From a virus, in the IMG/VR virus record IMGVR_UViG_3300032335_000935, positions 4,090-68,089 of that record: a stretch of DNA of 64,000 nucleotides; one strand, written 5' to 3'. The notes beneath the pieces were generated by a model. That model did not search any database. It saw nothing but the letters and a program-made list of their open reading frames with translations, and was not told the origin of the DNA. The translations under genes were made by a program, and so were the position numbers. Positions 1 through 64,000 of the stretch are shown piece by piece. Positions within the stretch are counted from its first letter, which is position 1. Every line of letters begins with the position of its first letter.

Positions 1-20
1 GTGGTAGGGGTTTTTTAGCA

Positions 21-230
21 TTGAATTCTGCTCGCATGGTGGACCGTACCGCTCCACAATGGCTGTTGGATACTTTTGGAAAATCAACTCCAGATCCTTT
101 GCAAGTGCAAGAATATGTGCTGGATCAACTGTCTATGCTCGACATAGATTTCCTGGTGACTGACTTGTTGATTTCTGAATATCCTGATGAAGTCATGGAC
201 GGAAATATTAGAATGGTATTTAAAAAATGA
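21..230 (+). CDS. hypothetical protein (69 aa)
   Basis: ORF track; small acidic protein; stop overlaps next start (ATGA at 227-230). Confidence 0.3.
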   Translation: MNSARMVDRTAPQWLLDTFGKSTPDPLQVQEYVLDQLSMLDIDFLVTDLLISEYPDEVMDGNIRMVFKK

Positions 231-742
231 GCATAGTAGTAACAGGTTCTGCTGGATATATTGGCGGACCTCTCAGATCCAACAATCCTGAGTATGTTGA
301 ACGTGCCCGCCGTATGGAGGCAGAGGGCAAGCTCCGGATCTATGACAACATAAGCAAGAATGAATACTATGCTCATCTCAACAACACTCGTGTGTTGTTT
401 AATTGTGCTCTACAAGATTGGGTTTCAAACACCGTATCAGAGGCCGATACTCTTGGATGCAATGTGCTATATCCTGCCTATCGCAGTTTTCCCGAAACCT
501 TCGCGAACGATCCCAATAGACTGTATATTCCTTGGAGCCTAGATGATGCCTATCACAAAATGCAAAACCTCTTGCGTGAACCGCATCACAACATGGGACT
601 TATTTCCAAATGGAACGATGGTACTGTTGATAGGATTGTTGACATACTGCTGGGCCAAGGTGAACAGTGGAATCGTGCAGGCAATCGCTATCGTGACCAT
701 GCTGCTCACGAAAAATATCAAGTGGTAAAGGTTGAGTCGTGA
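227..742 (+). CDS. hypothetical protein with N-terminal Rossmann-like VVTGSAGYIGG motif only (possible epimerase remnant fused to unrelated body)
   Basis: N-terminus MSIVVTGSAGYIGGPL resembles start of NAD-epimerases (cf. 1446 gene) but rest lacks SDR motifs. Confidence 0.4.
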   Translation: MSIVVTGSAGYIGGPLRSNNPEYVERARRMEAEGKLRIYDNISKNEYYAHLNNTRVLFNCALQDWVSNTVSEADTLGCNVLYPAYRSFPETFANDPNRLYIPWSLDDAYHKMQNLLREPHHNMGLISKWNDGTVDRIVDILLGQGEQWNRAGNRYRDHAAHEKYQVVKVES

Positions 743-1449
743 TCACACACTTTGTGACTTCGGGTTGCAGCTTTTCTGAACGTCCCGGTAACTGGCACAC
801 CTTGCTGCATGAGCGACTGGGTCGTTCCATACGTCACAGTCCATTGGGCATGAGCAGCCAGGGAAATGGCCTGGTCAGTCGGCGACTCATACATTACTGC
901 CAATATCTCATGGATCGAGGCATTGCACCAGACGAGATATTTGTGGCTGTGATGTGGAGTGGACCGGATCGGCATGACTATTACACTCGCAGTGATCCGG
1001 GCTTTTCAGGCAACACTCATGGCTGGAGTCGTAATCCTGTGCAGTTTGTTGATGGTGGCGAAGGTGCCTGGGTCATATTTAACCCACTGTGGACCATGCA
1101 CAATTGTGAAACATGGTATCGCCACTTTCATGACGACGTGGGTGCTGTGATTTCAACACTGGAGCATGTGCTGCGCACTCAGTGGTACTTGAAAAATTTA
1201 GGCATCCGCTACGTGATGTCTACATACATGAACACTGTGTTGCCAGACTGGTGTGCTGAACACCCAGACACTGCACACTTGTGGCACATGTTGGATCATG
1301 GCAGTTTTGTGCCAGTGTCGGGCATGTGGGAGTGGTGTCGTGATGCCACTGATATTGAGTTCCGAGCCGGAGACTATCATCCGGTGCCGGAACACCACAA
1401 AGCATTTGTAGAACAGGTCATGTGGCCATTTGTAAAGGAACGTATATGA
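739..1449 (+). CDS. SGNH/GDSL-like hydrolase family protein (paralog A)
   Basis: N-term TSGCSFSERPG (GDS-like block I) and C-term DYHPVPEHH (DxxH block V); paralogous to 11627, 12337, 32275 ORFs. Confidence 0.5.
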   Translation: MITHFVTSGCSFSERPGNWHTLLHERLGRSIRHSPLGMSSQGNGLVSRRLIHYCQYLMDRGIAPDEIFVAVMWSGPDRHDYYTRSDPGFSGNTHGWSRNPVQFVDGGEGAWVIFNPLWTMHNCETWYRHFHDDVGAVISTLEHVLRTQWYLKNLGIRYVMSTYMNTVLPDWCAEHPDTAHLWHMLDHGSFVPVSGMWEWCRDATDIEFRAGDYHPVPEHHKAFVEQVMWPFVKERI

Positions 1450-2393
1450 AAGTAGTTGTAACTGGAGCCGCTGGATATGTGGGCTCGCAAACTGTGTTGG
1501 CATTGAGTGATGCTGGGCACGAGGTCTTGGCCATTGATCATGTGTCGCTGCCCAAGGCTGTGAGTGCAGTGTGTGCACAGCAATTGATTCAAAACTTTGC
1601 GTCAGACACAGCCTTGGATTGGGTTCGGTATCATCAACCACAGGCTGTGATTCACTGTGCTGCCGAAAGCACTGTGGGCCCCAGCATGACCAATCCCAGC
1701 AGCTACTACGATGTCAATGTGGTAGGCACCAAGAGACTGATTGACACTGTGCGGCAAATGCCCGGCGTTAAGTTTGTGTTCTCAAGCTCGGCTGCGGTAT
1801 ACGGTGAGCCCATAATGACTCCCTGTCATGAAGTTGACCCTTGTGAACCCATTAACCCTTACGGTGAAACTAAGCTGGTGATTGAGCGACTGTTGGCCAG
1901 TTACTTCCGTGCCTATGGTCAAGAATATGTGGCTTTTAGATATTTCAACGTGGCCGGTGCTGACAGTCAAGGTCGTGCAGGGCCACATCGCGACGGCAGT
2001 CACATCATTGAACGTGCACTGCAATCAGTCACACAAGGCACCACGTTTGAACTCTACGGCACTGACTATCCCACTCGTGATGGAACTTGTGTGCGAGATT
2101 ACGTGCATGTGGAGGATGTGGCTCAAGCACATGTCATGGCCTTGAGCTCTACAATTGAGTCAGGAGTGTACAACCTTGGCAGTGACCAGGGCGTAAGCAA
2201 CCTTGAAGTGTTGGCAGCCGTTCATTGCGCAACTGGACAAGCTGTGACTGTGCAACACTGCGATCGACGTCTGGGAGATCCAGCACAACTCACAGCCAGT
2301 CCTGCCCGTTGGATTACTACTACCAAAGGTGGTTGGAAGGCTCAAGGGCTTGATAGTATGATTTCTAGTGCATGGGCCTGGTTTCAGTCATGA
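1446..2393 (+). CDS. galE: NAD-dependent UDP-sugar 4-epimerase (GalE-like)
   Basis: MKVVVTGAAGYVGS Rossmann motif, SSSAAVYG, YGETK catalytic YxxxK; RBS AAGGA 7 nt upstream; ATGA overlap with previous gene. Confidence 0.8.
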   Translation: MKVVVTGAAGYVGSQTVLALSDAGHEVLAIDHVSLPKAVSAVCAQQLIQNFASDTALDWVRYHQPQAVIHCAAESTVGPSMTNPSSYYDVNVVGTKRLIDTVRQMPGVKFVFSSSAAVYGEPIMTPCHEVDPCEPINPYGETKLVIERLLASYFRAYGQEYVAFRYFNVAGADSQGRAGPHRDGSHIIERALQSVTQGTTFELYGTDYPTRDGTCVRDYVHVEDVAQAHVMALSSTIESGVYNLGSDQGVSNLEVLAAVHCATGQAVTVQHCDRRLGDPAQLTASPARWITTTKGGWKAQGLDSMISSAWAWFQS

Positions 2394-3514
2394 CATACAG
2401 CGTACACCAACACTGGGATCCATTAAGGGTGTGCGTTGTTGGTCGCAGTTGGAATCCTGAATTCTACTCATGGATCAAGGTTCCGCATGTGCGACACTTG
2501 TTTGAGCGCATTGCCGAAGAAACTGAGGAGGATTATCAAAATCTCATTGCTAAGTTAGAGAGCTTTGGCGTCAAGATATTGCGACCTACCATGCCTGAAC
2601 CATTCAAACACGGGCGATATACCATACCTCCTATGTCACCTAGAGACCACATGGTAATGATTGGAGATAAACTATATCGCAATAGTAGCGATTGGGATTG
2701 GTTTTACAAAAAAGTCAAAGATGACGCTTGGCCCAACGCACTGTTTAACCAGTTACCTAGCCATATACAAGAAGAGTGCATAAATGTGCATGGCTGGAAA
2801 ACGGATCAAGCTGATTATGCATATGACCGTTGTTACGCTGATATTTTTAAACATGTACGAGAACAAGGAAATCAGATTGTAGACGGATATGCATTTTCCA
2901 ATGGAGCCATGACTTCTCGGGTAGGTAAAGATCTTTATATAGGTACTTGGCTAATAGATGAGAACATTGAAGTTCTCAAAAAACAAACACAAGAACAATA
3001 TCCCAATCATCGAACTCATGTAATACACACCGTTGGGCACACCGACGGTACTTTTTGTCCAGTTGCTCCTGGACTAATAATCAGTCTCATGGATGGTCCC
3101 ACATATGAAAACACCTTTCCGGGCTGGGAGGTAGTGAATTTACAAGGACAAAGCTGGGAACAAATTGGGCCTTTTCTAACACTCAAACACAAAAATCACG
3201 GCAAATGGTGGATCCCGGGGTTTGAATACGATCAAGATGTAGTCAACGTAGTAGAAACATGGTTGAGTCACTGGACTGGTTATGTTGAAGAAACAGTGTT
3301 TGATGTCAACATGTTGATTGTGGACCCAAAAAATGTCATAGTGTTTAATCACAACGACAAAGTATTCAAAGCATTTGCTCGATATGGCATAACACCGCAC
3401 GTGGTGCCATTTAGACACAGGTATTTTTGGGATGGAGGTATACACTGCATCACTACTGATCTAGATCGACAAGGTACACAACAAGACTATTTTCCCGAAA
3501 GAAATCATGTTTGA
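2390..3514 (+). CDS. amidinotransferase-family protein
   Basis: N-term WDPLRVCVVGRSW, HTD motif, C-terminal GGIHCITTDL (Cys nucleophile context typical of amidinotransferase/arginine deiminase superfamily); ATGA overlap. Confidence 0.65.
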   Translation: MTYSVHQHWDPLRVCVVGRSWNPEFYSWIKVPHVRHLFERIAEETEEDYQNLIAKLESFGVKILRPTMPEPFKHGRYTIPPMSPRDHMVMIGDKLYRNSSDWDWFYKKVKDDAWPNALFNQLPSHIQEECINVHGWKTDQADYAYDRCYADIFKHVREQGNQIVDGYAFSNGAMTSRVGKDLYIGTWLIDENIEVLKKQTQEQYPNHRTHVIHTVGHTDGTFCPVAPGLIISLMDGPTYENTFPGWEVVNLQGQSWEQIGPFLTLKHKNHGKWWIPGFEYDQDVVNVVETWLSHWTGYVEETVFDVNMLIVDPKNVIVFNHNDKVFKAFARYGITPHVVPFRHRYFWDGGIHCITTDLDRQGTQQDYFPERNHV

Positions 3515-4112
3515 TGAAATTTTTGAATTTGAACAGGACCTAGCTCGCTTTACCGGCGCACCCTATGCAGTCATGACTGATTGTTGCACACATGCCATTG
3601 AGCTGTGCCTGCGCTATGATAATATTCGGCAGTGCAGTTTTACTCCATTTACCTATGTCAGTGTGCCCATGACTATGGTCAAACTGGGCATTGATTTTGA
3701 TTACTTTCCTGATCACTTGCCACATCGGCAGCAGTGGGTAGGCGAGTACAAGTTTGAAGCCACTCGTATCTGGGACAGTGCTCGCAGACTAGAACCCAAC
3801 ATGTATCGGCCTGGACAGATGCAATGTTTAAGTTTTGGTTTCAGCAAACCCATTGACATCAATCGTGGCGGTGCTATACTATTGGATGACCGAGAAGCCT
3901 GGCAGAAGCTGAGTCAAATGCGCAGTGACGGAAGAGATCTACGAATCTCACCTTGGGAGAAACAAACAGTCATGGAACTGGGTTTTCACTATCGCCCCAC
4001 CATAGAAGAAGCTCGTCGTGCACAAGCAGCCCTGGATCTCTATCAACAAAATCCACAGCCACCACGAGCAGTGAATTACCCAGACTGTCGTAATATTTTT
4101 ATTAAATCTTGA
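3507..4112 (+). CDS. hypothetical protein
   Basis: ORF track, 201 aa, no recognisable motif. Confidence 0.45.
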   Translation: MFDEIFEFEQDLARFTGAPYAVMTDCCTHAIELCLRYDNIRQCSFTPFTYVSVPMTMVKLGIDFDYFPDHLPHRQQWVGEYKFEATRIWDSARRLEPNMYRPGQMQCLSFGFSKPIDINRGGAILLDDREAWQKLSQMRSDGRDLRISPWEKQTVMELGFHYRPTIEEARRAQAALDLYQQNPQPPRAVNYPDCRNIFIKS

Positions 4113-4137
4113 CGCGGCTGTCTAAATACTGTATAAT
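4109..4137 (+). promoter_or_regulatory. sigma70-like promoter (TTGACG-N17-TATAAT); folE ATG lies about 7 nt after -10 (leaderless?)
   Basis: ttgacg 4109-4114, 17-nt spacer, tataat 4132-4137. Confidence 0.55.
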
Positions 4138-4143
4138 TGAATC

Positions 4144-5001
4144 ATGGACATCCTCGTCCCAAACTCGGAGAACAACTTGACCAAAGAATTTATACCAGAC
4201 CCCGTAATCAACGGTTCCGATAATCGAAAGTTTGTCAAAGACGAATATACACCGTTGGGCAAAGAAGTGTATGTAAAAGCCGGAGACGATATGAGCGACA
4301 AAGGCTACGAAGAAGCATATCTTTCAGATGTAATCCGTGCTAGAATGAAACGAGATAGTAAAAGATTCTGGGCTGGCGATAACATCTCAGATTACTTACA
4401 CGAAACAGACAAAGAACATTTGATAAACGAAGCTACAGAAGCATTTGAACTGGTGCTTGATCGTTTGCTGATTGATCGAGACTCAGATCCCAACAGTCAT
4501 GGCACAGCTCGACGACTGGCCAAGATGTACTTTAACGAAATCATGGCAGGTAGGTATGAACCCAGACCCGATGCAACATCATTCCCCAACAACTCGCAGG
4601 ACCGTTACGAAGGTATGCTGGTGGTTCGTAGCGAGTTGCGCAGCATGTGCAGTCATCATCACCAACCCGTGGCTGGTGTTGCTTATATTGGCATTATTGC
4701 CGCTCAGCACCTCATCGGTCTTTCAAAATATACACGCATCGCACAGTGGTGTGCGCGACGAGGCACCCTCCAGGAGGAGCTTTGTAACGACATTGCTCGA
4801 GAAATTGAGAGGGCCACAGGGGCCACGGACCTAGGTGTGTATATTCAGGCCACACATGGTTGCTGTGAAAATCGCGGCATCATGGCACACAGCAGTCTTA
4901 CACAGACCACAGTGCTTCGGGGTGCATTCCGCACAGATCCTGCTGTGAAAAAAGAGTTTTTTGACAACATCAAGCTTCAGCAAGACTGGGCACCACGCTA
5001 A
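4144..5001 (+). CDS. folE: GTP cyclohydrolase I
   Basis: SMCSHHHQPV...YIGIIAAQHLIGLSKYTRIAQWCARR matches FolE zinc-site/active-site segments (CEHH-like, GLSK..R..Q). Confidence 0.9.
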   Translation: MDILVPNSENNLTKEFIPDPVINGSDNRKFVKDEYTPLGKEVYVKAGDDMSDKGYEEAYLSDVIRARMKRDSKRFWAGDNISDYLHETDKEHLINEATEAFELVLDRLLIDRDSDPNSHGTARRLAKMYFNEIMAGRYEPRPDATSFPNNSQDRYEGMLVVRSELRSMCSHHHQPVAGVAYIGIIAAQHLIGLSKYTRIAQWCARRGTLQEELCNDIAREIERATGATDLGVYIQATHGCCENRGIMAHSSLTQTTVLRGAFRTDPAVKKEFFDNIKLQQDWAPR

Positions 5002-5013
5002 CAAGGAGATACT

Positions 5014-5700
5014 ATGTACGCAGATACTTTGGGAACTTACCGCTCGGCTTCGGCTCTAAATCAGGCCATGAGCCGAGTATACGGTCACATGATGTTGGCC
5101 GTGATCACCAGCATGCTGGTAGCTGGTTTGGTCAGCGGCAGCGCCGCGCTGATGGCATTCTTTTTCACTGGCTTCATGAAGTGGGTCACTATCTTTGCAC
5201 CTTTGGTGGCAGTGTTTGGTGTCACCATTGCACTCAATGCAAGGCCGCCCTTGGCCATGGCCACTGCACTGTTACATGGCTTTGCAGCCATCATGGGCTT
5301 GAGCTTTGCCAGTATTTTTGTGGTGTTCAACCTAGGCAGTGTGATCAGTGCTTTCATGGGCGCCGCAGTGTTGTTTGCTGTGATGAGTGGTTATGGTTAC
5401 TTTACCAAACAGAATCTTGACACTGTGGGCCGATATGCTTTTGTGGCCTTGATTGCCATTGTTGTGGTCAGCATCATCAACTTGTTTTTGGGCAGTTCAG
5501 TACTGCAAATGATTGTCAGTGCCATTGCTATCTTGGTGTTTTTGGCACTCACGGCCTATGACACTCAACAAATTCGTGAGAGCTTGAGTTCAGACTCGGC
5601 TGGACACACAGAAGAAATCTGCGGTGCACTGAGCTTGTATTTGGATTTTATCAACATCTTCCTGAGTCTTCTGCAATTGTTTGGTGAACGCAAGGAATAA
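5014..5700 (+). CDS. BAX inhibitor-1 / YccA (TMBIM) family membrane protein
   Basis: 7 predicted TM helices; C-terminal LSLYLDFINIFLSLLQLFGERKE matches BI-1/YccA signature. Confidence 0.75.
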   Translation: MYADTLGTYRSASALNQAMSRVYGHMMLAVITSMLVAGLVSGSAALMAFFFTGFMKWVTIFAPLVAVFGVTIALNARPPLAMATALLHGFAAIMGLSFASIFVVFNLGSVISAFMGAAVLFAVMSGYGYFTKQNLDTVGRYAFVALIAIVVVSIINLFLGSSVLQMIVSAIAILVFLALTAYDTQQIRESLSSDSAGHTEEICGALSLYLDFINIFLSLLQLFGERKE

Positions 5701-5702
5701 AC

Positions 5703-6098
5703 ATGACTGATCTTGATCAAGCACACCACAGTGGTGTAGCACCCTGGGATCTCAAAGTTGAAAGACTCAGTGACTATCATGTTGCAGTGTTTGAGGATCG
5801 ATTTCCAGTAACTCGTGGACATTTGTTGTTTGTTCCTGAATACAACAACGATGATATCATTGCAGAATGTTTTGAGGCTGCCTTGCGCGAGGGTCGCAGA
5901 CTGGTCACAGCTGGCGAATGCACTGCATTCAACATTGGTATCAACATGGGCTATGACGCTGGTCAAACTGTGATGTATCCACATGTGCACCTCATACCCA
6001 GACGTTCTGGAGACACAGCCAATCCTGTAGGCGGTGTACGTGGAGTGATCTTTGGGCAGGCCAATTATCGCTCAGGCGGCTACGAACTGCCTAAATAA
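5703..6098 (+). CDS. HIT-like (histidine-triad-like) domain protein
   Basis: TRGHLLFVP and YPHVHLIP resemble HIT/GalT half-motifs (only two His in triad position); assignment tentative. Confidence 0.4.
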   Translation: MTDLDQAHHSGVAPWDLKVERLSDYHVAVFEDRFPVTRGHLLFVPEYNNDDIIAECFEAALREGRRLVTAGECTAFNIGINMGYDAGQTVMYPHVHLIPRRSGDTANPVGGVRGVIFGQANYRSGGYELPK

Positions 6099-6176
6099 TC
6101 TCACAGCGGCCTGTCCGGCAATCACCCCGCTATACAAATTCTGCTTGCCTATGCTATACTAACATAGGAGGACGTT

Positions 6177-6716
6177 ATGGCAAAATTTTTATCTACCAAG
6201 ACTTACGGCAATGACCGTGGACTCAGCTGCTGCTTCCGTCAATGGCGCAGTCGACACAGTCATTGCAGTCTGTTGCACGGCTACTCAATTGGTATCCGAC
6301 TGGTGTTTGAAAGCGATACCTTAGATGACCGCAACTGGGTCATGGACTTTGGTGGCCTCAAGGCCTTCAAGGAGTGGAGCGAATACATGTTTGATCACAC
6401 CTTGCTCGTTACTCGAGATGACCCACATTATCAAATGTTTGTGAGCATGAGTGACCTGGGCCTGCAGGATCGCGGCGGCGTTTGTGACCTGCGCACTGTG
6501 GATGCTGTGGGTTGTGAAAAGTTTGCTGAGTTGGCCTATCAAGAAATGAACAAAATTTTGGAAAAGTTCAAGGCTGACGAACGCTATGAGTTCTACGATA
6601 GCCGCGTCAAAGAAAAACGTGGTTTCAGTGCACGTTATCCAGTGGGCGAATCAGTGCGCCTGCGCAGCGTAGAAGTATTTGAGCACAGCGGTAACTCGGC
6701 TACTTACGAAGGATGA
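6177..6716 (+). CDS. queD: 6-carboxytetrahydropterin synthase / PTPS-family protein (QueD-like)
   Basis: CCFRQWRSRHSHCSLLHGYSIG resembles PTPS Cys..HGH zinc/active-site region; good RBS AGGAGG upstream; adjacent to folE/queE. Confidence 0.55.
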   Translation: MAKFLSTKTYGNDRGLSCCFRQWRSRHSHCSLLHGYSIGIRLVFESDTLDDRNWVMDFGGLKAFKEWSEYMFDHTLLVTRDDPHYQMFVSMSDLGLQDRGGVCDLRTVDAVGCEKFAELAYQEMNKILEKFKADERYEFYDSRVKEKRGFSARYPVGESVRLRSVEVFEHSGNSATYEG

Positions 6717-6719
6717 TGC

Positions 6720-7559
6720 ATGAACACTCAGTTTGATATTGCCATATTGTTGGCCACCCGTGGCCGTCAAGAGCCCTTGATGCGCAGTCTACAAAGTTTG
6801 GTGGATCTAGCCGACAATGCCAAACGCATTCAATTCATGCTGGCATTTGATCGCGACGACGCTGTGGGACTTGACTATTTTGTGAGCACTGTACAACCTT
6901 GGATGGACCAACAAGGTTTGCGATATCATGCTGAGGTGTTTGAGCCCATGGGCTACATTAACCTGCACAAATACAACAATGCCATGGCTGCCAAAACTGC
7001 CAGTGACTGGCTGGTGATCTGGAACGACGATGCTGTGATGGAGACCCAAGGCTGGGACACAGTTATTGCCAGTTACACTGGGCAGTTCCAGCTGTTGGCA
7101 TTTCATACGCATCGTGATCACCCCTACTCAATTTTTCCCATAGTGCCTCGAGCATGGTTTGATCTATTGGGCTACATTTCTCCGCACCCCACGCAAGACG
7201 GTTGGGTCAGCCAGCAGGCATACATGTTGGATATCTGGCAACGTATCCCAGTCAACGTGTTGCATGATCGTTATGATCTCACTGGCAACAATGCAGACGA
7301 AACATTTAGAAACCGTCCCATGCTAGAAGGCAAGCCCACAGACCCCAGAGATTTTCACAGCCAACAAATGATCGAGTTGCGGCACCAGGACTGTGGCAAG
7401 CTGGCTGCATACATGGTCAGTCAAGGACTCAGCATTGAATTTTTTGAAAATATCTTTCGTGGTATGCAGAATCCTTGGGAAAAATTGGCTCAAAACGATG
7501 TAAACGGACAAATGGTTCAGTTTCGAAACCCACATGCGCACTTTGCGGCGAGTAAATAA
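6720..7559 (+). CDS. hypothetical protein (279 aa)
   Basis: ORF track; no clear motif. Confidence 0.45.
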   Translation: MNTQFDIAILLATRGRQEPLMRSLQSLVDLADNAKRIQFMLAFDRDDAVGLDYFVSTVQPWMDQQGLRYHAEVFEPMGYINLHKYNNAMAAKTASDWLVIWNDDAVMETQGWDTVIASYTGQFQLLAFHTHRDHPYSIFPIVPRAWFDLLGYISPHPTQDGWVSQQAYMLDIWQRIPVNVLHDRYDLTGNNADETFRNRPMLEGKPTDPRDFHSQQMIELRHQDCGKLAAYMVSQGLSIEFFENIFRGMQNPWEKLAQNDVNGQMVQFRNPHAHFAASK

Positions 7560-7562
7560 CTG

Positions 7563-9575
7563 ATGACATACAAAATTGCCTGGGTGCAGCCAAATTTCCA
7601 ACAAGGCCCCAAAGAATTCAACGCTCACTATCTGCCCTACTCAGCTGGTGTAATCTGGAGCTATGCTCGCACCGATGACTGGGTACGTGACAACTTTGAG
7701 CTCACTGACATGGTATGGCGGCGCGATGCTGTGGAGCCTTTGGCTCAACAACTCAGTGTCAACAACGTGGTGGCTTTCAGCACCTATGTGTGGAACCATC
7801 AGTACAACTACACCTTGGCTCGCAGAGTCAAAGAGCTCAACCCTGACTGCTTGATTGTGTTTGGTGGACCTGAGCCTGCCATCACTGATCCTGATTTGTT
7901 TCGCAAAGAACCCTACATGGATCTAGTGATTTGCTTCGAGGGTGAGATTACATTTCGCGAATTGTTGCGTAACTTTGAACGACGAAACTGGGAAAACATT
8001 CCGGGTCTGTTGATCAATTGTTCAGGCGAAGCTGTAAAAACCCCCGACGCTCGACGCATTGAAACCTTGGAGGAAGTGCCCAGTCCCTATCTCACAGGTG
8101 TGTTTGATGACATCATGGCACGTAATCCTGATGTAGAATGGAACGGCACACTGGAAACCAATCGTGGCTGCCCGTTTGCTTGTACGTTTTGTGACTGGGG
8201 ATCGTTGACCTACAACAAGGTCAAACACTTTGGTCTGGAACGAGTGTTTGAAGAGCTGGAGTGGATGGCCAAGCATCGCTGCGGTTTTATTTCCATCACT
8301 GACGCCAACTTTGGCATGTTCCCCGAGCGTGACAACATGATTGCTGACAAGATCATTGAAGTTCAAGAGCGTTATGGTTATCCCAAAACATTCAGTGTGG
8401 CCTGGGCCAAGAACCAAAAGCGCGAAGTAGTGGACATTGTAAAGAAGCTGTTGGACGCACCAGGCTTTAATCAAGGCCTGACCTTGAGTGTGCAGAGTCT
8501 GGATGTGGACGTTCTTGAAAACATTCGTCGCAAAAACATGGAAATGAACAAGCTAGAGGAAGTGTTTGAACTTTGTGAGCAGCGCAACATTCCCACTTAC
8601 ACCGAACTGATTCTAGGCTTGCCAGGGGAGACCTTGCAAGGCTGGAAAGACAACTTCTGGCGACTGTTCCGCATGGGCAATCATACTGGGCTCACGGTGT
8701 TCCAGGCCCAGATGCTGGAAAATGCCGAGATGAATCTGTTGCAAAAGAAGATGTTCCGCATCACAGCCACCAGAGTCACAGACTACTTCTCGGGCAGCTA
8801 CTCAAACGAACACATTGAAGAAGGCATTGACATTGTGACCAGTACTCGGGACTTACCACCTGAGACCATGTTGGATGCTGAAGTGTTTTCATGGTACATC
8901 AACACATTCCACATCAATGGTGTAAGCACATTGCTGAGTCGACTGGTGTACAAGTATCTGGGCATTGACTACAGCAACTTTTATGAAGACCTGTTTGAAT
9001 TTCTCAAACAAGACTCTTGGTTTGCACGTGAGATGCAAGAGGTGCGTCAATACTATGCCAACTGGATGAGTGACGGACGTATACGTCATCCCAATATTGG
9101 TGGCATTGAGATCCACGGCTGGAACCTCATACACCGTAGCATTCTCAACATGCACGTGGACAACCAGTACGACAACATTTTTGCGTTGCTGGCCCAGTTC
9201 ATGGCTCGTTATGACTTGCCGCAGGATCTACTGGATGATGCTATGCAGTTCCAACGTAGGTATCTCATTGCCTACAACGATCGACATCAGTATCCCATGC
9301 AACTAGAACTGAACCACAATCTTTGGGATTACCTTACTTTTGATCGACCGTTAGAACAGGGTCGTTGTGTGTATAACTTGGACTTCCCCGAGGACAAGAA
9401 CATGAGCTTCCCGCGCTTTCTCGAACTGTTTTATTTTGCCCGACGACGCAACTTTGGCAAAGCCATGGTAGAATTGGTAGATGGCAACACTAACGGAGCC
9501 CGACGTGGCGAGGCTGCATCGCGAGCATCTGGACAAACCACTGTTGCATTAACCACCATACCGGTAGTACAATAA
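7563..9575 (+). CDS. B12-binding-domain radical SAM enzyme
   Basis: N-terminal B12-binding-like region (LIVFGGPEP), NRGCPFACTFCDWG = Cx3Cx2C radical-SAM cluster motif; 670 aa. Confidence 0.75.
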   Translation: MTYKIAWVQPNFQQGPKEFNAHYLPYSAGVIWSYARTDDWVRDNFELTDMVWRRDAVEPLAQQLSVNNVVAFSTYVWNHQYNYTLARRVKELNPDCLIVFGGPEPAITDPDLFRKEPYMDLVICFEGEITFRELLRNFERRNWENIPGLLINCSGEAVKTPDARRIETLEEVPSPYLTGVFDDIMARNPDVEWNGTLETNRGCPFACTFCDWGSLTYNKVKHFGLERVFEELEWMAKHRCGFISITDANFGMFPERDNMIADKIIEVQERYGYPKTFSVAWAKNQKREVVDIVKKLLDAPGFNQGLTLSVQSLDVDVLENIRRKNMEMNKLEEVFELCEQRNIPTYTELILGLPGETLQGWKDNFWRLFRMGNHTGLTVFQAQMLENAEMNLLQKKMFRITATRVTDYFSGSYSNEHIEEGIDIVTSTRDLPPETMLDAEVFSWYINTFHINGVSTLLSRLVYKYLGIDYSNFYEDLFEFLKQDSWFAREMQEVRQYYANWMSDGRIRHPNIGGIEIHGWNLIHRSILNMHVDNQYDNIFALLAQFMARYDLPQDLLDDAMQFQRRYLIAYNDRHQYPMQLELNHNLWDYLTFDRPLEQGRCVYNLDFPEDKNMSFPRFLELFYFARRRNFGKAMVELVDGNTNGARRGEAASRASGQTTVALTTIPVVQ

Positions 9576-9579
9576 AGCT

Positions 9580-10467
9580 ATGAAAATCAAAGTCAGTGAA
9601 ATATTTTATTCTGCGCAAGGCGAAGGACGCTTTATTGGTGTTCCTAGTGTTTTCCTTAGAACGTTCGGATGCAATTTTACTTGCGCGGGCTTTGGCTGCG
9701 CTCCCGGATCAGTATCTACAGAAGCCGATGAGGTGGCAAAGAACATTCATCTTTACAAAGACTTCAACAGCTTGCCTCTGGTCAATACCGGCTGCGACAG
9801 TTATGCTAGCTGGCACCCGGCATTTAAAGAACTCAGTCCCAATCTAGACACTGTTGACTTGGTAGATCGCATGTTGGCGTTGACCCCCAATCAACACTGG
9901 GTACAACACAACGGCAACGATGTACATCTTGTGATCACAGGCGGTGAGCCTTTGTTGGGTTGGCAGCGAGCATACGAAGAACTGCTGAATCATGACGCCA
10001 TGCGTGATCTACAAAATTTAACTTTTGAAACCAATGGCACTCAAACACTGCAACCCAAATTCAGACAGTTCTTGTTGAACTGGAGTTTGAACAGTACCAA
10101 AAACTCACGCAGTGTGGCACGTGGCTCCAACAACTTGACATTCAGTGTCAGTCCCAAATTGTCAGCATCAGGTGAAAACTGGAGTGATGCTATTTGTCCC
10201 AACGTCATTGCTGACTATCAAGAAATTGGCACAGTGTATCTCAAGTTTGTGCTAGACAGTGAACAGCATTTTGACGAAGTAGATCAGGCTGTGAGTGAGT
10301 TTCGCAGTCAAGGTTTCCGTGGGGTAGTATATGTGATGCCACAGGGCGGCGTAGTCACACCCTATGCTGAAAATCGTGTGCGTGTGGCCGACTGGGCATT
10401 AACCCGTGGCTACAACTACAGTCCCAGACTGCATGTGGATCTCTGGGGCAATGGTTGGGGCAAATGA
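9580..10467 (+). CDS. queE: 7-carboxy-7-deazaguanine synthase-like radical SAM protein (QueE-like, atypical Cys spacing)
   Basis: EIFYSAQGEGRFIGVPSVFLRTFGCNFTCAGFGC matches QueE N-terminal signature (FxSxQGEG...FxRxxGCN) but cluster is Cx3Cx4C. Confidence 0.65.
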   Translation: MKIKVSEIFYSAQGEGRFIGVPSVFLRTFGCNFTCAGFGCAPGSVSTEADEVAKNIHLYKDFNSLPLVNTGCDSYASWHPAFKELSPNLDTVDLVDRMLALTPNQHWVQHNGNDVHLVITGGEPLLGWQRAYEELLNHDAMRDLQNLTFETNGTQTLQPKFRQFLLNWSLNSTKNSRSVARGSNNLTFSVSPKLSASGENWSDAICPNVIADYQEIGTVYLKFVLDSEQHFDEVDQAVSEFRSQGFRGVVYVMPQGGVVTPYAENRVRVADWALTRGYNYSPRLHVDLWGNGWGK

Positions 10468-10919
10468 CCCCGGACGTGATGTTAGGAGCGTTAGATATGT
10501 TTGATAAACTCAAAGGTTGGTTTGGCAAAAATGCTCAGGTAAATCCTCCGCCTGCTCAATCAAGACCTGAGCCCCCACCAAGCCCTCCCAAAAAGAAGGA
10601 ATCTGTCAAAACAGAAAAAGAGTTGGCCACAGAACGCGGGGAACCATGGATACAAGTTTTGCGCATTGATGTAGATCCTGAAAATCTACATCAGGGTGCG
10701 TTTGAACTGGACTGGAACGAGATCTTTGTGGCCCGCTTGGTCAAAGCTGGTTACATGATCAAACGTGAAGACACTGATGCTGAAATAGTGGATCGCTGGT
10801 TTCAAAATGTATGCAGACACGTTGTGATGGAGACTTGGGAACAAGAGCAGGCCATCAAACAATCCGGTATCTACGTACAGAGCAGAGATATAGGTGGAGG
10901 TCGGAGTGCAGTATCATGA
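10455..10919 (+). CDS. hypothetical protein (Pro-rich N-terminus)
   Basis: ORF track. Confidence 0.4.
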   Translation: MGQMTPDVMLGALDMFDKLKGWFGKNAQVNPPPAQSRPEPPPSPPKKKESVKTEKELATERGEPWIQVLRIDVDPENLHQGAFELDWNEIFVARLVKAGYMIKREDTDAEIVDRWFQNVCRHVVMETWEQEQAIKQSGIYVQSRDIGGGRSAVS

Positions 10920-11164
10920 GCATGCACTCACGCGAGCAAGCACAAGAATTTCTACGACAACTGGGACTGTTACGTCGGCGGCGGGTGCTAGAAGGCACTG
11001 AACGTGATCAAACCATGACCATGTTGCGACTGATTGGTCCAGGTGAACAATCAAACAATCAACGTTTTTTCAGTGAGACTTGGCAAGTGGGTCATATCAT
11101 GTACTGTCATACCACAGGTCAAGACATTGACGAATTGGAAGAAATAATTGACGATGATCTTTAA
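10914..11164 (+). CDS. hypothetical protein
   Basis: ATGA overlap start at 10914 chosen over 10811. Confidence 0.35.
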
Positions 11165-11630
11165 TCATATCAAACAACTCAAATCAGAAGGCAAAAGGAT
11201 TGGCATCACTTTTTCAACCTTTGACATGCTGCATGCAGGACACATTGCCATGCTGAGTGAAGCCAAGAACCACTGTGATTACCTCATTGCTGGCTTGCAA
11301 ACAGATCCCACAATTGATAGGCCCGACACTAAGAATCGCCCTGTGCAAAGCATTGTTGAGCGACAAATACAGCTGGCCGCATGTCGTTATGTTGATGAAG
11401 TTGTTGTTTATCAAACTGAACAAGATCTACGAGACCTGTTGTTGATTCTGCCAGTAGACGTGCGTATACTAGGTGTAGAGTACGAAGGCAAGAATTTCAG
11501 TGGCGACGAAGAATGTTGGAAACGCAATATTGAGATTGTGTTTAACGGGCGTGACCACTCATTCTCATCCAGCAGCCTTCGCAAACGTGTGGTAGCTGCT
11601 GAAACAGAAAAAGTTTTATTGCAAAAATGA
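11148..11630 (+). CDS. cytidylyltransferase-like nucleotidyltransferase (HxGH motif)
   Basis: GITFSTFDMLHAGH = (T/H)xGH nucleotidyltransferase signature of CTP:glycerol-3-P cytidylyltransferase / RfaE-II family. Confidence 0.7.
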   Translation: MTMIFNHIKQLKSEGKRIGITFSTFDMLHAGHIAMLSEAKNHCDYLIAGLQTDPTIDRPDTKNRPVQSIVERQIQLAACRYVDEVVVYQTEQDLRDLLLILPVDVRILGVEYEGKNFSGDEECWKRNIEIVFNGRDHSFSSSSLRKRVVAAETEKVLLQK

Positions 11631-12340
11631 TTTTGTACGTCAACGGCGACAGTCACAGTGTGGGCCATGGTACCGCATATCATGCCGGCATGTGTTTTGA
11701 TGACACTAAGACCAAACATCTGGGAGAGGCACCACATCCAGAAAACTTTCCACACAGCTATGGCGCATTATTGGCCAACCAACTTGACACTAATCTGGTG
11801 TGTCAAGCCCTGAGTGGCGGCAGCTTGGATCGAGCCATCCGCACCACCAAAACTTTTGTGTATCAATCTCAAGGACCAGTTTTTGTGTTGTTGGGTGTGC
11901 CTAGCTGGGAACGCACAGAAAAGTTCTACCACTATTCATGGTGGCCCATTAATTTTACTGGTCACGAACCCTTGCCGCCTGGACTGCATGCGTGGTACAA
12001 AAATTGGATCCTAGAATGGCAACGTGGCAGCATGCGGTACTATCATGATCAACCAGGTTTGCATCAACAACTGATTGATTTTCATGAGTGGTTAAACCAA
12101 CACAGCATCAAACATTTGTTTTTCAACACTGCACAGAGTTTTGTGACAGATGGTAGATTTGAACCATACGACTGGCAGGGGTGTTTCCTAACTCCGTATG
12201 GTGATCATACCACGCCCACTCACTATTTGAACTGGTGCCTTGACCAAGGGTTCCAGGACGACGAATACGGGCATTTTGGTAAAGATGCACATCGGGCCTG
12301 GGCCCAGCATCTGCTACCGCATATTCAGGCACTACTATGA
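11627..12340 (+). CDS. SGNH/GDSL-like hydrolase family protein (paralog B)
   Basis: MILYVNGDSHS (GDS block) and C-terminal DAHRAWAQHLL; tandem paralog of next gene. Confidence 0.5.
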   Translation: MILYVNGDSHSVGHGTAYHAGMCFDDTKTKHLGEAPHPENFPHSYGALLANQLDTNLVCQALSGGSLDRAIRTTKTFVYQSQGPVFVLLGVPSWERTEKFYHYSWWPINFTGHEPLPPGLHAWYKNWILEWQRGSMRYYHDQPGLHQQLIDFHEWLNQHSIKHLFFNTAQSFVTDGRFEPYDWQGCFLTPYGDHTTPTHYLNWCLDQGFQDDEYGHFGKDAHRAWAQHLLPHIQALL

Positions 12341-13041
12341 TCTTGTATGTCAACGGCGACAGTCATGCTGCTGCGGCCGAAGTTGTAAACGCCCATTCCT
12401 GGGCCTGTGATGACGGAGCATTATGGCAATGTGGACGAGAGCCACATCCCGACAATGCGCGAGCCAGTTTTGGGTGCGAACTGGCCAATCATTTATGGGC
12501 AGTGTTGGAGTTGCAAGCACAAGCCGGTTGCAGCAATGCTCGAATCATGAGAACCACACGACAGTGGATTGATCAAAACCCTGATCTTATTGGTCAATGT
12601 TTCATGGTGATTCAATGGACTACTTGGGAACGAGAAGAGTGGTGGCACGATGGCAAGGACTATCAAGTCAATGCGTCGGGCATTGACACCGTGCCTCCCG
12701 AACTTCAGGATCGCTATCGCCAGTTTGTAATTGATGTAGATTGGGAAAGTGCCCGTGCTCAAGCACATCAAGACATCTGGGAATTTCATTGCGAGCTTGA
12801 TCGTTTGGGTGTCCGACATGTGATGTTCAATGGCAACAACCATTTTGAAGGAATTGAGCACAAACTGGATTGGGGCACCAGTTATATTGCACCCTATGAC
12901 TCAACCAAAACTTATGATTCAGTATTACGACAACAAGGTTTTGGTACAGTAAATCCACAAAGTTGGCATTTTGGGCCCAAAGCCCATTGCTTTTGGGCAG
13001 AATATCTGCTACAATACATCAAGAGCAACCAACTACTGTGA
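12337..13041 (+). CDS. SGNH/GDSL-like hydrolase family protein (paralog C)
   Basis: MILYVNGDSHA, C-terminal KAHCFWAEYLL; same N-terminal 10 aa as upstream paralog. Confidence 0.5.
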   Translation: MILYVNGDSHAAAAEVVNAHSWACDDGALWQCGREPHPDNARASFGCELANHLWAVLELQAQAGCSNARIMRTTRQWIDQNPDLIGQCFMVIQWTTWEREEWWHDGKDYQVNASGIDTVPPELQDRYRQFVIDVDWESARAQAHQDIWEFHCELDRLGVRHVMFNGNNHFEGIEHKLDWGTSYIAPYDSTKTYDSVLRQQGFGTVNPQSWHFGPKAHCFWAEYLLQYIKSNQLL

Positions 13042-13045
13042 CCAC

Positions 13046-14131
13046 ATGAAATACCTTATAATTGACACTGCCAACATGTTTTTTCGTGCCCGGCATTCAG
13101 CACATCGTGCTTCGGACACATGGACCAAGTTGGGGTTTGCACTGCATGTCACGCTGATGGCTGCCAACAAAGTGGCCCGTAAATTTGAGCCTGACCATGT
13201 CATATTTGCACTGGAAGGTCGTTCGTGGCGCAAAGATCACTACCGTCCCTACAAGGCCAATCGTGCCGTGGCACGTGATGCCATGACAGAAACCGAAGCA
13301 GAAGAGGACAAACTGTTTTGGGAAACTTATGACCAGTTGTGTCAGTATCTTGGCACCCGTACCAATTGCAGTGTGATTCGCTGTGCCACTGCCGAAGCTG
13401 ATGACATCATTGCTCGCTGGATTGCCTTGCATCCACAGGATCAGCACACCATTGTCAGCAGTGACTCAGACTTTGTGCAACTGGTTGCGCCCAATGTTTG
13501 CCTCTACAATGGCATCAACGATCACTTGTTCACTGTCAGCGGGGTGGAGGATGACAAAGGTCGATCATTGAAATTCACAGTCAAAAGTGACAGCAAGATC
13601 AAAGTTGAGAAACATGATCCTGACTTTGTTGCCCCTGTGGATTATCATCGTTGGGCATTGTTCTTGAAGTGTGTGCGTGGTGATCCCGGCGACAATGTGT
13701 TTTCGGCCTACCCTGGTGCACCTATCAAAGGCAGCAAGAATCGCGTGGGTTTGACCGAAGCGTTCGAAGATCGTGGCCGTCGTGGCTATGCTTGGAACAA
13801 TCTCATGCTTCAGCGTTGGACTGACCACAACAATCAAGAACACAAGGTCTTGGACGACTACGACCGCAACCGTGTGTTGATTGATCTTACTGCACAGCCT
13901 GACACAGTCAAACAGGTTGTAGATGAATGCATACGCCAACAGATCAGTCACCGTGACATAGGTCAAGTAGGCGTGCACTTCATGAAATTCTGCGGCAAAT
14001 ACGAACTCAACAAACTCAGCGAGCATGCTGAAACTCTGAGTCGTTGGATGAACAAAACCTATCAAGGAGCACTGAATGATATTGGCCAAGCCCATAGTAG
14101 CCAACCGCTACTGGATACTCAAGAAGGATGA
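13046..14131 (+). CDS. 5'-3' exonuclease / flap endonuclease (T4 RNase H / T5 D15-like)
   Basis: MKYLIIDTANMFFRA...EADDIIA...acidic clusters typical of PIN-like FEN; start after stop of previous gene. Confidence 0.8.
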   Translation: MKYLIIDTANMFFRARHSAHRASDTWTKLGFALHVTLMAANKVARKFEPDHVIFALEGRSWRKDHYRPYKANRAVARDAMTETEAEEDKLFWETYDQLCQYLGTRTNCSVIRCATAEADDIIARWIALHPQDQHTIVSSDSDFVQLVAPNVCLYNGINDHLFTVSGVEDDKGRSLKFTVKSDSKIKVEKHDPDFVAPVDYHRWALFLKCVRGDPGDNVFSAYPGAPIKGSKNRVGLTEAFEDRGRRGYAWNNLMLQRWTDHNNQEHKVLDDYDRNRVLIDLTAQPDTVKQVVDECIRQQISHRDIGQVGVHFMKFCGKYELNKLSEHAETLSRWMNKTYQGALNDIGQAHSSQPLLDTQEG

Positions 14132-14522
14132 CGAAAAAATTGGTGAAGTAGAAGCCAGTGACTCAGGAGTCACGGTGAAAATCCACAACCAAGTACACCA
14201 GTACAAGACCATACGCATGGCCGGACGCGATGGCAACATTGAGTTCGAAACAGTACCTCGTGCTCGTGCACGAATCACAAACGAAGTATATGGTTATGCA
14301 GTGTCAGGTCGTGTGTACAACCCTGTGTGGGATGTCAAGCATCGATTGCCGCTGTACACACGAGACAACAAGAGCAAATCTTGGTACGCTGCCGGCTGGT
14401 ACAGTATCCAGCAACACCGAAGCTGGCGTGTTACACGCAACCCCAAGTTGATTATGCTACAGCGTTACAAATACCAAGGACCTTTCCATACCGAGGAGCA
14501 AGCACGTGAATCCATTTCGTGA
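14076..14522 (+). CDS. hypothetical protein
   Basis: ORF track. Confidence 0.4.
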   Translation: MILAKPIVANRYWILKKDDEKIGEVEASDSGVTVKIHNQVHQYKTIRMAGRDGNIEFETVPRARARITNEVYGYAVSGRVYNPVWDVKHRLPLYTRDNKSKSWYAAGWYSIQQHRSWRVTRNPKLIMLQRYKYQGPFHTEEQARESIS

Positions 14523-14883
14523 TCAAGAAAAATTTATGCGGGCCTGTGATCAAAGCACAGACCATTTCAACGGCACACAGTTTGACATGTACTGTGCTTT
14601 GATTGATGAAGAAGTGGGCGAACTGCACACTGCTTTAGAAACCTTGGATGTAGAGAACGACGTCAATATTCTTGACGCCTTGATTGATATCTTGGTAGTG
14701 ACCACTGGTGCTATACACAGCATGGGCGCCGATGCTGAAGGCGCTTGGAAGGAAGTCATGCGTACTAACTTTGCCAAGATTGACCGAGAAACTGGCAAAG
14801 TTCGCAAGCGCGAAGATGGCAAAGTATTGAAGCCACAAGGATGGACGCCGCCCGATCTCAAACCATTTGTGCGCAAGTCATGA
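14506..14883 (+). CDS. mazG: MazG-like nucleotide pyrophosphohydrolase
   Basis: ALIDEEVGELHTALE (EExGE), small all-alpha NTP-PPase pattern. Confidence 0.75.
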   Translation: MNPFRDQEKFMRACDQSTDHFNGTQFDMYCALIDEEVGELHTALETLDVENDVNILDALIDILVVTTGAIHSMGADAEGAWKEVMRTNFAKIDRETGKVRKREDGKVLKPQGWTPPDLKPFVRKS

Positions 14884-15107
14884 GTTTGCATATCAACAGA
14901 TTTGTGGATGCCATCAAGGCTGTGGAAGCACGTGGCGGGCGAGACTTGACCATGAGCCTGCGCGATGCCAAGGACTTGCACAGTGACATCACCAAATTGT
15001 TACTGAGTCTAGAACGCATGCGAGAAGCCTTGGTTCGCCCGCAAAGCACTGGCCAACAGGACGTCACAGTGGTAGAATGGAGCGGAGGCAACTTCAAAAA
15101 CTCCTAG
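14880..15107 (+). CDS. hypothetical protein
   Basis: ATGA overlap start. Confidence 0.35.
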   Translation: MSLHINRFVDAIKAVEARGGRDLTMSLRDAKDLHSDITKLLLSLERMREALVRPQSTGQQDVTVVEWSGGNFKNS

Positions 15108-15135
15108 TTTATGACATAAATAAAACTAGGAGATA

Positions 15136-15426
15136 ATGATGAGTAGACCCAAGCCACAGGTACTGATTGAAAATACCAACAAGCAGACTTACAAAACCGA
15201 GCAAGTTCTGGCCAGCGAGGGTGTATGGGCAGTGTTCTACGACAGCAAGCCCATCAATCTCAAGACCAGCAATTTGTTGACTCAATACCCCGGTCCCAAG
15301 TACAAAAAGGTCAGTTTTTCAAATCCCGGGCATGCTAGAAACCTAGCCCGCAAACTCAACACACAGTTCAAGACTGATCGTTTCACTGTGGTATTGCTGA
15401 CCCAGGGCAGCACCATTTATCCATGA
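15136..15426 (+). CDS. hypothetical protein
   Basis: RBS AGGAGA upstream. Confidence 0.4.
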   Translation: MMSRPKPQVLIENTNKQTYKTEQVLASEGVWAVFYDSKPINLKTSNLLTQYPGPKYKKVSFSNPGHARNLARKLNTQFKTDRFTVVLLTQGSTIYP

Positions 15427-16658
15427 TTAGAATTTACGCTCACAGAGACCCCAAAACTGGCAACTGGCTCAGTCCCAACGAACATGCTGGCTTATGGGCA
15501 TGTCGCAAGAGTGTGGGGTGGCAAACTCATCAGTTTGTGCCACAACTGCAAGCACTGCGTGACAGCGATCGCTGGTTTGAATTTCGAGAATACGATCAAG
15601 GTGCCAAGGGCCGCGGCATATATCTTGTGTTTTGCGGCAACAAAGACGACTTGCAGGAATGTACAGGGCTGGCAGCACTCAGCACCGAAGTGCGCAATCG
15701 CATCAATGCTGGGGATCTAGATCTCTTGGTGGTGTTTACACACGAAGGGTTTGACGACTGGACTCTCAAAGAGTGGCAGAACTATTTTTGTACCCATTTA
15801 GGACAAATTGGCCTCACACGAGCCAATTCGGTCAAGGTATTGCTGGGTGTCAACAGCTTAGAAATGAGCAATCATCGTGACTGGCGAGTGCAGTGGATCT
15901 ATTATCCCTTTATTGAAGCTTTGACGCAAACGCAGGCCTTGCGAGTGTTTCGCGATCAAGAGCTGCCTGGCACAGATTTTACTGGGCGTCGTCACCGATT
16001 CCTTAGTCTGGGCGGTGTGATGCGAGTGCACAGACTGATCATGACCATGTATCTAGAATACCTTGGCATTACTGAACATGCCTACATCAGCATGCAGCCC
16101 ACTCATTTGCCCTGGGATCACTACGTAGAAAAAAACAACAACATGCACTATGGCATTGCCTGCAATGCTGAGTTCAAAAAGTTTCTAGACACCAACAAAA
16201 TCCCCAGTGGTAGCTATGCCAACAGCAATGATCGTCATCGTGACAGCCATGTGTCAGGTTGGTTCAACACTGATGCCTACTATCGCGAAGGCTGTGTGGA
16301 CCTTGTGCAAGAAACACACTATGCCATGTGGAACTGTACTTTTCTCACTGAAAAGACCTATCGTCCCATGGTGTATGGATTGCCGTTCATGATCAATGGC
16401 TGCCGCAGTAGCCTTGACACTTTGCGTAGAGAAGGTTACCAAACGTTCCCTGAGCTCTGGGACGAAGGTTATCAGGATCTCATGGCCGGTATCAATCCCA
16501 TAATGCACATTGGTGATCAGCTCAAAAAGTTTGTTGAGCGAGATGACTTCTATGAAGTACTCAACAGTGCGCCTATACAAGAAAAACTACGTCACAACCA
16601 ACAGTTGTTCTTTGCCAGAAATCACGCTCAACTGCTACACGATGCCTTGTCACAATGA
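15423..16658 (+). CDS. putative glycosyltransferase (GT10-like TEK motif)
   Basis: CTFLTEKTYRPMVYGLPFMING resembles fucosyltransferase-type TEK..G..P motif. Confidence 0.45.
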   Translation: MIRIYAHRDPKTGNWLSPNEHAGLWACRKSVGWQTHQFVPQLQALRDSDRWFEFREYDQGAKGRGIYLVFCGNKDDLQECTGLAALSTEVRNRINAGDLDLLVVFTHEGFDDWTLKEWQNYFCTHLGQIGLTRANSVKVLLGVNSLEMSNHRDWRVQWIYYPFIEALTQTQALRVFRDQELPGTDFTGRRHRFLSLGGVMRVHRLIMTMYLEYLGITEHAYISMQPTHLPWDHYVEKNNNMHYGIACNAEFKKFLDTNKIPSGSYANSNDRHRDSHVSGWFNTDAYYREGCVDLVQETHYAMWNCTFLTEKTYRPMVYGLPFMINGCRSSLDTLRREGYQTFPELWDEGYQDLMAGINPIMHIGDQLKKFVERDDFYEVLNSAPIQEKLRHNQQLFFARNHAQLLHDALSQ

Positions 16659-17038
16659 CACGCTTGGATTTTGCCAATCAAGTCTTGAGCCTTTTGCCAG
16701 CAGACTTGAACTGGACCTTGGAACGAGCACAGCACGATTGGTGGGTAGACAGTCGATCACACAGTGGGTTGAGGCTCACACGCGAAGCACGTGACTTGGC
16801 CAAGAGCGTGGGACTGGATAGTTGGCGTTTTGCGATCGAAGGCAACACACCATTCTTGCCTCGCACCATGCTCACTCTCAACAGCCATCTTGAATGCGCC
16901 TACTGGCTGGAACTCAAACGGCCTCCTGCCATTGAACTGTTTGGTTCACGCGAAGCTGTGATGTTTGGGCTCTATCGTGATATCAATCAGTTTGTGCGAG
17001 CCCTAGGTCGCGAGCCAGGCGCTCGCAATCACGAATAA
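16655..17038 (+). CDS. hypothetical protein
   Basis: ORF track. Confidence 0.4.
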   Translation: MTRLDFANQVLSLLPADLNWTLERAQHDWWVDSRSHSGLRLTREARDLAKSVGLDSWRFAIEGNTPFLPRTMLTLNSHLECAYWLELKRPPAIELFGSREAVMFGLYRDINQFVRALGREPGARNHE

Positions 17039-17957
17039 ATCGTAGTTCCATGATTGTGGGCCAGTCTTCCAGCAAGTGTTCTCGATTGGCTCGAATGCGT
17101 TCACGGTAAGGCTCAAGGTCACGTTGGCCCACAATGAGATCTTGATTCAGTGTCACAGCCTGCTCCACTCTCACTTCATTGGGCATGTAATCATACGTGG
17201 TGTTGACTAAATCATCAAACATATCAAAACCCAGTTCACGGCAGTGTTGTACAATGCCCGCATGCCCAATCACAATGGGTATCTGTCCCGCAGCAAACGC
17301 CATCAGTGTCTTTTCACTCACAATGCCTGGTGCAGTGTTGTATTCAGTTTCGGTCACAATGTTCACAGCCGTGGTACCATACAACCAATTCAGGGCAACA
17401 AAGTTGTCATCGTTTTCAGTGCCGCGGTAGCAACTATAATCCCACTTGGGCAGCGGATGTTCAGAGCCATAGGTCACAATGCCGTTGGGCAGATCACGCA
17501 ATGCCCAATAAGCACGTTGTCGATGTCGACAAGTACGTCCATTGAGGCACTGCCAAGCGCGAGTGCGAGTGTGCTGCATGGCCGGTAACCATTCTGCAGA
17601 TCTTGCGCTCAGCGCCTGACAGATATCGTAGTTGTGATTGCTGAACTCAATGAGATTGACTGGTCCTGAATACACTTGATCCAGCCCGTGATTCCAGTAA
17701 GTCACAACCACACGATTGCTGTTGGCTCCGTATTTGGCTTCAACTTTTTCAAGTTCAAGCACACGCCCATCCCGTATGTTCACAAAATCTTGAAAATGCA
17801 ACAGCAACAATGTTTTGGGGCCAAACTCAATGTCGGGCAGCTTGAGTGGCCATCCTGATTCAGGATCCACAGGCACATCGTAGCAATTGTACACACAGTG
17901 AAGATCATCAAATCCCACACGACCCAATTGTTCATTGAAGAAAACGCTGTATTGCAT
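16983..17957 (-). CDS. putative glycosyltransferase (GT10-like TEK motif)
   Basis: EYNTAPGIVSEKTLMAFAAGQIPIVIG; start set at MQYSV (17957) because upstream part of ORF is low-complexity. Confidence 0.45.
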   Translation of the reverse strand: MQYSVFFNEQLGRVGFDDLHCVYNCYDVPVDPESGWPLKLPDIEFGPKTLLLLHFQDFVNIRDGRVLELEKVEAKYGANSNRVVVTYWNHGLDQVYSGPVNLIEFSNHNYDICQALSARSAEWLPAMQHTRTRAWQCLNGRTCRHRQRAYWALRDLPNGIVTYGSEHPLPKWDYSCYRGTENDDNFVALNWLYGTTAVNIVTETEYNTAPGIVSEKTLMAFAAGQIPIVIGHAGIVQHCRELGFDMFDDLVNTTYDYMPNEVRVEQAVTLNQDLIVGQRDLEPYRERIRANREHLLEDWPTIMELRFIRDCERLARDLGLAQTD

Positions 17958-17979
17958 GCGGGTACTTATAAATATTTTT

Positions 17980-18684
17980 ATGGAATACTGGAAAAATCCA
18001 ACTGTTGAAATTGCTTGGCCTTCAGAAATTGATGTGTTTGCAGAGCACAGCAAAACACACTGTCTTTTTTACAATCCTGCAGCTCGAGTAGACAGTTTGA
18101 TAACCACTCAAAAATTGTCTGACCTATGTCGTTGGGCCCAGGAGTGGCTCACACAAGATGGCCTTGACGGTTTAATTGCTGAACCACGATGTCATTATGA
18201 TGTTGCCAACTTGGTCAAAATCAATATATGGCTGCACGATATCCGGCAACAGGGCAACGTGAAACCATGGTTGTTGCAAGATCAAGGTGACGGTACTTTG
18301 CAGGCTGGAAATGGTGACACTAGATTAAAATGCCTAGAGCGCATTCCTGAAATTACCACAGTGCATGCATTTGTAAGCACTCGTCGTGAACGGGCCAGTT
18401 TTTATGCTGATCTAGAACCAGTGACAACTTTTAATCAATTTGCCGGCCTGTGTGGGGCTGAGTATGTTGGACAACCGTTCTTGATTAGATTCACTGATGA
18501 ATCTGCACCGTACGGAATTGATTGGTATGAATACGCCAGTACACGAACACGAGCAGTGACCCCAAATCAAGATCAAGCTGTTGACATGTTTGTGCAATAC
18601 ATGCGTGCCAATCCCAACACCGAGATCACACCCGAATGGTTTGATTGTAAGATTGATTGGAACCGCTATGGATCCAATCAATGA
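17980..18684 (+). CDS. hypothetical protein (start uncertain; ORF opens at 17935 with TTG)
   Basis: only long ORF in 18.0-18.7 kb; converges on minus-strand gene. Confidence 0.35.
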   Translation: MEYWKNPTVEIAWPSEIDVFAEHSKTHCLFYNPAARVDSLITTQKLSDLCRWAQEWLTQDGLDGLIAEPRCHYDVANLVKINIWLHDIRQQGNVKPWLLQDQGDGTLQAGNGDTRLKCLERIPEITTVHAFVSTRRERASFYADLEPVTTFNQFAGLCGAEYVGQPFLIRFTDESAPYGIDWYEYASTRTRAVTPNQDQAVDMFVQYMRANPNTEITPEWFDCKIDWNRYGSNQ

Positions 18685-20153
18685 CTTGAGCCTGTGTAGT
18701 TATAAAAAGTTGTCTTGGCAATTTGTTTCCAAGTTTGATGACGATCACCTTGATCAACTACTGTTACTGACATCCATGGCAAGCCATCGTTGGCGTGACC
18801 AGTAAAACCTTGTTTGGCAAACAACAACTCTGGCGGCCAGTGCTGTAAAAATTCTTCTCGCAACAGTGGTTTGTTCTGTCTAAGACTCCAGGGCAAATTC
18901 AGTGCAAACTGCATGACGTCGCGATGCATGAATGGGTTGCGAGACTCGCGACCCCAGGCTCCACTGAGTCTGTGCTGGCCCGGACTGTCACAGCCCACAA
19001 TCTGATACCAGTAATCCATGAGCAGTGTGGCTGGTTTGGGATCATCATGATACGCTGCCATACAACGTGGCCAGAGTCCAGCTGAGTCGTGCTGGCTGTA
19101 GGGGCTAGCACTGCCATCAGCGGTGAATTCTAGATCACGGTAAGCAGTGTATCCGCCAAACAGTTCGTCTGCGGCCAGACCAGTAAAAATTACCGGTGCT
19201 GATGCATGCTGGGCCACCAACCACTTGCCCACAAAACTCCAACTCTGAGCTGGCATTCTACTGTGTTCAATCAGTTCACGATAGGATCGGGCAAATCCCT
19301 CAGGATCGCAATCAACCACTGTGAGGCGTTCAAGCTGCTGCGCAGTGAGAAAATCTTGCACACGGTCTACAATGGGATCTTTGCCCAGCATGTTGGTGGC
19401 CACAAGACTGGCATCAGGCATCTGACTCAAGATTATGCTGCTGTCTACCCCACCTGAATAGCTGATGGCTGCTGCACATTGAGGTTGCATTTCACGCATC
19501 ACCCGCGGCCATAGCCACTGCCAGTGTTCACGGGCCTCACGCTCAGTGATGTTGGTGGGACAAATCCAACGCCAAATTGAGTCAATCTCACTCACCGCTT
19601 GGTGATTGTGATACAATTGACCCGGAGTCAGTCGTTCAATGTGTTGCCACGGGGTGTGCTCCAACAAGGTCCAGCCCTTGTTGGCATAGTCAATGTGTTG
19701 TGGCTCACAGTCAATCAGCGCCAAAATCACGGCTACTTCGCTGGCCACTATGGTCAGTCCTGGTTGTTGATAACGATAAAGGAAATGTTCGCCTTGTGGA
19801 TCTGTGGCGTACCAAACATGGTCTGAAGTGGCTCTAATCCAGGCCCAAGGTCCTGTGAAGTGTTGAAATTGCCGGGGGTCTTCACGGGCAGCACGCCAAG
19901 CCACTTCGGTGTCAGTGCTGGCTGGTCCAAAACTGCGCCAATTGTAGATTTCGCCATTGAACACAAAGGCATCGTCTCGGGCACTGTAGTAAAATTCTGT
20001 GGTTCCAGTGATGTGCAACACTGATTGAGCCAACCAGTACTGACCTTGCTGATGTGTAACAGTGAAGTCAGGGCCGCGACGTTGCAGTATTTCTAGGGCT
20101 GCTTGCTGACGTTCGGGTGCAACCGGACCGTCAATCAACAATATGCCACACAT
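18678..20153 (-). CDS. asparagine synthetase-like glutamine amidotransferase (class-II GATase N-term + PP-loop)
   Basis: MCGI N-terminal nucleophile Cys2, SYSGGVDSS PP-loop. Confidence 0.75.
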   Translation of the reverse strand: MCGILLIDGPVAPERQQAALEILQRRGPDFTVTHQQGQYWLAQSVLHITGTTEFYYSARDDAFVFNGEIYNWRSFGPASTDTEVAWRAAREDPRQFQHFTGPWAWIRATSDHVWYATDPQGEHFLYRYQQPGLTIVASEVAVILALIDCEPQHIDYANKGWTLLEHTPWQHIERLTPGQLYHNHQAVSEIDSIWRWICPTNITEREAREHWQWLWPRVMREMQPQCAAAISYSGGVDSSIILSQMPDASLVATNMLGKDPIVDRVQDFLTAQQLERLTVVDCDPEGFARSYRELIEHSRMPAQSWSFVGKWLVAQHASAPVIFTGLAADELFGGYTAYRDLEFTADGSASPYSQHDSAGLWPRCMAAYHDDPKPATLLMDYWYQIVGCDSPGQHRLSGAWGRESRNPFMHRDVMQFALNLPWSLRQNKPLLREEFLQHWPPELLFAKQGFTGHANDGLPWMSVTVVDQGDRHQTWKQIAKTTFYNYTGSSH

Positions 20154-21226
20154 TACCGGATGTGATCAATCACTTGTGGCAACCAAGCTGCAAACTCTGC
20201 GGGCCAACGTTGACTCATGTTTTCAAGCACTGCTTGATTGTTGCGAGCCGCAGTGAGACAACGATGTCGTAGTTCGGTGCGATCCATTTCGCTCAGGCGA
20301 GTAAATGTGTCTGCGCCTGAGAAGATCCACTCTACCAGCTTGTCACCATAGGCTGCGGTTTTATTTTCAGATATACTGTCATATCCATGGTTCACAATGT
20401 CACGCATGACATCAAATCCCAGACTTTCAAGATAGGCCACAGCGTGCTTGCCTGCATATAATTGCCATGGAGCCGGTGTTACCAGCGCACGGAATGTTTT
20501 TTCGCTTAGTGCAATGCTAGTGTCTGAACTGTAGGTTTCGGCCACCATGTTTACATAGGCCGACAGGTGTGCCTGTTCCATGTTCATATCATGATTACGG
20601 AATGGCATGTCGGGCAACAGTCGTTCAAATGTTTCTTGGTACACTTCTCGATACTGTGGTTCCAGGCCTTGATACACACGAGCAAAATTTTCACGCAGAC
20701 CTTCAGGAATAGAGTTGTCGCCTTCCCATGACCAGCAGTTGAAGTTGATGAAATCCAAGGTATCTCTGTCAGGATATTTTTCACTGCGCAAGGCCATTTC
20801 CAACATCAACAACAGACGTTTGCTGTCAATGCGATTCACTGAGAAGTTAAATCTGCGAGTGGGGTTGTAGTCAACAGCCCGGGGTTGATAGTTGTAGATA
20901 CCAAACCAAGAAGTAGGCAGTTGAATCACAGGATACAATGTAGGACTTGTGACAAAATTGTCGGTGATCACAGTGGTGTTGCGATCGAACCTATAGGCCA
21001 CAGGCGTGTCATAATCTGTAGTGGTAGAGATGTAGTCGTCCACCAAGCACACCACCACGGTTTTGTCGCCGCGACGCCAGGTCTTGTGTCCATCTTTCAC
21101 AGGCTCGTAGCCCAATTTCATCAGCATGCTGTGCAAAAAGTTCATGAGATTGTTTTCGTGCCAAATGCATTGACTGGCGTCAAATACTTCTGATGTGTAG
21201 ATTTCGTGGTAGAGGTCTTGGGTCAT
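20153..21226 (-). CDS. hypothetical protein (possible glycosyltransferase)
   Basis: stop/start overlap with downstream minus gene; SISENKTAAYGDKL weakly resembles motif of neighbours. Confidence 0.4.
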   Translation of the reverse strand: MTQDLYHEIYTSEVFDASQCIWHENNLMNFLHSMLMKLGYEPVKDGHKTWRRGDKTVVVCLVDDYISTTTDYDTPVAYRFDRNTTVITDNFVTSPTLYPVIQLPTSWFGIYNYQPRAVDYNPTRRFNFSVNRIDSKRLLLMLEMALRSEKYPDRDTLDFINFNCWSWEGDNSIPEGLRENFARVYQGLEPQYREVYQETFERLLPDMPFRNHDMNMEQAHLSAYVNMVAETYSSDTSIALSEKTFRALVTPAPWQLYAGKHAVAYLESLGFDVMRDIVNHGYDSISENKTAAYGDKLVEWIFSGADTFTRLSEMDRTELRHRCLTAARNNQAVLENMSQRWPAEFAAWLPQVIDHIR

Positions 21227-21253
21227 GCTGTTACTTATAGCCCTGGAATCTGG

Positions 21254-21282
21254 TTGACCAAAAAACCCCGATGCGTTATAAT
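21254..21282 (+). promoter_or_regulatory. sigma70-like promoter TTGACC-N17-TATAAT
   Basis: ttgacc 21254-21259, tataat 21277-21282. Confidence 0.6.
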
Positions 21283-21309
21283 TACAGTCTAATCACAAAG
21301 GAGCCTGCT

Positions 21310-21576
21310 ATGTCTACATCAAACATTCGTGTTGCAAACCTTGCACGAGCAAAGATTATCTATAATAAAAACAAAGAAACTTACAAAATCGTTATTGCAT
21401 TTAATGTATTTCCCCGAGAAAATGATCGTGGAGATATTGTATATCCATTTCCCACTCAAGCCAAATGCGATTTTGTTTCGGGAGATATTGCTTACGAAAC
21501 CATCGAAAATGATAAACTGCGTATTATCGAACGTGCAAAACAACAACTACGTACCGATAATATTGAATTTGTTTAA
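21310..21576 (+). CDS. hypothetical protein (AT-rich gene)
   Basis: RBS AAAGGAG upstream of ATG 21310. Confidence 0.35.
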   Translation: MSTSNIRVANLARAKIIYNKNKETYKIVIAFNVFPRENDRGDIVYPFPTQAKCDFVSGDIAYETIENDKLRIIERAKQQLRTDNIEFV

Positions 21577-21623
21577 TATTATGCAATAATACCCTGAATG
21601 TTGCAAGAATACAACACTAAAAA

Positions 21624-21646
21624 CCCCAGAAATCTGGGGTTTTTTG
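21624..21646 (+). terminator. intrinsic terminator (ccccagaaatctgggg + T-run)
   Basis: GC hairpin followed by tttttt. Confidence 0.7.
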
Positions 21647-21656
21647 TTGATTTTGG

Positions 21657-21685
21657 TTGACCAGAATTGCAAGATCGGTTATAAT
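21657..21685 (+). promoter_or_regulatory. sigma70-like promoter TTGACC-N17-TATAAT
   Basis: ttgacc 21657-21662, tataat 21680-21685. Confidence 0.6.
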
Positions 21686-21691
21686 ACTAGT

Positions 21692-22033
21692 ATGGAAATT
21701 AAAAAAGCCCCCCGCAAAAAACGTGCAGATCGCACTCACATCATTTACCAGATTGAGTCAGGCTCGGACTTCTACATTGGTGTCACTGCCAAGACTGAGT
21801 CAACTGTGCTCAAGAGTGTGAAGACTCGCATCAACAAGCACATCTATCGCTCGCGTACCGAAGACAAGAGCTGGGCACTGTACGAAGCAATTCGTGAGCG
21901 CGGCACTGGTGCTTTTCAGTTTCGTATCTTGGCTGTGGTGCGTGGCAAAACAGCGGCGCACACCATGGAACGTGCCATGATTCGTGAATGCCGTCCCAAT
22001 CTCAACACTGACGTGCGAGTGGCTCAGGCTTGA
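21692..22033 (+). CDS. GIY-YIG nuclease domain protein (stand-alone, 113 aa)
   Basis: [17 protein letters not shown] (GIY..YIG), downstream R, ERAMIRE (Glu) and N residues in expected order. Confidence 0.6.
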
Positions 22034-22078
22034 CCCGTTATTGGCTGTGTGTTAAAATAAACACAACTAGGAACAATC

Positions 22079-22354
22079 ATGAGCACTGAATGCGAAATTG
22101 TACTCACTCCCCAGGGCGGGCGATATTACCGGGCTATGGCCTTTCACTGGGCTGTGGTCGCGGTGTGCATTGTGCCCGTGGTCGCGGCACTGCTTGTGGC
22201 TATCTTGAATCCGTTTTGGTTCCGATCCTCAATGTTTGATTGGGTGGAACGTGGAGTGAATCGCATCAGTCGCTGGCGCAACTATCGCAAATACGCCATT
22301 TATCTTGGCACTGATCCTGCCCTCTGGCATCAACTCAAAGGAGATCTGCAATGA
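22079..22354 (+). CDS. hypothetical small membrane protein
   Basis: hydrophobic core. Confidence 0.35.
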   Translation: MSTECEIVLTPQGGRYYRAMAFHWAVVAVCIVPVVAALLVAILNPFWFRSSMFDWVERGVNRISRWRNYRKYAIYLGTDPALWHQLKGDLQ

Positions 22355-22755
22355 CCATGCCCGCTGGAAAGTACTACATTGGTGACCTGTGCTATGTCAT
22401 GCATGACGCATGGGACGAATTCTGTCAGCTGACCATTGACGGTTATGCATGCAAGGACGGTGAGTTTGTTCTTGGGGACGGACGCCGTTTTGCAACTTTT
22501 GGCACGGCCTATGGCGACGGCACCTATCGTAGCAACATCGGCACTGAGCACTCAGTGGATGCTGGTTTGATTGGTTGCATCCGTGTGGAAGACATCCGCG
22601 ACACACAGTACGACAACATTGAAGACTTGGGTGCCATTGTAGAATTTGATGCGCCGTTTGAAGTGTCGGAAGATCAAGGTCTCATTGTGTTTGGGCATGT
22701 TCAAATTGAAACTGCCAACGAAGAATACGATTGTTTTGACGAGGTAACCGAATGA
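22351..22755 (+). CDS. hypothetical protein
   Basis: ORF track. Confidence 0.4.
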   Translation: MTMPAGKYYIGDLCYVMHDAWDEFCQLTIDGYACKDGEFVLGDGRRFATFGTAYGDGTYRSNIGTEHSVDAGLIGCIRVEDIRDTQYDNIEDLGAIVEFDAPFEVSEDQGLIVFGHVQIETANEEYDCFDEVTE

Positions 22756-22961
22756 ACGAACGAATTCGTGAACTCTTGAAGCAGGCAACCAAAGAAGTCG
22801 ATCCCCACGACCGAGTGTGGGTATTCTCCAAAGTCGATCAGGCAAAGTTCGCCGAGTTGATTGTGCGGGAATGTGTCGAACTGAACAAACAAGAGTTGGC
22901 ATTCAATGCGTTCGAACGGTTGCTAAACCGATACAAAGAACATTTCGGAGTTGAAGAATGA
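22752..22961 (+). CDS. hypothetical protein
   Basis: ORF track. Confidence 0.3.
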   Translation: MNERIRELLKQATKEVDPHDRVWVFSKVDQAKFAELIVRECVELNKQELAFNAFERLLNRYKEHFGVEE

Positions 22962-23179
22962 ACAAGCGTAAAATTACCACTCGGATTATATTTGATGGTG
23001 TTATAGATAATACCTTTACACAGATGCGACAAGTATACTCTGACGAAAAGGGTGAGTATGTAAATTGCAATCGCAATCGATATTACATTGAGAATGATAG
23101 TTTTGACATTGTTTATACTACAGGCAAAATGATTACTGGTAGCAATCTTATCAAAATGCTTTCAGGAGTTGAATTGTGA
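22958..23179 (+). CDS. hypothetical protein
   Basis: ORF track. Confidence 0.3.
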   Translation: MNKRKITTRIIFDGVIDNTFTQMRQVYSDEKGEYVNCNRNRYYIENDSFDIVYTTGKMITGSNLIKMLSGVEL

Positions 23180-23373
23180 CCAACGAACCAGCAGTAATTG
23201 GCTACACCTTGGAGCCCATACACGAAACACCGCGTGGATACATAACCACGCATGCATTCATTTTGTGTGCCAGTTGCGGCAGTGCCATTTCTGGTTCAGG
23301 CGGCCCCAGATACAATGCTGTGTGCCTAAAGTGTGTGGACAAGCTGGCGGTATTCAACAAGTTATCAAAATGA
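23176..23373 (+). CDS. hypothetical zinc-ribbon protein
   Basis: CASCG...CLKC paired CxxC. Confidence 0.35.
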   Translation: MTNEPAVIGYTLEPIHETPRGYITTHAFILCASCGSAISGSGGPRYNAVCLKCVDKLAVFNKLSK

Positions 23374-23479
23374 CGTACATAGCCAATTACAACAACACAA
23401 TTCGTTTGCCTTATGAACCAGGATTGTTGGAGTGGTTGCAGGAAAGATATCCACGTTCACGTTATAGGATTGTGACAGT

Positions 23480-23785
23480 ATGAACCGATTCAGGCCCCAA
23501 GATATCAGCCGTCGTTACTTTATGAAGCAACGACTAAAGACTGGTCGTGCAGAAAACTACAACTGGCAAACTCGTGTCAAATGGCATCCAGTGGGTTGGA
23601 AACCCAACCAAGTCAGCATTGCTCGCAGATTTGCACAGTTACACTATCTTGCTTGTCATGCTCCTGTGCCGGTGCAACGGCGCTGGCATCCAGCATATAA
23701 AAATCTTTGCCGTCGTCTTTTTGCTGATCAAGGTCGTGCAAGTGTGCGCTATCTCAACAAGTATACTTGCCACGCTTGGCTATAA
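23480..23785 (+). CDS. hypothetical protein
   Basis: ORF track. Confidence 0.3.
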   Translation: MNRFRPQDISRRYFMKQRLKTGRAENYNWQTRVKWHPVGWKPNQVSIARRFAQLHYLACHAPVPVQRRWHPAYKNLCRRLFADQGRASVRYLNKYTCHAWL

Positions 23786-23838
23786 AATTCACAGATGTTT
23801 GCAGAAATCATATAATAAGTGTTTTACAAGAGGCCTAT

Positions 23839-24234
23839 ATGGAATACCTACCAGTACTGGAATTGATTGATCGACTGTGCATTGCACGAGTCAAACACCG
23901 CAGAACCAACGGTGCCAACAGTGTGGAACGTGACTGGTACGAACGCCAGTACGAACAACTGCAAAGGCTGGTGTCGTCGGTTGAGGAATTGGAACACAAT
24001 GTGGCGGCCATGACTGCCATACACGAAGCTATCTGGGAACTGGAATGGCAGCTGAAATCCGGTGTAGAGGATCAGCTCAGCCTGGAAGAAATTGGTCGCA
24101 GAGCCATTCGAATCCGTGACTACAACAACAAACGCATTTCGTTCAAGAATTCAATTGCGGCCTTGGTAAACCGTGACCCAGTGCGTGAACTCAAAACTGA
24201 CCATCTCAGCGATGGCACAGTTGACACTAAATAA
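23839..24234 (+). CDS. hypothetical protein
   Basis: RBS AAGAGG before ATG 23839. Confidence 0.4.
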   Translation: MEYLPVLELIDRLCIARVKHRRTNGANSVERDWYERQYEQLQRLVSSVEELEHNVAAMTAIHEAIWELEWQLKSGVEDQLSLEEIGRRAIRIRDYNNKRISFKNSIAALVNRDPVRELKTDHLSDGTVDTK

Positions 24235-24258
24235 TTTTTCACGTACAATAGCGATATT

Positions 24259-24333
<75 letters not shown>

Positions 24334-24354
24334 CCATATTTTAGAGAGTGCATC

Positions 24355-24729
24355 ATGCAGATCACAGAAGATCAGTTTCGTTTTGAGTGGTTTTCGGGCA
24401 CCGGTAAAGGTGGTCAGCATCGCAACAAGCATCAAAATTGTTGCCGCTGTATCCACGAACCCACTGGTATATCTGCCAACGGCACCAATAGTCGCAGTCG
24501 TGAAGACAACCGACGTGCGGCCTACACTGTGTGTCGCAGCCGTGTGCAAGCACACTTTCATCGCGATCGTGAGCGATTCTTGGCCGGTACTGAACGCATA
24601 CGCACCTACCACGAAGCTGACAATCGTGTTACAGACCATGCGTCGGGGCTCATGGACAGCTGGTCCAACATCATGGTCAAAGGCAACTTAGATTCCATGA
24701 TCACGGCTCGTGCACAGGCCACAAGATAA
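24355..24729 (+). CDS. arfB: peptidyl-tRNA hydrolase, release-factor GGQ domain (ArfB/YaeJ-like)
   Basis: FSGTGKGGQHRNKHQN...HEPTGI...RSR pattern of class-I RF catalytic domain; 124 aa with basic C-terminal half. Confidence 0.75.
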   Translation: MQITEDQFRFEWFSGTGKGGQHRNKHQNCCRCIHEPTGISANGTNSRSREDNRRAAYTVCRSRVQAHFHRDRERFLAGTERIRTYHEADNRVTDHASGLMDSWSNIMVKGNLDSMITARAQATR

Positions 24730-24799
24730 ACCCAAACCGGCGTTGGTCTAATGGATAAGGCAACGGTCTTCTACACCGTACGATGTGGGTTCGATTCCT
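24727..24799 (+). tRNA. tRNA-Arg (anticodon TCT), CCA encoded
   Basis: acceptor ccggcgt/acgccgg, anticodon stem acggt/accgt loop ctTCTac, T-arm gtggg-ttcgatt-cctgc. Confidence 0.75.
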
Positions 24800-24808
24800 G
24801 CACGCCGG

Positions 24809-24899
24809 ACCAAACAAAGCGAGTGTGGTGGAATGGTATACACAGCAGACTTAAAATCTGCCGCTTAATTGATTGAGGGTTCAAGTCCCTCCACTCGTA
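24809..24899 (+). tRNA. tRNA-Leu (anticodon TAA), type II, CCA encoded
   Basis: anticodon stem gcaga/tctgc loop ctTAAaa, long variable arm, T-arm gaggg-ttcaagt-ccctc. Confidence 0.75.
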
Positions 24900-24915
24900 C
24901 CACTAAGGAAACATC

Positions 24916-25161
24916 ATGAACAAACCCTTAACTGTTGAATTTGCCCCGGGCGCTTTTGATCAATTTGAAGGCACCCAGGAAGAACTGGATGAGCTCATGC
25001 GTGAACTCACTACTATGTTTACTGAACTCACACCGGAAGAACTGGCTGCTCGTAGTCGCCCGCTCAGTGAGGCTGATTTTGATGAGTTGCCAGACTCGGT
25101 AAAACAGCAACTGGCCGCAGCCTTGGCCGACGAACCTAGCCCTGACCGGAATCTACAATGA
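24916..25161 (+). CDS. hypothetical acidic protein
   Basis: ORF track. Confidence 0.35.
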   Translation: MNKPLTVEFAPGAFDQFEGTQEELDELMRELTTMFTELTPEELAARSRPLSEADFDELPDSVKQQLAAALADEPSPDRNLQ

Positions 25162-25505
25162 CCCCAGAACTGCAAGCTCAAACTCCAGCACAGGGTGTGC
25201 TACAAATCAAGGACTGGGGACAGAGTCAGATGTATCGTGCAGTGTGTGAGTGCGGCGACACTGACTGTGATCATGTGATCGACGTGGAAGCAGATGATCA
25301 TTCGGTCACTGTTACCATCTACACAAGAACACGCACCAATTTTTGGAGTCGCACACGCTGGAGTCACTTGTGGCGTCTGCTGACTCAGGGCTACACCGAT
25401 TACGAAACCACAATTATGTTGCAGGAACAATCTGCCTTGAACTATGCAGAAACACTGAAAAAGGCTGTGCAAGATGTCCAAAATTTCAAGAAGACCAATA
25501 CGTAA
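25158..25505 (+). CDS. hypothetical protein
   Basis: ORF track. Confidence 0.35.
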   Translation: MTPELQAQTPAQGVLQIKDWGQSQMYRAVCECGDTDCDHVIDVEADDHSVTVTIYTRTRTNFWSRTRWSHLWRLLTQGYTDYETTIMLQEQSALNYAETLKKAVQDVQNFKKTNT

Positions 25506-26052
25506 TGCTTTTCGCAAAGAGTGTTTGGCCAAACAACTCGAAGAAGGCGAGACCACTCAACAACATGCGGACGAAATGACTGACTTGTTCAAGAGCTGGG
25601 AAGAACAAAAACTAGAAATGGAAGAGACCTCGGACTGGCAGGAAAACAACATGGAATATGATCTGCGCACCACTGACTGGATCTTGGAAAAAGCAAGGTC
25701 TAGTGAACTGTATGCTCAGCACCTCTATGCAGCCTTGTGCAACAATGACTTTCAAAAAAATGATGTCATGCCTATTCTAAAAAACAAAACCTGGGGTTGC
25801 AGCTGGCGCTATGCTGGCGGCGTCATTGCCGACATGCGTGAGTCAGGCGACTACATGGACTGGTACTGCTCGGGCATACGGGGTGACAAATTGAGCGACT
25901 CAGAGTTTGCTGATTTGACCAAGGACCAAAAAGTTGCGTATCTTGAATCTCAGGCCTATGTTTCAGAAAGCGTGGTCACAGACGAAATTCGTGCGGACCT
26001 ATTTCGTCTGGGCTGGCTGGTGGTTGACAGCGAGGAGTCAAGCCTGATATAA
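25474..26052 (+). CDS. hypothetical protein
   Basis: ORF track. Confidence 0.4.
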   Translation: MSKISRRPIRNAFRKECLAKQLEEGETTQQHADEMTDLFKSWEEQKLEMEETSDWQENNMEYDLRTTDWILEKARSSELYAQHLYAALCNNDFQKNDVMPILKNKTWGCSWRYAGGVIADMRESGDYMDWYCSGIRGDKLSDSEFADLTKDQKVAYLESQAYVSESVVTDEIRADLFRLGWLVVDSEESSLI

Positions 26053-26223
26053 TTGCACTAAATAAGTGCCAAGGAGGGGCAAGCCATGAAACAGCGCAAA
26101 CTGGTTCAAAAGGTGTATCGAGCTTGCTTTGACCATGACGCCGAAAGATTAGCCCAACTCCGTAAGAAAGAGTTTGCTAAGATCCAAAAACGCCGGGCCG
26201 AAGGAAAGCCGTTCAATACCCGA

Positions 26224-26313
26224 TGGACTTTGGTTAGGATTTAAAGGTTATTGCTGTATGAAGCCGAGAGAAAAGTGTTCTGGACGCGGGTTCGACTCCC
26301 GCCAGGTCCACCA
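26224..26313 (+). ncRNA. ssrA: tmRNA acceptor piece (T-arm + 3' acceptor strand + CCA) of a permuted two-piece tmRNA (tRNA-like)
   Basis: T-arm gcggg-ttcgact-cccgc then caggtcc-a-CCA; 3' strand pairs with gggcctg at 26558 giving G3:U70. Confidence 0.6.
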
Positions 26314-26322
26314 TAAGGAAGT

Positions 26323-26544
26323 TTGATGCAAGTATACGGATATTGGGATAAGAAAACTAGGTTCATATTTGGACCTGGCAACTTTGAAATGGATTCAGCC
26401 AAGAGTGATTTGACTCCGTTTTATACCCAACCTGTCTATGAAGGGCAAGAACCTTTTGCCTGTATCAAATCTGATGTAGGAATATTTCTACACTATCCAC
26501 AATATATTGGACAGTATGATTTAGTTCCTGTGTATCAGGGTTAA
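26323..26544 (+). CDS. hypothetical protein encoded in the tmRNA intervening segment
   Basis: 73-aa ORF between the two tmRNA pieces. Confidence 0.3.
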   Translation: MMQVYGYWDKKTRFIFGPGNFEMDSAKSDLTPFYTQPVYEGQEPFACIKSDVGIFLHYPQYIGQYDLVPVYQG

Positions 26545-26557
26545 GTTTTCTTATGAT

Positions 26558-26746
26558 GGGCCTGTCATGGTTTCGACAGGGCAAAGAGTAACAGAGTGGA
26601 CAGCACGTTAGATGACGAACGTTAATCGCATAAAACCTATAAACGCCAACGACGACGTTTACGCACTGGCTGCTTGAGCAGCCCGCTGAGGTAGGAATAC
26701 CGAGAAACAGAAACTTCCAAATAGGCTCTTCGGAGCCTATTTTTTC
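26558..26746 (+). ncRNA. ssrA: tmRNA coding piece: 5' acceptor strand/D-analog, tag reading frame ANDDVYALAA-stop (26645-26677), terminator
   Basis: gggcctgtcatggtttcgacaggg resembles tmRNA 5' consensus; gcc aac gac gac gtt tac gca ctg gct gct tga; ends at hairpin ggctcttcggagcc + T7. Confidence 0.7.
26724..26746 (+). terminator. intrinsic terminator
   Basis: ggctcttcggagcc hairpin + tattttttc. Confidence 0.7.
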
Positions 26747-26759
26747 AAACAGGGCTCAC

Positions 26760-27410
26760 ATGCTAGCTACCATAGCACTATTTTTGCATCAACCCAAATG
26801 CTCAGTACAGAGCGGCAACGGCATCATACAGGCCTTGAGTCCCTATTATCGATTCAAGATCTTTACCCGACAGGCTGTGGAAGACGACTTCTTTGACGAT
26901 GTAGATGTAGTGGCCGTGCCTGGTGGCATAGGCGACAGCGAAAGCTATCGCTATGTCATGAGCGAACATGAATCGAGCATACAACAGTTTGTCAAACAGG
27001 GTGGCAGATATCTTGGCATCTGCATGGGCGCATACTGGGCCGATCAAGAATATCTTGGTCTCACCACCGGAGTCCGTGCTGTGCAGTACATCACGCGACC
27101 CAACACTGACACTCGCAGGCCACATCCCAAGAACATCGCAGTGACTTGGCAGGGCCAGGCCACCAACATGTATTTTTACGATGGCTGCGCTTTGGTGGGT
27201 GACGAAACCACGTTTGACGTGGTGGCTCGCTACAGCAACGGTGACCCCATGGCCATCATACAGAACGGTGTGGGCTTGATTGGCTGTCATCCCGAAAGCC
27301 AACAGTTCTGGTATCAAGAGCACTCATGGATGCGCCCGCACTACCACCAAGGTCAGCATGCCACTCTGTTGTTGAACTTTGTTGATCAACTGTGTGGACG
27401 AGATCGCTGA
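26760..27410 (+). CDS. class-I glutamine amidotransferase-like fold protein (DJ-1/PfpI/BPL_N-like)
   Basis: VAVPGGIG ... LGICMGAYWAD nucleophile-elbow-like Cys. Confidence 0.45.
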   Translation: MLATIALFLHQPKCSVQSGNGIIQALSPYYRFKIFTRQAVEDDFFDDVDVVAVPGGIGDSESYRYVMSEHESSIQQFVKQGGRYLGICMGAYWADQEYLGLTTGVRAVQYITRPNTDTRRPHPKNIAVTWQGQATNMYFYDGCALVGDETTFDVVARYSNGDPMAIIQNGVGLIGCHPESQQFWYQEHSWMRPHYHQGQHATLLLNFVDQLCGRDR

Positions 27411-27741
27411 CACAGTTTGCCAAAATGCATTGCGGCTGCTGGGCAAATCATGTATAAATATATTACTACTGATATATCATGCTAGTATAGGTCGTTAAAC
27501 CAATATTATCCAGCCCCGACTTCTCCTGGACTGACCAGCCTGGATGCCGGGGCTTTCTCATGGCACGAATCAATTTGACAAATTCTCTGCGATCATGTAA
27601 CATCACTGCTAAGTATGTCTAGCAACGCCGGCAGGGGCCGACGTCGGATCAGAATCGACGCTTGAGGTAGTGAAACCTCTTTACCAGCATGATATGCCTG
27701 TAACGCCGACCGTGAGGAAATTTCCAAGCTAGCTTACCTTT

Positions 27742-28620
27742 TTGGAGACTAACATGCGTTATTTCATCGCGGCCATGATCTGGTTGGCTGCTGTCTGTGC
27801 TCAAGCACAAACCATCACAGTACACATTCCTTACAGCAAGACCGGCAATGCACAAGCCACCACTCGACTGCTGTTGGACGGCCTGGAACAGCGGGGCTGG
27901 CGCTTTGACGAGCGTGTGACCAGCAATCCAGTGTTGAGCAAAGAAACATTTGCCAATGCCCGTGAGCCCATGTTGTTGCTGTGGGGCACTGATCTTGTGC
28001 CCACTCGCGCACATGCTGGCTATCGCCCAGTGCCTGCACCACAAGAACTGGTAACTGTGACTTACGTGATTCCACGCTACATCTGTGCTGCCAACAACAG
28101 CAATGTCAACCTCATTACCACTGAACAGTTTGTGAGTCGTGATCGTGTGTGGACCATTGGAGTCACTGTGGTACCAACCGAAGAACGTTACATACAAACC
28201 CTAAATCAGCACTTGGGCACACGTCACCGCATTGTGAAGTATACCAACAGTCGCGAACTCGAAGCCGCAGTGGCAGCTAGAGAAGTTGATGTGGTCATGA
28301 CTTCCATTGGATTGAGACTGGAACAACAGAATCGAGCACGTTGCTTCTACAACACCAGCCAGTATCGTGTGGGCTCAACTCCCTTGATCACTGACCATCA
28401 TCCTCACATGCTGCCTCGTAACTTTGCTGCTGTGAGTTATCTTGTGGCACGTGGCATGGATGCAGCCACCATGGCTCGCTTGCGTCAGGATACCTTGGCC
28501 GTACAGCGTGAGTACCAGCCCTATGTGGACTATCTCAAACGCAACTTCAATCCCGAAACACCCTTAGCATTGGATCAACAACTGCGTATCATTCAAGAAC
28601 TTGATGGCAACACTCCATGA
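27742..28620 (+). CDS. secreted/periplasmic solute-binding-like protein (TctC-like?)
   Basis: N-terminal signal peptide MRYFIAAMIWLAAVCAQAQ; translationally coupled to permease. Confidence 0.4.
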   Translation: METNMRYFIAAMIWLAAVCAQAQTITVHIPYSKTGNAQATTRLLLDGLEQRGWRFDERVTSNPVLSKETFANAREPMLLLWGTDLVPTRAHAGYRPVPAPQELVTVTYVIPRYICAANNSNVNLITTEQFVSRDRVWTIGVTVVPTEERYIQTLNQHLGTRHRIVKYTNSRELEAAVAAREVDVVMTSIGLRLEQQNRARCFYNTSQYRVGSTPLITDHHPHMLPRNFAAVSYLVARGMDAATMARLRQDTLAVQREYQPYVDYLKRNFNPETPLALDQQLRIIQELDGNTP

Positions 28621-29921
28621 ACCCTGAATGGTTGTTGTTGGCCGCTGCGCCCATGATTGGTGTTGTGATTGGTCTCATGCCAGCCCTGGGCGCACTGTTT
28701 GTGATGCTGATGCTGTATCCCATGCTGTTGCATGTGACCCCTTGGATCGTGGTGGTATTCTATGCCATGATCATTGCAGCACGTGATTTTTCAGGGTCAG
28801 TGGCGGCCTTGGGGTTTGGCATGCTGGGCGAAGTCAGTTCAGGTCCGGCACTGCGTGAACGTGCTGCCATTCTGGAACATGGTGGCAGTCGTCAGGCCTT
28901 GATTGACACCATGTGGGCCAGTCAAGTGGGTGTGATCACTAGCACAGCATTGCTTATCATGGCTGTGACCCTGGGCACTTCAACTGCGTGGTTGTTTCGC
29001 AGTGATGTGCAGGCTGTGTTCATGATGGTCACATTGCTGTTCTTGTTGGCCTGGGCCAATCAGGCCTGGTGGAAAAATGCTGTGCTCATGATCTTGGGCT
29101 ATGTGATTGGTGCTGTAGGCTACAACATGCGCACCAATTCTGACTTCCTGACCTTTGGCAACATGTATCTCATGGGTGGCATCCCTGTATTGCCTGTGAT
29201 CCTGGGCATATACGCTGTACCAGTGATGTTGAGAATCGCCGGCACTGCACCGCCGGGCGATCCTGCGCCCATCACACAGACATGGACTGTGGGTAGATCC
29301 TGGTTCAGCATGTTGCGTGGCAGTGTGATTGGCTCAGTGTCTGGGCTCATACCTTATGTAGGCTGTGTGGTAACCAGTAACTTGGCGCACTGGACAGAAC
29401 GTTGGTTCAGCCCACGTTGGAATCTTGATCACAGCCTACGCAGATTAAGTTCGGCCGAAGCGGCCAACAATGCTGCACATGTTACCAGTCTCATACCATT
29501 CATTGTCATGGGGCTGGCAGTGCAACCCAGTGAACTGGTGCTGTTGGAAATCCTACACACTCAAGGAGTGAGACCACAAGATGTTGCGGGACTTGTGTTT
29601 GCTGTGGCCGGGGGCGTGGCAGTGAGTGCCTTGGTGGCCGGGTGGTTGTGCAGTCATGTGGTATCACAGTTGATGGCCTGGTTCCAACGTTGGTTCCGTG
29701 CCATTGTGTCTGTGTTGGTGGTGGCCTTGATCGCCAATGTGGCCTGGATTGGCTGGAGTGCAGACCAAACTGTGTATTATCTTGTGACCTTTGCTGTGAG
29801 CATGCTGGTGGGCCTGGCATTGCATCGCCGAGTAGATGCCTTGCCCTTGGTGTTGGTGTTGCTGCTGCAAAATCATCTAGATATTGTGTTCCCTAGAATC
29901 TATCAATTTTACCTATCATGA
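28617..29921 (+). CDS. integral membrane permease, TctA-like (two internal repeats)
   Basis: many TM helices; GVVIGLMPALGA and GSVIGSVSGLIPYVG resemble the duplicated G-rich motifs of TctA. Confidence 0.45.
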   Translation: MNPEWLLLAAAPMIGVVIGLMPALGALFVMLMLYPMLLHVTPWIVVVFYAMIIAARDFSGSVAALGFGMLGEVSSGPALRERAAILEHGGSRQALIDTMWASQVGVITSTALLIMAVTLGTSTAWLFRSDVQAVFMMVTLLFLLAWANQAWWKNAVLMILGYVIGAVGYNMRTNSDFLTFGNMYLMGGIPVLPVILGIYAVPVMLRIAGTAPPGDPAPITQTWTVGRSWFSMLRGSVIGSVSGLIPYVGCVVTSNLAHWTERWFSPRWNLDHSLRRLSSAEAANNAAHVTSLIPFIVMGLAVQPSELVLLEILHTQGVRPQDVAGLVFAVAGGVAVSALVAGWLCSHVVSQLMAWFQRWFRAIVSVLVVALIANVAWIGWSADQTVYYLVTFAVSMLVGLALHRRVDALPLVLVLLLQNHLDIVFPRIYQFYLS

Positions 29922-30994
29922 TCAAACCCATTGTTCAAAAAATTCAACCCACAGCTGACTATGTGAGTCCACACTATCAAGTGGGCAATCGAGTGTTCTA
30001 CAGCAAACTAGCTGCCTTGACTCATTGTGATCGAACGAGCGTGGAGTGGCCCACGTTTCGTGTGTGGCCGCATGAACAAGGCCATGCCAGACCACAGGAG
30101 ACATTTTGGCAACTGGCCGTAGCGGCTGCTGAACAACTAGGTCGTGAGCACGGTGCTGTGAGACTGTGGTACAGCGGCGGATCGGACAGTCATGCTGTGC
30201 TGGAAGCATTGTTGCAGGCCGGCCACCCCCCAGCCGAATTGGCCATGTATCGACGTTTTGTGGGCGCAGTGGACGACACTGTGAACGTGGAAGTGGATGT
30301 GTTTCCGGTGCGAGAGTTTGCTCAAAAGACCATGGCCCGCTACGGTGCGGAGATACCAATTCGGGTGTATGATATCCTGCCCGACCACTTTGAGTGGTAC
30401 ATGCAAGATCCCGGCCAGCGTTGGTTCCGACACAAAACCTGCTGGCCCACCAGCATGAATGCTGTGGTGTGTCATGAAGTGTATCCTGAACTACAGACCG
30501 ACGGCTTAATCAACGTGGGCGGTGGTGCCACACCCACAGTGCGGGATCGCAGCTTTCACTGGGTAGATGCTGATTTCAATCTCAATTTCATGACTCCAAG
30601 ATTTGTGCACTTTTTCTCGGACCCACGTTGGCCCGAACTGTCAGCGGCCTATGCTTACGGAATCTATGACTGCGGTCAACGCGGCATCACCAACATTCGC
30701 GATGTCAAGCGTGAACTGGGATTTCCGCGGTTGGAAAACATGCTGGATCGCAAATGGATCTGGCCACATGTAAACGGTGAGGTCACCATCAAGAATGACT
30801 GGCGTCACTGCAAGAAAGAGCAACTGTTGTTGGCCAATGCGTTTCTCAGTGACCAAGGTCAGCAAACCTTGGATCGCATGCAAGCCTATCTTGTCACGTT
30901 GGCCAAGAATCGTCGCTGGTTCAACCAAGGCGACATTTTTCAAGACTTTGTGGGATCGGTCAGTGAAAGCCATGCTCTGGAAGATGTGTTGTAA
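29918..30994 (+). CDS. PP-loop superfamily ATP pyrophosphatase (QueC/TilS-like N-domain)
   Basis: VRLWYSGGSDSHAV = SGGxDS PP-loop. Confidence 0.5.
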   Translation: MIKPIVQKIQPTADYVSPHYQVGNRVFYSKLAALTHCDRTSVEWPTFRVWPHEQGHARPQETFWQLAVAAAEQLGREHGAVRLWYSGGSDSHAVLEALLQAGHPPAELAMYRRFVGAVDDTVNVEVDVFPVREFAQKTMARYGAEIPIRVYDILPDHFEWYMQDPGQRWFRHKTCWPTSMNAVVCHEVYPELQTDGLINVGGGATPTVRDRSFHWVDADFNLNFMTPRFVHFFSDPRWPELSAAYAYGIYDCGQRGITNIRDVKRELGFPRLENMLDRKWIWPHVNGEVTIKNDWRHCKKEQLLLANAFLSDQGQQTLDRMQAYLVTLAKNRRWFNQGDIFQDFVGSVSESHALEDVL

Positions 30995-31186
30995 AAACCA
31001 CAAAAAGGACAACAAAATTCTTGACTTTTGTCAGCAAGGCATATATACTAACACTATGACGACGCAACTGATCAACCTGAATTATTGCCCCACAATAGCT
31101 TATGAGAGCGATTGTGAGCCTTCATTCATGGCTTGGACTGCGGCGGGTGCAGTTATCAAGTAAGCACAACAACAAACAACCAAAGA

Positions 31187-31214
31187 CCCGCACCTGATGC
31201 GGGTTTTTCTTTTT
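31187..31214 (+). terminator. intrinsic terminator
   Basis: cccgcacctgatgcggg + tttttctttttg. Confidence 0.7.
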
Positions 31215-31218
31215 GTGC

Positions 31219-31247
31219 TAGACCAAAATTCAGTAGAGTGCTATAAT
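31219..31247 (+). promoter_or_regulatory. sigma70-like promoter (TAGACC-N17-TGcTATAAT)
   Basis: extended -10 tgctataat 31239-31247. Confidence 0.5.
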
Positions 31248-31317
31248 AGAAACAAGTCGAGAAAGACAGCAAAGTTTGTAAAGACCCTGCAACAAGGCGG
31301 GGCTTTTACAAAACAAG

Positions 31318-31346
31318 TTGACCAGTATAGCACTTGATGTTATACT
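31318..31346 (+). promoter_or_regulatory. sigma70-like promoter TTGACC-N17-TATACT driving ~320-nt leader into tRNA array
   Basis: ttgacc 31318-31323, tatact 31341-31346. Confidence 0.5.
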
Positions 31347-31673
31347 AGCGGCTTGATTGAGAAATAGTTGATCACAGCTACTTCCAGTGTTCTTTAACAA
31401 GTTACAGTTATTTTCATATGGTGCTGGGTTTGCCCAGCTACTATATGCAAACACATTAGGGTTACCTAGTCCGTTAGGGGTGAACAAAAGGCTGATTCGA
31501 GCCGGATACCCATGAAGCAGGAGGGTCCTAGAGTATGGCGAGACACCATCGAGCCAAAGGGTAAGGACTATTAAACTCCAGGAAGGCGGCGGAACTACTA
31601 GGCCCGTAATGAGGTCTTGATGCAAGTTGGTGATGCGTGTCAAGAACTTCCCTAATGTGGTTGCATATAGTAT

Positions 31674-31745
31674 GCACGGTTCGTCTATCGGTTAGGACAC
31701 GGCCCTTTCAAGGCCGGAAGACGGGTTCGATTCCCGTACCGTGTA
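31674..31745 (+). tRNA. tRNA-Glu (TTC)
   Basis: anticodon stem cggcc/ggccg loop ctTTCaa; T-arm acggg-ttcgatt-cccgt; CCA encoded. Confidence 0.75.
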
Positions 31746-31756
31746 CCAAGTTCTGT

Positions 31757-31831
31757 GGTGCGGTGGCAGAGTGGCCCAATGCACGGGATTGCAAATCCTG
31801 AAAACCGGGGGTTCAAATCCCTCCCGCACTT
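31757..31831 (+). tRNA. tRNA-Cys (GCA)
   Basis: acceptor ggtgcgg/ccgcact, loop ttGCAaa, T-arm ggggg-ttcaaat-ccctc, CCA. Confidence 0.7.
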
Positions 31832-31840
31832 CCAAGTCAT

Positions 31841-31926
31841 GTAGGTTGTTCCCCATTGCCGGCTGTAACCCGGTAGGCATTGTCAAGTGGGGTGGTTGCC
31901 AAGTGGTTCGATTCCATCAACCTGCA
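31841..31926 (+). tRNA. tRNA-Tyr-like (GTA), aberrant D-arm, possible pseudogene
   Basis: 6-bp anticodon stem tgccgg/ccggta loop ctGTAac; acceptor gtaggtt/aacctgc + CCA; no clean D-arm. Confidence 0.4.
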
Positions 31927-32003
31927 CCAAATTTTTCATAGGAGAGTGGCAGCGAGCCTACTCTTAAACGACTGGCCTCCACAGCGTCCTGGAACTTGTA
32001 CAT

Positions 32004-32085
32004 GGACAGGTGGGTGAGTGGTTAATACCAGCAGACTGTAAATCTGCCGCCTCCGGCTACGCTGGTTCGAATCCAGCCCTGTCCA
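32004..32085 (+). tRNA. tRNA-Tyr (GTA), type II
   Basis: acceptor ggacagg/cctgtcc, loop ctGTAaa, long variable arm, T-arm gctgg-ttcgaat-ccagc. Confidence 0.8.
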
Positions 32086-32093
32086 CCAATTTT

Positions 32094-32166
32094 GGTCTCA
32101 AAGTGTTCATGGACGCACGACGGCTTGTCACGCCGTAAGAGTGGGGATCGTTACCCCCTGGGACCG
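32094..32166 (+). tRNA. tRNA-Asp-like (GTC) with variant T-loop ATCGTTA
   Basis: acceptor ggtctca/tgggacc, anticodon stem acggc/gccgt loop ttGTCac, T-arm tgggg-atcgtta-ccccc (A54/U58). Confidence 0.55.
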
Positions 32167-32175
32167 CCAAGTCAA

Positions 32176-32247
32176 GGCTCGTTCATATAATGGTCATTAT
32201 CCCGGATTGTCTATCCGGAGATGGGAGTTCGATTCTCCCACGAGTCG
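32176..32247 (+). tRNA. tRNA-Asp (GTC)
   Basis: acceptor ggctcgt/acgagtc, loop ttGTCta, T-arm gggag-ttcgatt-ctccc, CCA. Confidence 0.8.
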
Positions 32248-32274
32248 CCAGGACATTGGTGTAAATAATACACA

Positions 32275-33231
32275 ATGAAATTACTAATAACTTTTGGATG
32301 CAGCTGGACTCATGGCGTTGGGGTCAATTACGAGCCAGGCATGTCAAGAAAAGAATTCAAAGCGGATTATTGGAACCCTGCTTATCACGATCAATACAGT
32401 TTTCGAGCATTGCTGTGCCAGGAGCACAACATGCACAACATAAACTTTTCTGTAGGTGGTAGCAGCAATCAGGCGCAGTTCAGATTGGCTGAAAATTTTT
32501 TTTCGTGTCTTAAATTTGCAGAATATCAAAAAGAGTATTCTGAGATTGTAGTATTGTGGGGTATTACCTCAGTTTTTAGAAACGAAATATATTACAATCA
32601 GGAAAAAGAATCCAAAAGTTATTTTTATACCGACGAGTCTTTGCTGAGCAAAGTCATAGTCAGTGATCACTTTGATCCACAATATGAGATGAGTTTGTTG
32701 TACCAAAAAATTATTTTTTGGAACAAATTTTTTGATCTCATGGGTATCAAAAACTTGTGGGTCGATACGTTTAATCATCACAACTATGTTTTAAGGCCCC
32801 CGACACATGTCATGGAGTCCTATCAGCAAAATGCTGGCCCGTCGTGGCCCAGTTGGGAACAGTTTATTGCAGGAGATCTGTCCAGTACTGATATTGAAAC
32901 TCAAGAGGAAATTCTTGACAAAAATCGCTGGGTGTTTTATAGATATTTCTATGATCCTGGACTAGACAGAATTTTTAAAGGGCCAGGGGCCGGGCCACGC
33001 GATTTGTTGAGTCAAATGGCCATACAGCATGGTATGTCTGTCATGGACAATCGCTATCACTTGTCAACTTGGCAAGATGATTGCAATAGAATCACACATC
33101 TAACCAAACTTGGACTTTTGAATCCCTATTCAAATCATCCCACAAAGTTAGGGCATAGATGCATTGCTGATTTGTTGTCCAGTACATTACCAATCAATCG
33201 CATGGAGTCAGATGAGAAGTCAGTCTCATAA
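32275..33231 (+). CDS. SGNH/GDSL-like hydrolase family protein (paralog D), embedded in tRNA array
   Basis: MKLLITFGCSWTHGVG and C-terminal LGHRCIADLL; RBS absent, AT-rich. Confidence 0.5.
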   Translation: MKLLITFGCSWTHGVGVNYEPGMSRKEFKADYWNPAYHDQYSFRALLCQEHNMHNINFSVGGSSNQAQFRLAENFFSCLKFAEYQKEYSEIVVLWGITSVFRNEIYYNQEKESKSYFYTDESLLSKVIVSDHFDPQYEMSLLYQKIIFWNKFFDLMGIKNLWVDTFNHHNYVLRPPTHVMESYQQNAGPSWPSWEQFIAGDLSSTDIETQEEILDKNRWVFYRYFYDPGLDRIFKGPGAGPRDLLSQMAIQHGMSVMDNRYHLSTWQDDCNRITHLTKLGLLNPYSNHPTKLGHRCIADLLSSTLPINRMESDEKSVS

Positions 33232-33625
33232 GCTCTACCCCGACGGTTTGAATCCAGTACGGGTCGCCAAGTTTTGTCATAGTGTAATGAGAATGCACGG
33301 GATCGCCACATAAGTCTATGCCGAAAGGCAACACTAGTATTCTAGTGCAACAGCGGTGGAACAAGGTTCAGGTACGGTAAAAACCCGTAACGACATATAA
33401 GTTTTGAGAGTGTCAGCAAGAGAATGTCACGCTGTCTAGGTAAGTTCGAACTACCAAAACAGTAGAAGGTCGCGGGTTCGATGCCCGACGGATCGGAAGA
33501 TCCGGGTGCATGATGGCGCACAGACTGGACCGGTATCCCAAGTGACGTACCGAGTCCCAGCCGGCCTTGATTAAAAGGGTGAATGGTTCCTATAACGATG
33601 GGGGAACTACTCTCAAATTCACAAC

Positions 33626-33697
33626 ATCGCATTCGACTTCAGGTGAGGTCAACGGGCTTTCAATCCGTGTAGAGGGGATCGTTACCCCTATGCGATA
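33626..33697 (+). tRNA. tRNA-Glu-like (TTC) with variant T-loop ATCGTTA
   Basis: acceptor atcgcat/atgcgat, anticodon acggg/tccgt loop ctTTCaa, T-arm agggg-atcgtta-cccct, CCA. Confidence 0.6.
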
Positions 33698-33705
33698 CCA
33701 CTTTT

Positions 33706-33794
33706 GCCTCTGTAGTTTAATGGTAAAACAGCGGATTTATATCCCGTGTGCAACAGATAATTGGCCAATACAGGTTCGACTCCTGTCGGAGGCA
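33706..33794 (+). tRNA. tRNA-like, 89 nt (anticodon candidate TAT or GAT; extra hairpin/insertion), possibly tRNA-Ile
   Basis: acceptor gcctctg/cggaggc, D gttt/aaac, T-arm acagg-ttcgact-cctgt, CCA; anticodon arm ambiguous. Confidence 0.45.
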
Positions 33795-34039
33795 CCAACA
33801 GACCATTTTGGTCAAATTGATCGGCCTGTGTCAAAAACTCAATGACGATGGGCCCAACTGCTGGGGACCAATAATTGGATCCAGGGCCTCTGGGATTAAG
33901 TTCAAGGCTGTTAGTCACAGTCGAACCATGTGCCTGGAAGGAAGTGAGCGCAGACTTGTGTTCAGTACCTTTAAACACAAAGCAGTAGGCAGATCAGTTT
34001 GTCCAAAATAGTTTGACAACAAAACGCATTTGTCTTACA

Positions 34040-34530
34040 ATAGATACTTGGGGCAGTTTATTGTCCTGCGCAGTATGGTTCGCCCAGCTGTGCAAAGAAT
34101 AACTGGGGTGACCCAGCCAAAGGAGGTAAGCCTACGCAACTCCGCCAGCAATGGTTCGTGTAAACAAGCCTGCTCAGGTCCGCGAGGATCCCTTCACTGA
34201 GAAGACCGGTGGAGGTAACAATGACGCTGGGAGTATAGGAAAGAACAGTGGCTTACCGGCCCGCAAGGGTAACCGGAGTCGCTGGAAAGTAACAGGTGGT
34301 GCTGACTTCTATACAAAACCAGCCCAGTTAATTGGTATGAGAAAGGGTAGCGTACAGGTCCGAGAGGTTGCACTCAAGGGCTTGTGCGCAGTTTTAGTGG
34401 TCAGTGGAGGTACGCGAAAGCCGAGACCCGACACAGATCGCAAAAGACGGTTGAGTAGTCCGCAAGACCAAAGACACGTGGTGAGTTGTATTGTGCAGTC
34501 CAAAAGATTGTTCAGCAACTGAGTCAGCTC
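34040..34530 (+). ncRNA. candidate structured non-coding RNA (~0.5 kb; GNRA-tetraloop hairpins; group-I-intron/RNase-P-like?)
   Basis: no credible ORF (34151-34522 ORF is low-complexity Arg/Gly-rich); motifs cccGCAAggg, tccGCAAga, gcGAAAgc. Confidence 0.3.
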
Positions 34531-34540
34531 ATCGCAGTAG

Positions 34541-34612
34541 GTTGTTATAGCACAATGGTAGTGCATTTCTCTGTTAAAGAAACGGCTGAAGGTTCAACTC
34601 CTTCTAACATAC
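34541..34612 (+). tRNA. tRNA-Asn-like (GTT) with imperfect acceptor stem (possible pseudogene)
   Basis: D gcac/gtgc, anticodon tttct/agaaa loop ctGTTaa, T-arm gaagg-ttcaact-ccttc; only 5/7 acceptor pairs, no CCA. Confidence 0.4.
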
Positions 34613-34953
34613 AAAAACGCAAAGACTGACTCGGTCATATGTGAAAAGCATCTAATACTTGACTGGCAACAGAATCAAGTCCAACGTAGCTCGCAAGGTG
34701 AAATTGGTTTATGCAGGAAGTTTCGTAAGGTGTTAGCGCACTTGAATGGCTCGCAAGGTCAACGGGATAGAAAGCGTAGAATAGCATGTGACGACAAGCC
34801 TACTGCCTGGCTTTAAAAACGGCGATGCTGACAGCAGACTAGGTTACATAGCAATATGGATCTAGTGGAAGTCGAGAGAAGCTAGACTCGCAAGGTGTAG
34901 CGTAATGCTCGAGGTGTTGTTGGCTTAAGGTGTATTCTCAACCTTAGGCACTA

Positions 34954-35028
34954 TCGTAAAACACATTGCATGAATGGATACAATCTGTAGGCATACAGAA
35001 GAAACAGAGCAGGTAGTGTGTTTTACGA
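34954..35028 (+). repeat. 12-bp perfect inverted repeat pair (tcgtaaaacaca / tgtgttttacga) enclosing ~50 nt, just upstream of a tRNA-like gene
   Basis: arms 34954-34965 and 35017-35028. Confidence 0.6.
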
Positions 35029-35036
35029 TGGTTCAT

Positions 35037-35111
35037 GGCTGGGTACCAGAGAGACTCAATGGCTGCGCCTGCAAAGCGTTTGATTCGTAGGTTTGAATCC
35101 TACCCCAGCCT
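35037..35111 (+). tRNA. tRNA-like (anticodon uncertain, possibly GCA)
   Basis: acceptor ggctggg/cccagcc + CCA, T-arm gtagg-tttgaat-cctac; weak D/anticodon stems. Confidence 0.4.
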
Positions 35112-35138
35112 CCAACATAAATAACTGTAACTGATTGT

Positions 35139-35210
35139 CGCGCGGTGGAGAAGTGGCAACTCATCGGGCTCATAACCCGAAGATCGGGGGTTCGAATCCC
35201 TCCTGCGCAA
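35139..35210 (+). tRNA. initiator tRNA-fMet (CAT)
   Basis: C1-A72 mismatch, anticodon stem tcggg/cccga (three G-C) loop ctCATaa, T-arm ggggg-ttcgaat-ccctc, CCA. Confidence 0.75.
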
Positions 35211-35264
35211 CCAAAATTTGGCGTGTTGTATAAATACAACACATGAAACAAAATCATTTAGTGG

Positions 35265-35293
35265 TTGACAACAATCACTAAATACTGTACAAT
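35265..35293 (+). promoter_or_regulatory. sigma70-like promoter TTGACA-N17-TACAAT
   Basis: ttgaca 35265-35270, tacaat 35288-35293; followed by 46-codon ORF/sRNA ending near ccggggttttt. Confidence 0.5.
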
Positions 35294-35709
35294 AGGACTT
35301 ATGATGAAAACTGTAATTCATTCACTGTTGACCAAACCCACAATGCTCCAGACAGCTTCTGCCTGGTCACGCGGTTTTGCGAGCGTGAATAGCATTCCAG
35401 GAGTGTCAGGGTCCGAAGGTGGCGGTTACGCATAAAGTGTAACTAACAAATTCAAAGGACCCTGGAACTAACAACTCCGGGGTTTTTCATTTAGTGCAAT
35501 AGGGAACGCGACCCTGCCGGCACTGTAAACATTGGCTTAATGTGGGCGGCCTACCGGATGGTAAGTTCCAGGCGATAACTGGAATGTGTAAAAAGGTAGT
35601 GTATCGAAGCATTCTCTATCCTTCGGCTCCCTGGCACAAGGGCCAGGGCAAGGAGACACGTGGGTTCACCCATGAAGAGTGCTTCGATACACGCATTGGC
35701 AACAGTGCG

Positions 35710-36324
35710 TTAAGAAGTTTTTTTGGTCTTGAGGTCAAGACTGAACTTGAAGCTGTAGCGAACTTGATCAGTGTCGTTCATGCCACAGTGCCTGGCTCGG
35801 TCAGTGTTGATGATCATCCAGCCCTGTCCTGGTGCTGACGGTGCTCGCAACAGGTGTCCGTGCTGACCAGTATCAAACCAAGTGCTGTGCAAGGCATTGT
35901 CCTCGTGAGTAAAGTAGATCATGCCAAATGCCACTTGATTGCGACTGTCAACGTGCCAGGGATGTTTGCAATATCTGGCCGGTGTGGCCACCCAGTTGCA
36001 CTGAAGTTCAGTCAAACTGTCAAAGTACTCGCGCTGAGGGTTACCCCAGGCCATGCAGAACTCTTCATTGTCAAACAACAATGACAGCAGGCGTTGCTTG
36101 AAATCGGCTGTGAAATGTTTTTGAAACACACTGAGCTGAGTATCATAAGGAGCGCAGTACGTGGCCAAGCACATCACTGCAAATTGATCTTGACCACCAA
36201 TGGTTGGTTCCGAACGCCAACCTAGATTTTCTAATTCTTGATGCATGTGACTCCAGCTGGCTGGTGGATCCTGTGTGTCAACAAAGTAAACAATGTCAGA
36301 TGCGGGTGTGAATGTAACTTGCAT
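35710..36324 (-). CDS. hypothetical protein (possible Fe/2OG-oxygenase-like HxD..H)
   Basis: start trimmed to MQVTF at 36324 because ORF 5' extension overlaps tRNA-Trp. Confidence 0.4.
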   Translation of the reverse strand: MQVTFTPASDIVYFVDTQDPPASWSHMHQELENLGWRSEPTIGGQDQFAVMCLATYCAPYDTQLSVFQKHFTADFKQRLLSLLFDNEEFCMAWGNPQREYFDSLTELQCNWVATPARYCKHPWHVDSRNQVAFGMIYFTHEDNALHSTWFDTGQHGHLLRAPSAPGQGWMIINTDRARHCGMNDTDQVRYSFKFSLDLKTKKTS

Positions 36325-36338
36325 GTGGTATTTAATGT

Positions 36339-36409
36339 ATCTCGCTGGTGTAATGGCAGCATGTCGGTCTCCAAAACCGTTGGTCGGGGTTCGAGTCCCT
36401 GGCGGGATG
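36339..36409 (+). tRNA. tRNA-Trp (CCA)
   Basis: acceptor atctcgc/gcgggat, loop ctCCAaa, T-arm cgggg-ttcgagt-ccctg, CCA. Confidence 0.75.
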
Positions 36410-36419
36410 CCAATTTGTT

Positions 36420-36494
36420 GGGGTGTAGTGTATTCTGGTACTAGCACATGTGGCTTTGACCCACATAGATTCGGTTCGATTCCGGACACCCCTG
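36420..36494 (+). tRNA. tRNA-Gln (TTG)
   Basis: anticodon stem tgtgg/ccaca loop ctTTGac, T-arm ttcgg-ttcgatt-ccgga, CCA. Confidence 0.65.
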
Positions 36495-36505
36495 CCAAGA
36501 TTCTT

Positions 36506-36577
36506 GGGCTGTTAGTGATAATGGGAGCACGAGGCCTTTGCACGGCTTAGGTGGGAGTTCGATTCTCCCACGGTCCA
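36506..36577 (+). tRNA. tRNA-Ala (TGC)
   Basis: acceptor gggctgt/acggtcc with G3:U70, loop ttTGCac, T-arm gggag-ttcgatt-ctccc, CCA. Confidence 0.8.
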
Positions 36578-36586
36578 CCAAGATAT

Positions 36587-36657
36587 TCCCCGTTAGCTCA
36601 AAGGTAGAGCACTCGACTGATAATCGAGCGACCGAGGATCGTTACCTCGACAGGGAA
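36587..36657 (+). tRNA. tRNA-Ile-like (GAT) with variant T-loop ATCGTTA
   Basis: D gctc/gagc, anticodon ctcga/tcgag loop ctGATaa, T-arm cgagg-atcgtta-cctcg, one acceptor mismatch, CCA. Confidence 0.55.
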
Positions 36658-36668
36658 CCAAGTTTTCG

Positions 36669-36697
36669 TTGACAGCCAATTCTATTGGCTATATAAT
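36669..36697 (+). promoter_or_regulatory. sigma70-like promoter TTGACA-N17-TATAAT inside tRNA array
   Basis: ttgaca 36669-36674, tataat 36692-36697. Confidence 0.55.
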
Positions 36698-36706
36698 TTG
36701 CTTTAC

Positions 36707-36793
36707 GGAGGGCGGGCCGGACGGTAAGGCAGCTGATTGCTAATCAGTACATCGGTGAAAGCCGGTGAGTGGGTTCGACTCCCACGTCCTCCA
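36707..36793 (+). tRNA. tRNA-Ser (GCT), type II
   Basis: acceptor ggagggc/gtcctcc, loop ttGCTaa, long variable arm, T-arm gtggg-ttcgact-cccac, CCA. Confidence 0.8.
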
Positions 36794-36802
36794 CCAAACA
36801 AT

Positions 36803-36874
36803 TCCAGAGTAGCACAGCGGTAGTGCAGTTGACTGTTAATCAATTGGTCGTAGGTTCGATCCCTGCCTCTGGAG
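36803..36874 (+). tRNA. tRNA-Asn (GTT)
   Basis: acceptor tccagag/ctctgga, loop ctGTTaa, T-arm gtagg-ttcgatc-cctgc, CCA. Confidence 0.75.
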
Positions 36875-36882
36875 CCAATTTT

Positions 36883-36953
36883 GCCCCTGTAGCATGAAGG
36901 TCGTGCAGTTGCCTTGTAAGCATCAGGTCCGTGTTCGATTCACGGTGGGGGCA
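36883..36953 (+). tRNA. tRNA-Thr (TGT)
   Basis: acceptor gcccctg/tgggggc, loop ctTGTaa, T-arm ccgtg-ttcgatt-cacgg, CCA. Confidence 0.7.
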
Positions 36954-37004
36954 CCAATTCTGAATCCATACTCTCCCTTGACGAGCTAGGTCACTGGATT
37001 CTTT

Positions 37005-37075
37005 GCGTGGTTAGTTTAACGGTAAAATCAAACGTTGCCAACGTTTAGTCAAGGGTTCGACTCCCTTACCCCGCA
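37005..37075 (+). tRNA. tRNA-Gly (GCC)
   Basis: anticodon aaacg/cgttt loop ttGCCaa, T-arm aaggg-ttcgact-ccctt, CCA. Confidence 0.75.
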
Positions 37076-37085
37076 CCAAATCAAT

Positions 37086-37160
37086 CTCTGTGTAATGTCA
37101 ATCTGGCAGACGGCCTGGTTCGGAGCCAGGAGGCTGTAGGTTCAAATCCTACCACGGAGA
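37086..37160 (+). tRNA. tRNA-Pro (CGG)
   Basis: acceptor ctctgtg/cacggag, anticodon cctgg/ccagg loop ttCGGag, T-arm gtagg-ttcaaat-cctac, CCA. Confidence 0.7.
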
Positions 37161-37170
37161 CCAAGTCAAC

Positions 37171-37244
37171 GCCGCGTTAGCTCATTTGGATAGAGCACTG
37201 TGCTACGAACGCAGGGGCGGGGAGTTCGAATCTCTCACGCGGTA
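37171..37244 (+). tRNA. tRNA-Arg (ACG)
   Basis: acceptor gccgcgt/acgcggt, anticodon ctgtg/cgcag loop ctACGaa, T-arm gggag-ttcgaat-ctctc, CCA. Confidence 0.75.
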
Positions 37245-37270
37245 CCAATTTTTTAAACAAGGACAACAAC

Positions 37271-37522
37271 ATGGAACGATATAAACAACTAGTTCGCATC
37301 CAGCGTTGTGTCCTGGGTGAAGTAGAACATGAAGTAACTGTTCGCAACATCAACGGCAACTATCATTGCCGAGTGTTGGTTAACGGTGAATTGAATCAAG
37401 AAGCAGTATGCTCGAGCAAGCGTGACATTGGTTACACTTGCCGTAGTTTGCTTCGTTGGGAAGACAAGTGCGGTAACATCAGCAAGTTTGCAAGTGCCGC
37501 AAGAGAGCGTTTATTCGCTTGA
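37271..37522 (+). CDS. hypothetical small Cys-containing protein (83 aa)
   Basis: RBS AAGGA upstream. Confidence 0.35.
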   Translation: MERYKQLVRIQRCVLGEVEHEVTVRNINGNYHCRVLVNGELNQEAVCSSKRDIGYTCRSLLRWEDKCGNISKFASAARERLFA

Positions 37523-37575
37523 TTTTTAAAAGGAAGATGATATGAAACGAGGTAAACGATAGTGTCATCCTGGAT

Positions 37576-37703
37576 CCCGTATGGTCCTGGATGGCACGAT
37601 AAAGAAAATTATTTACGATCCATCCCTCACAAACATTAAGGTGATGTAACCGGCTCTTAACCGGTAAAACACGGATCGTTACCGTGGTGTGGGACCATAC
37701 GGG
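37576..37703 (+). repeat. 12-bp perfect inverted repeat pair (cccgtatggtcc / ggaccatacggg) bracketing the variant tRNA-Lys(CTT); right arm overlaps its 3' end/CCA and the start of tRNA-Lys(TTT)
   Basis: arms 37576-37587 and 37692-37703. Confidence 0.6.
37624..37694 (+). tRNA. tRNA-Lys-like (CTT) with variant T-loop ATCGTTA
   Basis: D acat/atgt, anticodon accgg/ccggt loop ctCTTaa, T-arm cacgg-atcgtta-ccgtg, CCA; one acceptor mismatch. Confidence 0.55.
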
Positions 37704-37774
37704 TTTATAGTTTAACGGCTAAAACATCTGGCTTTTAACCAGTAAGAGTCTCGGTTCGAATCCGAGTAGACCCA
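37701..37774 (+). tRNA. tRNA-Lys (TTT)
   Basis: acceptor gggttta/tagaccc, loop ctTTTaa, T-arm ctcgg-ttcgaat-ccgag, CCA. Confidence 0.7.
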
Positions 37775-37780
37775 CCAAAG

Positions 37781-37845
37781 TTTTCATATAATTGAACTGT
37801 AGGCATAAATACAGTATAGAAAGTATGAGTTCAATTATATGAAAA
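37781..37845 (+). repeat. 18-bp perfect inverted repeat (ttttcatataattgaact / agttcaattatatgaaaa) at 5' edge of HNH cassette; HNH ATG lies in right arm
   Basis: arms 37781-37798 and 37828-37845. Confidence 0.6.
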
Positions 37846-38417
37846 TTTGCCCCAAATGTAACACAGCGCATGAAAAATCAGGAACCTTTTGTTCTAGGAC
37901 TTGTGCTAACAGTAGAGTTTTTTCCGAAGATAGTAAGAAAAAGAAAAGCGTTGCTAACATCGGTAAGACAGCGAGAAAAACTGCTATCACACCCGAAGAA
38001 AGAGCAAGCAATATTGCTAAAACAAAAGCATGGGCACTAGAGAAATACAATTCAGCTACTTTTGACGAGTTAGGGCTGAGTAATAAGAAACGCCGAGTAG
38101 TTGAAGAACAGCAAGGTAAATGTAATCACTGTGGTATCTCTGAATGGAATGGCAAGCCTATTGTTCTTGAGTACGAACATAAAGATGGAAACAACCAAAA
38201 CAATTCAAGAGATAATGTTGAATGTATTTGTCCTAACTGTCATTCACAGACAGATACATGGCGAGGACGAAACAATAAGAAAGAAAAAATCAGTGATGAA
38301 CGATTGTTAGAAGCGTTACAATCACATGACACACCTTCAGCCGCTTTGAGAAGTTTAGGTATGGCTGACAAAGGTGGCAATTTCAGTCGAGTTAACAAGT
38401 TGTTAGGAGTTAAGTAA
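37839..38417 (+). CDS. HNH homing endonuclease
   Basis: CNHCGISEWNG...EYEHKDGNNQNNSRDNVECICPNCHSQTD (HNH with zinc CxxC pairs); AT-rich island inside tRNA array. Confidence 0.85.
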   Translation: MKICPKCNTAHEKSGTFCSRTCANSRVFSEDSKKKKSVANIGKTARKTAITPEERASNIAKTKAWALEKYNSATFDELGLSNKKRRVVEEQQGKCNHCGISEWNGKPIVLEYEHKDGNNQNNSRDNVECICPNCHSQTDTWRGRNNKKEKISDERLLEALQSHDTPSAALRSLGMADKGGNFSRVNKLLGVK

Positions 38418-38573
38418 TGAATGAACAAGACCTATACAATGATTTGTGGACTAAAATCCACGATTTAGTTGATAGTGAGTTAGCAAACGCAGACCCAGAA
38501 ACAGAGGAATACATCCGCAAAAAACTCACGGAATCTTTTAGATTTTGGAAGCGTGGAGAATAAATACTATACT

Positions 38574-38969
38574 ATGACAAACAAATCTATCCGCGATTAT
38601 ATCAACCTTATTGAAAATGCCCAAAGCGAAGAAGTAGCAGAGGGCTGGACCAAAACTCCTAGTGGTGATTATATAAATCAACACACTGGTGTTCGCTCAT
38701 CTAAACCTCCTGTAAAGAAAAAACGAGGTGAAAAGACCGGAGCCGAATGGGACGCAATAGAGAAAGCAAAGAAGGATAAAGAGCAAGGTGTGGCGGAAGG
38801 CTCTTTAGAAGAATACGGCGATACTAACAAAGGTCAAAAGATGTTAGGCAAGGTCCACAATCGTGCCGCAGATAGAGTAACAAGTAAACAAGCAGATAAA
38901 GATCCAGAATATGCCCGCAAGGCACAACAGACTCAGGATCGTGCTTGGGACAGATTAAAAGACAAATGA
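38574..38969 (+). CDS. hypothetical Lys/Glu-rich protein in HNH island
   Basis: start at ATG 38574 after TAA of preceding small ORF. Confidence 0.35.
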   Translation: MTNKSIRDYINLIENAQSEEVAEGWTKTPSGDYINQHTGVRSSKPPVKKKRGEKTGAEWDAIEKAKKDKEQGVAEGSLEEYGDTNKGQKMLGKVHNRAADRVTSKQADKDPEYARKAQQTQDRAWDRLKDK

Positions 38970-39019
38970 TTATTGCTAAACTCAGCAAATAAAATCTAAG
39001 ACTTCAAAGATCCGTAAAT

Positions 39020-39044
39020 CAGAGTTCGATTCTCTGTGCCCCTA
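39020..39044 (+). pseudogene. tRNA 3'-half fragment (T-arm + acceptor 3' strand + CCA) lacking a 5' half
   Basis: cagag-ttcgatt-ctctg tgcccct a CCA at distal edge of HNH island; no complementary aggggca upstream. Confidence 0.45.
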
Positions 39045-39132
39045 CCATATAAGAACACATTCACAGATCCGCCCGATAGTAAGGGAGATAGCGACTAGCG
39101 TTGAAGGACTGTTCAAGAGTGTGTTCCTATAT

Positions 39133-39204
39133 GGTGTCCATAGTTTAGTGGCAAAACCGCGGGTTGTGATTCCGCTATCATGAGTTCGATTCTCATTGGA
39201 TACC
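39133..39204 (+). tRNA. tRNA-His (GTG) with encoded G-1
   Basis: G-1 (39133) opposite discriminator C73; anticodon gcggg/tccgc loop ttGTGat; T-arm atgag-ttcgatt-ctcat; CCA. Confidence 0.8.
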
Positions 39205-39208
39205 CCAA

Positions 39209-39280
39209 GGTGATATGGCGTAGATGGATGCGCACCGGACTCATAAGCCGAGGAGGAAGGATCGATACCTTCTATCACCA
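39209..39280 (+). tRNA. tRNA-Met/Ile2-like (CAT) with variant T-loop ATCGATA and weak anticodon stem
   Basis: acceptor ggtgata/tatcacc, loop ctCATaa, T-arm gaagg-atcgata-ccttc, CCA. Confidence 0.5.
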
Positions 39281-39292
39281 CCAAGTTAGTAT

Positions 39293-39365
39293 ACCCTGTT
39301 CGCCAAGTTGGTAAGGCATCGGATTTTGATTCCGACATTCGGTGGTTCGAGTCCATCACGGGGTG
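39293..39365 (+). tRNA. tRNA-Gln (TTG), second copy
   Basis: acceptor accctgt/acggggt, anticodon tcgga/tccga loop ttTTGat, T-arm ggtgg-ttcgagt-ccatc, CCA. Confidence 0.65.
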
Positions 39366-39375
39366 CCAAACTCAG

Positions 39376-39404
39376 TTGACAGCCTTGGCTGTTGATGTTA
39401 CAAT
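39376..39404 (+). promoter_or_regulatory. sigma70-like promoter TTGACA-N17-TACAAT inside tRNA array
   Basis: ttgaca 39376-39381, tacaat 39399-39404. Confidence 0.5.
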
Positions 39405-39412
39405 ATACATGT

Positions 39413-39485
39413 GCGGGTGAAGTGTTTACGGTTACACGTCAGTCTTCCAAACTGAAATAGACGAGTTCGAATCTCGCCTCCCGCT
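39413..39485 (+). tRNA. tRNA-Gly (TCC)
   Basis: anticodon tcagt/actga loop ctTCCaa, T-arm cgag-ttcgaat-ctcg, CCA; one acceptor mismatch. Confidence 0.65.
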
Positions 39486-39494
39486 CCAAACAGC

Positions 39495-39566
39495 GCCTGG
39501 TTAGCTCAGGGGTAGAGCGTCTCGTTTACACCGAGAGGGTCGGCAGTTCGAAACTGTCACCAGGTA
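39495..39566 (+). tRNA. tRNA-Val (TAC)
   Basis: D gctc/gagc, anticodon tctcg/cgaga loop ttTACac, T-arm ggcag-ttcgaaa-ctgtc, CCA. Confidence 0.8.
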
Positions 39567-39576
39567 CCATTTTAAT

Positions 39577-39645
39577 CGCGGGGATTCAGGGTAAAGGTCA
39601 GTCTCATAAGCTCGGCCTGGGTGTGTTCGAGTCCGCCCCCCGCAA
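39577..39645 (+). pseudogene. degenerate tRNA-like element (CAT loop, truncated D-arm) sharing a 17-mer with 33219-33235
   Basis: acceptor-like cgcgggg/ccccgca + CCA, loop ctCATaa, no proper D-arm or T-stem. Confidence 0.35.
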
Positions 39646-39654
39646 CCAACTCAT

Positions 39655-39728
39655 CGGAGTGTGGCGCAGTCTGGTAGCGCACCTGGTTTGGGACCAGGGG
39701 GTCCAAGGTTCGAATCCTTGTACTCCGA
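39655..39728 (+). tRNA. tRNA-Pro (TGG)
   Basis: acceptor cggagtg/tactccg, D gcgc/gcgc, anticodon cctgg/ccagg loop ttTGGga, T-arm caagg-ttcgaat-ccttg, CCA. Confidence 0.8.
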
Positions 39729-39744
39729 CCATACAAAGGAACAG

Positions 39745-39918
39745 TATGACTTGTAGAGGTTATGATTCTCGCACAGTAAAGCTCAGCAAAGCCGTCAAAC
39801 TCAGTGCGGCCGGAATCCTTGATGCACATCGTCGTGGTGCGTTCATTCGCAGCTATGTGCTGGTGGCTCGCGAAGCTGCACAAAATCGTTCGTCGCGACG
39901 CGAACGACAACGATAATA
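39745..39918 (+). CDS. hypothetical small basic protein (57 aa) between tRNAs
   Basis: RBS AAAGGA 8 nt upstream of ATG 39745. Confidence 0.3.
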
Positions 39919-39924
39919 CACAAT

Positions 39925-40013
39925 GGAAGTGTGTCAGAGTCCGGTTTATTGAACTAGTCTTGAAAACTAGCGATCCAGAAATGGGTCCGTGGGTTCGAAT
40001 CCCACCGCTTCCA
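39925..40013 (+). tRNA. tRNA-Ser (TGA), type II
   Basis: acceptor ggaagtg/cgcttcc, anticodon ctagt/actag loop ctTGAaa, long variable arm, T-arm gtggg-ttcgaat-cccac, CCA. Confidence 0.8.
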
Positions 40014-40020
40014 CCATATT

Positions 40021-40093
40021 GCCCCGGTGACGGAATGGTATACGTGTTGGTCTTAGAAACCAAATTTTAGGAGTTCGAGTCTCCTCTGGGGCA
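40021..40093 (+). tRNA. tRNA with anticodon TAG (Leu codon CUA) but type-I architecture (short variable arm), A73
   Basis: acceptor gccccgg/ctggggc, Leu-like D-arm acggaatggtatacgt, anticodon ttggt/accaa loop ctTAGaa, var 5 nt, T-arm aggag-ttcgagt-ctcct, CCA. Confidence 0.6.
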
Positions 40094-40150
40094 CCAAGAT
40101 TCTCCCTTGCATGCGGAGTACAATAGGAAAAGTAGCATGCAACACATTCT

Positions 40151-40222
40151 GCGTGATTAACTCAGTGGTAGAGTCCCGTCCTGACTCGACGGTGGTCAGG
40201 AGTTCGAATCTCTTATCACGCA
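40151..40222 (+). tRNA. tRNA-Val (GAC)
   Basis: acceptor gcgtgat/atcacgc, anticodon ccgtc/gacgg loop ctGACtc, T-arm aggag-ttcgaat-ctctt, CCA. Confidence 0.75.
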
Positions 40223-40232
40223 CCAACAATTT

Positions 40233-40305
40233 GCCGCGGTAGCTCATCAGGTAGAGCAGCAGACTGAAAATCTGTGTGTGGCTGGTTCGAGTCCAGCTCG
40301 CGGTA
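40233..40305 (+). tRNA. tRNA-Phe (GAA)
   Basis: acceptor gccgcgg/tcgcggt, anticodon gcaga/tctgt loop ctGAAaa, T-arm gctgg-ttcgagt-ccagc, CCA. Confidence 0.8.
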
Positions 40306-40314
40306 CCATAACAG

Positions 40315-40388
40315 GCCCTGGTGGTGGAATTGGCAGACACACTGCGTTGAGGTCGCAGGCACTACGGGTTCGAGTCCCGTCTAGGGTA
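40315..40388 (+). tRNA. tRNA-Leu (GAG) lacking long variable arm (type-I-like, 74 nt)
   Basis: acceptor gccctgg/ctagggt A73, Leu-type D-arm gtggaattggcagacac, anticodon ctgcg/cgcag loop ttGAGgt, var gcact, T-arm acggg-ttcgagt-cccgt, CCA. Confidence 0.65.
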
Positions 40389-40602
40389 CCAAGTTTTGCA
40401 AACAAACACTCGTGCGGGGGTAATACCCCTTGAAGCTCTGTGCAGTGATGCGCATCTTCTATGGATCAGTTGGTGGGATGAGAGGTCCTTCACTGTTTCC
40501 GGTGTCAAGAATTATCCATTCGGTGGAGCCGGAGTGCCAACCCTGGTCGATAGTTCACAGCCACACGCCCCGGCGAAACCGGATTGTTTGCAATTTTTTA
40601 TT

Positions 40603-40675
<73 letters not shown>

Positions 40676-40682
40676 CCAATTT

Positions 40683-40768
40683 GGAAGGTTAACTGGGCTG
40701 GGCCCAGCACTGTTTCGAAAACAGATGGACTGCAAAAGCGGTTGGAGTTCGATTCTGCCATCCTTCCT
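40683..40768 (+). tRNA. tRNA-like, 86 nt, unclassified (6-bp internal hairpins; poor T-stem)
   Basis: ends ggaagg.../...ccttcc-t-CCA; ttcgatt T-loop-like; anticodon not identifiable. Confidence 0.3.
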
Positions 40769-40895
40769 CCACGTTACTGTAAATAGACAATACATGGTAC
40801 ACGGGATTATCATCACTGACAATGCTTTTTTAGAAAGCGATGTGGGCATTGACAAAAAACTCGCCTTTGATTACTCACAGGTCTATAACTGACAT

Positions 40896-40963
40896 TGGCT
40901 CACTCTGGCGATTCTCAGGAGTCCAAATCCATGGGATCTGGGGTTCGATTCCCTGAGGGCCAG
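40896..40963 (+). tRNA. tRNA-like, unclassified (possible TCC loop)
   Basis: acceptor tggctca/agggcca (6/7) + CCA, T-arm tgggg-ttcgatt-ccctg. Confidence 0.35.
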
Positions 40964-40975
40964 CCACATACATGC

Positions 40976-41004
40976 TTGACCACAATTTGTGGTCAGTGTA
41001 TAAT
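40976..41004 (+). promoter_or_regulatory. sigma70-like promoter TTGACC-N17-TATAAT immediately upstream of tRNA-Pro(GGG)
   Basis: ttgacc 40976-40981, tataat 40999-41004. Confidence 0.55.
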
Positions 41005-41008
41005 CAAA

Positions 41009-41082
41009 CTCTGTATAGCGCAGCCCGGTAGCGCACTAGTCTGGGGGACTAGGGGTCGCAGGTTCGAACCCTGCTACAGAGA
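41009..41082 (+). tRNA. tRNA-Pro (GGG)
   Basis: acceptor ctctgta/tacagag, D gcgc/gcgc, anticodon ctagt/actag loop ctGGGgg, T-arm gcagg-ttcgaac-cctgc, CCA. Confidence 0.75.
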
Positions 41083-41090
41083 CCAACTAT

Positions 41091-41170
41091 GCCCAGGTGG
41101 CGGAATAGGTAGACGCACCGGACTCAAAATCCGGCGGGAAACCGTGAGGGTTCGAGTCCCTCCCTGGGCA
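41091..41170 (+). tRNA. tRNA-Leu (CAA), type II
   Basis: acceptor gcccagg/cctgggc, D gcggaataggtagacgc, anticodon ccgga/tccgg loop ctCAAaa, long variable arm, T-arm gaggg-ttcgagt-ccctc, CCA. Confidence 0.8.
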
Positions 41171-41195
41171 CCAACTAAATATAGTAGGGCAACAC

Positions 41196-41666
41196 ATGAA
41201 AAAGCTCAATCTTGACGAAGTCAAGGCCTTTATTGAGGCACAAACACCGGAAACCAAAATCTACCTTGGTTGCGACTCAGAACGACTCCGCATCGACGGT
41301 CGTTGGTACGCTGACTATGTGTTGGCCATTGTGGTGCACATCAACGGCAACAACGGCTGCAAACTGTTTGGCGAAGTACAGCGCGAACCGGTATGGGACG
41401 CCAAGCCTGGCAAGCCTGCTATGCGACTCATGACCGAAGTCTACAAGGTTTCAGAACTGTACCTCAAGCTGGCCGAAGTGCTTGAGGGTCGTGAAGTAGA
41501 AGTGCACTTGGACATCAACCCCGACGAACACTATGGCTCAAGCTGTGTGATTTCACAGGCCATTGGCTATATCAAAGGCACTTGCAACGTGGTTCCGTTT
41601 GTGAAGCCCCGTGCTTTTGCTGCCAGCTATGCCGCTGACCGATTCAAAGGTCTCCGGGCTGCCTAA
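41196..41666 (+). CDS. hypothetical protein (156 aa)
   Basis: ORF track. Confidence 0.45.
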   Translation: MKKLNLDEVKAFIEAQTPETKIYLGCDSERLRIDGRWYADYVLAIVVHINGNNGCKLFGEVQREPVWDAKPGKPAMRLMTEVYKVSELYLKLAEVLEGREVEVHLDINPDEHYGSSCVISQAIGYIKGTCNVVPFVKPRAFAASYAADRFKGLRAA

Positions 41667-42006
41667 GCCACTGCACAAGCAAGTTAACCAAAATTGCTTG
41701 CTTGTACAGCGACAATGCTGTACAATTGTTTTTGTCAACACAGTGTTGTGTTGACCGGTGAAGCAAAAGGTAGATGAGGACAGGCATAACATTTTAGCCT
41801 TCAAAGCTGAAATGACTCAAACTTGGCTTCCGGGCTAACCCCCGGGTCGTACTTGTGTGCTCTGGATCTAACATATCAGACTTGTGATTTGCTGCCAGAC
41901 ATATACAGGTCACTGTGCTTTGCATGTTGTGACTTGCTGTTTGCATGTTGTTCAGTCTGTTACTTGATCTTTTGCGGATCCGTCTTTTTGTTTTTTTGAA
42001 TGGAGA

Positions 42007-42579
42007 ATGCTCGTGAATATTTCTTTGCGCAAAGCCAATGCCCTGCAGAACAGCATCCTGGATGCTATCCGTGGCCTGGCCGTGACCCCAGTGGTCAGCC
42101 TTAACGAATTCCAAGACGCCGAGCAAGAGATTGCTGCCGTGCGTACCACTGTGTTGGATCAACTCAACACTCGTCGCTATCTCTACAATGCCTTGTACGA
42201 AATCCGTCAGGCAGTGAGTGTAGCCAATCACCGTGTGGGCATCGATGCTCGCTTGGCCGAAGTAGCCCACACCGACAAGTTGGTGCAGGTGTACCAAAGT
42301 CTGGCCGATGGCAAGGCTCGTGATGCCGCTGCTGTGGTGGCTGGCAAGTTGGAGAGACTACGATCGCGTGTAGAAAGCAGCCGCTTGTATGCGTTTGAAA
42401 GCACTGTAGAAACTTCAGCATTGAGCCAAGAAGATCTTGACAGCTTTCGTCGGGAAGTGGCTCAGCTCAAGAAGGCCAAGCAAAAGGTTCAGGACGAAAT
42501 CCTGGAACTCAACGTGCGCACTGAAATCACTCTCAGTGACAGCACTCGAGCTGTGTTGACCAGCCAAGGCCTGGTGTAA
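42007..42579 (+). CDS. hypothetical coiled-coil-like protein
   Basis: RBS GGAGA before ATG 42007. Confidence 0.4.
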   Translation: MLVNISLRKANALQNSILDAIRGLAVTPVVSLNEFQDAEQEIAAVRTTVLDQLNTRRYLYNALYEIRQAVSVANHRVGIDARLAEVAHTDKLVQVYQSLADGKARDAAAVVAGKLERLRSRVESSRLYAFESTVETSALSQEDLDSFRREVAQLKKAKQKVQDEILELNVRTEITLSDSTRAVLTSQGLV

Positions 42580-42618
42580 TCACTGTCCGGGTGAGATTCC
42601 CGGACTAGACAATGTCAT

Positions 42619-42691
<73 letters not shown>

Positions 42692-42695
42692 CCAC

Positions 42696-43400
42696 TTAAC
42701 CACGAACCTGGGCTAGGCCCAGAGTCTTCAATAGGTGAATGTAAACCCAGCCAATGTCTAGTTCGTACCAGCGACAACTGAATCGAGCACTGGCTCCGTT
42801 GCCGTGATGATTGTTGTGTAGTTCTTCTCCGCCAATCCAGATGCCAATAGGCAAGAGATTGCGACTGGTGTCTTGCACAGCATAGTTTCGATATCCCCAC
42901 CAGTGTGCTAGGCCATTGATTACACCAGCAGCCCAGAACGGAATCCAGATCATTTGTATGAGCCAGATCACTGGTCCCCACCAGCCAAACATCAAGGTGT
43001 TGAACACAAAGAGAAGGCCAATGCCAAGGGTAGGTCTAGCACTGTATAAGTGAAGCTCCACCCAATCAGTAGGACAACCGCGACCAAGTGCAGTGACCAT
43101 GTCACTATCTTGTTTTGCTTTGACATATAAGAATGCTCCCCCAAACAACACTTTCCAGATACCGTGAATTTTTGGGCTGTGTGGATCACGGTCTGTGTCA
43201 CTGGCCTGATGATGTCGTCGATGTACTGCTACCCATTCGCGTGTGATCATGCCTGTTGTGAGCCATAACCAAAAACGAAAAAAGTGTGCAATCACAGGAT
43301 GAAACTCCACGCTGCGATGTGCTTGGCTGCGGTGTAGATACAGCGTCACAGCCATTATGGTGATGTGTGTGGCCACCAACAAATAAATAATTTCAGTCAT
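42696..43400 (-). CDS. membrane fatty-acid (acyl-lipid) desaturase
   Basis: TM helices plus His boxes HRSQAH, HRRHH, HNNHH in canonical order. Confidence 0.85.
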   Translation of the reverse strand: MTEIIYLLVATHITIMAVTLYLHRSQAHRSVEFHPVIAHFFRFWLWLTTGMITREWVAVHRRHHQASDTDRDPHSPKIHGIWKVLFGGAFLYVKAKQDSDMVTALGRGCPTDWVELHLYSARPTLGIGLLFVFNTLMFGWWGPVIWLIQMIWIPFWAAGVINGLAHWWGYRNYAVQDTSRNLLPIGIWIGGEELHNNHHGNGASARFSCRWYELDIGWVYIHLLKTLGLAQVRG

Positions 43401-43419
43401 ATATTACTTATCAAAATCT

Positions 43420-43491
43420 CGGGCCTTAGTTCAATGGATAGAATGCGATGCTTCGAACTTCGAGATGTGGGTTCGATTCCTGCAGGCCCGG
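43420..43491 (+). tRNA. tRNA-Arg (TCG)
   Basis: acceptor cgggcct/aggcccg, D gttc/gaat, anticodon cgatg/cttcg (4/5) loop ctTCGaa, T-arm gtggg-ttcgatt-cctgc, CCA. Confidence 0.6.
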
Positions 43492-43498
43492 CCATGTC

Positions 43499-44125
43499 AT
43501 GAATATCTGTGTGTTTGGTGGCGGTGGCACGTTGGGCCAATTTGGTCCTGACTTCTGCCAACGTGCCACCGGCGACGGCCACAACGTTTACACCATATCT
43601 CACACAGATCGCCCTACCAGCATCACTGCCAACTTTGACAACACCGCAGATGTGGTTCACAAGTTTGAATCTGTGGCCAGCAAAGTGACCTTGGATCTAG
43701 TGATATACAATACCACAGCATCTGGGTACCCTGATCAACCCAATTGTTTTGCCGCTGATCATGAATACCAAGAACAACACTGGCTAGACAGTGTGAGAAT
43801 CCATGCTGCAATTCCGCATGCTGTGGCTCTAAAGTCCATGCAATACATGCAGCCTGGCAGCGCCATGGTGTTCATGACTTCGGGGATTTCCTGGGAACAT
43901 GATCGTAGCTACAGCACCTGGGCTGCCGGGTATGCTGGCGGCAAATCCATGCAAAATCATCTCATGTTGGCCTTGGCCCAACACAACGACCGCGGCATGA
44001 TCTTTACATCCATTGCACCGCACTTTACTCCCCAAACCTATCCCAACATTTTTGAAAAAATTTATCAGCATGTCATGGCCATTGACCAACAACACAGCGG
44101 TCAAATCCTAAGATTTTGGAATTAG
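43499..44125 (+). CDS. short-chain dehydrogenase/reductase-like NAD(P)-binding protein
   Basis: MNICVFGGGGTLGQ Rossmann motif; start trimmed to avoid tRNA overlap. Confidence 0.65.
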   Translation: MNICVFGGGGTLGQFGPDFCQRATGDGHNVYTISHTDRPTSITANFDNTADVVHKFESVASKVTLDLVIYNTTASGYPDQPNCFAADHEYQEQHWLDSVRIHAAIPHAVALKSMQYMQPGSAMVFMTSGISWEHDRSYSTWAAGYAGGKSMQNHLMLALAQHNDRGMIFTSIAPHFTPQTYPNIFEKIYQHVMAIDQQHSGQILRFWN

Positions 44126-44198
44126 CTCGCCATAGTTCAACTGGATAGAACCACTGCCTCCTAAGCAGTAGATCCAGGTTCAAGTCCTGGTGGCGAGA
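44126..44198 (+). tRNA. tRNA-Arg (CCT)
   Basis: acceptor ctcgcca/tggcgag, D gttc/gaac, anticodon actgc/gcagt loop ctCCTaa, T-arm ccagg-ttcaagt-cctgg, CCA. Confidence 0.8.
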
Positions 44199-44336
44199 CC
44201 ATTGACAAAAGCAATTATCAACATAAAAATAATTTCAGTAGAAACCATGAGATTCTCTTGATTTCCATGATACATACTGTTACAATACATGCACAGTGGC
44301 AAACACTGAACCATTTCATTTTTAACAGGAGATAAT

Positions 44337-44897
44337 ATGAAAACAGTTGGTGATAAATTAACAGCATTTGCAATCACAGGCGTCAAGCCCGGACAACCAG
44401 AAGACGCCTTCTATACAATTACAGAAAAGAGTTTTGAAGGCAAGTGGAAAGTAATCGTTTACTATCCAAAAGACTTTACATTTGTGTGCCCTACTGAAAT
44501 TGTGGCCTACGATAAGTTGGCACAAGACTTTGCTGATCGTGACGCAGTGCTGCTCACAGGATCAACAGACAATGAGTTCTGCAAAGTGGCATGGCAAAAG
44601 AGCCACGATGACTTGCGTAAAATCACACACCATCAATTTGCTGACACTGCTCGTCACGGACCTGGCGAAGAACGTGGCAGTGTTAGTTTGATTGAACAGT
44701 TGGGCGTGTTCTATGCTCCAGCCGGTGCAGCACTTCGTGCCACATTCATTGTTGACCCAGACAACGTGATCCAGCACGTTACTGTCAACAACTTGAACGT
44801 GGGTCGTAGTCCAGAAGAAACACTCCGTGTTCTTGATGCGTTACAAACTGGTGAACTGTGTGCTTGCAACCGCACAGTGGGCGGCGAGACACTGTAA
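44337..44897 (+). CDS. ahpC: peroxiredoxin (AhpC/TSA family)
   Basis: KDFTFVCPTEI peroxidatic-Cys motif, thioredoxin-fold length; RBS AGGAGA. Confidence 0.85.
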   Translation: MKTVGDKLTAFAITGVKPGQPEDAFYTITEKSFEGKWKVIVYYPKDFTFVCPTEIVAYDKLAQDFADRDAVLLTGSTDNEFCKVAWQKSHDDLRKITHHQFADTARHGPGEERGSVSLIEQLGVFYAPAGAALRATFIVDPDNVIQHVTVNNLNVGRSPEETLRVLDALQTGELCACNRTVGGETL

Positions 44898-45073
44898 TGG
44901 CAAAGCTTCAACGAGGTATCGACACGCTACGACAACCTGATCGTAATCCTAGATGTTATGAAATGACAGAACAGGAACGACTGGATCGTATTCGTGAATG
45001 GAATAACCGTAATGTTTGGAACACCCCTGAACTAGCCGAAGAAGATGAACTAAACTTCTATCAAGGAGCATGA
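44897..45073 (+). CDS. hypothetical small protein
   Basis: TAATG overlap start. Confidence 0.3.
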   Translation: MAKLQRGIDTLRQPDRNPRCYEMTEQERLDRIREWNNRNVWNTPELAEEDELNFYQGA

Positions 45074-45075
45074 CT

Positions 45076-45162
45076 ATGAGTACCAATGAAATTATTTTTG
45101 CTGTTATCATGGTGGCCGTAGTAGGAATAGTACTATGGGACATGCACAGTAATAAGGAATAA
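45076..45162 (+). CDS. hypothetical 28-aa single-TM peptide
   Basis: RBS GGAG; MSTNEIIFAVIMVAVVGIVLWDMHSNKE. Confidence 0.25.
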   Translation: MSTNEIIFAVIMVAVVGIVLWDMHSNKE

Positions 45163-45164
45163 CA

Positions 45165-45788
45165 ATGTTAGAAACCATTTGCGATACCTTGGTTGAAGCG
45201 TATAGACGCAACTGGATTACCAGTCGTGATGGCAATGTGAGTATTCGTCATCACGATCGGGATCACTTTTACATCACTCCCTCGGGAGTTCGCAAACAGA
45301 CCATGCAACCTGATCAATTTAAAAAGATCAGAGTTGTTAGCAGTCTAATGTGGGCCGAAGAATTCTACACAGACATCAGTGCTAACCTAAAGCCCAGTGG
45401 GGAGATTCCATTACATTTTGGTTTGCAAAAGAACATGGGCCAACACTCCAACGATGTCAGAGTGGTAGTGCACCTACATCCTACATATTGTGTTGCTGCC
45501 ATGCATCGTGGAATTGAATTGAGCAGTCTTGCTGACAGCTTTCCAGAACTCAGTCGCTACACAAAGGTAGCACCCAATGTAGGTGATGTTGCTCCTATCA
45601 GTCAAGAGCTTGCAGATCGTTGTCACGAGAACTTGCAGTTAGATCATTATGGCAACATTGCATACGATATTGTGGGCATCAAAGGACACGGTGTTGTGGC
45701 CATTGATACCTCGCCATGGCGTGCGTTTGAACACATCGAACGATTGGAACACATTTGCCAAATCGTTCTAGCATCAGGGAAATATTAA
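45165..45788 (+). CDS. class-II aldolase/adducin-family protein (MtnB-like)
   Basis: GNVSIRHH, ITPSGV, VVVHLHPTY segments typical of class-II aldolase fold (HxH zinc ligands). Confidence 0.55.
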   Translation: MLETICDTLVEAYRRNWITSRDGNVSIRHHDRDHFYITPSGVRKQTMQPDQFKKIRVVSSLMWAEEFYTDISANLKPSGEIPLHFGLQKNMGQHSNDVRVVVHLHPTYCVAAMHRGIELSSLADSFPELSRYTKVAPNVGDVAPISQELADRCHENLQLDHYGNIAYDIVGIKGHGVVAIDTSPWRAFEHIERLEHICQIVLASGKY

Positions 45789-45789
45789 A

Positions 45790-46203
45790 ATGTTAGAATG
45801 CATGATCATTGGTGATAGCATTGCAGTAGGCACAGCCATGGCTAGACCAGAATGTGTTGCTTACGCCAAAGGTGGCTGGAACAGTTGGCAATGGAACAAA
45901 GATTATTTGGCCAAAGCAACAGCACAACCTGCAAGAACCGTAATCATCAGTTTAGGCGCCAATGACCACAAAGGTGTCAAGACTGAGTTTGAGTTGCGTA
46001 AAATGCGCGAAGCAGTTCGGGGTCAGCGTGTGTTCTGGATTGATCCCGGCCGGGATCGCAAGCCTGTGCCACACGATGCTATTGTAAAAATTGCACAAGA
46101 GTACGGAGATACAATTTTGCCTCGTCCCCGAGATCATATGAGTGCTGATGGCATTCATCCTACTGGCCGAGGTTACAAAATTTTAGGAGAACAAACAAAA
46201 TGA
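45790..46203 (+). CDS. SGNH/GDSL hydrolase (small, 137 aa)
   Basis: MIIGDSIAVG (GDS block I), ADGIHPTGRG (DxxH block V). Confidence 0.65.
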   Translation: MLECMIIGDSIAVGTAMARPECVAYAKGGWNSWQWNKDYLAKATAQPARTVIISLGANDHKGVKTEFELRKMREAVRGQRVFWIDPGRDRKPVPHDAIVKIAQEYGDTILPRPRDHMSADGIHPTGRGYKILGEQTK

Positions 46204-46715
46204 CTCATTGGGTAGATCAACTTAAAGAAACAATTCCGGACTACGCAAAGGATGCTCGACTCAACATTGACGCTGTGATCAAGCGCAGTACTATTCCTGC
46301 AGAAGAAGCCGAAGCTGTGGCCTTGGCCGCTGCCTTTGCCACTGGCAACACCAAGTTCTGGACGTGGTTGCACAGTGTTGTGGCCAACCGTGTGGAGGCC
46401 GACGCTGCTGTCACTGCTGGTTCAATCATGGCCCAAAACAACGTATGGTATCCGTTTGTTGAAATGGCTGATGACGAACAGCTCAAGGGTTTACCAGCAC
46501 AGTTGCGCATGAATGCCATTGCCAGCCATGGCGGTACTACTCGAGCTCGGTTTGAAGCCTACAGCTTGGCCGCAAGTATTGTTGGCAAGTGTCATTTCTG
46601 CGTAAAAGCACACTACGACACACTAAAGAAGGAAGGTTATTCAGTAGAGCAATTGCGTGACATCGGACGTATTGCCGCAGTGATTACCTCAGTGAGCCGA
46701 GTGCTGGCTAGCTGA
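46200..46715 (+). CDS. ahpD: alkylhydroperoxidase AhpD-family / carboxymuconolactone decarboxylase-like protein
   Basis: GKCHFCVKAH = CxxC..H AhpD core motif; ATGA coupling; downstream of ahpC with one gene between. Confidence 0.7.
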   Translation: MTHWVDQLKETIPDYAKDARLNIDAVIKRSTIPAEEAEAVALAAAFATGNTKFWTWLHSVVANRVEADAAVTAGSIMAQNNVWYPFVEMADDEQLKGLPAQLRMNAIASHGGTTRARFEAYSLAASIVGKCHFCVKAHYDTLKKEGYSVEQLRDIGRIAAVITSVSRVLAS

Positions 46716-46865
46716 ACCACTGTTGTTTGACAGCTACCCAGATCTTGGCAACAAGATCCGGGTTTATCTTTGGGCGTCCCAACATCCATTGATTTAGAAT
46801 TCTAAATTAAGCGTCTGTGCCCAAAACAGTATTCCACAAAAAACTTGATCATGCTCATACCGTAT

Positions 46866-46895
46866 ATATACTGGGTTGACAACACCACACAACTT
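46866..46895 (+). promoter_or_regulatory. sigma70-like promoter TTGACA-N18-TATAAT
   Basis: ttgaca 46866-46871, tataat 46890-46895. Confidence 0.5.
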
Positions 46896-46928
46896 CGTGT
46901 ATAATACAATTTTTGTCAAGGAGCAACC

Positions 46929-47189
46929 ATGAACACCCAAGATGACAGCACTCTCCGACTCACCAGCGAATTAGCTGTGGCACAAATTGGTAACCGATAT
47001 GACACTGTGTTGGTGGCCGCACAACGACTGCGCGAACTGCGTCGTGGTGATGCAGCCTTGGTACCTTGCCGTGAAGGCAAAGTAACCACAGTGTTGAAAG
47101 AAATTGAACAGGGACTGGTAGGGCGCGAATACCTGTTGAAGAATCATGGTCGCGAACATCGCAGCCATAAACATCAAGGAACAAAATGA
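46929..47189 (+). CDS. rpoZ: RNA polymerase omega subunit-like protein
   Basis: [31 protein letters not shown]...[12 protein letters not shown] closely follows RpoZ core (IGNRFDLVLVAARRARQ...PLVP...A..EI..G). Confidence 0.65.
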
Positions 47190-48475
47190 CCGATTATCGA
47201 GTAAGAGACATTGAACTAGCGGCCTGGGGTCGCCGTGAAATAGCCATTGCCGAGCACGAAATGCCTGGGCTCATGGCTGTGCGTGAACAATATCGCGACA
47301 GCAAGCCTCTCAAAGGCGCCAAAATTGCTGGTAGTTTGCACATGACTATTCAAACCGCAGTGCTGGTAGAAACCTTAATAGATCTGGGTGCTGAGGTACG
47401 CTGGAGTTCATGCAACATTTTCTCTACTCAGGACCATGCTGCCGCAGCCTTGGCTGCTCGTGGCATTCCAGTATTTGCTTGGAAGGGCGAAACTGAAGAA
47501 GAATACTGGTGGTGCATTGCTCAAACGGTTGAAGGCCCCAACAACTGGCAGCCCAACATGCTGTTGGACGACGGGCATGATCTCACTGCCTATGTGCACG
47601 ACCAGCGTCCAGAACTCTTGCCCGGTATCATTGGGGTAACAGAAGAAACCACCACTGGTATTCACAAACTCTTGGAACGTGTGCGAGCAGGCACTCTTGC
47701 CTTGCCAGCTATCAATGTCAACGATTCAGTGACCAAGACCAAGTTTGACAATCTTTACGGCTGTCGCGAAAGTCTTGTGGATGCCATCAAGCGAGCCACT
47801 GACGTCATGATTGCTGGCAAAGTTGCTGTGGTAGCCGGTTATGGCGATGTGGGCAAAGGATCAGCCCAGGCCTTGCGAGCACTGAGTGCCCAGGTGTGGA
47901 TCACCGAAGTTGATCCTATCTGTGCTCTGCAAGCGGCCATGGAAGGCTATCGCGTGGTAGACATGAACGAAGCCTGTAGAGTAGCCGACATTTTTGTCAC
48001 AGCCACTGGCAACATCAACGTGATTACCAAACAGCACATGTTGCAGATGAAAGAAAATGCCATTGTGTGCAACATTGGTCACTTTGACAGTGAGATTGAC
48101 ATTGCTGGCATTCAAGATGCTGAGTGGACCGAAGTAAAGCCCCTGGTGGACCAAGTCAAACTCAGCAATGGTCGCACCATTATTGTGTTGGCCAAGGGTC
48201 GCTTGGTTAACCTAGGCTGCGGAACTGGCCATCCCAGTTTCGTGATGTCAAACTCTTTCACCAATCAGGTATTGGCACAGATTGAACTGTACACCAATTA
48301 CTGGCAATATCAGCGCGGTCAACTGTATCTATTGCCCAAGCACATTGATGAACATGTGGCACGTCTGCATCTTGCCAAGATTGGTGCAACATTAACCACA
48401 CTGACCGAACAGCAGGCCAACTACATCAGTGTGCCGGTACAAGGCCCGTTCAAGGGCGATGGCTACCGTTATTGA
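47186..48475 (+). CDS. ahcY: S-adenosyl-L-homocysteine hydrolase
   Basis: [31 protein letters not shown]-terminus, NAD-binding GYGDVGKG, 429 aa. Confidence 0.92.
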
Positions 48476-48490
48476 TCAGTAAATAACAAC

Positions 48491-49276
48491 ATGCATACAC
48501 CCATTTATCCCGACAGCATGCAGTATCCAGACAACACCATGTTTGACTGGGACGCCAAGAGAGAAGTTGCACCATCGTTGTGGCAGTTAGAAAACTTTCT
48601 CAACGAAGAGTGGTACACTCGCATCAAGAATGATTATCGTAGAACCGAGAGTTTGTGGAGCAGCCGTTACCCCAATCGACTGGTCATGGAGAACAATCAC
48701 TGGCTCAACGCCATTATGTTGGGTGCCGCACTAACACCTTATCTTGAAGAGCTAACAGGCGAACGGTTGAACATGGCCACGGCTCGTGGCTATCTTGATC
48801 TCAGTGGCGCATACTTCTATCCACACTACGACAGTTCACAGTGGGTGGTGAACGTGCAGATCTATCTCACTGACGTAGATCGTGACGAACTGGGAACACA
48901 GTTTATTCTTGACAAAGACATTAACTCTACCATCAAGGAAGAACTAGGCGGTGACAAGATCATGGAACTGGTTCCCGACGAAAAGTACTACACAGTTCCT
49001 TTCCGCCAGAACTGGGGGTATATCAACGATAACCGTGAACGCAAACTGCACAAGACTCGCCCAGTTCCGCCAGCGTTTGCTCGCGAAAGTCTGCACTTCA
49101 ACTATGGTTTGAGACAGGGCAACGAAACTGGTCTAGCTGGGGTGGCTGAATGGGCCATTACTGGTCAAAATCAAGTAATGGAAAACTGGCATCAGGCCAT
49201 GACCAAGCTCAACAGCGTAGACGGACTACGCGAGTGGTTGATTCTCAATACCAATTTTCACGAAGGCGTTGGTTGA
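48491..49276 (+). CDS. hypothetical protein (possible Fe/2OG oxygenase: HYD...)
   Basis: YFYPHYDSSQW (HxD) only; tentative. Confidence 0.35.
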   Translation: MHTPIYPDSMQYPDNTMFDWDAKREVAPSLWQLENFLNEEWYTRIKNDYRRTESLWSSRYPNRLVMENNHWLNAIMLGAALTPYLEELTGERLNMATARGYLDLSGAYFYPHYDSSQWVVNVQIYLTDVDRDELGTQFILDKDINSTIKEELGGDKIMELVPDEKYYTVPFRQNWGYINDNRERKLHKTRPVPPAFARESLHFNYGLRQGNETGLAGVAEWAITGQNQVMENWHQAMTKLNSVDGLREWLILNTNFHEGVG

Positions 49277-49301
49277 CTCAAATTCTCTCTTGTGCTATAA
49301 T
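49273..49301 (+). promoter_or_regulatory. sigma70-like promoter TTGACT-N17-TGcTATAAT
   Basis: ttgact 49273-49278, tataat 49296-49301. Confidence 0.55.
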
Positions 49302-49320
49302 ACAGCATTAGGAGAGAATC

Positions 49321-49800
49321 ATGCCTTGGATTGAAAACGTCGCAGCCGCCGACATTCCCTTGCGGTTTCATCACGAAGCCGGTGCCAACTCAATGCTGAT
49401 CCAGATCATGGATCCCGCACCTAGCTGGTGGCCCACCCCGGCTCATGAGTTCCGGGAGACTCATCGTTTTGAGTTCTTGGACGCCGAAGATGCTGATGGT
49501 TTTTCCGAAGAGGCCAAAATTTCAGATGCTCAAGCCGCAGAAATTGTGGGTTTGCTCCAGCATGCCTTGGCCAATCGCATGAATGTGGTTGTGCACTGCT
49601 ATGCAGGCCTGTGCCGTTCGGGTGCTGTGGCCGAAGTTGGCGTGATGATGGGCTTTGACGACACTGAGCGTACTCGCATACCCAACCTCCGTGTAAAGCA
49701 CAAGCTGATGCGGCAGTTGGGCTGGACTTACGACAGCACTGAAAAGCCCTACGATCATGCCAATGATTGGAGGAATGGCACCATGGGATGGGAGCGATAA
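49321..49800 (+). CDS. Cys-based protein/RNA phosphatase (dual-specificity PTP fold)
   Basis: VVVHCYAGLCRSG = HCx5R(S/T) P-loop. Confidence 0.7.
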   Translation: MPWIENVAAADIPLRFHHEAGANSMLIQIMDPAPSWWPTPAHEFRETHRFEFLDAEDADGFSEEAKISDAQAAEIVGLLQHALANRMNVVVHCYAGLCRSGAVAEVGVMMGFDDTERTRIPNLRVKHKLMRQLGWTYDSTEKPYDHANDWRNGTMGWER

Positions 49801-50267
49801 TGCCACGTTGTTATCAATTGGTGGGAGTTCCGGGTTCGGGCAAAAGCACCTGGGTCCAGAATCAAATATGGGCATTGGGCTTGACCATAGTTTCTACTGA
49901 TGCGTTTGTGGAAGATTATGCAAGAGCACAAGGCAAGACTTATTCTGAAGTGTTTGCGGATTACATGCCCACAGCAGTTGATCTTATGAGCAAAGTTGTT
50001 GTTCATGCTCGAGAACACGGTCATGATATCATTTGGGATCAAACCAGTACCACTGTGGCCAGCCGTGCCAAGAAGTTCCGTATGTTGCCCAACTATGAAC
50101 ATATTGCTGTGGTGTTTCGAACACCTGAGCATACAGAACTCATGCGTCGATTGATGAGCCGCCCTGGCAAAGAGATTCCGGATCATGTCATAGCCAGCAT
50201 GATTGCAAGTTGGGAAGAACCAACCCAAGAAGAAGGCTTTGCAGAAATTTGGATGGCTCAAAACTAA
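49800..50267 (+). CDS. P-loop kinase (AAA_33 / polynucleotide-kinase-like)
   Basis: GVPGSGKST Walker A near N-terminus; TAATG overlap start. Confidence 0.55.
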   Translation: MPRCYQLVGVPGSGKSTWVQNQIWALGLTIVSTDAFVEDYARAQGKTYSEVFADYMPTAVDLMSKVVVHAREHGHDIIWDQTSTTVASRAKKFRMLPNYEHIAVVFRTPEHTELMRRLMSRPGKEIPDHVIASMIASWEEPTQEEGFAEIWMAQN

Positions 50268-50280
50268 TACTTTTTGCTAG

Positions 50281-50309
50281 TTGACCAAATATTGCCAATC
50301 TGCTATAAT
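50281..50309 (+). promoter_or_regulatory. sigma70-like promoter TTGACC-N17-TGcTATAAT
   Basis: ttgacc 50281-50286, tataat 50304-50309. Confidence 0.6.
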
Positions 50310-50333
50310 TAGATATTGAACAAGGAGGCAGAT

Positions 50334-50939
50334 ATGCCAGCAACATTTTTGGTAAGCGACACACATTTTGGCCATGCCGGCGTGTGTCGCTTCACCCACC
50401 CCGATGATGCCACTGTGAAGTTGCGCCCCTGGGACGATCCTGATGAGATGGACGAGGAAATGGTTCGTCGTTGGAACGACCGTGTGCGTCCGTCAGACAA
50501 GGTGTACCATTTGGGCGATGTTGTGATCAACCGCAAGGCCTTGCGCACATTGCATCGCTTGAACGGTGACAAGGTGTTGATCCGTGGTAACCACGACATC
50601 TTCCGTGATGACGAGTACCGCACCTACTTCCGTGAACTTCGTGCGTATCATGTCATGAACGGAATGATCCTTAGCCATATCCCGGTGCACGAGGCATCGT
50701 TGGGTCGCTTTGGTGTTAACATTCACGGACACTTGCACGCCAGTCGTGTCAAGCGGGCACGTGGCATTGACGCTCGCACCGGTACTGTGCTCTACGGCAA
50801 CGACAACGACACTCGATACCACTGTGTGTGCGTGGAACAGACTGATTTTGCCCCGATCTTGTTGGAAGATGTTTACCAGCGTATTCGCAACGAGGGCGGC
50901 GAAATTGGATTCCGTAACGGCAACGGTCCTACTATGTAG
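50334..50939 (+). CDS. calcineurin-like metallophosphoesterase
   Basis: LVSDTHFGH, LGDVV, GNHD, GHLH motif series; RBS AAGGAGG. Confidence 0.75.
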   Translation: MPATFLVSDTHFGHAGVCRFTHPDDATVKLRPWDDPDEMDEEMVRRWNDRVRPSDKVYHLGDVVINRKALRTLHRLNGDKVLIRGNHDIFRDDEYRTYFRELRAYHVMNGMILSHIPVHEASLGRFGVNIHGHLHASRVKRARGIDARTGTVLYGNDNDTRYHCVCVEQTDFAPILLEDVYQRIRNEGGEIGFRNGNGPTM

Positions 50940-50957
50940 TACTTGAGTACTACAAAA

Positions 50958-50986
50958 GCCCTGCAATTATGCGGGGCTTTTTTTGG
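50958..50986 (+). terminator. intrinsic terminator
   Basis: GC-rich hairpin agccc...gggct + ttttttt. Confidence 0.6.
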
Positions 50987-51015
50987 TTGACCAATTATTC
51001 CCGTTTTGCTATAAT
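50987..51015 (+). promoter_or_regulatory. sigma70-like promoter TTGACC-N17-TGcTATAAT
   Basis: ttgacc 50987-50992, tataat 51010-51015. Confidence 0.6.
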
Positions 51016-51045
51016 ATGGATATAGTGAACAACAAGGAGCCCAGC

Positions 51046-51276
51046 ATGGCATACACCGTGATTGCAGACCGTTTTGAAACAGATCTCATGCGGCAAAAAT
51101 ATGGCCCGCGCAAAGGCCTGGAAGGCCCGTTCCGCTATGCTTCGGGTCGTGTGCTGTACTACGATGTCAAAGAAGGTCGGTACTACGATCCCACCACAGA
51201 CTTCTATGTCAGTGACGAGGAAATGGCCCAGGAACATGCCATTTTGGTTCGTCGACTGGTAGATCACGCAAGGTAA
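51046..51276 (+). CDS. hypothetical small protein
   Basis: RBS AAGGAG before ATG 51046. Confidence 0.35.
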   Translation: MAYTVIADRFETDLMRQKYGPRKGLEGPFRYASGRVLYYDVKEGRYYDPTTDFYVSDEEMAQEHAILVRRLVDHAR

Positions 51277-51281
51277 CACCA

Positions 51282-51761
51282 TTGCTTTATTTTGCCTATG
51301 GCATGAACACTAACGTTGACGGCATGGCCCGGCGCTGTCCTCGGGCAGTGAGTTTTGGCCGCGCTCGGCTGTTGGGCCATCGTTTTAGATTTGCTGGACC
51401 AGCCGACGTTCAACGAGATCGTCGCTTCAACGTAGACGGTGTTCTGTGGGATATCACTGATCAGTGCCTGGCTTCGTTGGACCGATTGGAAGGTTATCCT
51501 TTCTACTATGATCGCAAGTGGGCCCGGGTTCAGTATCAAGATCAAATAGTTCAAGCCTTGGTATACTTTATGTTACCCGGACACGGCAATGGTGCACCCG
51601 GCTTTGACTATTTTGACATGGTGTTGCAAGGATACAACGAACATGGTGTGCCCACACATCAACTGTGGCACAATTACAACAGTAAATCAACAAATTGTGA
51701 GTTGACCAATAATTCTCAATTTGCTACAATAGAAGCTGTAAACAACAAGGAGTCACAATGA
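51282..51761 (+). CDS. gamma-glutamyl cyclotransferase-like (AIG2/GGCT fold) protein; apparent TTG start
   Basis: N-terminal LYFAYGMNTN and downstream RL.GY pattern typical of GGCT. Confidence 0.55.
   Translation: MLYFAYGMNTNVDGMARRCPRAVSFGRARLLGHRFRFAGPADVQRDRRFNVDGVLWDITDQCLASLDRLEGYPFYYDRKWARVQYQDQIVQALVYFMLPGHGNGAPGFDYFDMVLQGYNEHGVPTHQLWHNYNSKSTNCELTNNSQFATIEAVNNKESQ
51702..51730 (+). promoter_or_regulatory. sigma70-like promoter TTGACC-N17-TGcTACAAT
   Basis: ttgacc 51702-51707, tacaat 51725-51730. Confidence 0.5.
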
Positions 51762-51980
51762 GCAAGATGAGCGAACTGGTACTAGACATCGAGTACCTCA
51801 TGAACAAAGGTCTCAGCTTCGTTGAGATCGCCCGTGAGCTGGAGATTCCTGTACACTTTGTGGTCGAAGCCGCTGGCTCCCAAGATCTTGAAGAATTCAG
51901 CCCGCATGTGACTGTGAACAGTTGACACATATTTCGTAACCCTGTAAAATACAGACTCTTTAACACTGAAGGACAAGCCC

Positions 51981-53066
51981 ATGTCAGATACTCGCACCGT
52001 GACTTCGCAACAAGCTCGCAAGTCTATTCTCAAAGCATTTCAAGCCAAGCGTCCCTTGTTTTTGTGGGGTCCTCCCGGTATCGGTAAGTCTGAACTGGTG
52101 GAAGGCATCACTGCCGAGCTGAGCGGCTTCATGATTGACCTGCGACTGGGTCAGATGGAGCCCACTGACATTCGTGGCATCCCTTTCTACAACAAGGACA
52201 CCGGCAAGATGGACTGGGCTCCCCCTGTAGAACTGCCCGATGAGGAAACTGCCAGCCAGTATCCCATTGTGGTGCTGTTCTTGGACGAGTTGAACTCGGC
52301 TCCGGCTTCGGTGCAATCGGCTGCATATCAGCTGATCTTGAACCGTCGTGTGGGCAAGTATCGACTGCCTGACAATGTTGTCATGGTGGCTGCTGGTAAC
52401 CGTGAATCGGACAAAGGTGTTACTTACCGCATGCCGACTCCATTGGCAAACCGTTTTATCCACCAAGAGATGAAGGTGGACTTTGCTAGCTGGCAAGAGT
52501 GGGCTGTGATGAATCGTATCCACAAAGACGTGGTGGGTTATTTGAGCTTTGCCAAGCAAGACTTGTACGACTTTGATGCCAAGAGTGCCAGCCGTGCTTT
52601 TGCTACTCCGCGTTCGTGGACCTTTGTGAGCCAGCTCTTGAGCGATGGCACCGCAGACGACGACACTGTGACCAACCTTGTGGCTGGTACTGTGGGCGAA
52701 GGTCTTGCTGTGAAGTTCATGGCTCACCGCAAGGTGGCAGGTCGCATGCCGGACCCTGTGGACATCTTGAAGGGCAAGGTCAAGGATCTCAATGTCAAGG
52801 AAGTGTCGGCTATGTACAGCTTGGTGATTTCCATGTGCTATGAGCTCAAGGCTGCTGTGGAGAACAAGACCCCGGACAAGGAGTTCCATGAAATGGCTGA
52901 TAACTTCCTGGGTTACATGATGAAGAACTTTGAGACCGAGCTCACTGTGATGGGTGCCCGGATTGCGCTGACCACTTATGATCTGCCCTTCCTGCCCACC
53001 AAGATGAAGAACTTTGACGAGTTCCACAATCGCTTTGGCAAGTATATCCTGGCCGCTCAGGCCTAA
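51981..53066 (+). CDS. MoxR-family AAA+ ATPase
   Basis: LFLWGPPGIGKS Walker A, VVLFLDELN Walker B, AAA_5-like length. Confidence 0.85.
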   Translation: MSDTRTVTSQQARKSILKAFQAKRPLFLWGPPGIGKSELVEGITAELSGFMIDLRLGQMEPTDIRGIPFYNKDTGKMDWAPPVELPDEETASQYPIVVLFLDELNSAPASVQSAAYQLILNRRVGKYRLPDNVVMVAAGNRESDKGVTYRMPTPLANRFIHQEMKVDFASWQEWAVMNRIHKDVVGYLSFAKQDLYDFDAKSASRAFATPRSWTFVSQLLSDGTADDDTVTNLVAGTVGEGLAVKFMAHRKVAGRMPDPVDILKGKVKDLNVKEVSAMYSLVISMCYELKAAVENKTPDKEFHEMADNFLGYMMKNFETELTVMGARIALTTYDLPFLPTKMKNFDEFHNRFGKYILAAQA

Positions 53067-53070
53067 CTTG

Positions 53071-53118
53071 CGGGCTGTGCACCACTCAACATGGGCTGTG
53101 GTGCACAGCCCTTTTTTA
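53071..53118 (+). terminator. intrinsic terminator (14-bp perfect stem + T-run)
   Basis: gggctgtgcaccac ... gtggtgcacagccc tttttt. Confidence 0.75.
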
Positions 53119-53125
53119 TTGATCG

Positions 53126-53455
53126 ATGAAATACAAAATCATCAAAATGGATGGTAGGTACACCCGATATGGTTATCTGTACCTAGTAGAGTTCAAAAAA
53201 GACATTGGTCGCGGCACCGGTGTGTTGGACTTTGACCGTTGCCGACGTTGGTTTAACCAACAGTTTGGTTGGAGTCAAGACGTTGAAACTCGAGATCAAA
53301 TGAAACGCAACAAAGTGGCCAATCAAGAGGCCTATCAAGAAGATGACATCAATCCCACATGGGCCTATGCTGTCAAATACGGCGACTATCGCATCTATAT
53401 CGACAGCGACAAAACACTGAGTTGGTTTGTGCTATGCCACCCCGCATCACCGTAA
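53126..53455 (+). CDS. hypothetical protein
   Basis: ORF track. Confidence 0.4.
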   Translation: MKYKIIKMDGRYTRYGYLYLVEFKKDIGRGTGVLDFDRCRRWFNQQFGWSQDVETRDQMKRNKVANQEAYQEDDINPTWAYAVKYGDYRIYIDSDKTLSWFVLCHPASP

Positions 53456-53718
53456 AAAAGAATCTCATCATATTTCACCGGCCTGGTGAGTGGTCAGACG
53501 TGTACGCAAAGATCTTGTCCCAACACGGTATGGGCATGGCCATACGTCCCAAGTTAAAACGCGAGTTGGGGTTTACATATCGTTATCACCGGGGCCTGGC
53601 GCCAGTGGACCACCCAACACCCAATGGTCCCAGCATGCACTACGAAGACCAGGTTCATTTGGATTTTTACAGTGAAAGTGCCCAGAGTTGGTTCCAGCTC
53701 AAGTACCTAAATTTGTAG
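53434..53718 (+). CDS. hypothetical protein
   Basis: in-frame ATG within 53359 ORF. Confidence 0.3.
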   Translation: MPPRITVKKNLIIFHRPGEWSDVYAKILSQHGMGMAIRPKLKRELGFTYRYHRGLAPVDHPTPNGPSMHYEDQVHLDFYSESAQSWFQLKYLNL

Positions 53719-53753
53719 TACTAAAGTGTTGCAAAAATACCACACTTTTTTGG

Positions 53754-53782
53754 TTGACCAATAAATCACGCCGTGCTATAAT
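53754..53782 (+). promoter_or_regulatory. sigma70-like promoter TTGACC-N17-TGcTATAAT; vWA gene ATG 7 nt after -10 (leaderless?)
   Basis: ttgacc 53754-53759, tataat 53777-53782. Confidence 0.6.
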
Positions 53783-53788
53783 ACTGAC

Positions 53789-55126
53789 ATGACGCAACAA
53801 AGGACTCGCATGCAATATTTCAACCCCCGTGTGCTACATGCTCGTGCCACTGGCACCACTGCTGACACCAAAGACAAAGACAAGTTCAAGGACCTGATTG
53901 GTCCCATGGATCCTGCACTGGATCGCAAGGTGCGTGAGAAACTGATCACTGCTCGCGTGGGCCTCTTGCTCCGCGCCAGCTTCTTTGGCAACCTTGCTAC
54001 TCGACTCAAACTGGTCAACGCTGACGAGTGGTGCGGTACTGCCGCAACAGACGGGCGCCACTTCTACTACAATAGCCGCTTTATTGAGATGCTTCGTCCC
54101 AAAGAGATTGAGTTTCTTTTTGGGCATGAAGTGCTTCACTGTGTGTACGATCACTTTGGACGCCGTGGCGAGCGCGATCCGCAGATTTGGAACATTGCCA
54201 ATGATTTCTGCGTCAACGCAGACCTTGTCAAGCACCGTGTGGGCGAGAAGATTACCACAGTGCCTTGTTTACATGACACCAAGTATGATGGCATGAGCTC
54301 GGAAGAGATCTATGACCAGCTCATGCAGAATGTGCAAAAGATCAGCCTGCAAGATCTCATTGACAAGATGCTGGACGAGCACTTGGATGGCGAGGGCGAT
54401 GGTGACGGCTCTGGCGATGGTGAGGACAAAGAAGGCAAAGGTCGTCCGCGACTGAGCGAAGCCGAAAAGCAACAGATCCGTGACGAGATCAAAGAAGCCA
54501 TGTTGGCTGCGGCTCAAACTGTGGACGGTGCTGGTAACATTCCGGCAGGCGTCAAGCGGTTGATTCAGGACCTAACTGAGCCCAAGATGAACTGGCGTGA
54601 ACTGCTTCGTATGCAGTTGGAGAGCACCATCAAGTCAGACTACACTTGGATGCGAGCCAGCCGACGCGGTTGGCACATGGATGCTGTGATGCCGGGCATG
54701 CAGACCGAGCCCATGATTGACATTGCAGTGGCCATTGACGCTTCGGGCTCGATTGGCGAGAAGATGCTGAAAGACTTCCTCAGCGAAATCCAAGGCATCA
54801 TGGACTCGTTCCCGGCCTATCGTATTCATGTGATCACGTTTGATACTGAATGCTACAATCCAGCACAGTACAATTCGGACAACTTGGATTCCATGTGCGA
54901 CTACGAAGTGTCAGGTGGCGGCGGTACTGACTTCACTGCCATCTTCCGATACCTCAAGGACGAAGAGATTGAGCCCAAGCGCCTGGTGGTGTTCACAGAC
55001 GGCTACCCGTTTGGTTCATGGGGTGATGAGAACTACTGCGATACAGTGTGGATCCTGCATGGTACCACTAGCATTGTGCCACCCTGGGGTCAATATGCTT
55101 ACTATGACGAGGACAAAAACAAATGA
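53789..55126 (+). CDS. vWA-domain protein with N-terminal HExxH putative metallopeptidase-like domain (MoxR partner)
   Basis: FGHEVLHCVYDH (HExxH), DIAVAIDASGSIG (MIDAS DxSxS), acidic linker. Confidence 0.8.
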   Translation: MTQQRTRMQYFNPRVLHARATGTTADTKDKDKFKDLIGPMDPALDRKVREKLITARVGLLLRASFFGNLATRLKLVNADEWCGTAATDGRHFYYNSRFIEMLRPKEIEFLFGHEVLHCVYDHFGRRGERDPQIWNIANDFCVNADLVKHRVGEKITTVPCLHDTKYDGMSSEEIYDQLMQNVQKISLQDLIDKMLDEHLDGEGDGDGSGDGEDKEGKGRPRLSEAEKQQIRDEIKEAMLAAAQTVDGAGNIPAGVKRLIQDLTEPKMNWRELLRMQLESTIKSDYTWMRASRRGWHMDAVMPGMQTEPMIDIAVAIDASGSIGEKMLKDFLSEIQGIMDSFPAYRIHVITFDTECYNPAQYNSDNLDSMCDYEVSGGGGTDFTAIFRYLKDEEIEPKRLVVFTDGYPFGSWGDENYCDTVWILHGTTSIVPPWGQYAYYDEDKNK

Positions 55127-55299
55127 TTAGATACGTTTTGATTTTTGCAGTGCTCACAGCACTGATCTATGTCGGCATCCATGGTTGGAGATTGTTGTCC
55201 AATTTAGACAAATGGACCGTGATCAAGACATTGACCTTGAGTGTGCTGTGTGCTACAATTGCTTTCGCTGTGTTGACCACTATAGTGGTGCTTTTTTAA
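55123..55299 (+). CDS. hypothetical two-TM small membrane protein (58 aa)
   Basis: ATGA coupling to vWA gene. Confidence 0.3.
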   Translation: MIRYVLIFAVLTALIYVGIHGWRLLSNLDKWTVIKTLTLSVLCATIAFAVLTTIVVLF

Positions 55300-55309
55300 A
55301 GGAATTAAA

Positions 55310-56104
55310 ATGAAACGTTTTGTAACTCTTGGACTTGTTGCCGCGGCTGTACTGGCCACCGGTTGTACTCGCATTGAAACTGGCGAGGTAGGTGTGCGTG
55401 TGGGTTTTGACAAACAGGTTCAACCTGGTGAACTGTTGCCGGGTAGCTTTAACCAAACCATCATTGGCGAGGTCTTGACCTTCCCCATCAAGGATGTCAA
55501 CGTACAGTTGAACGACATGACTCCTGTGGCCAAAGACAACTCGACCATGAAAGACTTCGATGCTGTGGTTGTTTACAACATCAATCCACAGCAAGTGGCC
55601 GAACTATATAGCACCAAGAACAAAGCCTTCCATGCTGAGTTTAAAGGTGACACTTATGTGATGTACAACTACATCGTGCAGAATGCTCGCAATGCCATCT
55701 ACAAGGCAGCTCGCAAGTACGAAGCTCTAGACATGGCCGACGCTCGTAGCGACATGGAGAATTTCATCAAGGACGAGATTATTCGCAACCTTGCAGAAGA
55801 AAAACTGGATGGTACCATCATGATCAGCCAGGTGCTGATTCGTAATGTTGTGCCAGCAGACTCGGTTGTGGAGAGTGCCAACGCCCTGGTTCGTAGCAAG
55901 AACGAACTCAAGCAAAAGGAAGTTGAAGTACAAACAGCCCAGGCCGAAAGCCGTCGTATGGCAGCATTGGCCAACAACTCAGGTGCAAGTATTGCATTCA
56001 TGCAGGCACAGGCCATGCTCAACATCTCAGAAGGTATCAAGAACGGACAAGTTCAAACCATTGTAGTGCCTTCAAACTTCAATGCACTCATGATGCCCAA
56101 ATAA
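55310..56104 (+). CDS. SPFH/band-7 (stomatin/prohibitin/HflC-like) lipoprotein
   Basis: lipobox LATGC after signal peptide; SPFH core followed by coiled-coil KQKEVEVQTAQAESRRMAAL; RBS GGAATTAAAATG. Confidence 0.75.
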   Translation: MKRFVTLGLVAAAVLATGCTRIETGEVGVRVGFDKQVQPGELLPGSFNQTIIGEVLTFPIKDVNVQLNDMTPVAKDNSTMKDFDAVVVYNINPQQVAELYSTKNKAFHAEFKGDTYVMYNYIVQNARNAIYKAARKYEALDMADARSDMENFIKDEIIRNLAEEKLDGTIMISQVLIRNVVPADSVVESANALVRSKNELKQKEVEVQTAQAESRRMAALANNSGASIAFMQAQAMLNISEGIKNGQVQTIVVPSNFNALMMPK

Positions 56105-56105
56105 C

Positions 56106-56342
56106 ATGTATAAAAGTATCTACACCGAAGTTGAGGTGGATGTCAATCTGTCAGACTTTGACACGGATGACTTGATTGAGGAACTGGAAAGCCGCGGTCT
56201 GGACTACAACACCAATGGCGTAGACGGCGACGACATGCGGGCACTGTTGGAACAGATCTGGGTCAAACGCAGAAACGGCAACCCTGATTATCAACATGAA
56301 CTAGACGCACTGATCTGGGGTGTGCTGGGGCGAGTGATATGA
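56106..56342 (+). CDS. hypothetical acidic protein
   Basis: ORF track. Confidence 0.35.
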   Translation: MYKSIYTEVEVDVNLSDFDTDDLIEELESRGLDYNTNGVDGDDMRALLEQIWVKRRNGNPDYQHELDALIWGVLGRVI

Positions 56343-56461
56343 ACTGGGAAGAAATCAACCTGGCCTTGAACTACTTTCTGTTGGGTGCTGTCACAGGATA
56401 CTTCTGGCAACCACTGTGGGCACTGGGAAAGAAAATTATACACGAAGCAAAGGAAGCACGA

Positions 56462-56669
56462 CATGAGTGGCGAAACCCCCGAAAATAAATCCCGAGATCG
56501 TTTTGATCTTGAGCAGGAAATCTTGGAGTGCTGGAAAGTTACCAACGATATCAAACTGTTTGCAGAACAGAGCGGTGATTTTTCAGTACTGAGTCAGTAC
56601 TACGAGCAAAAATTTGAGAGACTTTGGTCTACATTTGAACACTTGGTACACACCCGAGCGGTCAAGTAA
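56462..56669 (+). CDS. hypothetical protein
   Basis: RBS AAGGAAG before ATG 56462. Confidence 0.3.
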
Positions 56670-56707
56670 AAAATAATTTCCATGCAGATGTTGGCGTAAA
56701 TATCTGC

Positions 56708-56929
56708 ATGGAAACCAACATTACTCTCACCGTTGCCGATATGGCAAGTTTACGTGCGCTGATTGAAACTGCTGTGAGTCGAGGTGCTTATCGCCCCGGC
56801 GAATTGCGTTCTGTTGGCGAGCTCTACGAGCGTTTGGATCGCTTTGTAGAACAGACCCAAGCCAGCCTGCTTCAACAGGCACAGGCACAGTCTGAATCTT
56901 TAACCCCCCAAGGAGATCAAAATGCTTAA
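56708..56929 (+). CDS. hypothetical protein
   Basis: ORF track. Confidence 0.3.
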   Translation: METNITLTVADMASLRALIETAVSRGAYRPGELRSVGELYERLDRFVEQTQASLLQQAQAQSESLTPQGDQNA

Positions 56930-57647
56930 ACACATTGGACGCCACGGCGATCGCAAAGTGGCCATTCTGTGGCGCGAAGTACCCAACGAAGATCACATGT
57001 GTTTGGTGATCTATCCCGAAACACTGCCCACGCACATTCATGACAGTGTGATGAAAACACTGGAAAGTGATGTAGGACAGCAGGCTTCAAACCTGGCTGA
57101 TGCACTGCATCGCAACATGCTACCGGATGGTCGTGTGCAATTGGAGGCCTTGCATCGTGAAGGCATGATCAAGAAGATCCCTACCAATCAAGTGATCGTC
57201 ACTCCCAACGCCACCAGTTCGGTCAAGTTGGAAGAGCTTAACAAGATCATACGCGAAATGGAAACTGGCCAAGACGCTCTTGAACGTTTGCAACGCATTG
57301 ACGAGAGCACTGGCATCGTGGATCCCTATACCAAGCGCAAGGCCGAAGCTGAATTCAAACGCAGTCAAGAACGTGGAGTTCCGCCTGCTCCTGTGGCACA
57401 GGCTCCTGCCAACGGTGCCCTAGACGACAAGGCCCTGGCAGCCAACATGTTGGCACAAGCACAGAAGATGGAATCTGAAGCCAAAGGACTCATTGCCGAG
57501 GCCGCCAGAATGAAGAAGGAAGCTCAACGCATGCACCCCACAGTCACAGCCAAGGCCGCCCCAGTCGTTACCACAGTTACCGACACACCTGCGACCAAAA
57601 AGCGCGGTCGTCCTAACAAGGTAGTGGCCGAGAATGCCGTTCAGTGA
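56922..57647 (+). CDS. hypothetical protein with Ala/Lys-rich C-terminus (KKRGRPNK AT-hook-like)
   Basis: ORF track. Confidence 0.4.
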   Translation: MLKHIGRHGDRKVAILWREVPNEDHMCLVIYPETLPTHIHDSVMKTLESDVGQQASNLADALHRNMLPDGRVQLEALHREGMIKKIPTNQVIVTPNATSSVKLEELNKIIREMETGQDALERLQRIDESTGIVDPYTKRKAEAEFKRSQERGVPPAPVAQAPANGALDDKALAANMLAQAQKMESEAKGLIAEAARMKKEAQRMHPTVTAKAAPVVTTVTDTPATKKRGRPNKVVAENAVQ

Positions 57648-57939
57648 TGACTTTCTTGATCGTTGGGAACACATCATTAACGAAGTCAGCATGACTGAGG
57701 TTCCTCTGGAGTGCCTAAAAAAGGTTATTATCAAGCTAGAGGGTCGGCGACAGCGCACTATCAATCTTGCACTGTTGCGACGTCAAGGCTTGGATGGTGA
57801 CGAGATGGAGGCTGTGTTGACCCGAGCATTGTTGGAACTAGGCGATGCTGTGGTAGACATGGACTTTGTGGTAGACATTGGTGCTGTGGCCGAGTTGGTT
57901 CAGCCTGAAACAGACAAAATTTTACATAATCTCAAATGA
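57634..57939 (+). CDS. hypothetical protein
   Basis: ATGA coupling both ends. Confidence 0.35.
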   Translation: MPFSDDFLDRWEHIINEVSMTEVPLECLKKVIIKLEGRRQRTINLALLRRQGLDGDEMEAVLTRALLELGDAVVDMDFVVDIGAVAELVQPETDKILHNLK

Positions 57940-58628
57940 ATGTACGCCTGGTATCCCACAGTCAACCCACCGCAGAATTTGCAAAATTGGGCATCACAGA
58001 TGCACAAGAACTCATTGCGTATTGCGCCCGTGTGTCCAATCCAGCCAACCAATTCAACACTGAAACAAGCAATAGACTCATACAGTACCTGGTCAAGCAC
58101 CAACACTGGAGTCCACTGGAAATGGTCTCTGCCTGCATGGAAATTGTCACCACCCGCGACATTGCGCGACAGATTCTACGTCACAGAAGTTTCAGCTTTC
58201 AAGAGTTCTCCCAGCGATATGCTGATCCTACAGCTGAACTCGATGAGGCGTTTGTGCTACGTGAGGCACGATTCCAAGACACCCGGAATCGACAAAACAG
58301 CGTAGACTTTGACATGTCGGATGAACAGCAACGTTTGTTGTCCTACGAATGGGAACGTGCTCAGAAACGTGTGTTGTACGCTGTGAAAAAAGAATACCAG
58401 TGGGCTATCGACAATGGCATTGCTAAAGAACAAGCTCGGGCTGTGTTGCCCGAAGGACTCACTGTGAGTCGCATGTACATGAACGGTACATTGCGTTCAT
58501 GGATTCACTACATCGAACTACGTGCGGCAAATGGAACACAACGAGAACATATGGAAATTGCACGAGCCTGTGCACAGGCCATTACAGCAATTTTTCCAAT
58601 GGTTTCAGACTTAGTTGCACAATCATAA
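57936..58628 (+). CDS. thyX: flavin-dependent thymidylate synthase
   Basis: ILRHRSFSFQEFSQRY = ThyX RHRx7S motif. Confidence 0.9.
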   Translation: MNVRLVSHSQPTAEFAKLGITDAQELIAYCARVSNPANQFNTETSNRLIQYLVKHQHWSPLEMVSACMEIVTTRDIARQILRHRSFSFQEFSQRYADPTAELDEAFVLREARFQDTRNRQNSVDFDMSDEQQRLLSYEWERAQKRVLYAVKKEYQWAIDNGIAKEQARAVLPEGLTVSRMYMNGTLRSWIHYIELRAANGTQREHMEIARACAQAITAIFPMVSDLVAQS

Positions 58629-58648
58629 TTGTTGTGCTATACTAGCAC

Positions 58649-58981
58649 ATGGGCATCACACAAGATCACAGCAAGCCAAGCCACTGGCAACCATATCAAA
58701 CCAAATGTGTTGATGGCAAATGGATCAGCTTCCGTGATGTCATAGTACACACCATCCGCATGGGCGATGTAGAAGATCCCGATCTGTTTGTGGCACAACC
58801 CATATACGAATGGCAACAAAGTGATGCTGGCCGGTTCATCATGGACCATGCTGTGGACAAACCTTACTGGCACAGAACCACTGACCACAGCAGTTATGGG
58901 CATCGTTATGACATTGTGGCCAGACTCAGCGAACAAAACGAAACTTTTTGGAGACTCAAATGGGATGGACTCAACAAATAG
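58649..58981 (+). CDS. hypothetical protein
   Basis: ORF track. Confidence 0.35.
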   Translation: MGITQDHSKPSHWQPYQTKCVDGKWISFRDVIVHTIRMGDVEDPDLFVAQPIYEWQQSDAGRFIMDHAVDKPYWHRTTDHSSYGHRYDIVARLSEQNETFWRLKWDGLNK

Positions 58982-59235
58982 AATACGTTGATGTGGAAGT
59001 CGTCCTCCCACCTCCTGTAAAGAAAAAGGTATGGGACGGAGAGAAGTTTGTGCCCATGGTGCTTTACAAACATCAAGCCTTGAACATTCAACAGATTGAC
59101 TGGCTTCGTGACACTTTTGGCACACCTGGCAATCATGGCAAAAGTTGTTATTGGGAGTCCAGTCGTAGTGGTAATTATGTAATTATGGATGAACAAATTT
59201 ATACCTGGTTTCAAATGAAATGGAGCAAGCAATGA
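58960..59235 (+). CDS. hypothetical protein
   Basis: ORF track. Confidence 0.3.
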   Translation: MGWTQQIEYVDVEVVLPPPVKKKVWDGEKFVPMVLYKHQALNIQQIDWLRDTFGTPGNHGKSCYWESSRSGNYVIMDEQIYTWFQMKWSKQ

Positions 59236-60203
59236 GCAAATTTTTGGTAACAGGCGGGCATGGCCTAATAGGGCACAATGTGGTGGCTCAACTGCAAGCT
59301 CGCGAAGAGACTGTGGCAGTGATTGATAATCATACCACCTATGGTATCATTCCCCAAACAGAGATTGATTACTTGATCAGTGAGCGACTCAAGAAGATCA
59401 GTGATCACACATACTACAATCAGTGTATCACAGACGGTTATGAGATTGATCACATTGTGGAAAAAGAAAAGCCCAAGGTAATCATTCACTGTGCCAGCTT
59501 CCCTAGACAAAAAGTAGTCAATGCCAACCCTGCACATGGTGCTGATGTCATGATGCGTGGGTTGATCAATCTGTTGGAGAGTGCCAAACGCCACGGTGTT
59601 GAACGTTTTGTTTACATCAGTAGCAGCATGGTATACGGAGACTTTGCGGATCAAGTTTTGGAAGAAGACGAATGTCGCCCGCAAGGACAGTATGGCGTCA
59701 TGAAACTGGCAGGAGAGTGGCTTGTTAAAGACTATGCTCGTCGAACTGGTATGGAATACGTTGTTATCCGCCCGTCAGCGGTATACGGTCCTTTGGACGT
59801 GGAGGATCGTGTTGTGGCAAAGTTTATGCTCACCGCGATGCGTAGTGGTGTTCTACGAGTCAACGGAGCCAACGAAACTCTTGACTTTACCTATGTTGAT
59901 GATGCTGCGGCAGGCATTGTTGCGGCGGCGACTAGAATCATGTCTAGAAACAATACTTACAACATCACCAAATCGCATTCCGTTAGCCTGCTTGAAGCCG
60001 CAGAAAAAATAGTAGCACTGGTTGGACGAGGAACTATAGAAGTTCAGGACAGGGATCAAGACTTCCCCAGTCGAGGTGCATTAAATATAGATCGTGCTCG
60101 TACCATTCTTGGTTACGATCCCAAAGTAGATGTTGATGAGGGTTTCCGTGCCTACTACGACTGGCTTGACAATTCCGTTTACTGGTCTCCGAAAACAGTA
60201 TAA
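59232..60203 (+). CDS. NAD-dependent epimerase/dehydratase (SDR-extended)
   Basis: LVTGGHGLIGHNV Rossmann, YGVMKLAGE (YxxxK). Confidence 0.75.
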   Translation: MSKFLVTGGHGLIGHNVVAQLQAREETVAVIDNHTTYGIIPQTEIDYLISERLKKISDHTYYNQCITDGYEIDHIVEKEKPKVIIHCASFPRQKVVNANPAHGADVMMRGLINLLESAKRHGVERFVYISSSMVYGDFADQVLEEDECRPQGQYGVMKLAGEWLVKDYARRTGMEYVVIRPSAVYGPLDVEDRVVAKFMLTAMRSGVLRVNGANETLDFTYVDDAAAGIVAAATRIMSRNNTYNITKSHSVSLLEAAEKIVALVGRGTIEVQDRDQDFPSRGALNIDRARTILGYDPKVDVDEGFRAYYDWLDNSVYWSPKTV

Positions 60204-61251
60204 CGCACTGCGCGACGAGATCCTGAGTGCTACCGACGAGGTTCTGCGTTCAGGATCTCTCATGAACAGCAACAACACTGCAGAATTTGAGCATTGGCTG
60301 GCCCGAAAAAATCGTGTGAGTTATGCAGTGACTTGCCATTCAGGTACTCAGGCCTTGGAAATCATTGCTGAATACTATCGCCAACAACTGTCTTTGGTCA
60401 ATCCTCGGGTGTTCATGCCCAGTTTTACCTATGCAGCCACAGCCAATGCATTTATACGAGCTGGGTGGGAACTGTACTTCATTGATACTGATGCATATGG
60501 TATCATTGACGATCAAAAATTCCCCCCGCTGGTAGAGTACGATGCTGTGGTGTTGGTAGGTCTGTATGGCAACTCAATTACTCACAGTGCACATGTACGA
60601 TCTTGGAATCAGTGGGTGGCTGCCAGTACCATTGTGATTGAAGATGCTGCACAACACTGGTTGGCCAACGATTGCCAACGCATCGGCGATGCTGCGGCCA
60701 TCAGTTTTGATCCTATGAAGAACCTGCCTTGTTACGGCAATGGCGGTGCAGTGGTTACTGATCGCCAGGATCTTGCAGAATTTGCTAGATCCTGGCGAGA
60801 CAATGGCAAACCCAATCATGGGTTCGCTGGCACCAACAGTCGCATGAGCGAAGTGGATTGTGCCCAAATGTTGGTCAAGACTCAACACATTGACCGCTGG
60901 CAGGCCCGTCGGGCTCAAATTGCTGCTTTTTGGTGCGACCGCTTGAGCCAGGCCAATCTGCGCTGTTTAATAGATGATCGCAACTCACACAATCATGCGT
61001 TTCACAAATTTGTAATTGATGTTGATCATCGAGATCAGTTGCGTCAACGACTTGGTGAACGCAAAATTGAGACTCGTGTGCACTACGAACGACCCATACA
61101 CGAGATTGACGTGTACCGGGCCTGGCCCGGTCCCGACATGTTGGCCGCCAGCAGCAGTCTGGCTCGTAGAGTGCTGAGTTTACCTCTCTATCCTGAACTC
61201 ACTGACTTGGAAGTTGAGTACATCACGGATCAGGTACTAGACCTCGTTTGA
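60130..61251 (+). CDS. DegT/DnrJ/EryC1/StrS-family PLP-dependent sugar aminotransferase
   Basis: LRKQYNALRDEILSATDEVLRSG N-terminal pattern, HSGTQALE, FDPMKNL (Lys), 74-nt out-of-frame overlap with upstream epimerase. Confidence 0.75.
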   Translation: MLMRVSVPTTTGLTIPFTGLRKQYNALRDEILSATDEVLRSGSLMNSNNTAEFEHWLARKNRVSYAVTCHSGTQALEIIAEYYRQQLSLVNPRVFMPSFTYAATANAFIRAGWELYFIDTDAYGIIDDQKFPPLVEYDAVVLVGLYGNSITHSAHVRSWNQWVAASTIVIEDAAQHWLANDCQRIGDAAAISFDPMKNLPCYGNGGAVVTDRQDLAEFARSWRDNGKPNHGFAGTNSRMSEVDCAQMLVKTQHIDRWQARRAQIAAFWCDRLSQANLRCLIDDRNSHNHAFHKFVIDVDHRDQLRQRLGERKIETRVHYERPIHEIDVYRAWPGPDMLAASSSLARRVLSLPLYPELTDLEVEYITDQVLDLV

Positions 61252-64000
61252 CTAACGCATAGCTGGCCAACCAGGACCATTCATAGCTCTGGCGCAGAGA
61301 TTCAAAATCTCCTGCTACCTCTTCATAGTATTCCACCGCATCCTTGGCACCTTTACGACTCCACTCACCTGCGGTGTTGTCTACTTCCAACCAACGGTTC
61401 AGTCTGTATTCGTTTTCTACGTCAGGCAAACTGGCTTGTAGCTTGAGCACTTCACGGAACGCAGTACGCCAAGCCATCCATGGTGTGTCTGCATACTGTG
61501 CTGTTCCTGACAGTACAGGAACTACTTCGTGCGCACTGTCCAAGGTAAAATCTAACCCAATGCCAGGGTTGGCCAATACCAGCTCACGATTGTAGGCGAT
61601 CATGGCCTGGTGCCCGTATTCTAGTCCGTTCACTGGGTTGCGAGCATGAAAGATATAGTGCTTGGGCTGTTGCATACGGTCAGGTTGCCAGGTCCAATCA
61701 AACATTTGATTCACTTCTAGCTTGGCAAACACAGCAAAAAACCAAGGTGTGGTGCTGGCCCGGGCAGCAGCATGATAAGCAGCCACGCGACCGTTCACAC
61801 TTGAAACCACATGCACTTTGTTGGTATTGCGTGATGAGTTGGCTAGATATATCTGCAACTGCAAAAGATTGGCATTGGCATTGGGTTCACCGTTGCTGAT
61901 AAACACAATGTCCAAGGGCGGATCTTTCAACATGCGACGAGTTTTATCAATATGCGGATAGTCGTACAACTGTGTCTTGATGTATGGCACAGACACACGC
62001 GGCACAATCACTGATCCAGCACCACTGCTGATGGGAGTAATGGTCTTGACTTCCTCTCTCCATAATGGCACTGTAACCAAGGCCTGATCAACATAATCTT
62101 CAGTGGTGAACAATGCCAATGGAGCAGTAAAGGAAGACTCTTTAACTGCATCCACGTGACTGTGTTGTGTGTGATGAATCACTGGCATGGGTCTGCGTGG
62201 CACACGTCGTCGTGACACATAGTTTACACTATACCATTCCAGCAACTGTTTCTTTTCTGCACGTTCAGCAAAGGTAGGAACATGCATGTAAAAAGTATCG
62301 CCAAACTTTTGTTCATCACTGGCAAATACATGTAACATGGTGCTCTGCCATGTTTCTGGATGCCACGAAAAATCAAAATCAGTGTAATCGCACACACTGC
62401 TACACACCCAAACATGTTCATATTCACCTACCAAACTCTTGGCCAAGCGAATCAAGGTGTCACGATAGTTGTCAAAGTAACGCACTCGACGCACAGTGTT
62501 GGGTATGTGGCCAGCATTGCCATCCATGTGATCAATTTCAAATATGGGTGCTGCCTCTTGGCTGACTTCGGCACGCATCCAGTCCACATATTTGAACTCA
62601 GTTGCCCCAGGCATGCGATACTGCGGTCCCCCAGTTTTTTGGTGCTGAGTAGCAAACTGATAGATATAAGGCTCTTCCCTAGGATCGGGTACCCAGGAAA
62701 AGTCCACATCAGACACATCCACATACCGGGGCACATGCCAGTTGGTCATGTTTACTGGCAATTGTGCTATTGGAGCAGACATGTACTTGCGTTCTGTGGC
62801 TCCGGGCATGTGATATTCCATAGTGGGCATTTTTTCAGAATTCCACCACTGGTTGCCAAACACATAGATGTAAGGGGGAGATCCTGGTTCAGGTCTCCAT
62901 GTATAGTCCCACTCACACTCAACAATGGCACGCCAGTTGTTGTCATGATGCGGCAACAGTGTAGCAGCCATGTCCATGTACTTGCGTTCTGTAGCACCGG
63001 ACACAGTGTAGGTCAGCGTGGGCATGACCTCTGCCGAATAGTACTGATTGCCAAACACATAGATATACGGAGGTGAACCTGGGTCAGGCTCCCAAGACCA
63101 GTCAAAGTCACACGGATATAGTTGTTGGAACCGGCCGGGATCTTGGCGCCGCTGAGCCCGAGGATGATCCATGTACTTGATGTCAGTGGCACCTGGCACT
63201 TGATACTGAACCGTGGGTCTCTGTTCGGGCAAGTGCCACTGGTTGCCAAACACATAAACATATGGCGGATCTGTGGGATTGGGGCGCCAACTGAAGTCAA
63301 ATTGTTCAATGTCATCCAACACAGTCCAATTAGTACGATCAGGTGCTACTTGAGCACGTACAGAATCCACGTACTTGATATCGGTACCGCCGGTGCTAAA
63401 AATCACTGTGGGTTCAAGAACTGCATCATTCCACTGGTTGCCAAACACATAGGTCATGGGAGGATCTGTGGGATCAGGTTCCCAGGACCAGTCAAATTCT
63501 GCCACAGGCAGCCTGGTTTCGAACCCAACAGGTTGCGGCAGTCTGCGTGTGCGACGATCCATGTACTTGACTTTGGTTGCACCCGGCGCATGATATTTCA
63601 AACTGGCTCGTAGTTCAGGTGGATGCCATTGATTACCAAACACATAGATGTAGGGAGGGTCTTTGGGATTGGGTACCCATGTCCAATCCCATGCGCTGTC
63701 ATCAATGTCTTCACAAAACTCCCAGTCGGCCATGCAAGCCCACAATTCAGCTATGAGGTCATCAACAAATTTTTCTTGTGTTGCGCCCGGGACACAATAG
63801 ATCAGTGTTGGCATGTCAGTTCCTGGCCAGTGCTGATTACCAAACACGTAATTGTAGGGCTCTTCGGTATTGTCTGGGTGCCAACTGTAATCAAACCTTG
63901 CTACTGCTTCTAAGAGTTTCCACAGAGTCTTGTCTGGCAGTCTACGGTGTTGTATGCCCACATACTTGCGTTCTGTGGCACCTGGTACTGTGTACACTGC
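61223..64000 (-). CDS. giant tandem-repeat protein (partial; N-terminus beyond window end) with at least 8 degenerate ~55-aa repeats and C-terminal globular domain
   Basis: repeat core W(S/T)WxPxPxDPPYIYVFGNQW...PT..Y.VPGAT..KYMD recurring from ~62.56 kb to window end. Confidence 0.6.
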   Translation of the reverse strand, partial: AVYTVPGATERKYVGIQHRRLPDKTLWKLLEAVARFDYSWHPDNTEEPYNYVFGNQHWPGTDMPTLIYCVPGATQEKFVDDLIAELWACMADWEFCEDIDDSAWDWTWVPNPKDPPYIYVFGNQWHPPELRASLKYHAPGATKVKYMDRRTRRLPQPVGFETRLPVAEFDWSWEPDPTDPPMTYVFGNQWNDAVLEPTVIFSTGGTDIKYVDSVRAQVAPDRTNWTVLDDIEQFDFSWRPNPTDPPYVYVFGNQWHLPEQRPTVQYQVPGATDIKYMDHPRAQRRQDPGRFQQLYPCDFDWSWEPDPGSPPYIYVFGNQYYSAEVMPTLTYTVSGATERKYMDMAATLLPHHDNNWRAIVECEWDYTWRPEPGSPPYIYVFGNQWWNSEKMPTMEYHMPGATERKYMSAPIAQLPVNMTNWHVPRYVDVSDVDFSWVPDPREEPYIYQFATQHQKTGGPQYRMPGATEFKYVDWMRAEVSQEAAPIFEIDHMDGNAGHIPNTVRRVRYFDNYRDTLIRLAKSLVGEYEHVWVCSSVCDYTDFDFSWHPETWQSTMLHVFASDEQKFGDTFYMHVPTFAERAEKKQLLEWYSVNYVSRRRVPRRPMPVIHHTQHSHVDAVKESSFTAPLALFTTEDYVDQALVTVPLWREEVKTITPISSGAGSVIVPRVSVPYIKTQLYDYPHIDKTRRMLKDPPLDIVFISNGEPNANANLLQLQIYLANSSRNTNKVHVVSSVNGRVAAYHAAARASTTPWFFAVFAKLEVNQMFDWTWQPDRMQQPKHYIFHARNPVNGLEYGHQAMIAYNRELVLANPGIGLDFTLDSAHEVVPVLSGTAQYADTPWMAWRTAFREVLKLQASLPDVENEYRLNRWLEVDNTAGEWSRKGAKDAVEYYEEVAGDFESLRQSYEWSWLASYALVKRGLVPDP
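62560..64000 (-). repeat. coding tandem repeat block (~165-bp unit) inside giant protein gene
   Basis: recurrent ccaaacacata(g/a)at(g/a)ta(g/t)gg(a/c)gg motif on plus strand, seen at DNA level. Confidence 0.6.

Follow-up and report, generated by a model that had tools for sequence, protein, structure and literature searches.

The locus studied here raises the question of whether two separate fragments, encoded in reversed order, together form a working tmRNA, and what an open reading frame is doing in the segment between them. It lies in what we refer to as the window, the whole 64-kb stretch of viral DNA (64,000 nt) that was analysed. From the letters alone, a circularly permuted two-piece tmRNA with alanine identity had been predicted, with an ORF in the segment that would be excised.

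To a large extent, the original prediction was borne out. ARAGORN called a permuted tmRNA (tmRNA*) at 26221-26768 with the tag ANDDVYALAA. The Rfam model tmRNA_permuted (RF04321) agreed with this, giving 138.6 bits (threshold 47, E 4e-27) over the full model (1-213), with an alignment that covers the acceptor stem, the T-arm and the P2 pairs between both pieces. The outcome that had been named as speaking against a permuted gene, a standard one-piece tmRNA elsewhere and no model for this locus, did not arise, because Rfam found no match to a one-piece tmRNA (RF00023) in the 64-kb window. The T-arm, both acceptor strands, A73, the CCA, the D-analogue and the tag frame were all present as claimed, and the coding piece ends in a hairpin followed by a U-tract, as had been expected of its terminator (Table 1). 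The tRNA-like 3′ half (26286-26313) is encoded upstream of the 5′ half (26558-26576), which is the permuted order. In the 7-bp acceptor stem GGGCCUG pairs with CAGGUCC-A, resulting in a G3:U70 pair and an A73 discriminator and thereby in alanine identity; G3:U70 was invariant at all 88 related junctions. The tag frame (GCC AAC GAC GAC GTT TAC GCA CTG GCT GCT TGA, 26645-26677) resumes on an Ala codon.

Table 1. Features of the tmRNA locus and its upstream region (positions in the window)
Feature	Position	Strand	Details
Sigma-70 promoter	26024..26053	+	TTGACA, 18 nt, TG-TATAAT; 12/12 hexamer matches, extended -10 TG
ORF52	26086..26244	+	Small gene; AAGGAGG Shine-Dalgarno; ends 2 nt before acceptor piece
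Degenerate promoter-like site	26212..26240	+	TTCAAT, 17 nt, TAGGAT; 7/12 matches
Acceptor piece of tmRNA	26247..26313	+	ARAGORN, RF04321 alignment
P2 strands, acceptor piece	26252-26256 and 26276-26282	+	
T-arm	26286-26302	+	GCGGG-TTCGACT-CCCGC
Acceptor 3′ strand	26303-26309	+	CAGGTCC
A73	26310	+	
Encoded CCA	26311-26313	+	
Closing helix, 5′ strand	26310..26323	+	Contains AAGGAAG; covariation, precursor minimum-free-energy fold
Spacer (IVS)	26314..26557	+	244 nt; GC 36.5%; predicted to be removed from mature RNA
ORF73	26326..26544	+	72 codons; ATG 26326 to TAA 26544; in-frame TTG 26323
Closing helix, 3′ strand	26544..26557	+	AGTTTTCTTATGAT; ends at predicted RNase P site, immediately 5′ of G1
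Coding piece of tmRNA	26558..26746	+	ARAGORN, RF04321, beta_tmRNA 94 bits
Acceptor 5′ strand	26558-26564	+	GGGCCTG
D-analogue	26565-26576	+	TCATGGTTTCGA
P2 strands, coding piece	26577-26583 and 26601-26605	+	
PK1 hairpin	26606-26621	+	
Tag	26645-26674	+	ANDDVYALAA
Stop codon of tag	26675-26677	+	TGA
Terminal hairpin	26719-26746	+	GC-rich, with U-tract

The two pieces are connected by standard P2 pairs at 26252-56/26601-05, 26276-78/26581-83 and 26280-82/26577-79. According to the Rfam alignment, the middle four-pair segment of P2 is non-canonical at the window locus, which counts against a functional reading. The PK1 hairpin aligns in the Rfam models, from which the pseudoknot pairing itself is absent. 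When both pieces were folded together with RNAcofold, the canonical structure was not recovered and the result was no better than with a shuffled acceptor piece. With a non-canonical fold that equals its control, this experiment was dropped as evidence in either direction.

Alpha-proteobacteria and some cyanobacteria had been named as the relevant homes of such genes. This part of the prediction could not be maintained. When the coding piece was searched alone, it scored 94 bits on the betaproteobacterial model beta_tmRNA (RF01850; threshold 84, model positions 134-331), including the clade-specific 3′ hairpins. The close relative L005 reached 148.7 bits at full length on the same model, with 74% mean column identity over the aligned region. 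Because of these two scores, we assign the predicted window tmRNA to the betaproteobacterial two-piece lineage, a third type, termed the ‘third lineage’ by Sharkady and Williams 2004 (cited in PMC9004378). The full-length window gene gave no beta_tmRNA match in Rfam and only a marginal match to alpha_tmRNA (RF01849; 51.5 bits, cut-off 50). The latter is probably what survived the Rfam overlap filter, with the long insert penalising the beta model, and since the beta model wins when the coding piece is searched alone, an alphaproteobacterial assignment was dropped. The locus shares with betaproteobacterial-type tmRNAs (RF01850) the gene order, the tRNA-like domain, G3:U70, the P2 pairing, an ANDxxxALAA-type tag and the terminal hairpin. 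It differs from them in that it lies in a phage-like genome and has an IVS of 244 nt that is protein-coding.

Two-piece tmRNAs had also been described as rare or undescribed in phages, and here the published record and our own search say otherwise. A survey of 18,146 phage genomes reported 133 unique tmRNAs in 402 phages, and 53 of these 133 were two-piece by ARAGORN, mostly from aquatic phages (PMC9004378). In GenBank, the Stenotrophomonas Menderavirus phages (annotated ssrA) and Alcaligenes phage QDWS595 harbour beta-type permuted genes beside tRNA genes. A scan of IMG/VR with the 16-mer GGTTTCGACAGGGCAA matched at least 120 viral contigs. Among those listed, 114 permuted genes were resolved by script, and ARAGORN called 108 of 111 listed relatives permuted, mostly with ANDxxFALAA tags. 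The same 16-mer was searched in bacterial genomes for host inference, but was uninformative: many phyla were matched, because the motif is a conserved tmRNA 5′ region, and one of seven ARAGORN calls among these bacterial matches was permuted. The cultured and marine phages with two-piece tmRNAs (Melnitz, pelagimyophages, Menderavirus, QDWS595) likewise have a permuted ssrA adjoining phage tRNA genes. The IVSs of those that we examined are short and without ORFs, unlike that of the window. The tmRNA of Melnitz is of the alpha type and has a glutamine riboswitch in its 3′ domain (PMC9004378), whereas the window gene has a protein gene in its IVS.

Several other features of the relatives were observed in the course of this comparison. 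Very short IVSs of 2-4 nt without an encoded CCA were found at L023, L039, L045, L081 and L120 (for instance CACTTCC-ATTGAT-GGGGGTG), the opposite extreme to the window. Tags much longer than the usual 10 residues occur in the lineage (L003 4250-4370; L127 1107-1193; L072); the tag of L127, AKASTFKFWQVPASVALAANDAEFALAA, has 28 residues and that of L003 has about 33 and ends in AALA. Suppressor-type tRNAs lie near the permuted tmRNA at L013 (5061-5137), L024 (6981-7055), L058 (1932-2007) and L002 (1687-1763), three of them, in IMG/VR contigs, with the anticodon CTA and one, in Alcaligenes phage QDWS595, with TTA. These hint at stop-codon reassignment or suppression in related phages; no suppressor-type tRNA was seen in the window.

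The segment between the two pieces does carry an ORF, as predicted, although it measures 244 nt from CCA to G1 and not 245 nt. For the 114 listed viral relatives, the median IVS length is 76 nt (range 2-239), and no length falls between 146 and 203 nt. An IVS of at least 200 nt is present in only four of the 114, and that of the window exceeds all of them. ORF73 (26323/26326-26544) fills 90% of the IVS, and an ORF of equal length was obtained in one of 2000 shuffles. Its ATG is preceded at a distance of 4 nt by the Shine-Dalgarno sequence AAGGAAG (26315-26321). Fourteen metagenomic homologues with 71-92% identity were found, 27 residues are invariant across 14 sequences, and Nei-Gojobori dN/dS ranged from 0.12 to 0.41 in all 21 pairs among seven ORF73 loci. 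At the level of sequence comparison, the homologues and the dN/dS values mark ORF73 as a real protein gene under purifying selection.

Members of the ORF73 family are also present outside tmRNA genes (L006, L128-131, L253-259). In L006 and L128-131 the homologue is translationally coupled between a PTPS gene and the next gene, and the more distant members on seven IMG/VR contigs (L253-259) have no tmRNA nearby. ORF73 has no match in Pfam or among the PHROGs. Its AlphaFold model is small and all-beta (pLDDT 76.7), and no structural neighbour of this model was found. An origin from a homing endonuclease or intron was considered and rejected: there was no intron family match and no Pfam domain, the T-loop TTCGACT is intact, and a group I intron in the T-loop with a LAGLIDADG ORF was not found at the window locus.

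We also compared the sequences at both ends of the spacer. The discriminator together with the 13 nt that follow it pairs with the last 14 nt ahead of G1, interrupted by a single C-A mismatch, which means that 13 of 14 positions are paired in the window (26310-26323 with 26544-26557). In the minimum-free-energy fold of the precursor this helix closes the whole IVS. Over 88 unique junctions the 13 helix pairs were 93.2% paired, with compensatory changes at 11 of the 13. The covariation score was 0.561 compared to at most 0.141 for slid partners, and none of 500 shuffles reached the observed values. Because the loci were selected by the acceptor stem, its own pairing of 99.8% follows from the selection, which did not involve the extension helix. 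We conclude from this covariation that the acceptor stem is extended by a helix that would exist only in the precursor. Its 5′ strand doubles as the Shine-Dalgarno sequence of the cargo ORF, and the helix would hinder translation from a Shine-Dalgarno sequence buried in this way. The same helix was found in many IVSs without an ORF and thus pre-dates the cassettes. As the conserved flanks are the helix strands, the protein genes occupy the loop of a precursor hairpin that was there before them.

The window is not the only locus with a protein gene in this position. All IVSs of at least 200 nt that were found (L013, L024, L058, L112, L003, L127 and the window) hold an ORF that fills 87-97% of their length, and the 138-nt IVS of L065 is likewise filled. 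L127 has ORF73 in common with the window, and L013, L024, L058, L112, L065 and L003 each harbour a different ORF. The cargo ORFs comprise 41-130 codons, lengths that were reached by 0-11 of 2000 shuffles. Those IVSs of 119-146 nt that lack such an ORF could not be told apart from shuffles. In six of the eight loci the ORF starts about 10 nt after the CCA behind a TAAGGAAG-like sequence, and in four of the eight its stop codon is the TGA of the conserved TCTTTATGAT, 1 nt before G1. Every one of the ORF-bearing loci was called a permuted tmRNA by ARAGORN, by RF04321 or by both. The 125-residue ORF of L003 belongs to a family of 28 proteins. One member of this family is present on 13 contigs and lies inside a permuted tmRNA in L260, L262 and L263 (RF04321 75-77 bits over 598 nt); another member (L264) lies outside any tmRNA. 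ARAGORN missed L003 and L260-263, all with an IVS of about 370-400 nt, and standard annotation therefore under-counts such genes. Taken together, putative protein cassettes are recurrent in the spacers of the relatives.

We found no literature report of protein-coding ORFs in permuted-tmRNA spacers, in a search that covered subscription journals thinly. A database paper from 2025 (PMC11915505) singles out a tRNA-Ala gene in one IVS and a repetitive element in another as curiosities, and protein-coding cargo is unmentioned there. Those genes resemble ours in that insertions are tolerated without loss of the tmRNA. However, their cargo is non-coding and consists of single oddities, whereas here it is protein-coding, comes from several unrelated families and is recurrent. 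The same paper describes intron-form tmRNA genes with homing-endonuclease ORFs, which likewise have a protein gene inside a tmRNA gene that is removed from the mature RNA. In contrast to these, the T-loop is intact here, there is no intron, removal of the spacer is proposed to be performed by tRNA-processing enzymes, and the proteins are without a nuclease signature. The two-piece tmRNA is thus known from phages, while the nesting of a protein gene in its spacer, recurrent in related phages, seems to be undescribed.

The origin of the insert was approached by comparing related loci. ORF73 has a GC content of 37% versus 48% for the window, and its homologues elsewhere have 36-40% in contigs of 36-42%; the low GC content of ORF73 would fit a recent acquisition. 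At L072 a homologue of ORF52 lies directly upstream of a near-identical acceptor piece, followed by a 97-nt IVS without an ORF, and this locus serves as an empty site for the insertion of ORF73. ORF73 is also present in L127 (85% identity), where the 244-nt IVS is flanked as in the window but the rest of the tmRNA has diverged, including the T-arm and the tag of 28 residues; this suggests an exchange via the conserved tRNA-like flanks. In L005 (2960-3420) a decayed acceptor 3′ end and remnants of the 5′ strand flank an ORF73 homologue, with a destroyed T-loop, a one-base deletion and AGGCCTA in place of GGGCCTG. Behind ORF73 follows a fresh acceptor piece with ACCT instead of ACCA at its 3′ end and a short IVS, joined to the same coding piece. 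The acceptor half of the split gene has apparently been replaced in L005, and as decayed remnants are kept beside the fresh piece, superseded acceptor copies seem to decay. The acceptor copy of the window is intact and has no decay of this type. L132 (930-1282) shows an ORF73 homologue followed by the tmRNA coding piece, with its own promoter (TTGACA-17-TATACT), and no acceptor piece was found within 968 nt upstream. Perhaps the acceptor half is encoded at a distance from the coding half, or it has been lost. The nested arrangement is therefore not fixed, which counts against the functional reading.

The window looks like part of a large uncultured phage. It encodes 41 tRNA genes, all on the + strand between 24259 and 44201, that cover most anticodon families, and one further tRNA (39209-39280) was matched by Rfam and missed by ARAGORN. 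An exonuclease, an HNH endonuclease and an ATPase were found as PHROG matches. None of the ten large window ORFs scanned against PHROGs was a capsid or terminase gene, and the assignment to a phage therefore rests on indirect features, namely the tRNA genes, the GOLLD RNA and the PHROG matches. This GOLLD RNA (RF02032, 204 bits, full length) is located at 34478-34944 in the middle of the tRNA array, with tRNA-Asn (34540-34613) within its span; tRNA-Ile(tat) at 33706-33797 is unusually long (92 nt). A nucleotide search among cultured phages gave no close relative of the genome and matched only the tmRNA pieces themselves. The closest synteny was found with a 168-kb IMG/VR contig.

The genes around the tmRNA were inspected as well. 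An ORF of 124 aa (24355-24729), 1.5 kb upstream of the tmRNA, contains an RF-1 domain (Pfam PF00472, E 2.4e-15) with the GGQ motif. It resembles a release factor or an ArfB-like peptidyl-tRNA hydrolase, and could possibly be a second ribosome-rescue factor in the tmRNA region. Directly downstream of the tmRNA lies a gene for a BPL_N/GATase-like protein (26760-27410). The next gene (27742-28620) codes for 292 aa with a start that resembles a signal peptide, and at 28617-29921 there is a membrane protein of a tripartite tricarboxylate transporter (TctA, E 2.9e-41). These three genes are unusual phage cargo. A query with an approximate E. coli SmpB, which is a weak test, gave no SmpB homologue in the 64-kb window, so the function of the tmRNA would depend on a compatible SmpB of the host.

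Next we looked at the transcription of the locus. The nearest strong promoter upstream of the tmRNA unit is the sigma-70 promoter at 26024-26053, and ORF52 is probably co-transcribed with the tmRNA. At the site equivalent to window positions 26212-26240, L072 has 10/12 promoter matches. Of the 20 relatives that score at least 10/12, 16 have a -10 element whose end lies 9-10 nt upstream of the conserved 5′ motif in the acceptor piece. Because the tmRNA's own promoter position is degenerate in the window, the precursor may start further upstream and include ORF52.

All things considered, we think it likely that the locus is a functional permuted ssrA of the betaproteobacterial type in a phage-like tRNA region, and that the loop of its precursor helix has been colonised by a horizontally acquired ORF73. 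A single precursor would be transcribed from the 26024 promoter through ORF52, or from a weak internal promoter, and would end at the hairpin at 26719-26746. The 13-pair helix would extend the 7-bp acceptor stem, thereby turning the 244-nt IVS into a closed loop. RNase P would cleave 5′ of G26558, the 3′ end would be trimmed back to the CCA at 26313 and the IVS would be lost, while the acceptor stem and P2 would hold both pieces together. After charging with alanine via G3:U70, the tmRNA would act with host SmpB to add ANDDVYALAA to proteins on stalled ribosomes. ORF73 would have been acquired horizontally into the helix loop, using the 5′ strand of the helix as its ribosome-binding site. This follows the established course of a tmRNA, outlined also in PMC11915505 and PMC9004378, which comprises RNase P cleavage at G1, 3′ trimming to CCA, base-pairing of the pieces, alanine charging, and SmpB-aided tagging and release. 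For the window, the sequence analysis shows the family of the RNA, the closing helix, the coding nature of ORF73 and the recurrence of such cassettes in relatives; we infer the processing sites, the charging, trans-translation, and the timing and RNA source of ORF73 translation.

The unusual spacer might instead mean that the tmRNA is a dying pseudogene, whose assembly was stopped by the insertion of ORF73 so that only the protein gene is under selection. An IVS that exceeds those of all 114 listed viral relatives (median 76 nt), the degenerate local promoter, co-folding equal to the shuffled control and the L005 lineage, which replaces and discards acceptor pieces, would all fit this. We nevertheless regard it as improbable, as all conserved elements are intact and the RF04321 score of 138.6 bits compares to 111-140 bits in relatives with a short IVS. 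Moreover, the window is without the decay seen in the discarded copy of L005, its closing helix is kept at 13 of 14 positions and would bring the halves together, and ORF-bearing IVSs occur with intact tmRNAs in at least ten other loci (L127, L013, L024, L058, L112, L065, L003, L260, L262, L263). It is very unlikely that ORF73 is untranslated and that the 244-nt IVS is a long non-coding spacer that is open by chance. Such a spacer would explain why ORF73 has no Pfam, PHROG or structural match and why its Shine-Dalgarno sequence is buried in a helix, but not the dN/dS of 0.12-0.41 in 21 pairs, the 27 invariant residues across 14 sequences, the homologues that are translationally coupled to other genes outside tmRNA, or an ORF length that one in 2000 shuffles gives.

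The nesting could also be regulatory, with ORF73 translation and tmRNA maturation coupled to each other: opening or cutting of the helix would free the Shine-Dalgarno sequence, or ribosomes on the IVS would delay RNase P. This is consistent with a Shine-Dalgarno sequence that is the 5′ strand of a covarying helix, with stop codons 1 nt before G1 in four loci and with helix flanks that are kept while the ORFs differ. Since the helix is also found in many IVSs that have no ORF, its role as a Shine-Dalgarno sequence may be an opportunistic one, and we consider such a regulation unlikely. To a broader proposal we give a small chance: the spacer would be a standing landing pad, from which the nested mRNA is freed or unmasked by the enzymes that mature the tmRNA, so that expression of the cargo is coupled to the output of rescue RNA. 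If this is true, the message would after processing almost be a non-stop substrate of the tmRNA from which it stems.

Returning to the preferred reading of a functional permuted tmRNA with a colonised spacer, the finding means that working protein genes from several unrelated families can be accommodated in the spacer that is excised from a split RNA gene, in the loop of a conserved precursor helix. Split tmRNA genes are not unusual in phages, as a single scan with a short motif yielded more than a hundred of them. With 41 tRNA genes and the GGQ protein, the locus is placed within a translation-support region typical of very large phages. For the evolution of phage genomes, the conserved tRNA-like flanks may be recombination handles for cassette swaps. 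For RNA processing, the locus would represent a natural mRNA that is nested in, and perhaps released from, a tRNA-like precursor.

What the first reader, a model, noticed from the sequence alone, without database searches (positions are those of the whole stretch)
32094..39280. Parallel set of duplicate-isoacceptor tRNAs with swapped T-loop (A54 ... U58: ATCGTTA instead of TTCGAAT)
Five cloverleaf genes have T-loops GATCGTTAC or GATCGATAC. They are Asp GTC at 32094, Glu TTC at 33626, Ile GAT at 36587, Lys CTT at 37624 and a CAT tRNA at 39209. The universally conserved T54 is A, and in four of them A58 is T. This is an isosteric swap of the reverse-Hoogsteen T54-A58 pair. Asp and Glu each duplicate a canonical-T-loop copy present in the same array. 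Such a coordinated T-loop variant in one genome is not a described feature. Possible roles are decoy or mimic tRNAs resistant to host T-loop-directed nucleases or modification enzymes, altered elongation-factor or ribosome handling, or regulatory tRNA-like RNAs.
Basis: seen in the sequence. Interest (0 to 1): 0.75.

Follow-up and report, generated by a model that had tools for sequence, protein, structure and literature searches.

The report
Phage tRNAs with re-wired T-loops
Five transfer RNA genes in this phage tRNA array, and hundreds of relatives in other large phages, replace the near-universal T54-A58 loop pair with A54-U58; they look like working tRNAs, possibly resistant to T-loop-cutting defence enzymes.

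Summary
Five tRNA genes in a 42-gene phage array (Asp GTC, Glu TTC, Ile GAT, Lys CTT, CAT) have the T-arm GG-ATCG(T/A)TA-CC. The other 37 have T54/A58. The motif occurs 5 times against 0.01 expected.

These are real tRNAs, not decoys. All fold as cloverleaves and keep U33, G18G19, U55C56, the discriminator base, an encoded CCA and synthetase identity elements. Fifty-nine distinct Asp homologues are 99.9% paired, with compensatory changes at 14 of 23 pairs.

The feature is widespread in large phages. Across 1,716 tRNAs from 120 viral contigs, positions 54/58 read TA 1506, AT 168, AA 20 and never TT. A54 comes with A60, G57 and G52-C62. It arose many times, each time on the backbone of a canonical tRNA with the same anticodon. 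It is confined to certain anticodons. It also occurs in cultured Ralstonia, Xanthomonas, Stenotrophomonas and Pectobacterium phages, often unannotated.

In related arrays the variant is usually the only copy of its anticodon, so "parallel duplicates" holds only for Asp and Glu here.

I infer escape from enzymes that read U54-U55. A published defence nuclease cuts there and is blocked by mutating U54. Neutral compensated drift remains a serious rival. I found no prior description.

The parts
32094..32169 (+). tRNA-Asp(GTC) variant. T-loop is ATCGTTA (A54, U58, A60). It also has A8/U14 in place of U8/A14. G73, G10, C38 and an encoded CCA are present. A U is bulged (or U49.C65 is mismatched) in the T-stem.
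   Evidence: The family alignment A1 has 59 distinct homologues, 99.9% paired, with 14 of 23 pairs showing compensatory change. The Rfam tRNA model does not detect it.
33626..33700 (+). tRNA-Glu(TTC) variant. T-loop is ATCGTTA, with T8/T14. It keeps the Glu-type U13-G22 pair, A46 and a 4-nt variable loop.
   Evidence: Rfam gives only 29 bits, as tRNA-Sec. Homologues carry ATCGTAA, ATCGAAA or ATCGTTA.
36587..36660 (+). tRNA-Ile(GAT) variant. T-loop is ATCGTTA, with canonical U8/A14. It has A73, C4-G69, U12-A23 and C29-G41. It is the only GAT gene in the array.
   Evidence: Rfam scores it 57.2 bits. Homologues occur in Xanthomonas phage X1, Stenotrophomonas phage DLP_6 and Pectobacterium phage CBB.
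37624..37697 (+). tRNA-Lys(CTT) variant. T-loop is ATCGTTA, with A8/U14. It has A73 and a conserved U4.U69 mismatch. It is the only CTT gene in the array and lies 3 nt upstream of the canonical Lys(TTT) gene.
   Evidence: Rfam does not find it. Seeding on the D-arm returned 109 tRNAs, 107 of them with A54 loops. The identical 74-nt sequence occurs in 11 viral contigs with different neighbours.
39209..39283 (+). tRNA with anticodon CAT (elongator Met or Ile2; undecided). T-loop is ATCGATA (A54, A58, A60). The anticodon stem is weak (C27.A43 and A31.G39).
   Evidence: Rfam scores it 47.5 bits. ARAGORN misses it. Orthologues carry ATCGATA, ATCGTTA or CTCGGTA, and one close relative has TTCGATA.
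32176..32250 (+). Canonical tRNA-Asp(GTC), T-loop TTCGATT. This is the duplicate partner of the variant Asp gene, 6 nt downstream of it.
31674..31748 (+). Canonical tRNA-Glu(TTC), T-loop TTCGATT. This is the duplicate partner of the variant Glu gene.
24259..44201 (+). The tRNA array holding the variants. It has 42 tRNA genes, all on the + strand and all with an encoded CCA. The variants sit 1-6 nt from canonical neighbours, so co-transcription is inferred. A permuted tmRNA, a GOLLD RNA and an HNH endonuclease gene are interspersed.
35037..35114 (+). tRNA-Cys(GCA) with a different elbow recoding. Its T-loop is TTTGAAT (U56) and its D-loop has GA instead of GG (A19), so G19-C56 appears to have become A19-U56.
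   Evidence: In related loci, 37 of 38 tRNAs with U56 lack GG in the D-loop.

Best explanation
The five genes are genuine, chargeable phage tRNAs that work in translation. In them the universally conserved U54 has been replaced by A. The T-loop has been re-balanced by a partner change at 58 (A to U, or A kept), by A60, by G57 and by a G52-C62 closing pair. The elbow contacts (G18-U55 and G19-C56) and the L-shape are probably kept.

Two of the genes (Asp, Lys) swap U8-A14 to A8-U14 in the same way. They are transcribed with their canonical neighbours, processed, charged by the host synthetases and used on the ribosome.

The most likely benefit is that these tRNAs no longer present the U54-U55-C56 motif, or U8. 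Host or competitor enzymes read that motif, above all T-loop-cutting tRNases used in defence and bacterial warfare. Translation of the phage's most-used codon families would then survive such an attack.

Shown here:
- the sequence facts;
- the cloverleaf covariation;
- the coupling of positions 54, 58, 60 and 52-62;
- recurrent independent origin;
- restriction to certain anticodons;
- spread among phages.

Inferred: expression, charging, the three-dimensional geometry and the selective agent.

Sub-confidences: real working tRNAs about 0.85; compensated re-wiring of the T-loop about 0.8; nuclease escape as the driver about 0.35-0.4.
For: 1. The genes are real tRNAs.
- They fold as cloverleaves at minimum free energy.
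- The Asp family (alignment A1) is 99.9% paired. All 7 acceptor pairs and all 5 anticodon-stem pairs show compensatory change. The anticodon loop, G73 and CCA are invariant.
- Identity elements for AspRS, GluRS, IleRS and LysRS can be read directly (the element lists are from my own knowledge).

2. The T-loop is re-wired in a coupled way.
- 54/58 reads TA 1506, AT 168, AA 20, CA 10, CG 5 and never TT.
- A60 is present in 75/87 variants against 30/1354 canonical tRNAs. G52-C62 is present in 83/87 against 841/1354. G57 is present in 87/87 variants.

3. The change arose repeatedly.
- Variants of Glu, Ile, Met, Thr, His, Ala, Gly and Lys are closest to canonical tRNAs of the same anticodon, not to each other.
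- In near-identical pairs from several isoacceptors the changes sit mainly in the T-loop, e.g. Asn TTCGAGC vs ATCGTGC and Lys TTCGAAA vs ATCGTAA. The CAT family shows a stepwise series TTCGATA, ATCGATA, ATCGTTA.

4. The distribution is not random.
- Variants occur in 14/48 sequence clusters of Ile GAT, 9/32 of Glu, 9/42 of His and 8/28 of Asp.
- They occur in none of about 411 clusters across 13 other anticodons: Arg (TCT, ACG, TCG), Leu (TAA, TAG), Ser (GCT, TGA), Cys, Tyr, Gln, Pro, Thr TGT and Gly TCC.
- An independent sample seeded on the Lys D-arm reproduces this bias.

5. The variants behave as decoders and spread between phages.
- The variant is usually the only copy of its anticodon in the fetched stretch.
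- The identical Lys sequence occurs in 11 arrays with different gene orders.

6. There is precedent for the proposed driver.
- The CRISPR-associated Schlafen nuclease Cash cuts tRNA between U54 and U55. Single mutations at U54 or U55 abolish cleavage. Its authors leave open whether phage tRNAs are targeted (PMC13462974).
- The toxin CdiA-CT E479 cuts between T54 and Psi55 (PMC9086364).
- Phage T5 tRNAs escape the PARIS nuclease AriB through point changes at the cleavage site, and a U16-to-C change in the D-loop, as found in T5 tRNAs, impairs cleavage (PMC12409363).
Against: - Only 5 of the 42 tRNAs here are changed, and about 5-10% in related arrays. Cash is broad: it cleaves 28 E. coli tRNAs. 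A partial resistant set would not obviously rescue translation.
- The restriction to certain anticodons is unexplained by any known T-loop nuclease.
- No expression, charging or cleavage data exist for any of these tRNAs.
- No T-loop nuclease has been linked to the hosts of these phages, and this phage's host is unknown.
- Two other conserved tertiary pairs are also recoded with compensation in the same arrays: 8-14, and 19-56 going to A19-U56. This fits a general loosening of constraint on phage tRNAs as well as it fits targeted escape.
- Conservation of the new state does not tell selection from a compensated neutral swap, because single reversions would be harmful either way.
Confidence: 0.4

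Rival explanations
1. Neutral compensated drift under relaxed constraint. Phage tRNAs are needed for less than an hour. They do not depend on the modifications and quality control that keep U8, U54, A58 and G19-C56 invariant in cells. Occasional double changes that keep the tertiary pair are then tolerated. They become locked in because single reversions are harmful, and they spread by gene exchange between arrays.
For: - Three different conserved tertiary pairs (8-14, 54-58, 19-56) are recoded with compensation in these arrays.
- A.A intermediates exist (ATCGATA, ATCGAAA), giving a stepwise path.
- The variants coexist with canonical tRNAs in the same array.
- Identical variants turn up in different arrays, which fits hitch-hiking by exchange.
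Against: - The restriction to certain anticodons holds at the level of sequence clusters: none in about 411 clusters of 13 anticodons, against 14/48 for Ile GAT. An independent sample reproduces it. Neutral events should be spread evenly.
- The same specific solution (A54, G57, U58, A60, G52-C62) recurs on many backbones.
- Reversions are rare: 2 of 109 in the Lys family.
Confidence: 0.3
2. Avoidance of, or independence from, host tRNA modification enzymes. A54 removes the m5U54 site (TrmA/TrmFO) and probably makes the loop a poor TruB substrate. U58 removes the m1A58 site. A8 removes the s4U8 site and so the near-UV s4U8-C13 crosslink. The tRNAs would fold and function without waiting for host enzymes, or would escape UV-triggered inactivation in surface waters.
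For: - The changed positions are exactly the universal modification sites U8, U54 and A58 (the modification sites are from my own knowledge).
- The G52-C62 enrichment (83/87 vs 841/1354) looks like thermodynamic compensation for a loop that is no longer stabilised by modification.
- Many related contigs appear, by my reading of their sample numbers, to come from aquatic metagenomes. I did not verify this.
Against: - It gives no reason why only certain anticodons would need this.
- Most phage tRNAs in the same arrays keep U8, U54 and A58.
- U55 and C56 are kept.
- Nothing tested here bears on modification status.
Confidence: 0.1
3. Self/non-self marking for a phage-encoded tRNase. The phage destroys particular host tRNAs through a T-loop-dependent nuclease as part of host shut-off, and replaces them with versions its own enzyme cannot cut.
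For: - Restriction to certain anticodons is expected if a phage enzyme targets a defined subset.
- The variants are usually the sole phage copy of their anticodon.
- Many ORFs in and around the array have no recognisable family.
Against: - No nuclease candidate was identified in the window apart from an HNH homing-type endonuclease.
- Here the phage also keeps canonical Asp and Glu copies, which such an enzyme would cut.
- The variants occur in unrelated phage lineages (Ackermannviridae-like, T4-like, Rak2-like jumbo), so no shared phage enzyme is evident.
Confidence: 0.08
4. Decoy, mimic or non-translational tRNA-like RNAs. Examples would be sponges for nucleases, or donors for a non-ribosomal aminoacyl-transfer reaction, kept apart from the translational pool by an altered T-loop.
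For: - In this window Asp and Glu duplicate canonical copies.
- Staphylococcal cell-wall tRNA-Gly species with an altered T-loop are a precedent for non-proteinogenic duplicates (my own knowledge).
- The CAT gene has a weak anticodon stem.
Against: - The variants are generally the only gene for their anticodon in related arrays.
- Anticodon loops, discriminator bases and identity elements are conserved, and the stems covary as in working tRNAs.
- Their T-stems are strong G-C helices. By contrast, non-proteinogenic tRNAs have, as far as I know, weakened EF-Tu-binding pairs; this was not tested here.
Confidence: 0.05

Closest known systems
Eukaryotic initiator tRNA-Met and eukaryotic tRNA-Ala(AGC), which have an A54.A58 T-loop (the initiator also has A60)
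   Same: A54 replaces T54. The window's CAT gene (ATCGATA) and many phage Glu variants (ATCGAAA, which by my recollection is the yeast initiator T-loop sequence) have A54, A58 and A60. A solved structure shows that an A54.A58 T-loop still makes an L-shaped tRNA (PMC7566577).
   Different: Four of the five genes here, and 168 tRNAs in related loci, have A54 with U58. That combination appears in none of the papers I read on T-loop variation. These are bacterial-type elongator tRNAs in phages. [quoted passage not shown] The Westhof paper states that the A54/A58 pair is not seen in bacterial or archaeal tRNAs.
Phage tRNAs that escape tRNA-cutting defence systems (T5 tRNA-Lys/Thr/Asn against PARIS AriB; T5 tRNA-Tyr against Retron-Eco7/Septu; mycobacteriophage anticodon-loop variants)
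   Same: They are phage-encoded working tRNAs that differ from host tRNAs at a few positions read by a nuclease. A substitution matching a T5 tRNA difference from the host tRNA in the tertiary core (D-loop U16 to C) impairs cleavage (PMC12409363; PMC10264068 and PMC11555353, listed).
   Different: Known cases change the anticodon loop or stem, the variable loop or U16. None changes the T-loop or the U8-A14 pair. The word 'T-loop' does not occur in those papers. No resistance has been shown for the tRNAs described here.
T-loop-cutting tRNases: Cash (CRISPR-associated Schlafen) and the CDI toxin CdiA-CT E479
   Same: They cut between positions 54 and 55, and Cash needs U54 and U55 (PMC13462974; PMC9086364). 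The variants remove U54.
   Different: These are the candidate selective agents, not relatives of the tRNAs. No link between them and these phages' hosts has been shown.
Horizontally transferred tRNA arrays with GOLLD RNA in mycobacteria and phages
   Same: Large tRNA gene clusters that hold a GOLLD RNA with an embedded tRNA-like gene and an HNH endonuclease gene (PMC6582537). This window has the same arrangement.
   Different: That paper does not mention T-loop deviations ('T-loop', 'U54' and 'A58' occur 0 times).

Membership tests
Bacterial-type elongator tRNA (Rfam RF00005) | Cloverleaf with 7-bp acceptor, 3-4-bp D, 5-bp anticodon and 5-bp T stems, supported by covariation | tested here: met
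   ARAGORN structures. Minimum-free-energy cloverleaves for all five genes. The Asp family is 99.9% paired, with compensatory change at 14 of 23 pairs. The CAT gene has only 3 Watson-Crick pairs in its anticodon stem.
Bacterial-type elongator tRNA (Rfam RF00005) | 7-nt anticodon loop with U33 and purine 37; G18G19; U55, C56 and G53-C61; discriminator base plus CCA | tested here: met
   Read directly in all five genes. These positions are invariant across the 59 Asp homologues.
Bacterial-type elongator tRNA (Rfam RF00005) | Conserved tertiary nucleotides T54 and A58 (and U8, A14) | tested here: not met
   A54 in all five genes. U58 in four. A8/U14 in Asp and Lys, and U8/U14 in Glu.
Bacterial-type elongator tRNA (Rfam RF00005) | Score at or above the family's gathering threshold (29 bits) | tested here: inconclusive
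   Ile scores 57.2 bits and CAT 47.5 bits, so both pass. Glu reaches 29 bits only as tRNA-Sec. Asp and Lys are not reported at E<=1.
Bacterial-type elongator tRNA (Rfam RF00005) | Expressed, processed, aminoacylated and used on the ribosome | not testable with these tools
   No RNA data are available. Only indirect support exists: spacing of 1-6 nt from canonical neighbours, an encoded CCA, conserved identity elements, and being the sole copy of the anticodon in related arrays.
Eukaryotic initiator-type tRNA | [quoted passage not shown] | tested here: not met
   The CAT gene has A54, A58 and A60, but it has G1-C72 and a CCGGA/GCCGA anticodon stem. The array's bacterial initiator is a separate gene with a canonical T-loop, at 35139-35213.
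Phage tRNAs that evade tRNA-targeting defence | Phage-encoded tRNA differing from cellular tRNAs at the site a defence nuclease reads | tested here: met
   U54 is replaced. Mutation of U54 abolishes Cash cleavage in vitro (PMC13462974). The comparison is by sequence only.
Phage tRNAs that evade tRNA-targeting defence | Demonstrated resistance of the phage tRNA to the nuclease, and rescue of infection | not testable with these tools
   This needs cleavage assays and plaque assays.
Non-proteinogenic or decoy tRNA duplicates | An extra copy alongside a proteinogenic tRNA of the same anticodon | tested here: not met
   This holds for Asp and Glu in the window. In related arrays the variant is mostly the only copy in the fetched stretch: Asp 102/114, Ile 58/61, Lys TTT 88/89, His 23/23. 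The stretches are partial arrays.

The most novel reading that the evidence does not exclude
Large phages systematically recode the universally conserved tertiary core of selected tRNAs as a counter-defence. The recodings are U54-A58 to A54-U58, U8-A14 to A8-U14 and G19-C56 to A19-U56. The result is a set of structurally equivalent but sequence-orthogonal tRNAs that T-loop- and elbow-reading nucleases (Schlafen/Cash-type enzymes, CDI and other toxins) cannot recognise. The subset of anticodons that is recoded would then map the target range of defence tRNases that are still uncharacterised.
Probability: 0.3. Interest if true: 0.85.

Novelty: new variant of a known kind. Interest (0 to 1): 0.68.

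Why it matters
T54 and A58 (and U8 and A14) are among the most invariant nucleotides in biology. A large, conserved and recurrently evolved class of tRNAs that swaps them shows several things.

- The tRNA elbow can be built another way. This gives structural biologists a natural test case for the T-loop motif.
- It gives synthetic biologists candidate orthogonal scaffolds.
- Standard tRNA finders and GenBank records miss many of these genes, so phage tRNA repertoires are under-counted.
- It turns an open question stated in a 2026 paper into a direct experiment, using named culturable phages: do phage tRNAs escape T-loop-cutting Schlafen nucleases?

Tried and rejected
- Common descent of the five variants by duplication and anticodon change. 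Rejected: nearest neighbours are canonical tRNAs of the same anticodon.
- A swapped Levitt pair (C15-G48) in the Asp gene. Rejected: the family alignment showed that this G is position 49 pairing with C65, and position 48 is A.
- Codon demand as the explanation for which anticodons are affected. Asp and Glu carry the heaviest single-anticodon loads in the window's ORFs (764 and 691 of 12,081 codons). But Asn, Gln, Phe and Tyr carry similar loads and are rarely or never variant. Inconclusive.
- Synthetase class as the explanation. Rejected: the restriction is by anticodon, not by amino acid. Thr GGT is affected but not Thr TGT, and Gly GCC but not Gly TCC.
- A possible parallel with the EF-Tu 'tight-binding tRNA' classes (Asp, Glu, Thr, Ala, Gly). 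This is recalled from memory only, was not tested and is not relied on.
- Cellular origin. A scan of 185,579 species genomes with the Asp D-arm 19-mer gave 11 hits. Only four were tRNAs, all in tRNA arrays on metagenome-bin contigs and all with ATCGTTA. This tests only the Asp family, not A54-U58 in cellular tRNAs in general.
- Close relatives of the window. None in GenBank phages. The neighbouring 318-aa ORF gave only 32-35% identical relatives. The nearest cultured relatives by an ATPase gene are jumbo phages PA5oct, Phosso and Atu_ph07, at 39-50% identity.
- Accessory proteins in the array. Only an HNH endonuclease was recognised.
- Literature searches for a prior description found none.

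Full report
**What is there**

The window carries a phage-type tRNA array from 24.2 to 44.2 kb. It has 42 tRNA genes, all on the + strand and all with an encoded CCA. Interspersed are a permuted tmRNA, a GOLLD RNA, an HNH endonuclease gene and auxiliary metabolic genes.

Five genes have the T-arm GG-ATCGTTA-CC or GG-ATCGATA-CC:
- Asp GTC, 32094-32169
- Glu TTC, 33626-33700
- Ile GAT, 36587-36660
- Lys CTT, 37624-37697
- a CAT tRNA, 39209-39283

The other 37 genes have T54 and A58. The 11-mer GGATCGWTACC occurs five times, only at these sites, against 0.01 expected. Among the 40 distinct T-arms of the window, the 54-58 pair is U-A 35 times, A-U 4 times and A.A once.

Two further points were not in the finding. 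All five genes have A60. Asp and Lys also carry A8 with U14 instead of U8 with A14, which is the same kind of swap in the other reverse-Hoogsteen pair of the tRNA core.

**Are they tRNAs?**

ARAGORN finds four of the five. The Rfam tRNA model passes Ile (57.2 bits) and CAT (47.5 bits). It gives Glu only 29 bits, as tRNA-Sec, and does not report Asp or Lys even at E<=1.

The comparative evidence, however, is decisive.
- All five fold as four-arm cloverleaves at minimum free energy.
- A scan of viral contigs for the Asp T-arm 15-mer returned 120 stretches. Most of them are homologues of the Asp gene.
- An alignment of 59 distinct homologues is 99.9% paired in the cloverleaf. Fourteen of 23 pairs show compensatory change, including every acceptor and anticodon-stem pair. 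None of 500 shuffles reached the observed values.
- In that alignment the anticodon loop, G73, CCA, most of the D-arm (including A8, the D-stem 5' strand, U14 and G18G19) and the T-loop with its three closing G-C pairs are invariant.

The identity elements I know for AspRS (G73, G10, C38, G2-C71), GluRS (U13-G22 with A46, no base 47), IleRS (A73, C4-G69, U12-A23, C29-G41) and LysRS (A73, U35) can be read in the sequences (the element lists are from my own knowledge).

The variants sit 1-6 nt from canonical tRNA genes, so they are presumably co-transcribed with them. That is an inference.

**How widespread is it?**

ARAGORN on the window plus the 120 viral loci gave 1,716 tRNAs.
- Positions 54/58 read TA 1506, AT 168, AA 20, CA 10, CG 5, GG 2 and CT 1. 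T54 with T58 never occurs.
- After leaving out the seeded Asp family and counting distinct sequences, A54 comes with A60 in 75/87 cases against 30/1354 for canonical loops.
- A54 comes with G57 in 87/87 cases, against 1174/1354 for canonical loops.
- A54 comes with a G52-C62 pair in 83/87 cases against 841/1354.

So the whole end of the T-arm is a co-adapted module.

A second sample was independent of the T-loop. I seeded it on the D-arm of the Lys variant. It returned 109 Lys tRNAs, of which 107 have A54 loops.

A scan of one genome for each of 185,579 prokaryotic species with the Asp D-arm gave only four real tRNAs. All four lie in tRNA arrays on metagenome-bin contigs, and all have ATCGTTA.

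Cultured phages also carry such genes:
- Ralstonia phage RSP15: Asp, unannotated in the record, and Asn.
- Xanthomonas phage X1: Lys, Glu, Ile, Gln and Ser.
- Stenotrophomonas phage DLP_6: Phe, Ile, Asn, Glu and Gln.
- Pectobacterium jumbo phage CBB: Ile.

Several of these are missing from the GenBank annotation.

**How did it arise?**

Variants of Glu, Ile, Met, Thr, His, Ala, Gly and Lys are each most similar to canonical tRNAs of the same anticodon, not to variants of other anticodons.

In close pairs, most differences fall in the T-loop. Examples are Asn TTCGAGC against ATCGTGC and Lys TTCGAAA against ATCGTAA. In the family of the window's CAT gene there is a series TTCGATA, ATCGATA, ATCGTTA, plus CTCGGTA. 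So the change arose many times, probably through an A54.A58 intermediate.

What the states have in common is the loss of U54, not one fixed replacement pair.

The identical 74-nt Lys sequence of the window occurs in 11 viral contigs whose arrays have different neighbours. This points to exchange of single tRNA genes between phages.

**Which tRNAs?**

The distribution is strongly biased. I clustered each anticodon's tRNAs at 85% identity outside the T-loop.

| Anticodon | Clusters with variants |
|---|---|
| Ile GAT | 14/48 |
| Glu TTC | 9/32 |
| His GTG | 9/42 |
| Met CAT | 8/72 |
| Asp GTC | 8/28 |
| Thr GGT | 5/25 |

Ala, Lys, Phe, Asn and Gly GCC each have 3-4 such clusters. None of about 411 clusters has a variant across Arg (three anticodons), Leu (two), Ser (two), Cys, Tyr, Gln, Pro, Thr TGT and Gly TCC.

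The restriction is by anticodon, not by amino acid, so synthetase class does not explain it. Codon demand does not explain it either. I have no explanation for this bias.

**Duplicates or replacements?**

In this window Asp and Glu duplicate canonical copies. In related arrays the variant is mostly the only gene for its anticodon in the fetched stretch: Asp 102/114, Ile 58/61, Lys TTT 88/89, His 23/23. Glu is duplicated in 19/41 (the stretches are partial arrays).

This, the conserved identity elements and the stem covariation argue for working decoders. They argue against decoys or regulatory mimics.

**Mechanism**

The following steps are shown:
- U54 is lost.
- Positions 58, 60, 57 and 52-62 are co-adapted.
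- U55, C56 and G18G19 are kept, so the elbow contacts can still form.

The following steps are inferred:
- The L-shape is preserved.
- The tRNAs are processed, charged and used.

For the benefit, the best-supported candidate is escape from enzymes that read U54-U55.
- Cash, a Schlafen nuclease activated by type III CRISPR, cuts tRNAs between U54 and U55. It is blocked by single mutations at U54 or U55. Its authors state that whether phage tRNAs are targeted is open (PMC13462974).
- The Burkholderia toxin CdiA-CT E479 cuts at the same place (PMC9086364).
- Phage T5 tRNAs are known to escape the PARIS nuclease AriB through a few substitutions around the cleavage site. A U16-to-C change in the D-loop, as T5 tRNAs carry, also impairs cleavage (PMC12409363).

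Several points count against this model. Only a minority of the array is changed, whereas Cash is broad. No known T-loop nuclease has the observed anticodon range. Nothing links such nucleases to these hosts.

**The main rival**

The main rival is neutral compensated drift under relaxed constraint. It is strengthened by a third compensated recoding in the same arrays. tRNAs with U56 (TTTGAxx) almost always have GA instead of GG in the D-loop (37/38), which implies that G19-C56 became A19-U56. The window's Cys gene at 35037-35114 is one of them. The A8/U14 swap also occurs in tRNAs with canonical T-loops.

The anticodon bias at cluster level, the repeated arrival at one specific solution and the rarity of reversions argue against pure neutrality. 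They do not exclude it.

**Comparison with what is known**

A54 with A58 (and A60) is known from eukaryotic initiator tRNA and from some eukaryotic tRNA-Ala. It is stated to be absent from bacterial and archaeal tRNAs (PMC7566577). No paper in the searchable library holds A54, U58 and tRNA together. The papers on phage tRNA escape do not mention the T-loop.

I therefore rate this a new variant of a known kind: tRNAs with an alternative T-loop build, recurrent in large phages.

**Limits**

There are no RNA-level data. The host of this phage is unknown. The nearest cultured relatives by one ATPase gene are jumbo phages PA5oct, Phosso and Atu_ph07 at 39-50% identity. Counts across loci are inflated by relatedness, which I reduced but did not remove by using distinct sequences and clusters. 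The absence of A54-U58 from cellular tRNAs was tested only for the Asp family.

Noticed in passing
window 34478-34944 (+), with tRNA-like 34540-34613 inside: A GOLLD RNA (Rfam 204 bits; threshold 150) lies in the middle of the tRNA array. It contains an embedded Asn(GTT) tRNA-like gene that lacks a proper CCA end. The same arrangement is reported for mycobacterial tRNA islands (PMC6582537).
   Followed up: partly
window 26221-26768 (+): A permuted (two-piece) tmRNA with tag peptide ANDDVYALAA. It matches Rfam tmRNA_permuted at 138.6 bits and alpha_tmRNA at 51.5 bits. This may hint at the host group.
   Followed up: no
window 35037-35114 (+); also 37 tRNAs in loci L001-L250: tRNAs with U56 in the T-loop (TTTGAxx) have GA instead of GG in the D-loop (37 of 38). 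The elbow pair G19-C56 therefore appears recoded to A19-U56. This is mainly in Arg ACG and Cys GCA, a different set of anticodons from the A54 variants.
   Followed up: partly
loci L001-L120: The A8/U14 swap also occurs in tRNAs with canonical T-loops (Pro TGG, Gly TCC, Tyr GTA, Ile TAT, Thr TGT). So the 8-14 recoding is a separate recurrent event.
   Followed up: partly
window 33706-33797 (+); L141 1633-1724: tRNA-Ile(TAT) is about 92 nt long, with a roughly 20-nt extra arm between the anticodon and T arms. Twenty-one of 22 Ile(TAT) genes in related loci are 90-95 nt. Stenotrophomonas phage DLP_6 has one too. A long-arm tRNA for the ATA codon is unusual.
   Followed up: partly
L121 8001-8076; L139 492-565 and 9748-9834; L141 6542-6616 and 6834-6907: Variant tRNAs are not annotated in the GenBank records of Ralstonia phage RSP15 (Asp), Xanthomonas phage X1 (Lys, Ser) and Stenotrophomonas phage DLP_6 (Asn, Glu). 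Standard tRNA annotation under-counts these genes.
   Followed up: yes
L226, L250, L156, L166, L193, L194, L205, L213, L216, L217, L220: The exact 74-nt Lys(CTT) variant of the window occurs in 11 viral contigs whose arrays have different gene orders. This suggests transfer of single tRNA genes between phage arrays.
   Followed up: partly
loci L001-L120 and L141 10658-10729: Amber (CTA, 7 genes) and ochre (TTA, 2 genes) suppressor-type tRNAs occur in related arrays, and one occurs in phage DLP_6. This may be stop-codon recoding.
   Followed up: no
window 37839-38417 (+): An HNH endonuclease gene (phrog_14736, E 5.6e-28) sits inside the tRNA array just after the Lys pair. It may be a vehicle for moving tRNA genes.
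   Followed up: no
window 7563-9575, 18678-20153, 28617-29921, 42696-43400, 44337-44897, 45165-45788, 47186-48475: The window has a dense set of auxiliary metabolic genes: B12-binding radical SAM, asparagine-synthase-like, TctA transporter, fatty-acid desaturase, AhpC peroxiredoxin, class II aldolase and S-adenosylhomocysteine hydrolase.
   Followed up: no
window 32094-32169, D-arm: In the Asp family the D-arm stretch AAGTGTTCATGGACGCA is almost invariant across 59 homologues whose other stems turn over. The minimum-free-energy fold prefers a shifted 5-bp D-helix (positions 10-14 with 19-23). The true register cannot be settled by covariation.
   Followed up: partly

Follow-up and report, generated by a model that had tools for sequence, protein, structure and literature searches.

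Results

Within the 64-kb stretch of DNA analysed here, hereafter the window, a gene for an omega (RpoZ-like) subunit of RNA polymerase (RNAP) lies on the + strand at 46929–47189, where an ATG start opens a frame of 86 codons plus stop. A Shine-Dalgarno element, AAGGAG (46918–46923, +), was read off the sequence 5 nt before the ATG and is also kept in the relative L007, and an in-frame stop closes the reading frame just 5′ of the start codon. Since a consensus Shine-Dalgarno and an upstream stop flank the start in this way, the N-terminus of the protein is real and not an annotation artefact. The gene is headed by a perfect sigma70 consensus promoter, TTGACA-18 nt-TATAAT (46876–46905, +), which reached the full score of 12/12 in our scan and leaves 23 nt between the end of its −10 element and the start codon. 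Three such perfect matches occur in the window against 0.01 expected, and the intergenic gaps downstream contain five more sites scoring 11/12, of which four have an extended −10 TG; the many sigma70-like promoters claimed in the first-pass annotation are thus present, one of them directly before omega. Promoters scoring at least 11/12 and placed 22–29 nt before the ATG were detected in 12 of 63 distinct relatives of the gene, compared with 3.9% of a background of random 150-nt segments taken from the same contigs as the relatives.

Upstream of this promoter, the gene of a CMD/AhpD-like protein ends at 46715 and is followed by a terminator-like hairpin (46736–46772, +), CCCAGAUCUUG-GCAA-CAAGAUCCGGG with a U-rich tract, for which RNA folding gave a minimum free energy of −24.4 kcal/mol (z −3.6), a stability that none of 200 shuffles reached. 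The hairpin, which probably acts as a terminator separating omega from the upstream transcription unit, also forms the left edge of a ∼1.1-kb indel with respect to sister contigs, the boundary being at 46771. Downstream, the start codon of ahcY (47186–48475, +), encoding S-adenosyl-L-homocysteine hydrolase (Pfam AdoHcyase, E 3.5e-130), overlaps the omega stop codon in the sequence ATGA, and hence both genes are probably co-transcribed and translationally coupled. A 261-aa ORF without family match (48491–49276, +) is probably the last gene of the unit, and the next strong promoter (11/12, with TG) is located at 49273–49301. Given the hairpin and promoter in front, the ATGA overlap and the position of the next promoter, omega probably opens a unit of three genes that the host sigma70-RNAP would transcribe.

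Both its sequence and its predicted structure indicate that the 86-aa protein is a genuine RpoZ/omega homologue, the resemblance being far beyond chance. The first-pass annotation had quoted an RpoZ core motif in this ORF and proposed a search with the Pfam profile PF01192 (RNA_pol_Rpb6); the motif is present as quoted, and the profile matched with 38.1 bits (E 1.5e-9) against a gathering score of 26. The NCBIfam equivalog profile TIGR00690 (rpoZ) exceeded its cut-off by a modest margin (28.4 versus 23.6), and the protein fell below the cut-off of profile NF001579 (15.5 versus 58). A phmmer search against all PDB chains retrieved RNAP omega subunits only, with residues 10–77 aligned at a best E of 1.3e-10; the best matches were the omega subunits of Vibrio cholerae and E. 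coli, to which the window protein shows 42–46% identity. A PHROGs scan assigned it to no family, indicating that phage protein catalogues do not cover phage omega. An AlphaFold2 model built with 49 family sequences reached a mean pLDDT of 77.8 (84–91 in the core, ∼58–61 in the C-terminal tail), predicting helices at residues 6–20, 23–38, 51–60 and 67–70 and disorder from residue 71. With this predicted model as query, Foldseek placed nothing but omega chains of RNAP complexes among its top 50 PDB matches, and the best superpositions on E. coli and Vibrio omega covered 59–62 residues with an rmsd of 1.4–1.8 Å and 42–45% identity.

The conserved omega core (aa 10–70; 46956–47138, +) was delimited from the AlphaFold2 pLDDT, Foldseek and a column comparison of the phage-type set with a cellular-type set, which here, as in the HMMER ranking and the tree described below, was picked by resemblance to E. 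coli omega and not by taxonomy. Thirteen core positions were conserved at ≥80% in both sets (N22, R23, L28, A30, R33, R35, G40, L56, E58, I59, G62 and two others), and the window protein follows the conserved omega core pattern GNR[FY]D..L..A..R.R ... AL.EIE.G. Because these cellular core residues are retained, the phage omega probably binds host beta′ in the usual way. Four other core residues are fixed in the phage clade only, namely T54, G65, Y68 and E36, where the cellular type has Gln.

The two termini depart from the cellular pattern. The disordered C-terminal tail (aa 71–86; 47139–47186, +), of low pLDDT, is indeed basic, as had been claimed from the sequence, with a net charge of +4 plus four His, whereas the tail of E. 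coli omega is acidic (−2); the whole protein carries a net charge of about +5 versus −4 in E. coli omega. A net-positive tail was found in each of 119 distinct family members (median +3), and in these alignments the basic tail is the universally derived feature of the phage omega family. At the opposite end, the terminal Met-Ala-Arg (MAR) of proteobacterial omega is replaced in the window protein by a 7-residue extension; the segment preceding the residue equivalent to E. coli R3 (aa 1–9, MNTQDDSTL; 46929–46955, +) has a net charge of −2, and the equivalent Arg is kept, now internal at position 10. Among the 119 distinct members, 61 carry an extension and have Gly where E. coli omega has R3; 23, including the window omega, combine an extension with the kept Arg, 19 start with the cellular Met-Ala-Arg and 16 are otherwise different, so that terminal MAR is absent from 100 of 119 phage omegas (∼84%). 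In the same aligned columns, the MAR residues reach 94–100% in the cellular-type set versus 33–44% in the phage set. The idea of uniformly acidic N-terminal extensions was rejected, since their median net charge is 0, though that of the window protein is −2.

The phage omega of the window derives from freshwater metagenomes. The genes around it are densely packed, nearly all on one strand and in many cases without family. Between 24 and 44 kb of the window, 41 tRNA genes and a tmRNA gene, all on the + strand, are distributed among small ORFs; Rfam also identified a full-length GOLLD RNA (204 bits) and classified the tmRNA as the permuted type. Other genes encode auxiliary and nucleotide-modification functions, including a 7-deazaguanine pathway, radical-SAM enzymes, TctA, AhpC, AhcY, phosphatases and a MoxR/VWA pair. 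The best matches of the MoxR-type ATPase were found in jumbo phages of 284–490 kb, with 50% identity to Pseudomonas phage PA5oct (287 kb), 46% to Sinorhizobium phage Phosso (469 kb) and 39% to Agrobacterium phage Atu_ph07 (490 kb). Moreover, eight window proteins are collinear with a 41-kb stretch of PA5oct at 31–52% identity, their counterparts being gp162, gp160, gp159, gp158, gp154, gp149, gp144 and gp140, with the window segment 9.5–15.4 kb corresponding to gp162–gp154 and the segment 52–57.6 kb to gp149–gp140. The ∼36 kb lying between both PA5oct-like blocks, which hold the tRNA array, tmRNA, GOLLD RNA, metabolic genes and omega, are on this collinearity an accessory insertion relative to PA5oct.

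An identical omega protein was recorded in 85 blocks of the contig collection, and the six contigs shown with it, the longest of 348,379 bp, share the same neighbours; a 4-kb stretch beyond the window carries unannotated genes. Thirty large ORFs of the window and the related loci matched only metabolic, replication and accessory genes in Pfam and PHROGs, and neither the 64-kb window nor the omega-centred related loci yielded a gene for capsid, portal or terminase in these searches. The comparison with PA5oct gave only a weak match (32% over 72 aa) to gp160, annotated as ‘virion structural protein’. The phage assignment is therefore founded on the tRNAs, tmRNA and GOLLD RNA, the collinearity with PA5oct and the long contigs, and not on a virion hallmark. 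Judged by this gene content, the window belongs to a jumbo phage related to PA5oct (Arenbergviridae-like), and the description of the element as a phage in the first-pass annotation is borne out by the tRNAs, GOLLD RNA, jumbo-phage ATPase matches and collinear blocks.

Such an element could carry its own multisubunit RNAP, of which omega would be a subunit, like the Rpb6 homologues of giant eukaryotic viruses, exerting no action on the host enzyme. The jumbo phages of the phiKZ group encode very divergent beta/beta′-like proteins that can be missed by profile searches, and the window covers about 64 kb of a roughly 350-kb genome and contains a 924-aa ORF (61223–63997) without family assignment. 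That ORF found no support as a divergent RNAP subunit, since searches of Pfam, PHROGs and the PDB left it unmatched and its sole hit was a weak one to a hypothetical protein of the Ralstonia jumbo phage RsoM2USA. Against a phage-encoded enzyme, the window and about 1 Mb of related loci yielded no RNAP-like protein, and the identity of 42–46% and fold agreement of ∼1.5 Å with cellular omega are as expected for a partner of cellular-type beta′. The known multisubunit RNAPs of phages lack omega. PA5oct, in turn, which among isolated phages is the nearest relative, has no RNAP-like genes, and its infection is rifampicin-sensitive and needs the host RNAP throughout (PMC7318152). We consider this explanation very improbable, and an omega acting on the host RNAP remains the preferred reading.

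A word-indexed search of 5.8 billion proteins retrieved 58 relatives of the window omega at 49–97% identity, all of them metagenomic and none from NCBI or UniRef. Relatives at 80%, 70%, 55% and 54% identity were all found in phage-like contexts, none of them in a gmk-rpoZ-spoT locus. A scan of IMG/VR with the family alignment yielded 453 relatives, many on contigs of 260–364 kb. In cellular genomes, a scan of 185,579 bacterial and archaeal species (GTDB, one genome each) with the single pattern GNRYD[LT]VL[IV] returned one relative, a result showing that the phage signature is absent there, and not that cellular omegas are unrelated. This match, L018, was rejected as a sign of cellular origin; it lies on a 7-kb contig of a metagenome-assembled genome whose S8-peptidase and QueC-like neighbours are those found in the 128-kb phage-like contig L012, and is probably mis-binned.

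The separation from cellular omegas was also apparent in profile searches. HMMER gave about 190 matches at E≤1e-3 among 1.84 billion cluster representatives, of which about the first 65 were short, basic-tailed and of the phage type, ahead of the first clearly cellular-type omega (MARVTVEDAV..., acidic tail), which appears at 46 bits. Neighbour-joining of 145 sequences set the 16 cellular-type omegas, as defined above by their resemblance to E. coli omega, apart in one clean bipartition, and the nearest of them ranked 104th of 144 by distance from the window omega. The median dN/dS was 0.25 (65 distinct genes, 154 unsaturated pairs), with 97% of the pairs below 0.5, and a value of 0.10 was obtained between the window omega and its 80%-identical relative L007. 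The GC content of the window gene (0.498; GC3 0.425) is like that of the neighbouring genes. By these sequence comparisons, the phage omegas form a deep, phage-specific clade that is common in uncultured jumbo phages, and the gene is an old, maintained phage gene under purifying selection, neither captured recently nor produced by faulty assembly.

Isolated phages gave a different picture. When three family subtypes were searched by tblastn against 50,697 GenBank phage records, nine records matched and none proved to hold a true phage omega, one record of each kind having been checked and all being bacterial DNA. An Acinetobacter ‘phage’ contig was rejected because it contains ispH-gmk-rpoZ-spoT together with pilus genes, the unverified ‘Campylobacter phage A11a’ because it is 100% identical to E. 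coli gmk-rpoZ-spoT, and an unverified 4.4-kb fragment because it carries rpoZ-spoT; the remaining matches were Salmonella genome records or the same E. coli-type match. Full-text literature searches found no description of a phage-encoded omega, and none of the words omega, rpoZ, ppGpp and stringent occurs in a 2026 review on the biology of jumbo phages. The automatic annotation at JGI, on the other hand, labels several family members as ‘RNA polymerase subunit omega’. With these labels in place and the literature silent, the homology is visible in databases and apparently undiscussed. The first-pass annotation had regarded a phage-borne omega as unusual, which holds for the isolated GenBank phages and the literature searched but not for uncultured jumbo phages, in which the 453 IMG/VR relatives show it to be widespread.

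That public ‘phage’ records do contain bacterial rpoZ by contamination or mislabelling raises the question of whether the window gene could be a functionless passenger, either a recently captured fragment of host rpoZ or mis-assembled host DNA. The exact protein, however, recurs on many independent contigs from several samples beside the same phage neighbours, with no gmk or spoT next to it; the clade is deep, spanning about 45–97% identity, and under purifying selection; and the composition of the gene matches that of its neighbours, while it possesses its own consensus promoter and ribosome-binding site. A passenger origin is effectively excluded by these data, and what follows deals with omega as a functional phage gene.

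The neighbourhood of omega varies within the clade. In the window it is surrounded by genes for AhpC, an aldolase, a GDSL hydrolase, the CMD protein, AhcY, phosphatases and MoxR/VWA proteins. The arrangement of omega followed by ahcY was restricted to the closest relatives (L001–L010 and L014), and a general functional link between omega and AhcY was rejected, as ahcY accompanies omega in no more than 11 of the 65 distinct loci. Within 5 kb, the commonest neighbours in these 65 loci were a ∼200-aa metallophosphoesterase (37) and a dual-specificity-phosphatase-like protein (28), followed by an AAA_33 kinase (18), a MoxR ATPase (17) and the CMD protein (16). A motif upstream of omega in the relatives, AACGGTTTAACAACAAAGGA, was rejected as a candidate phage promoter, since it belongs to the coding sequence of an upstream gene whose 3′ end overlaps there.

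No gmk or full-length spoT gene, the companions of rpoZ in cells, was present in any of the contexts examined. A gene of the HD_4 family (PF13328, 59 bits) was located 2–5 kb downstream of omega in 15 of the related loci fetched, and no such alarmone-hydrolase-like gene occurs in the 64-kb window. HD_4 is the hydrolase domain family of RelA/SpoT and of the small alarmone hydrolases. The proximity of this gene to omega in the relatives echoes the cellular rpoZ-spoT pairing, a suggestive arrangement that may point to the stringent response.

Discussion

Our analyses suggest that the phage omega is most likely an early-expressed replacement for host omega that modifies the host RNAP. According to this proposal, a PA5oct-like jumbo phage would transcribe its genome with the host sigma70-RNAP, and its omega, made early from its own consensus sigma70 promoter, would take the omega site on host beta′, either in newly assembled enzyme or by exchange with host omega, resulting in a phage-modified RNAP. 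We give this model as a whole somewhat better than an even chance of being right. Omega of E. coli reportedly binds its enzyme loosely, comes off it readily and lends stability to elongation complexes (PMC13192885), which makes an exchange on the host enzyme plausible.

Two consequences could follow from the altered termini. E. coli omega residues 2–5 help to coordinate the phosphates of ppGpp at site 1 (PMC7676912), and the terminal MAR motif is a published predictor of site-1 binding in Proteobacteria (PMC6912228); the window protein lacks this N-terminal signature of a site-1-competent proteobacterial omega. Since the residues contributing to site 1 are replaced in the window omega and in ∼84% of the family, site 1 might be changed or lost in the modified enzyme, and the stringent response of the host would then affect phage transcription less. 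The basic tail, on its side, might provide a new electrostatic contact, for example allowing steadier elongation complexes on long phage operons or the docking of a phage factor. A biased RNAP assembly or ppGpp responsiveness, as surmised in the first-pass annotation, would fit the loss of MAR, the HD_4 gene near omega in 15 loci and the loose binding of E. coli omega.

Loss of ppGpp sensing cannot be the function of the family at large, however, because MAR persists in 19 of 119 members, and the R3-equivalent Arg in the window omega itself; as far as can be judged from sequence, site 1 loss is neither certain in the window protein nor universal in the family. A benefit to the phage is also not obvious, given that the phenotypes of rpoZ deletion in E. 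coli are mild (PMC7676912, PMC13192885). We consider a far-reaching version of the model possible but doubtful, namely a host takeover by subunit swap in which host omega is displaced, ppGpp site 1 is removed or blocked and the tail clamps nucleic acid or a phage partner, so that transcription would become immune to the stringent response and more processive. In that version, the acidic residues before the retained Arg of the window omega could even fill the phosphate-binding pocket.

A simpler role would be the plain supply of omega, the phage protein topping up or replacing host omega, for instance where the latter is degraded or limiting, and keeping RNAP assembled, stable and processive, with regulation unchanged and the altered termini being neutral or tuning affinity. 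The intact core is in line with this explanation, and omega has been reported to aid the folding and assembly of beta′ as well as the stability of elongation complexes, to come off the enzyme readily and to undergo degradation in stationary phase. Jumbo phages of the window's kind have long one-directional gene arrays. Huge phages, moreover, commonly duplicate host machinery, as the tRNAs and tmRNA of the window itself illustrate. Nevertheless, a basic tail in 119 of 119 members together with the clade-only residues E36, T54, G65 and Y68 speaks for a selected, derived property and not for a copy of the host subunit, and the clade is old and distinct from cellular omegas, not repeatedly re-acquired from hosts. 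We therefore regard plain supply as unlikely, and favour a replacement subunit that alters the host enzyme.

The alteration could also be a harmful one. As a poison or decoy subunit, the phage omega would bind beta′ and disable or redirect the host RNAP, or serve as a dock for another phage regulator. The near-invariant Gly of the phage clade, G65, aligns with N60 of E. coli omega, and the N60D substitution is dominant-lethal in E. coli (PMC13192885). That omega can act as a regulatory docking site is illustrated by GafA, which binds the host's own omega and controls the expression of the gene transfer agent RcGTA (PMC9638019). A possible partner is encoded in 19 of the 65 distinct related loci, where a conserved ∼100-aa Cys/His-rich basic protein of no family is translationally coupled to omega by an overlap of 4–32 nt; this protein is absent from the window, which weakens the case for the window omega. 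Furthermore, this phage region appears to need the host sigma70-RNAP, as PA5oct does throughout infection, and a general poison of that enzyme would consequently harm the phage. A poison or decoy function seems quite unlikely to us.

Compared with bacterial RpoZ of Enterobacterales and Vibrio, the phage omega is alike in profile family, fold (∼1.5 Å) and core residues, and differs in being phage-encoded and in lying outside the gmk-rpoZ-spoT locus that is typical of Gammaproteobacteria. From E. coli omega in particular it is set apart by its basic instead of acidic tail and by an extension in place of the terminal Met-Ala-Arg. Nucleocytoplasmic large DNA viruses encode Rpb6/omega homologues as subunits of virus-encoded RNAPs. 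The phage protein resembles these in being a virus-encoded member of the Rpb6/omega family; theirs, however, serves a complete viral RNAP, whereas no viral beta or beta′ was found in the window and the related loci, and the phage omega is of the proteobacterial type.

To control the host RNAP, phages are known to employ accessory binders or modifying enzymes, sigma factors and phage polymerases; T4 AsiA, Alt and RpbA, T7 Gp2, Xp10 P7 and P23-45 gp39, for example, bind and reprogramme the enzyme. With proteins of the AsiA type the phage omega would share its presumed purpose, that of an early product changing the host RNAP; but while they, as accessory binders or modifying enzymes, have no kinship with the subunits of RNAP, the phage omega is homologous to a core subunit, and this implies a swap of subunits. 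Huge phages carry homologues of host machinery, including tRNAs, tmRNA and ribosomal proteins. The phage omega is comparable to the tRNAs and tmRNA as a component of the host information machinery lying in the same accessory region, and differs from such translation genes in belonging to transcription and in being a copy systematically altered at both termini. GafA likewise ties omega to phage-like gene control, with the difference that here the phage would bring the omega itself.

In the literature searched, including the 2026 jumbo-phage review, a phage homologue of a host RNAP core subunit has not been described, nor did we find a description of a swap of host RNAP subunits by a phage, and it is unexpected that such a homologue is kept by jumbo phages which depend on the host RNAP. 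If the phage omega truly replaces host omega, it would represent a new takeover strategy, the first in which a virus takes over the host RNAP by subunit replacement, and would tie phage infection to the stringent response at the RNAP itself. The function of omega has long been uncertain owing to the mild phenotypes of its deletion. Hundreds of naturally selected omega variants, differing from the cellular protein in their N-termini, basic tails and four core residues, could be used to probe ppGpp sensing, sigma competition and the stability of elongation complexes.

Genes neighbouring omega in related phages

In 19 of the 65 distinct loci, the start of the phage omega gene is overlapped by 4–32 nt by the stop of an upstream gene encoding a conserved, basic protein of ~100 amino acids, rich in cysteine and histidine and belonging to no Pfam family (L015 2500–2808, L022 6028–6333 and 17 other loci). 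The consensus of this protein reads HRxAKHHAMxCGxPxCxxCGNPRK...QEKRLFQD...HSNG, and the omegas coupled to it are all of the extended ‘GLTS/GLSN’ type. We consider this protein, whose gene is absent from the window, a candidate partner of phage omega. In 15 related phage loci, a second neighbour, located 2–5 kb downstream of omega, encodes a protein of about 170–200 amino acids with a RelA/SpoT-type hydrolase domain, HD_4 (PF13328), examples being L028 9582–10118, L031 9360–9896, L032 10497–11087 and L066 10612–11121. This arrangement resembles the rpoZ-spoT linkage of cells, and the HD_4 protein of these loci is possibly a phage alarmone hydrolase; the window contains no HD_4 gene.

The interval between omega and the upstream CMD/AhpD-like gene also varies. 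Sister contigs L001–L007 and L014 carry there ~1.1 kb with two minus-strand genes, encoding proteins of about 245–281 and 161–163 amino acids without Pfam family, a segment that the window lacks (window 46771–46829 versus L001 8781–9901). The left edge of this indel coincides with the position of the terminator-like hairpin (46736–46772, plus strand).

RNA genes, cargo genes and an unassigned reading frame

The plus strand of the window bears an array of 41 tRNA genes predicted by ARAGORN (24259–44201), plus one more detected with Rfam (39209–39280), all on a single strand and together covering almost every amino acid, with small ORFs in between. A phage-borne permuted tmRNA of the two-piece type (26221–26768, plus strand; RF04321, 138.6 bits) encodes the tag peptide ANDDVYALAA, and a perfect sigma70 consensus promoter (26024–26053) lies shortly upstream of it; the third perfect sigma70 promoter of the window (36669–36697) is inside the tRNA array. 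GOLLD RNAs are among the largest structured non-coding RNAs without known function. A full-length GOLLD RNA (34478–34944, plus strand; RF02032, 204 bits against a gathering score of 150) is placed within the array, with a tRNA-Asn (34540–34613) embedded in it. The GOLLD RNA is part of a jumbo-phage accessory region.

A plus-strand cluster of 7-deazaguanine/queuosine type (4144–10467), comprising GTP cyclohydrolase I, a PTPS/QueD-like protein, a radical SAM enzyme of the B12-binding type and a QueE-like protein collinear with gp162 of the Pseudomonas jumbo phage PA5oct, suggests base modification of DNA or tRNA. Cargo unusual for a phage (27742–29921; 42696–43400 and 18678–20153, both minus strand) includes a tricarboxylate transporter membrane protein of the TctA family, a fatty-acid desaturase and an asparagine-synthase-like protein; a TctC homologue is present in the related locus L015. 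At the window end, a 924-aa minus-strand ORF (61223–63997), which extends to a few bases from the edge, had no match in Pfam, PHROG or PDB; its sole match, a weak one at 29% over 216 aa, was to a protein listed as hypothetical in the Ralstonia jumbo phage RsoM2USA.

Annotation and binning of related records

PA5oct gp144 (L099 23931–25115), labelled ‘HNH endonuclease’, shares 47.5% identity over 400 aa with the DUF2201/VWA protein of the window (53789–55126), the usual partner of the MoxR ATPase; the label is probably wrong. The 7-kb contig CAZEDO010000145.1 (L018), binned in a Lentimicrobiaceae MAG, bears a phage-type omega, and its neighbours, an S8 peptidase and a QueC-like protein, recur on L012, a phage-like contig of 128 kb; L018 is probably a piece of phage DNA that was mis-binned. 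Bacterial chromosome occurs inside GenBank ‘phage’ records (CAKLQH020000003.1/CAKLQF020000004.1, MG065691.1/MG065686.1 and MT839270.1). Contigs of ‘Acinetobacter phage MD-2021a’ contain ispH-gmk-rpoZ-spoT with pilus genes, and one segment of the unverified ‘Campylobacter phage A11a’ record is E. coli gmk-rpoZ-spoT at 100% identity, the A18a record giving the same match by tblastn. A 4.4-kb ‘Bacteriophage sp.’ fragment likewise carries rpoZ-spoT.
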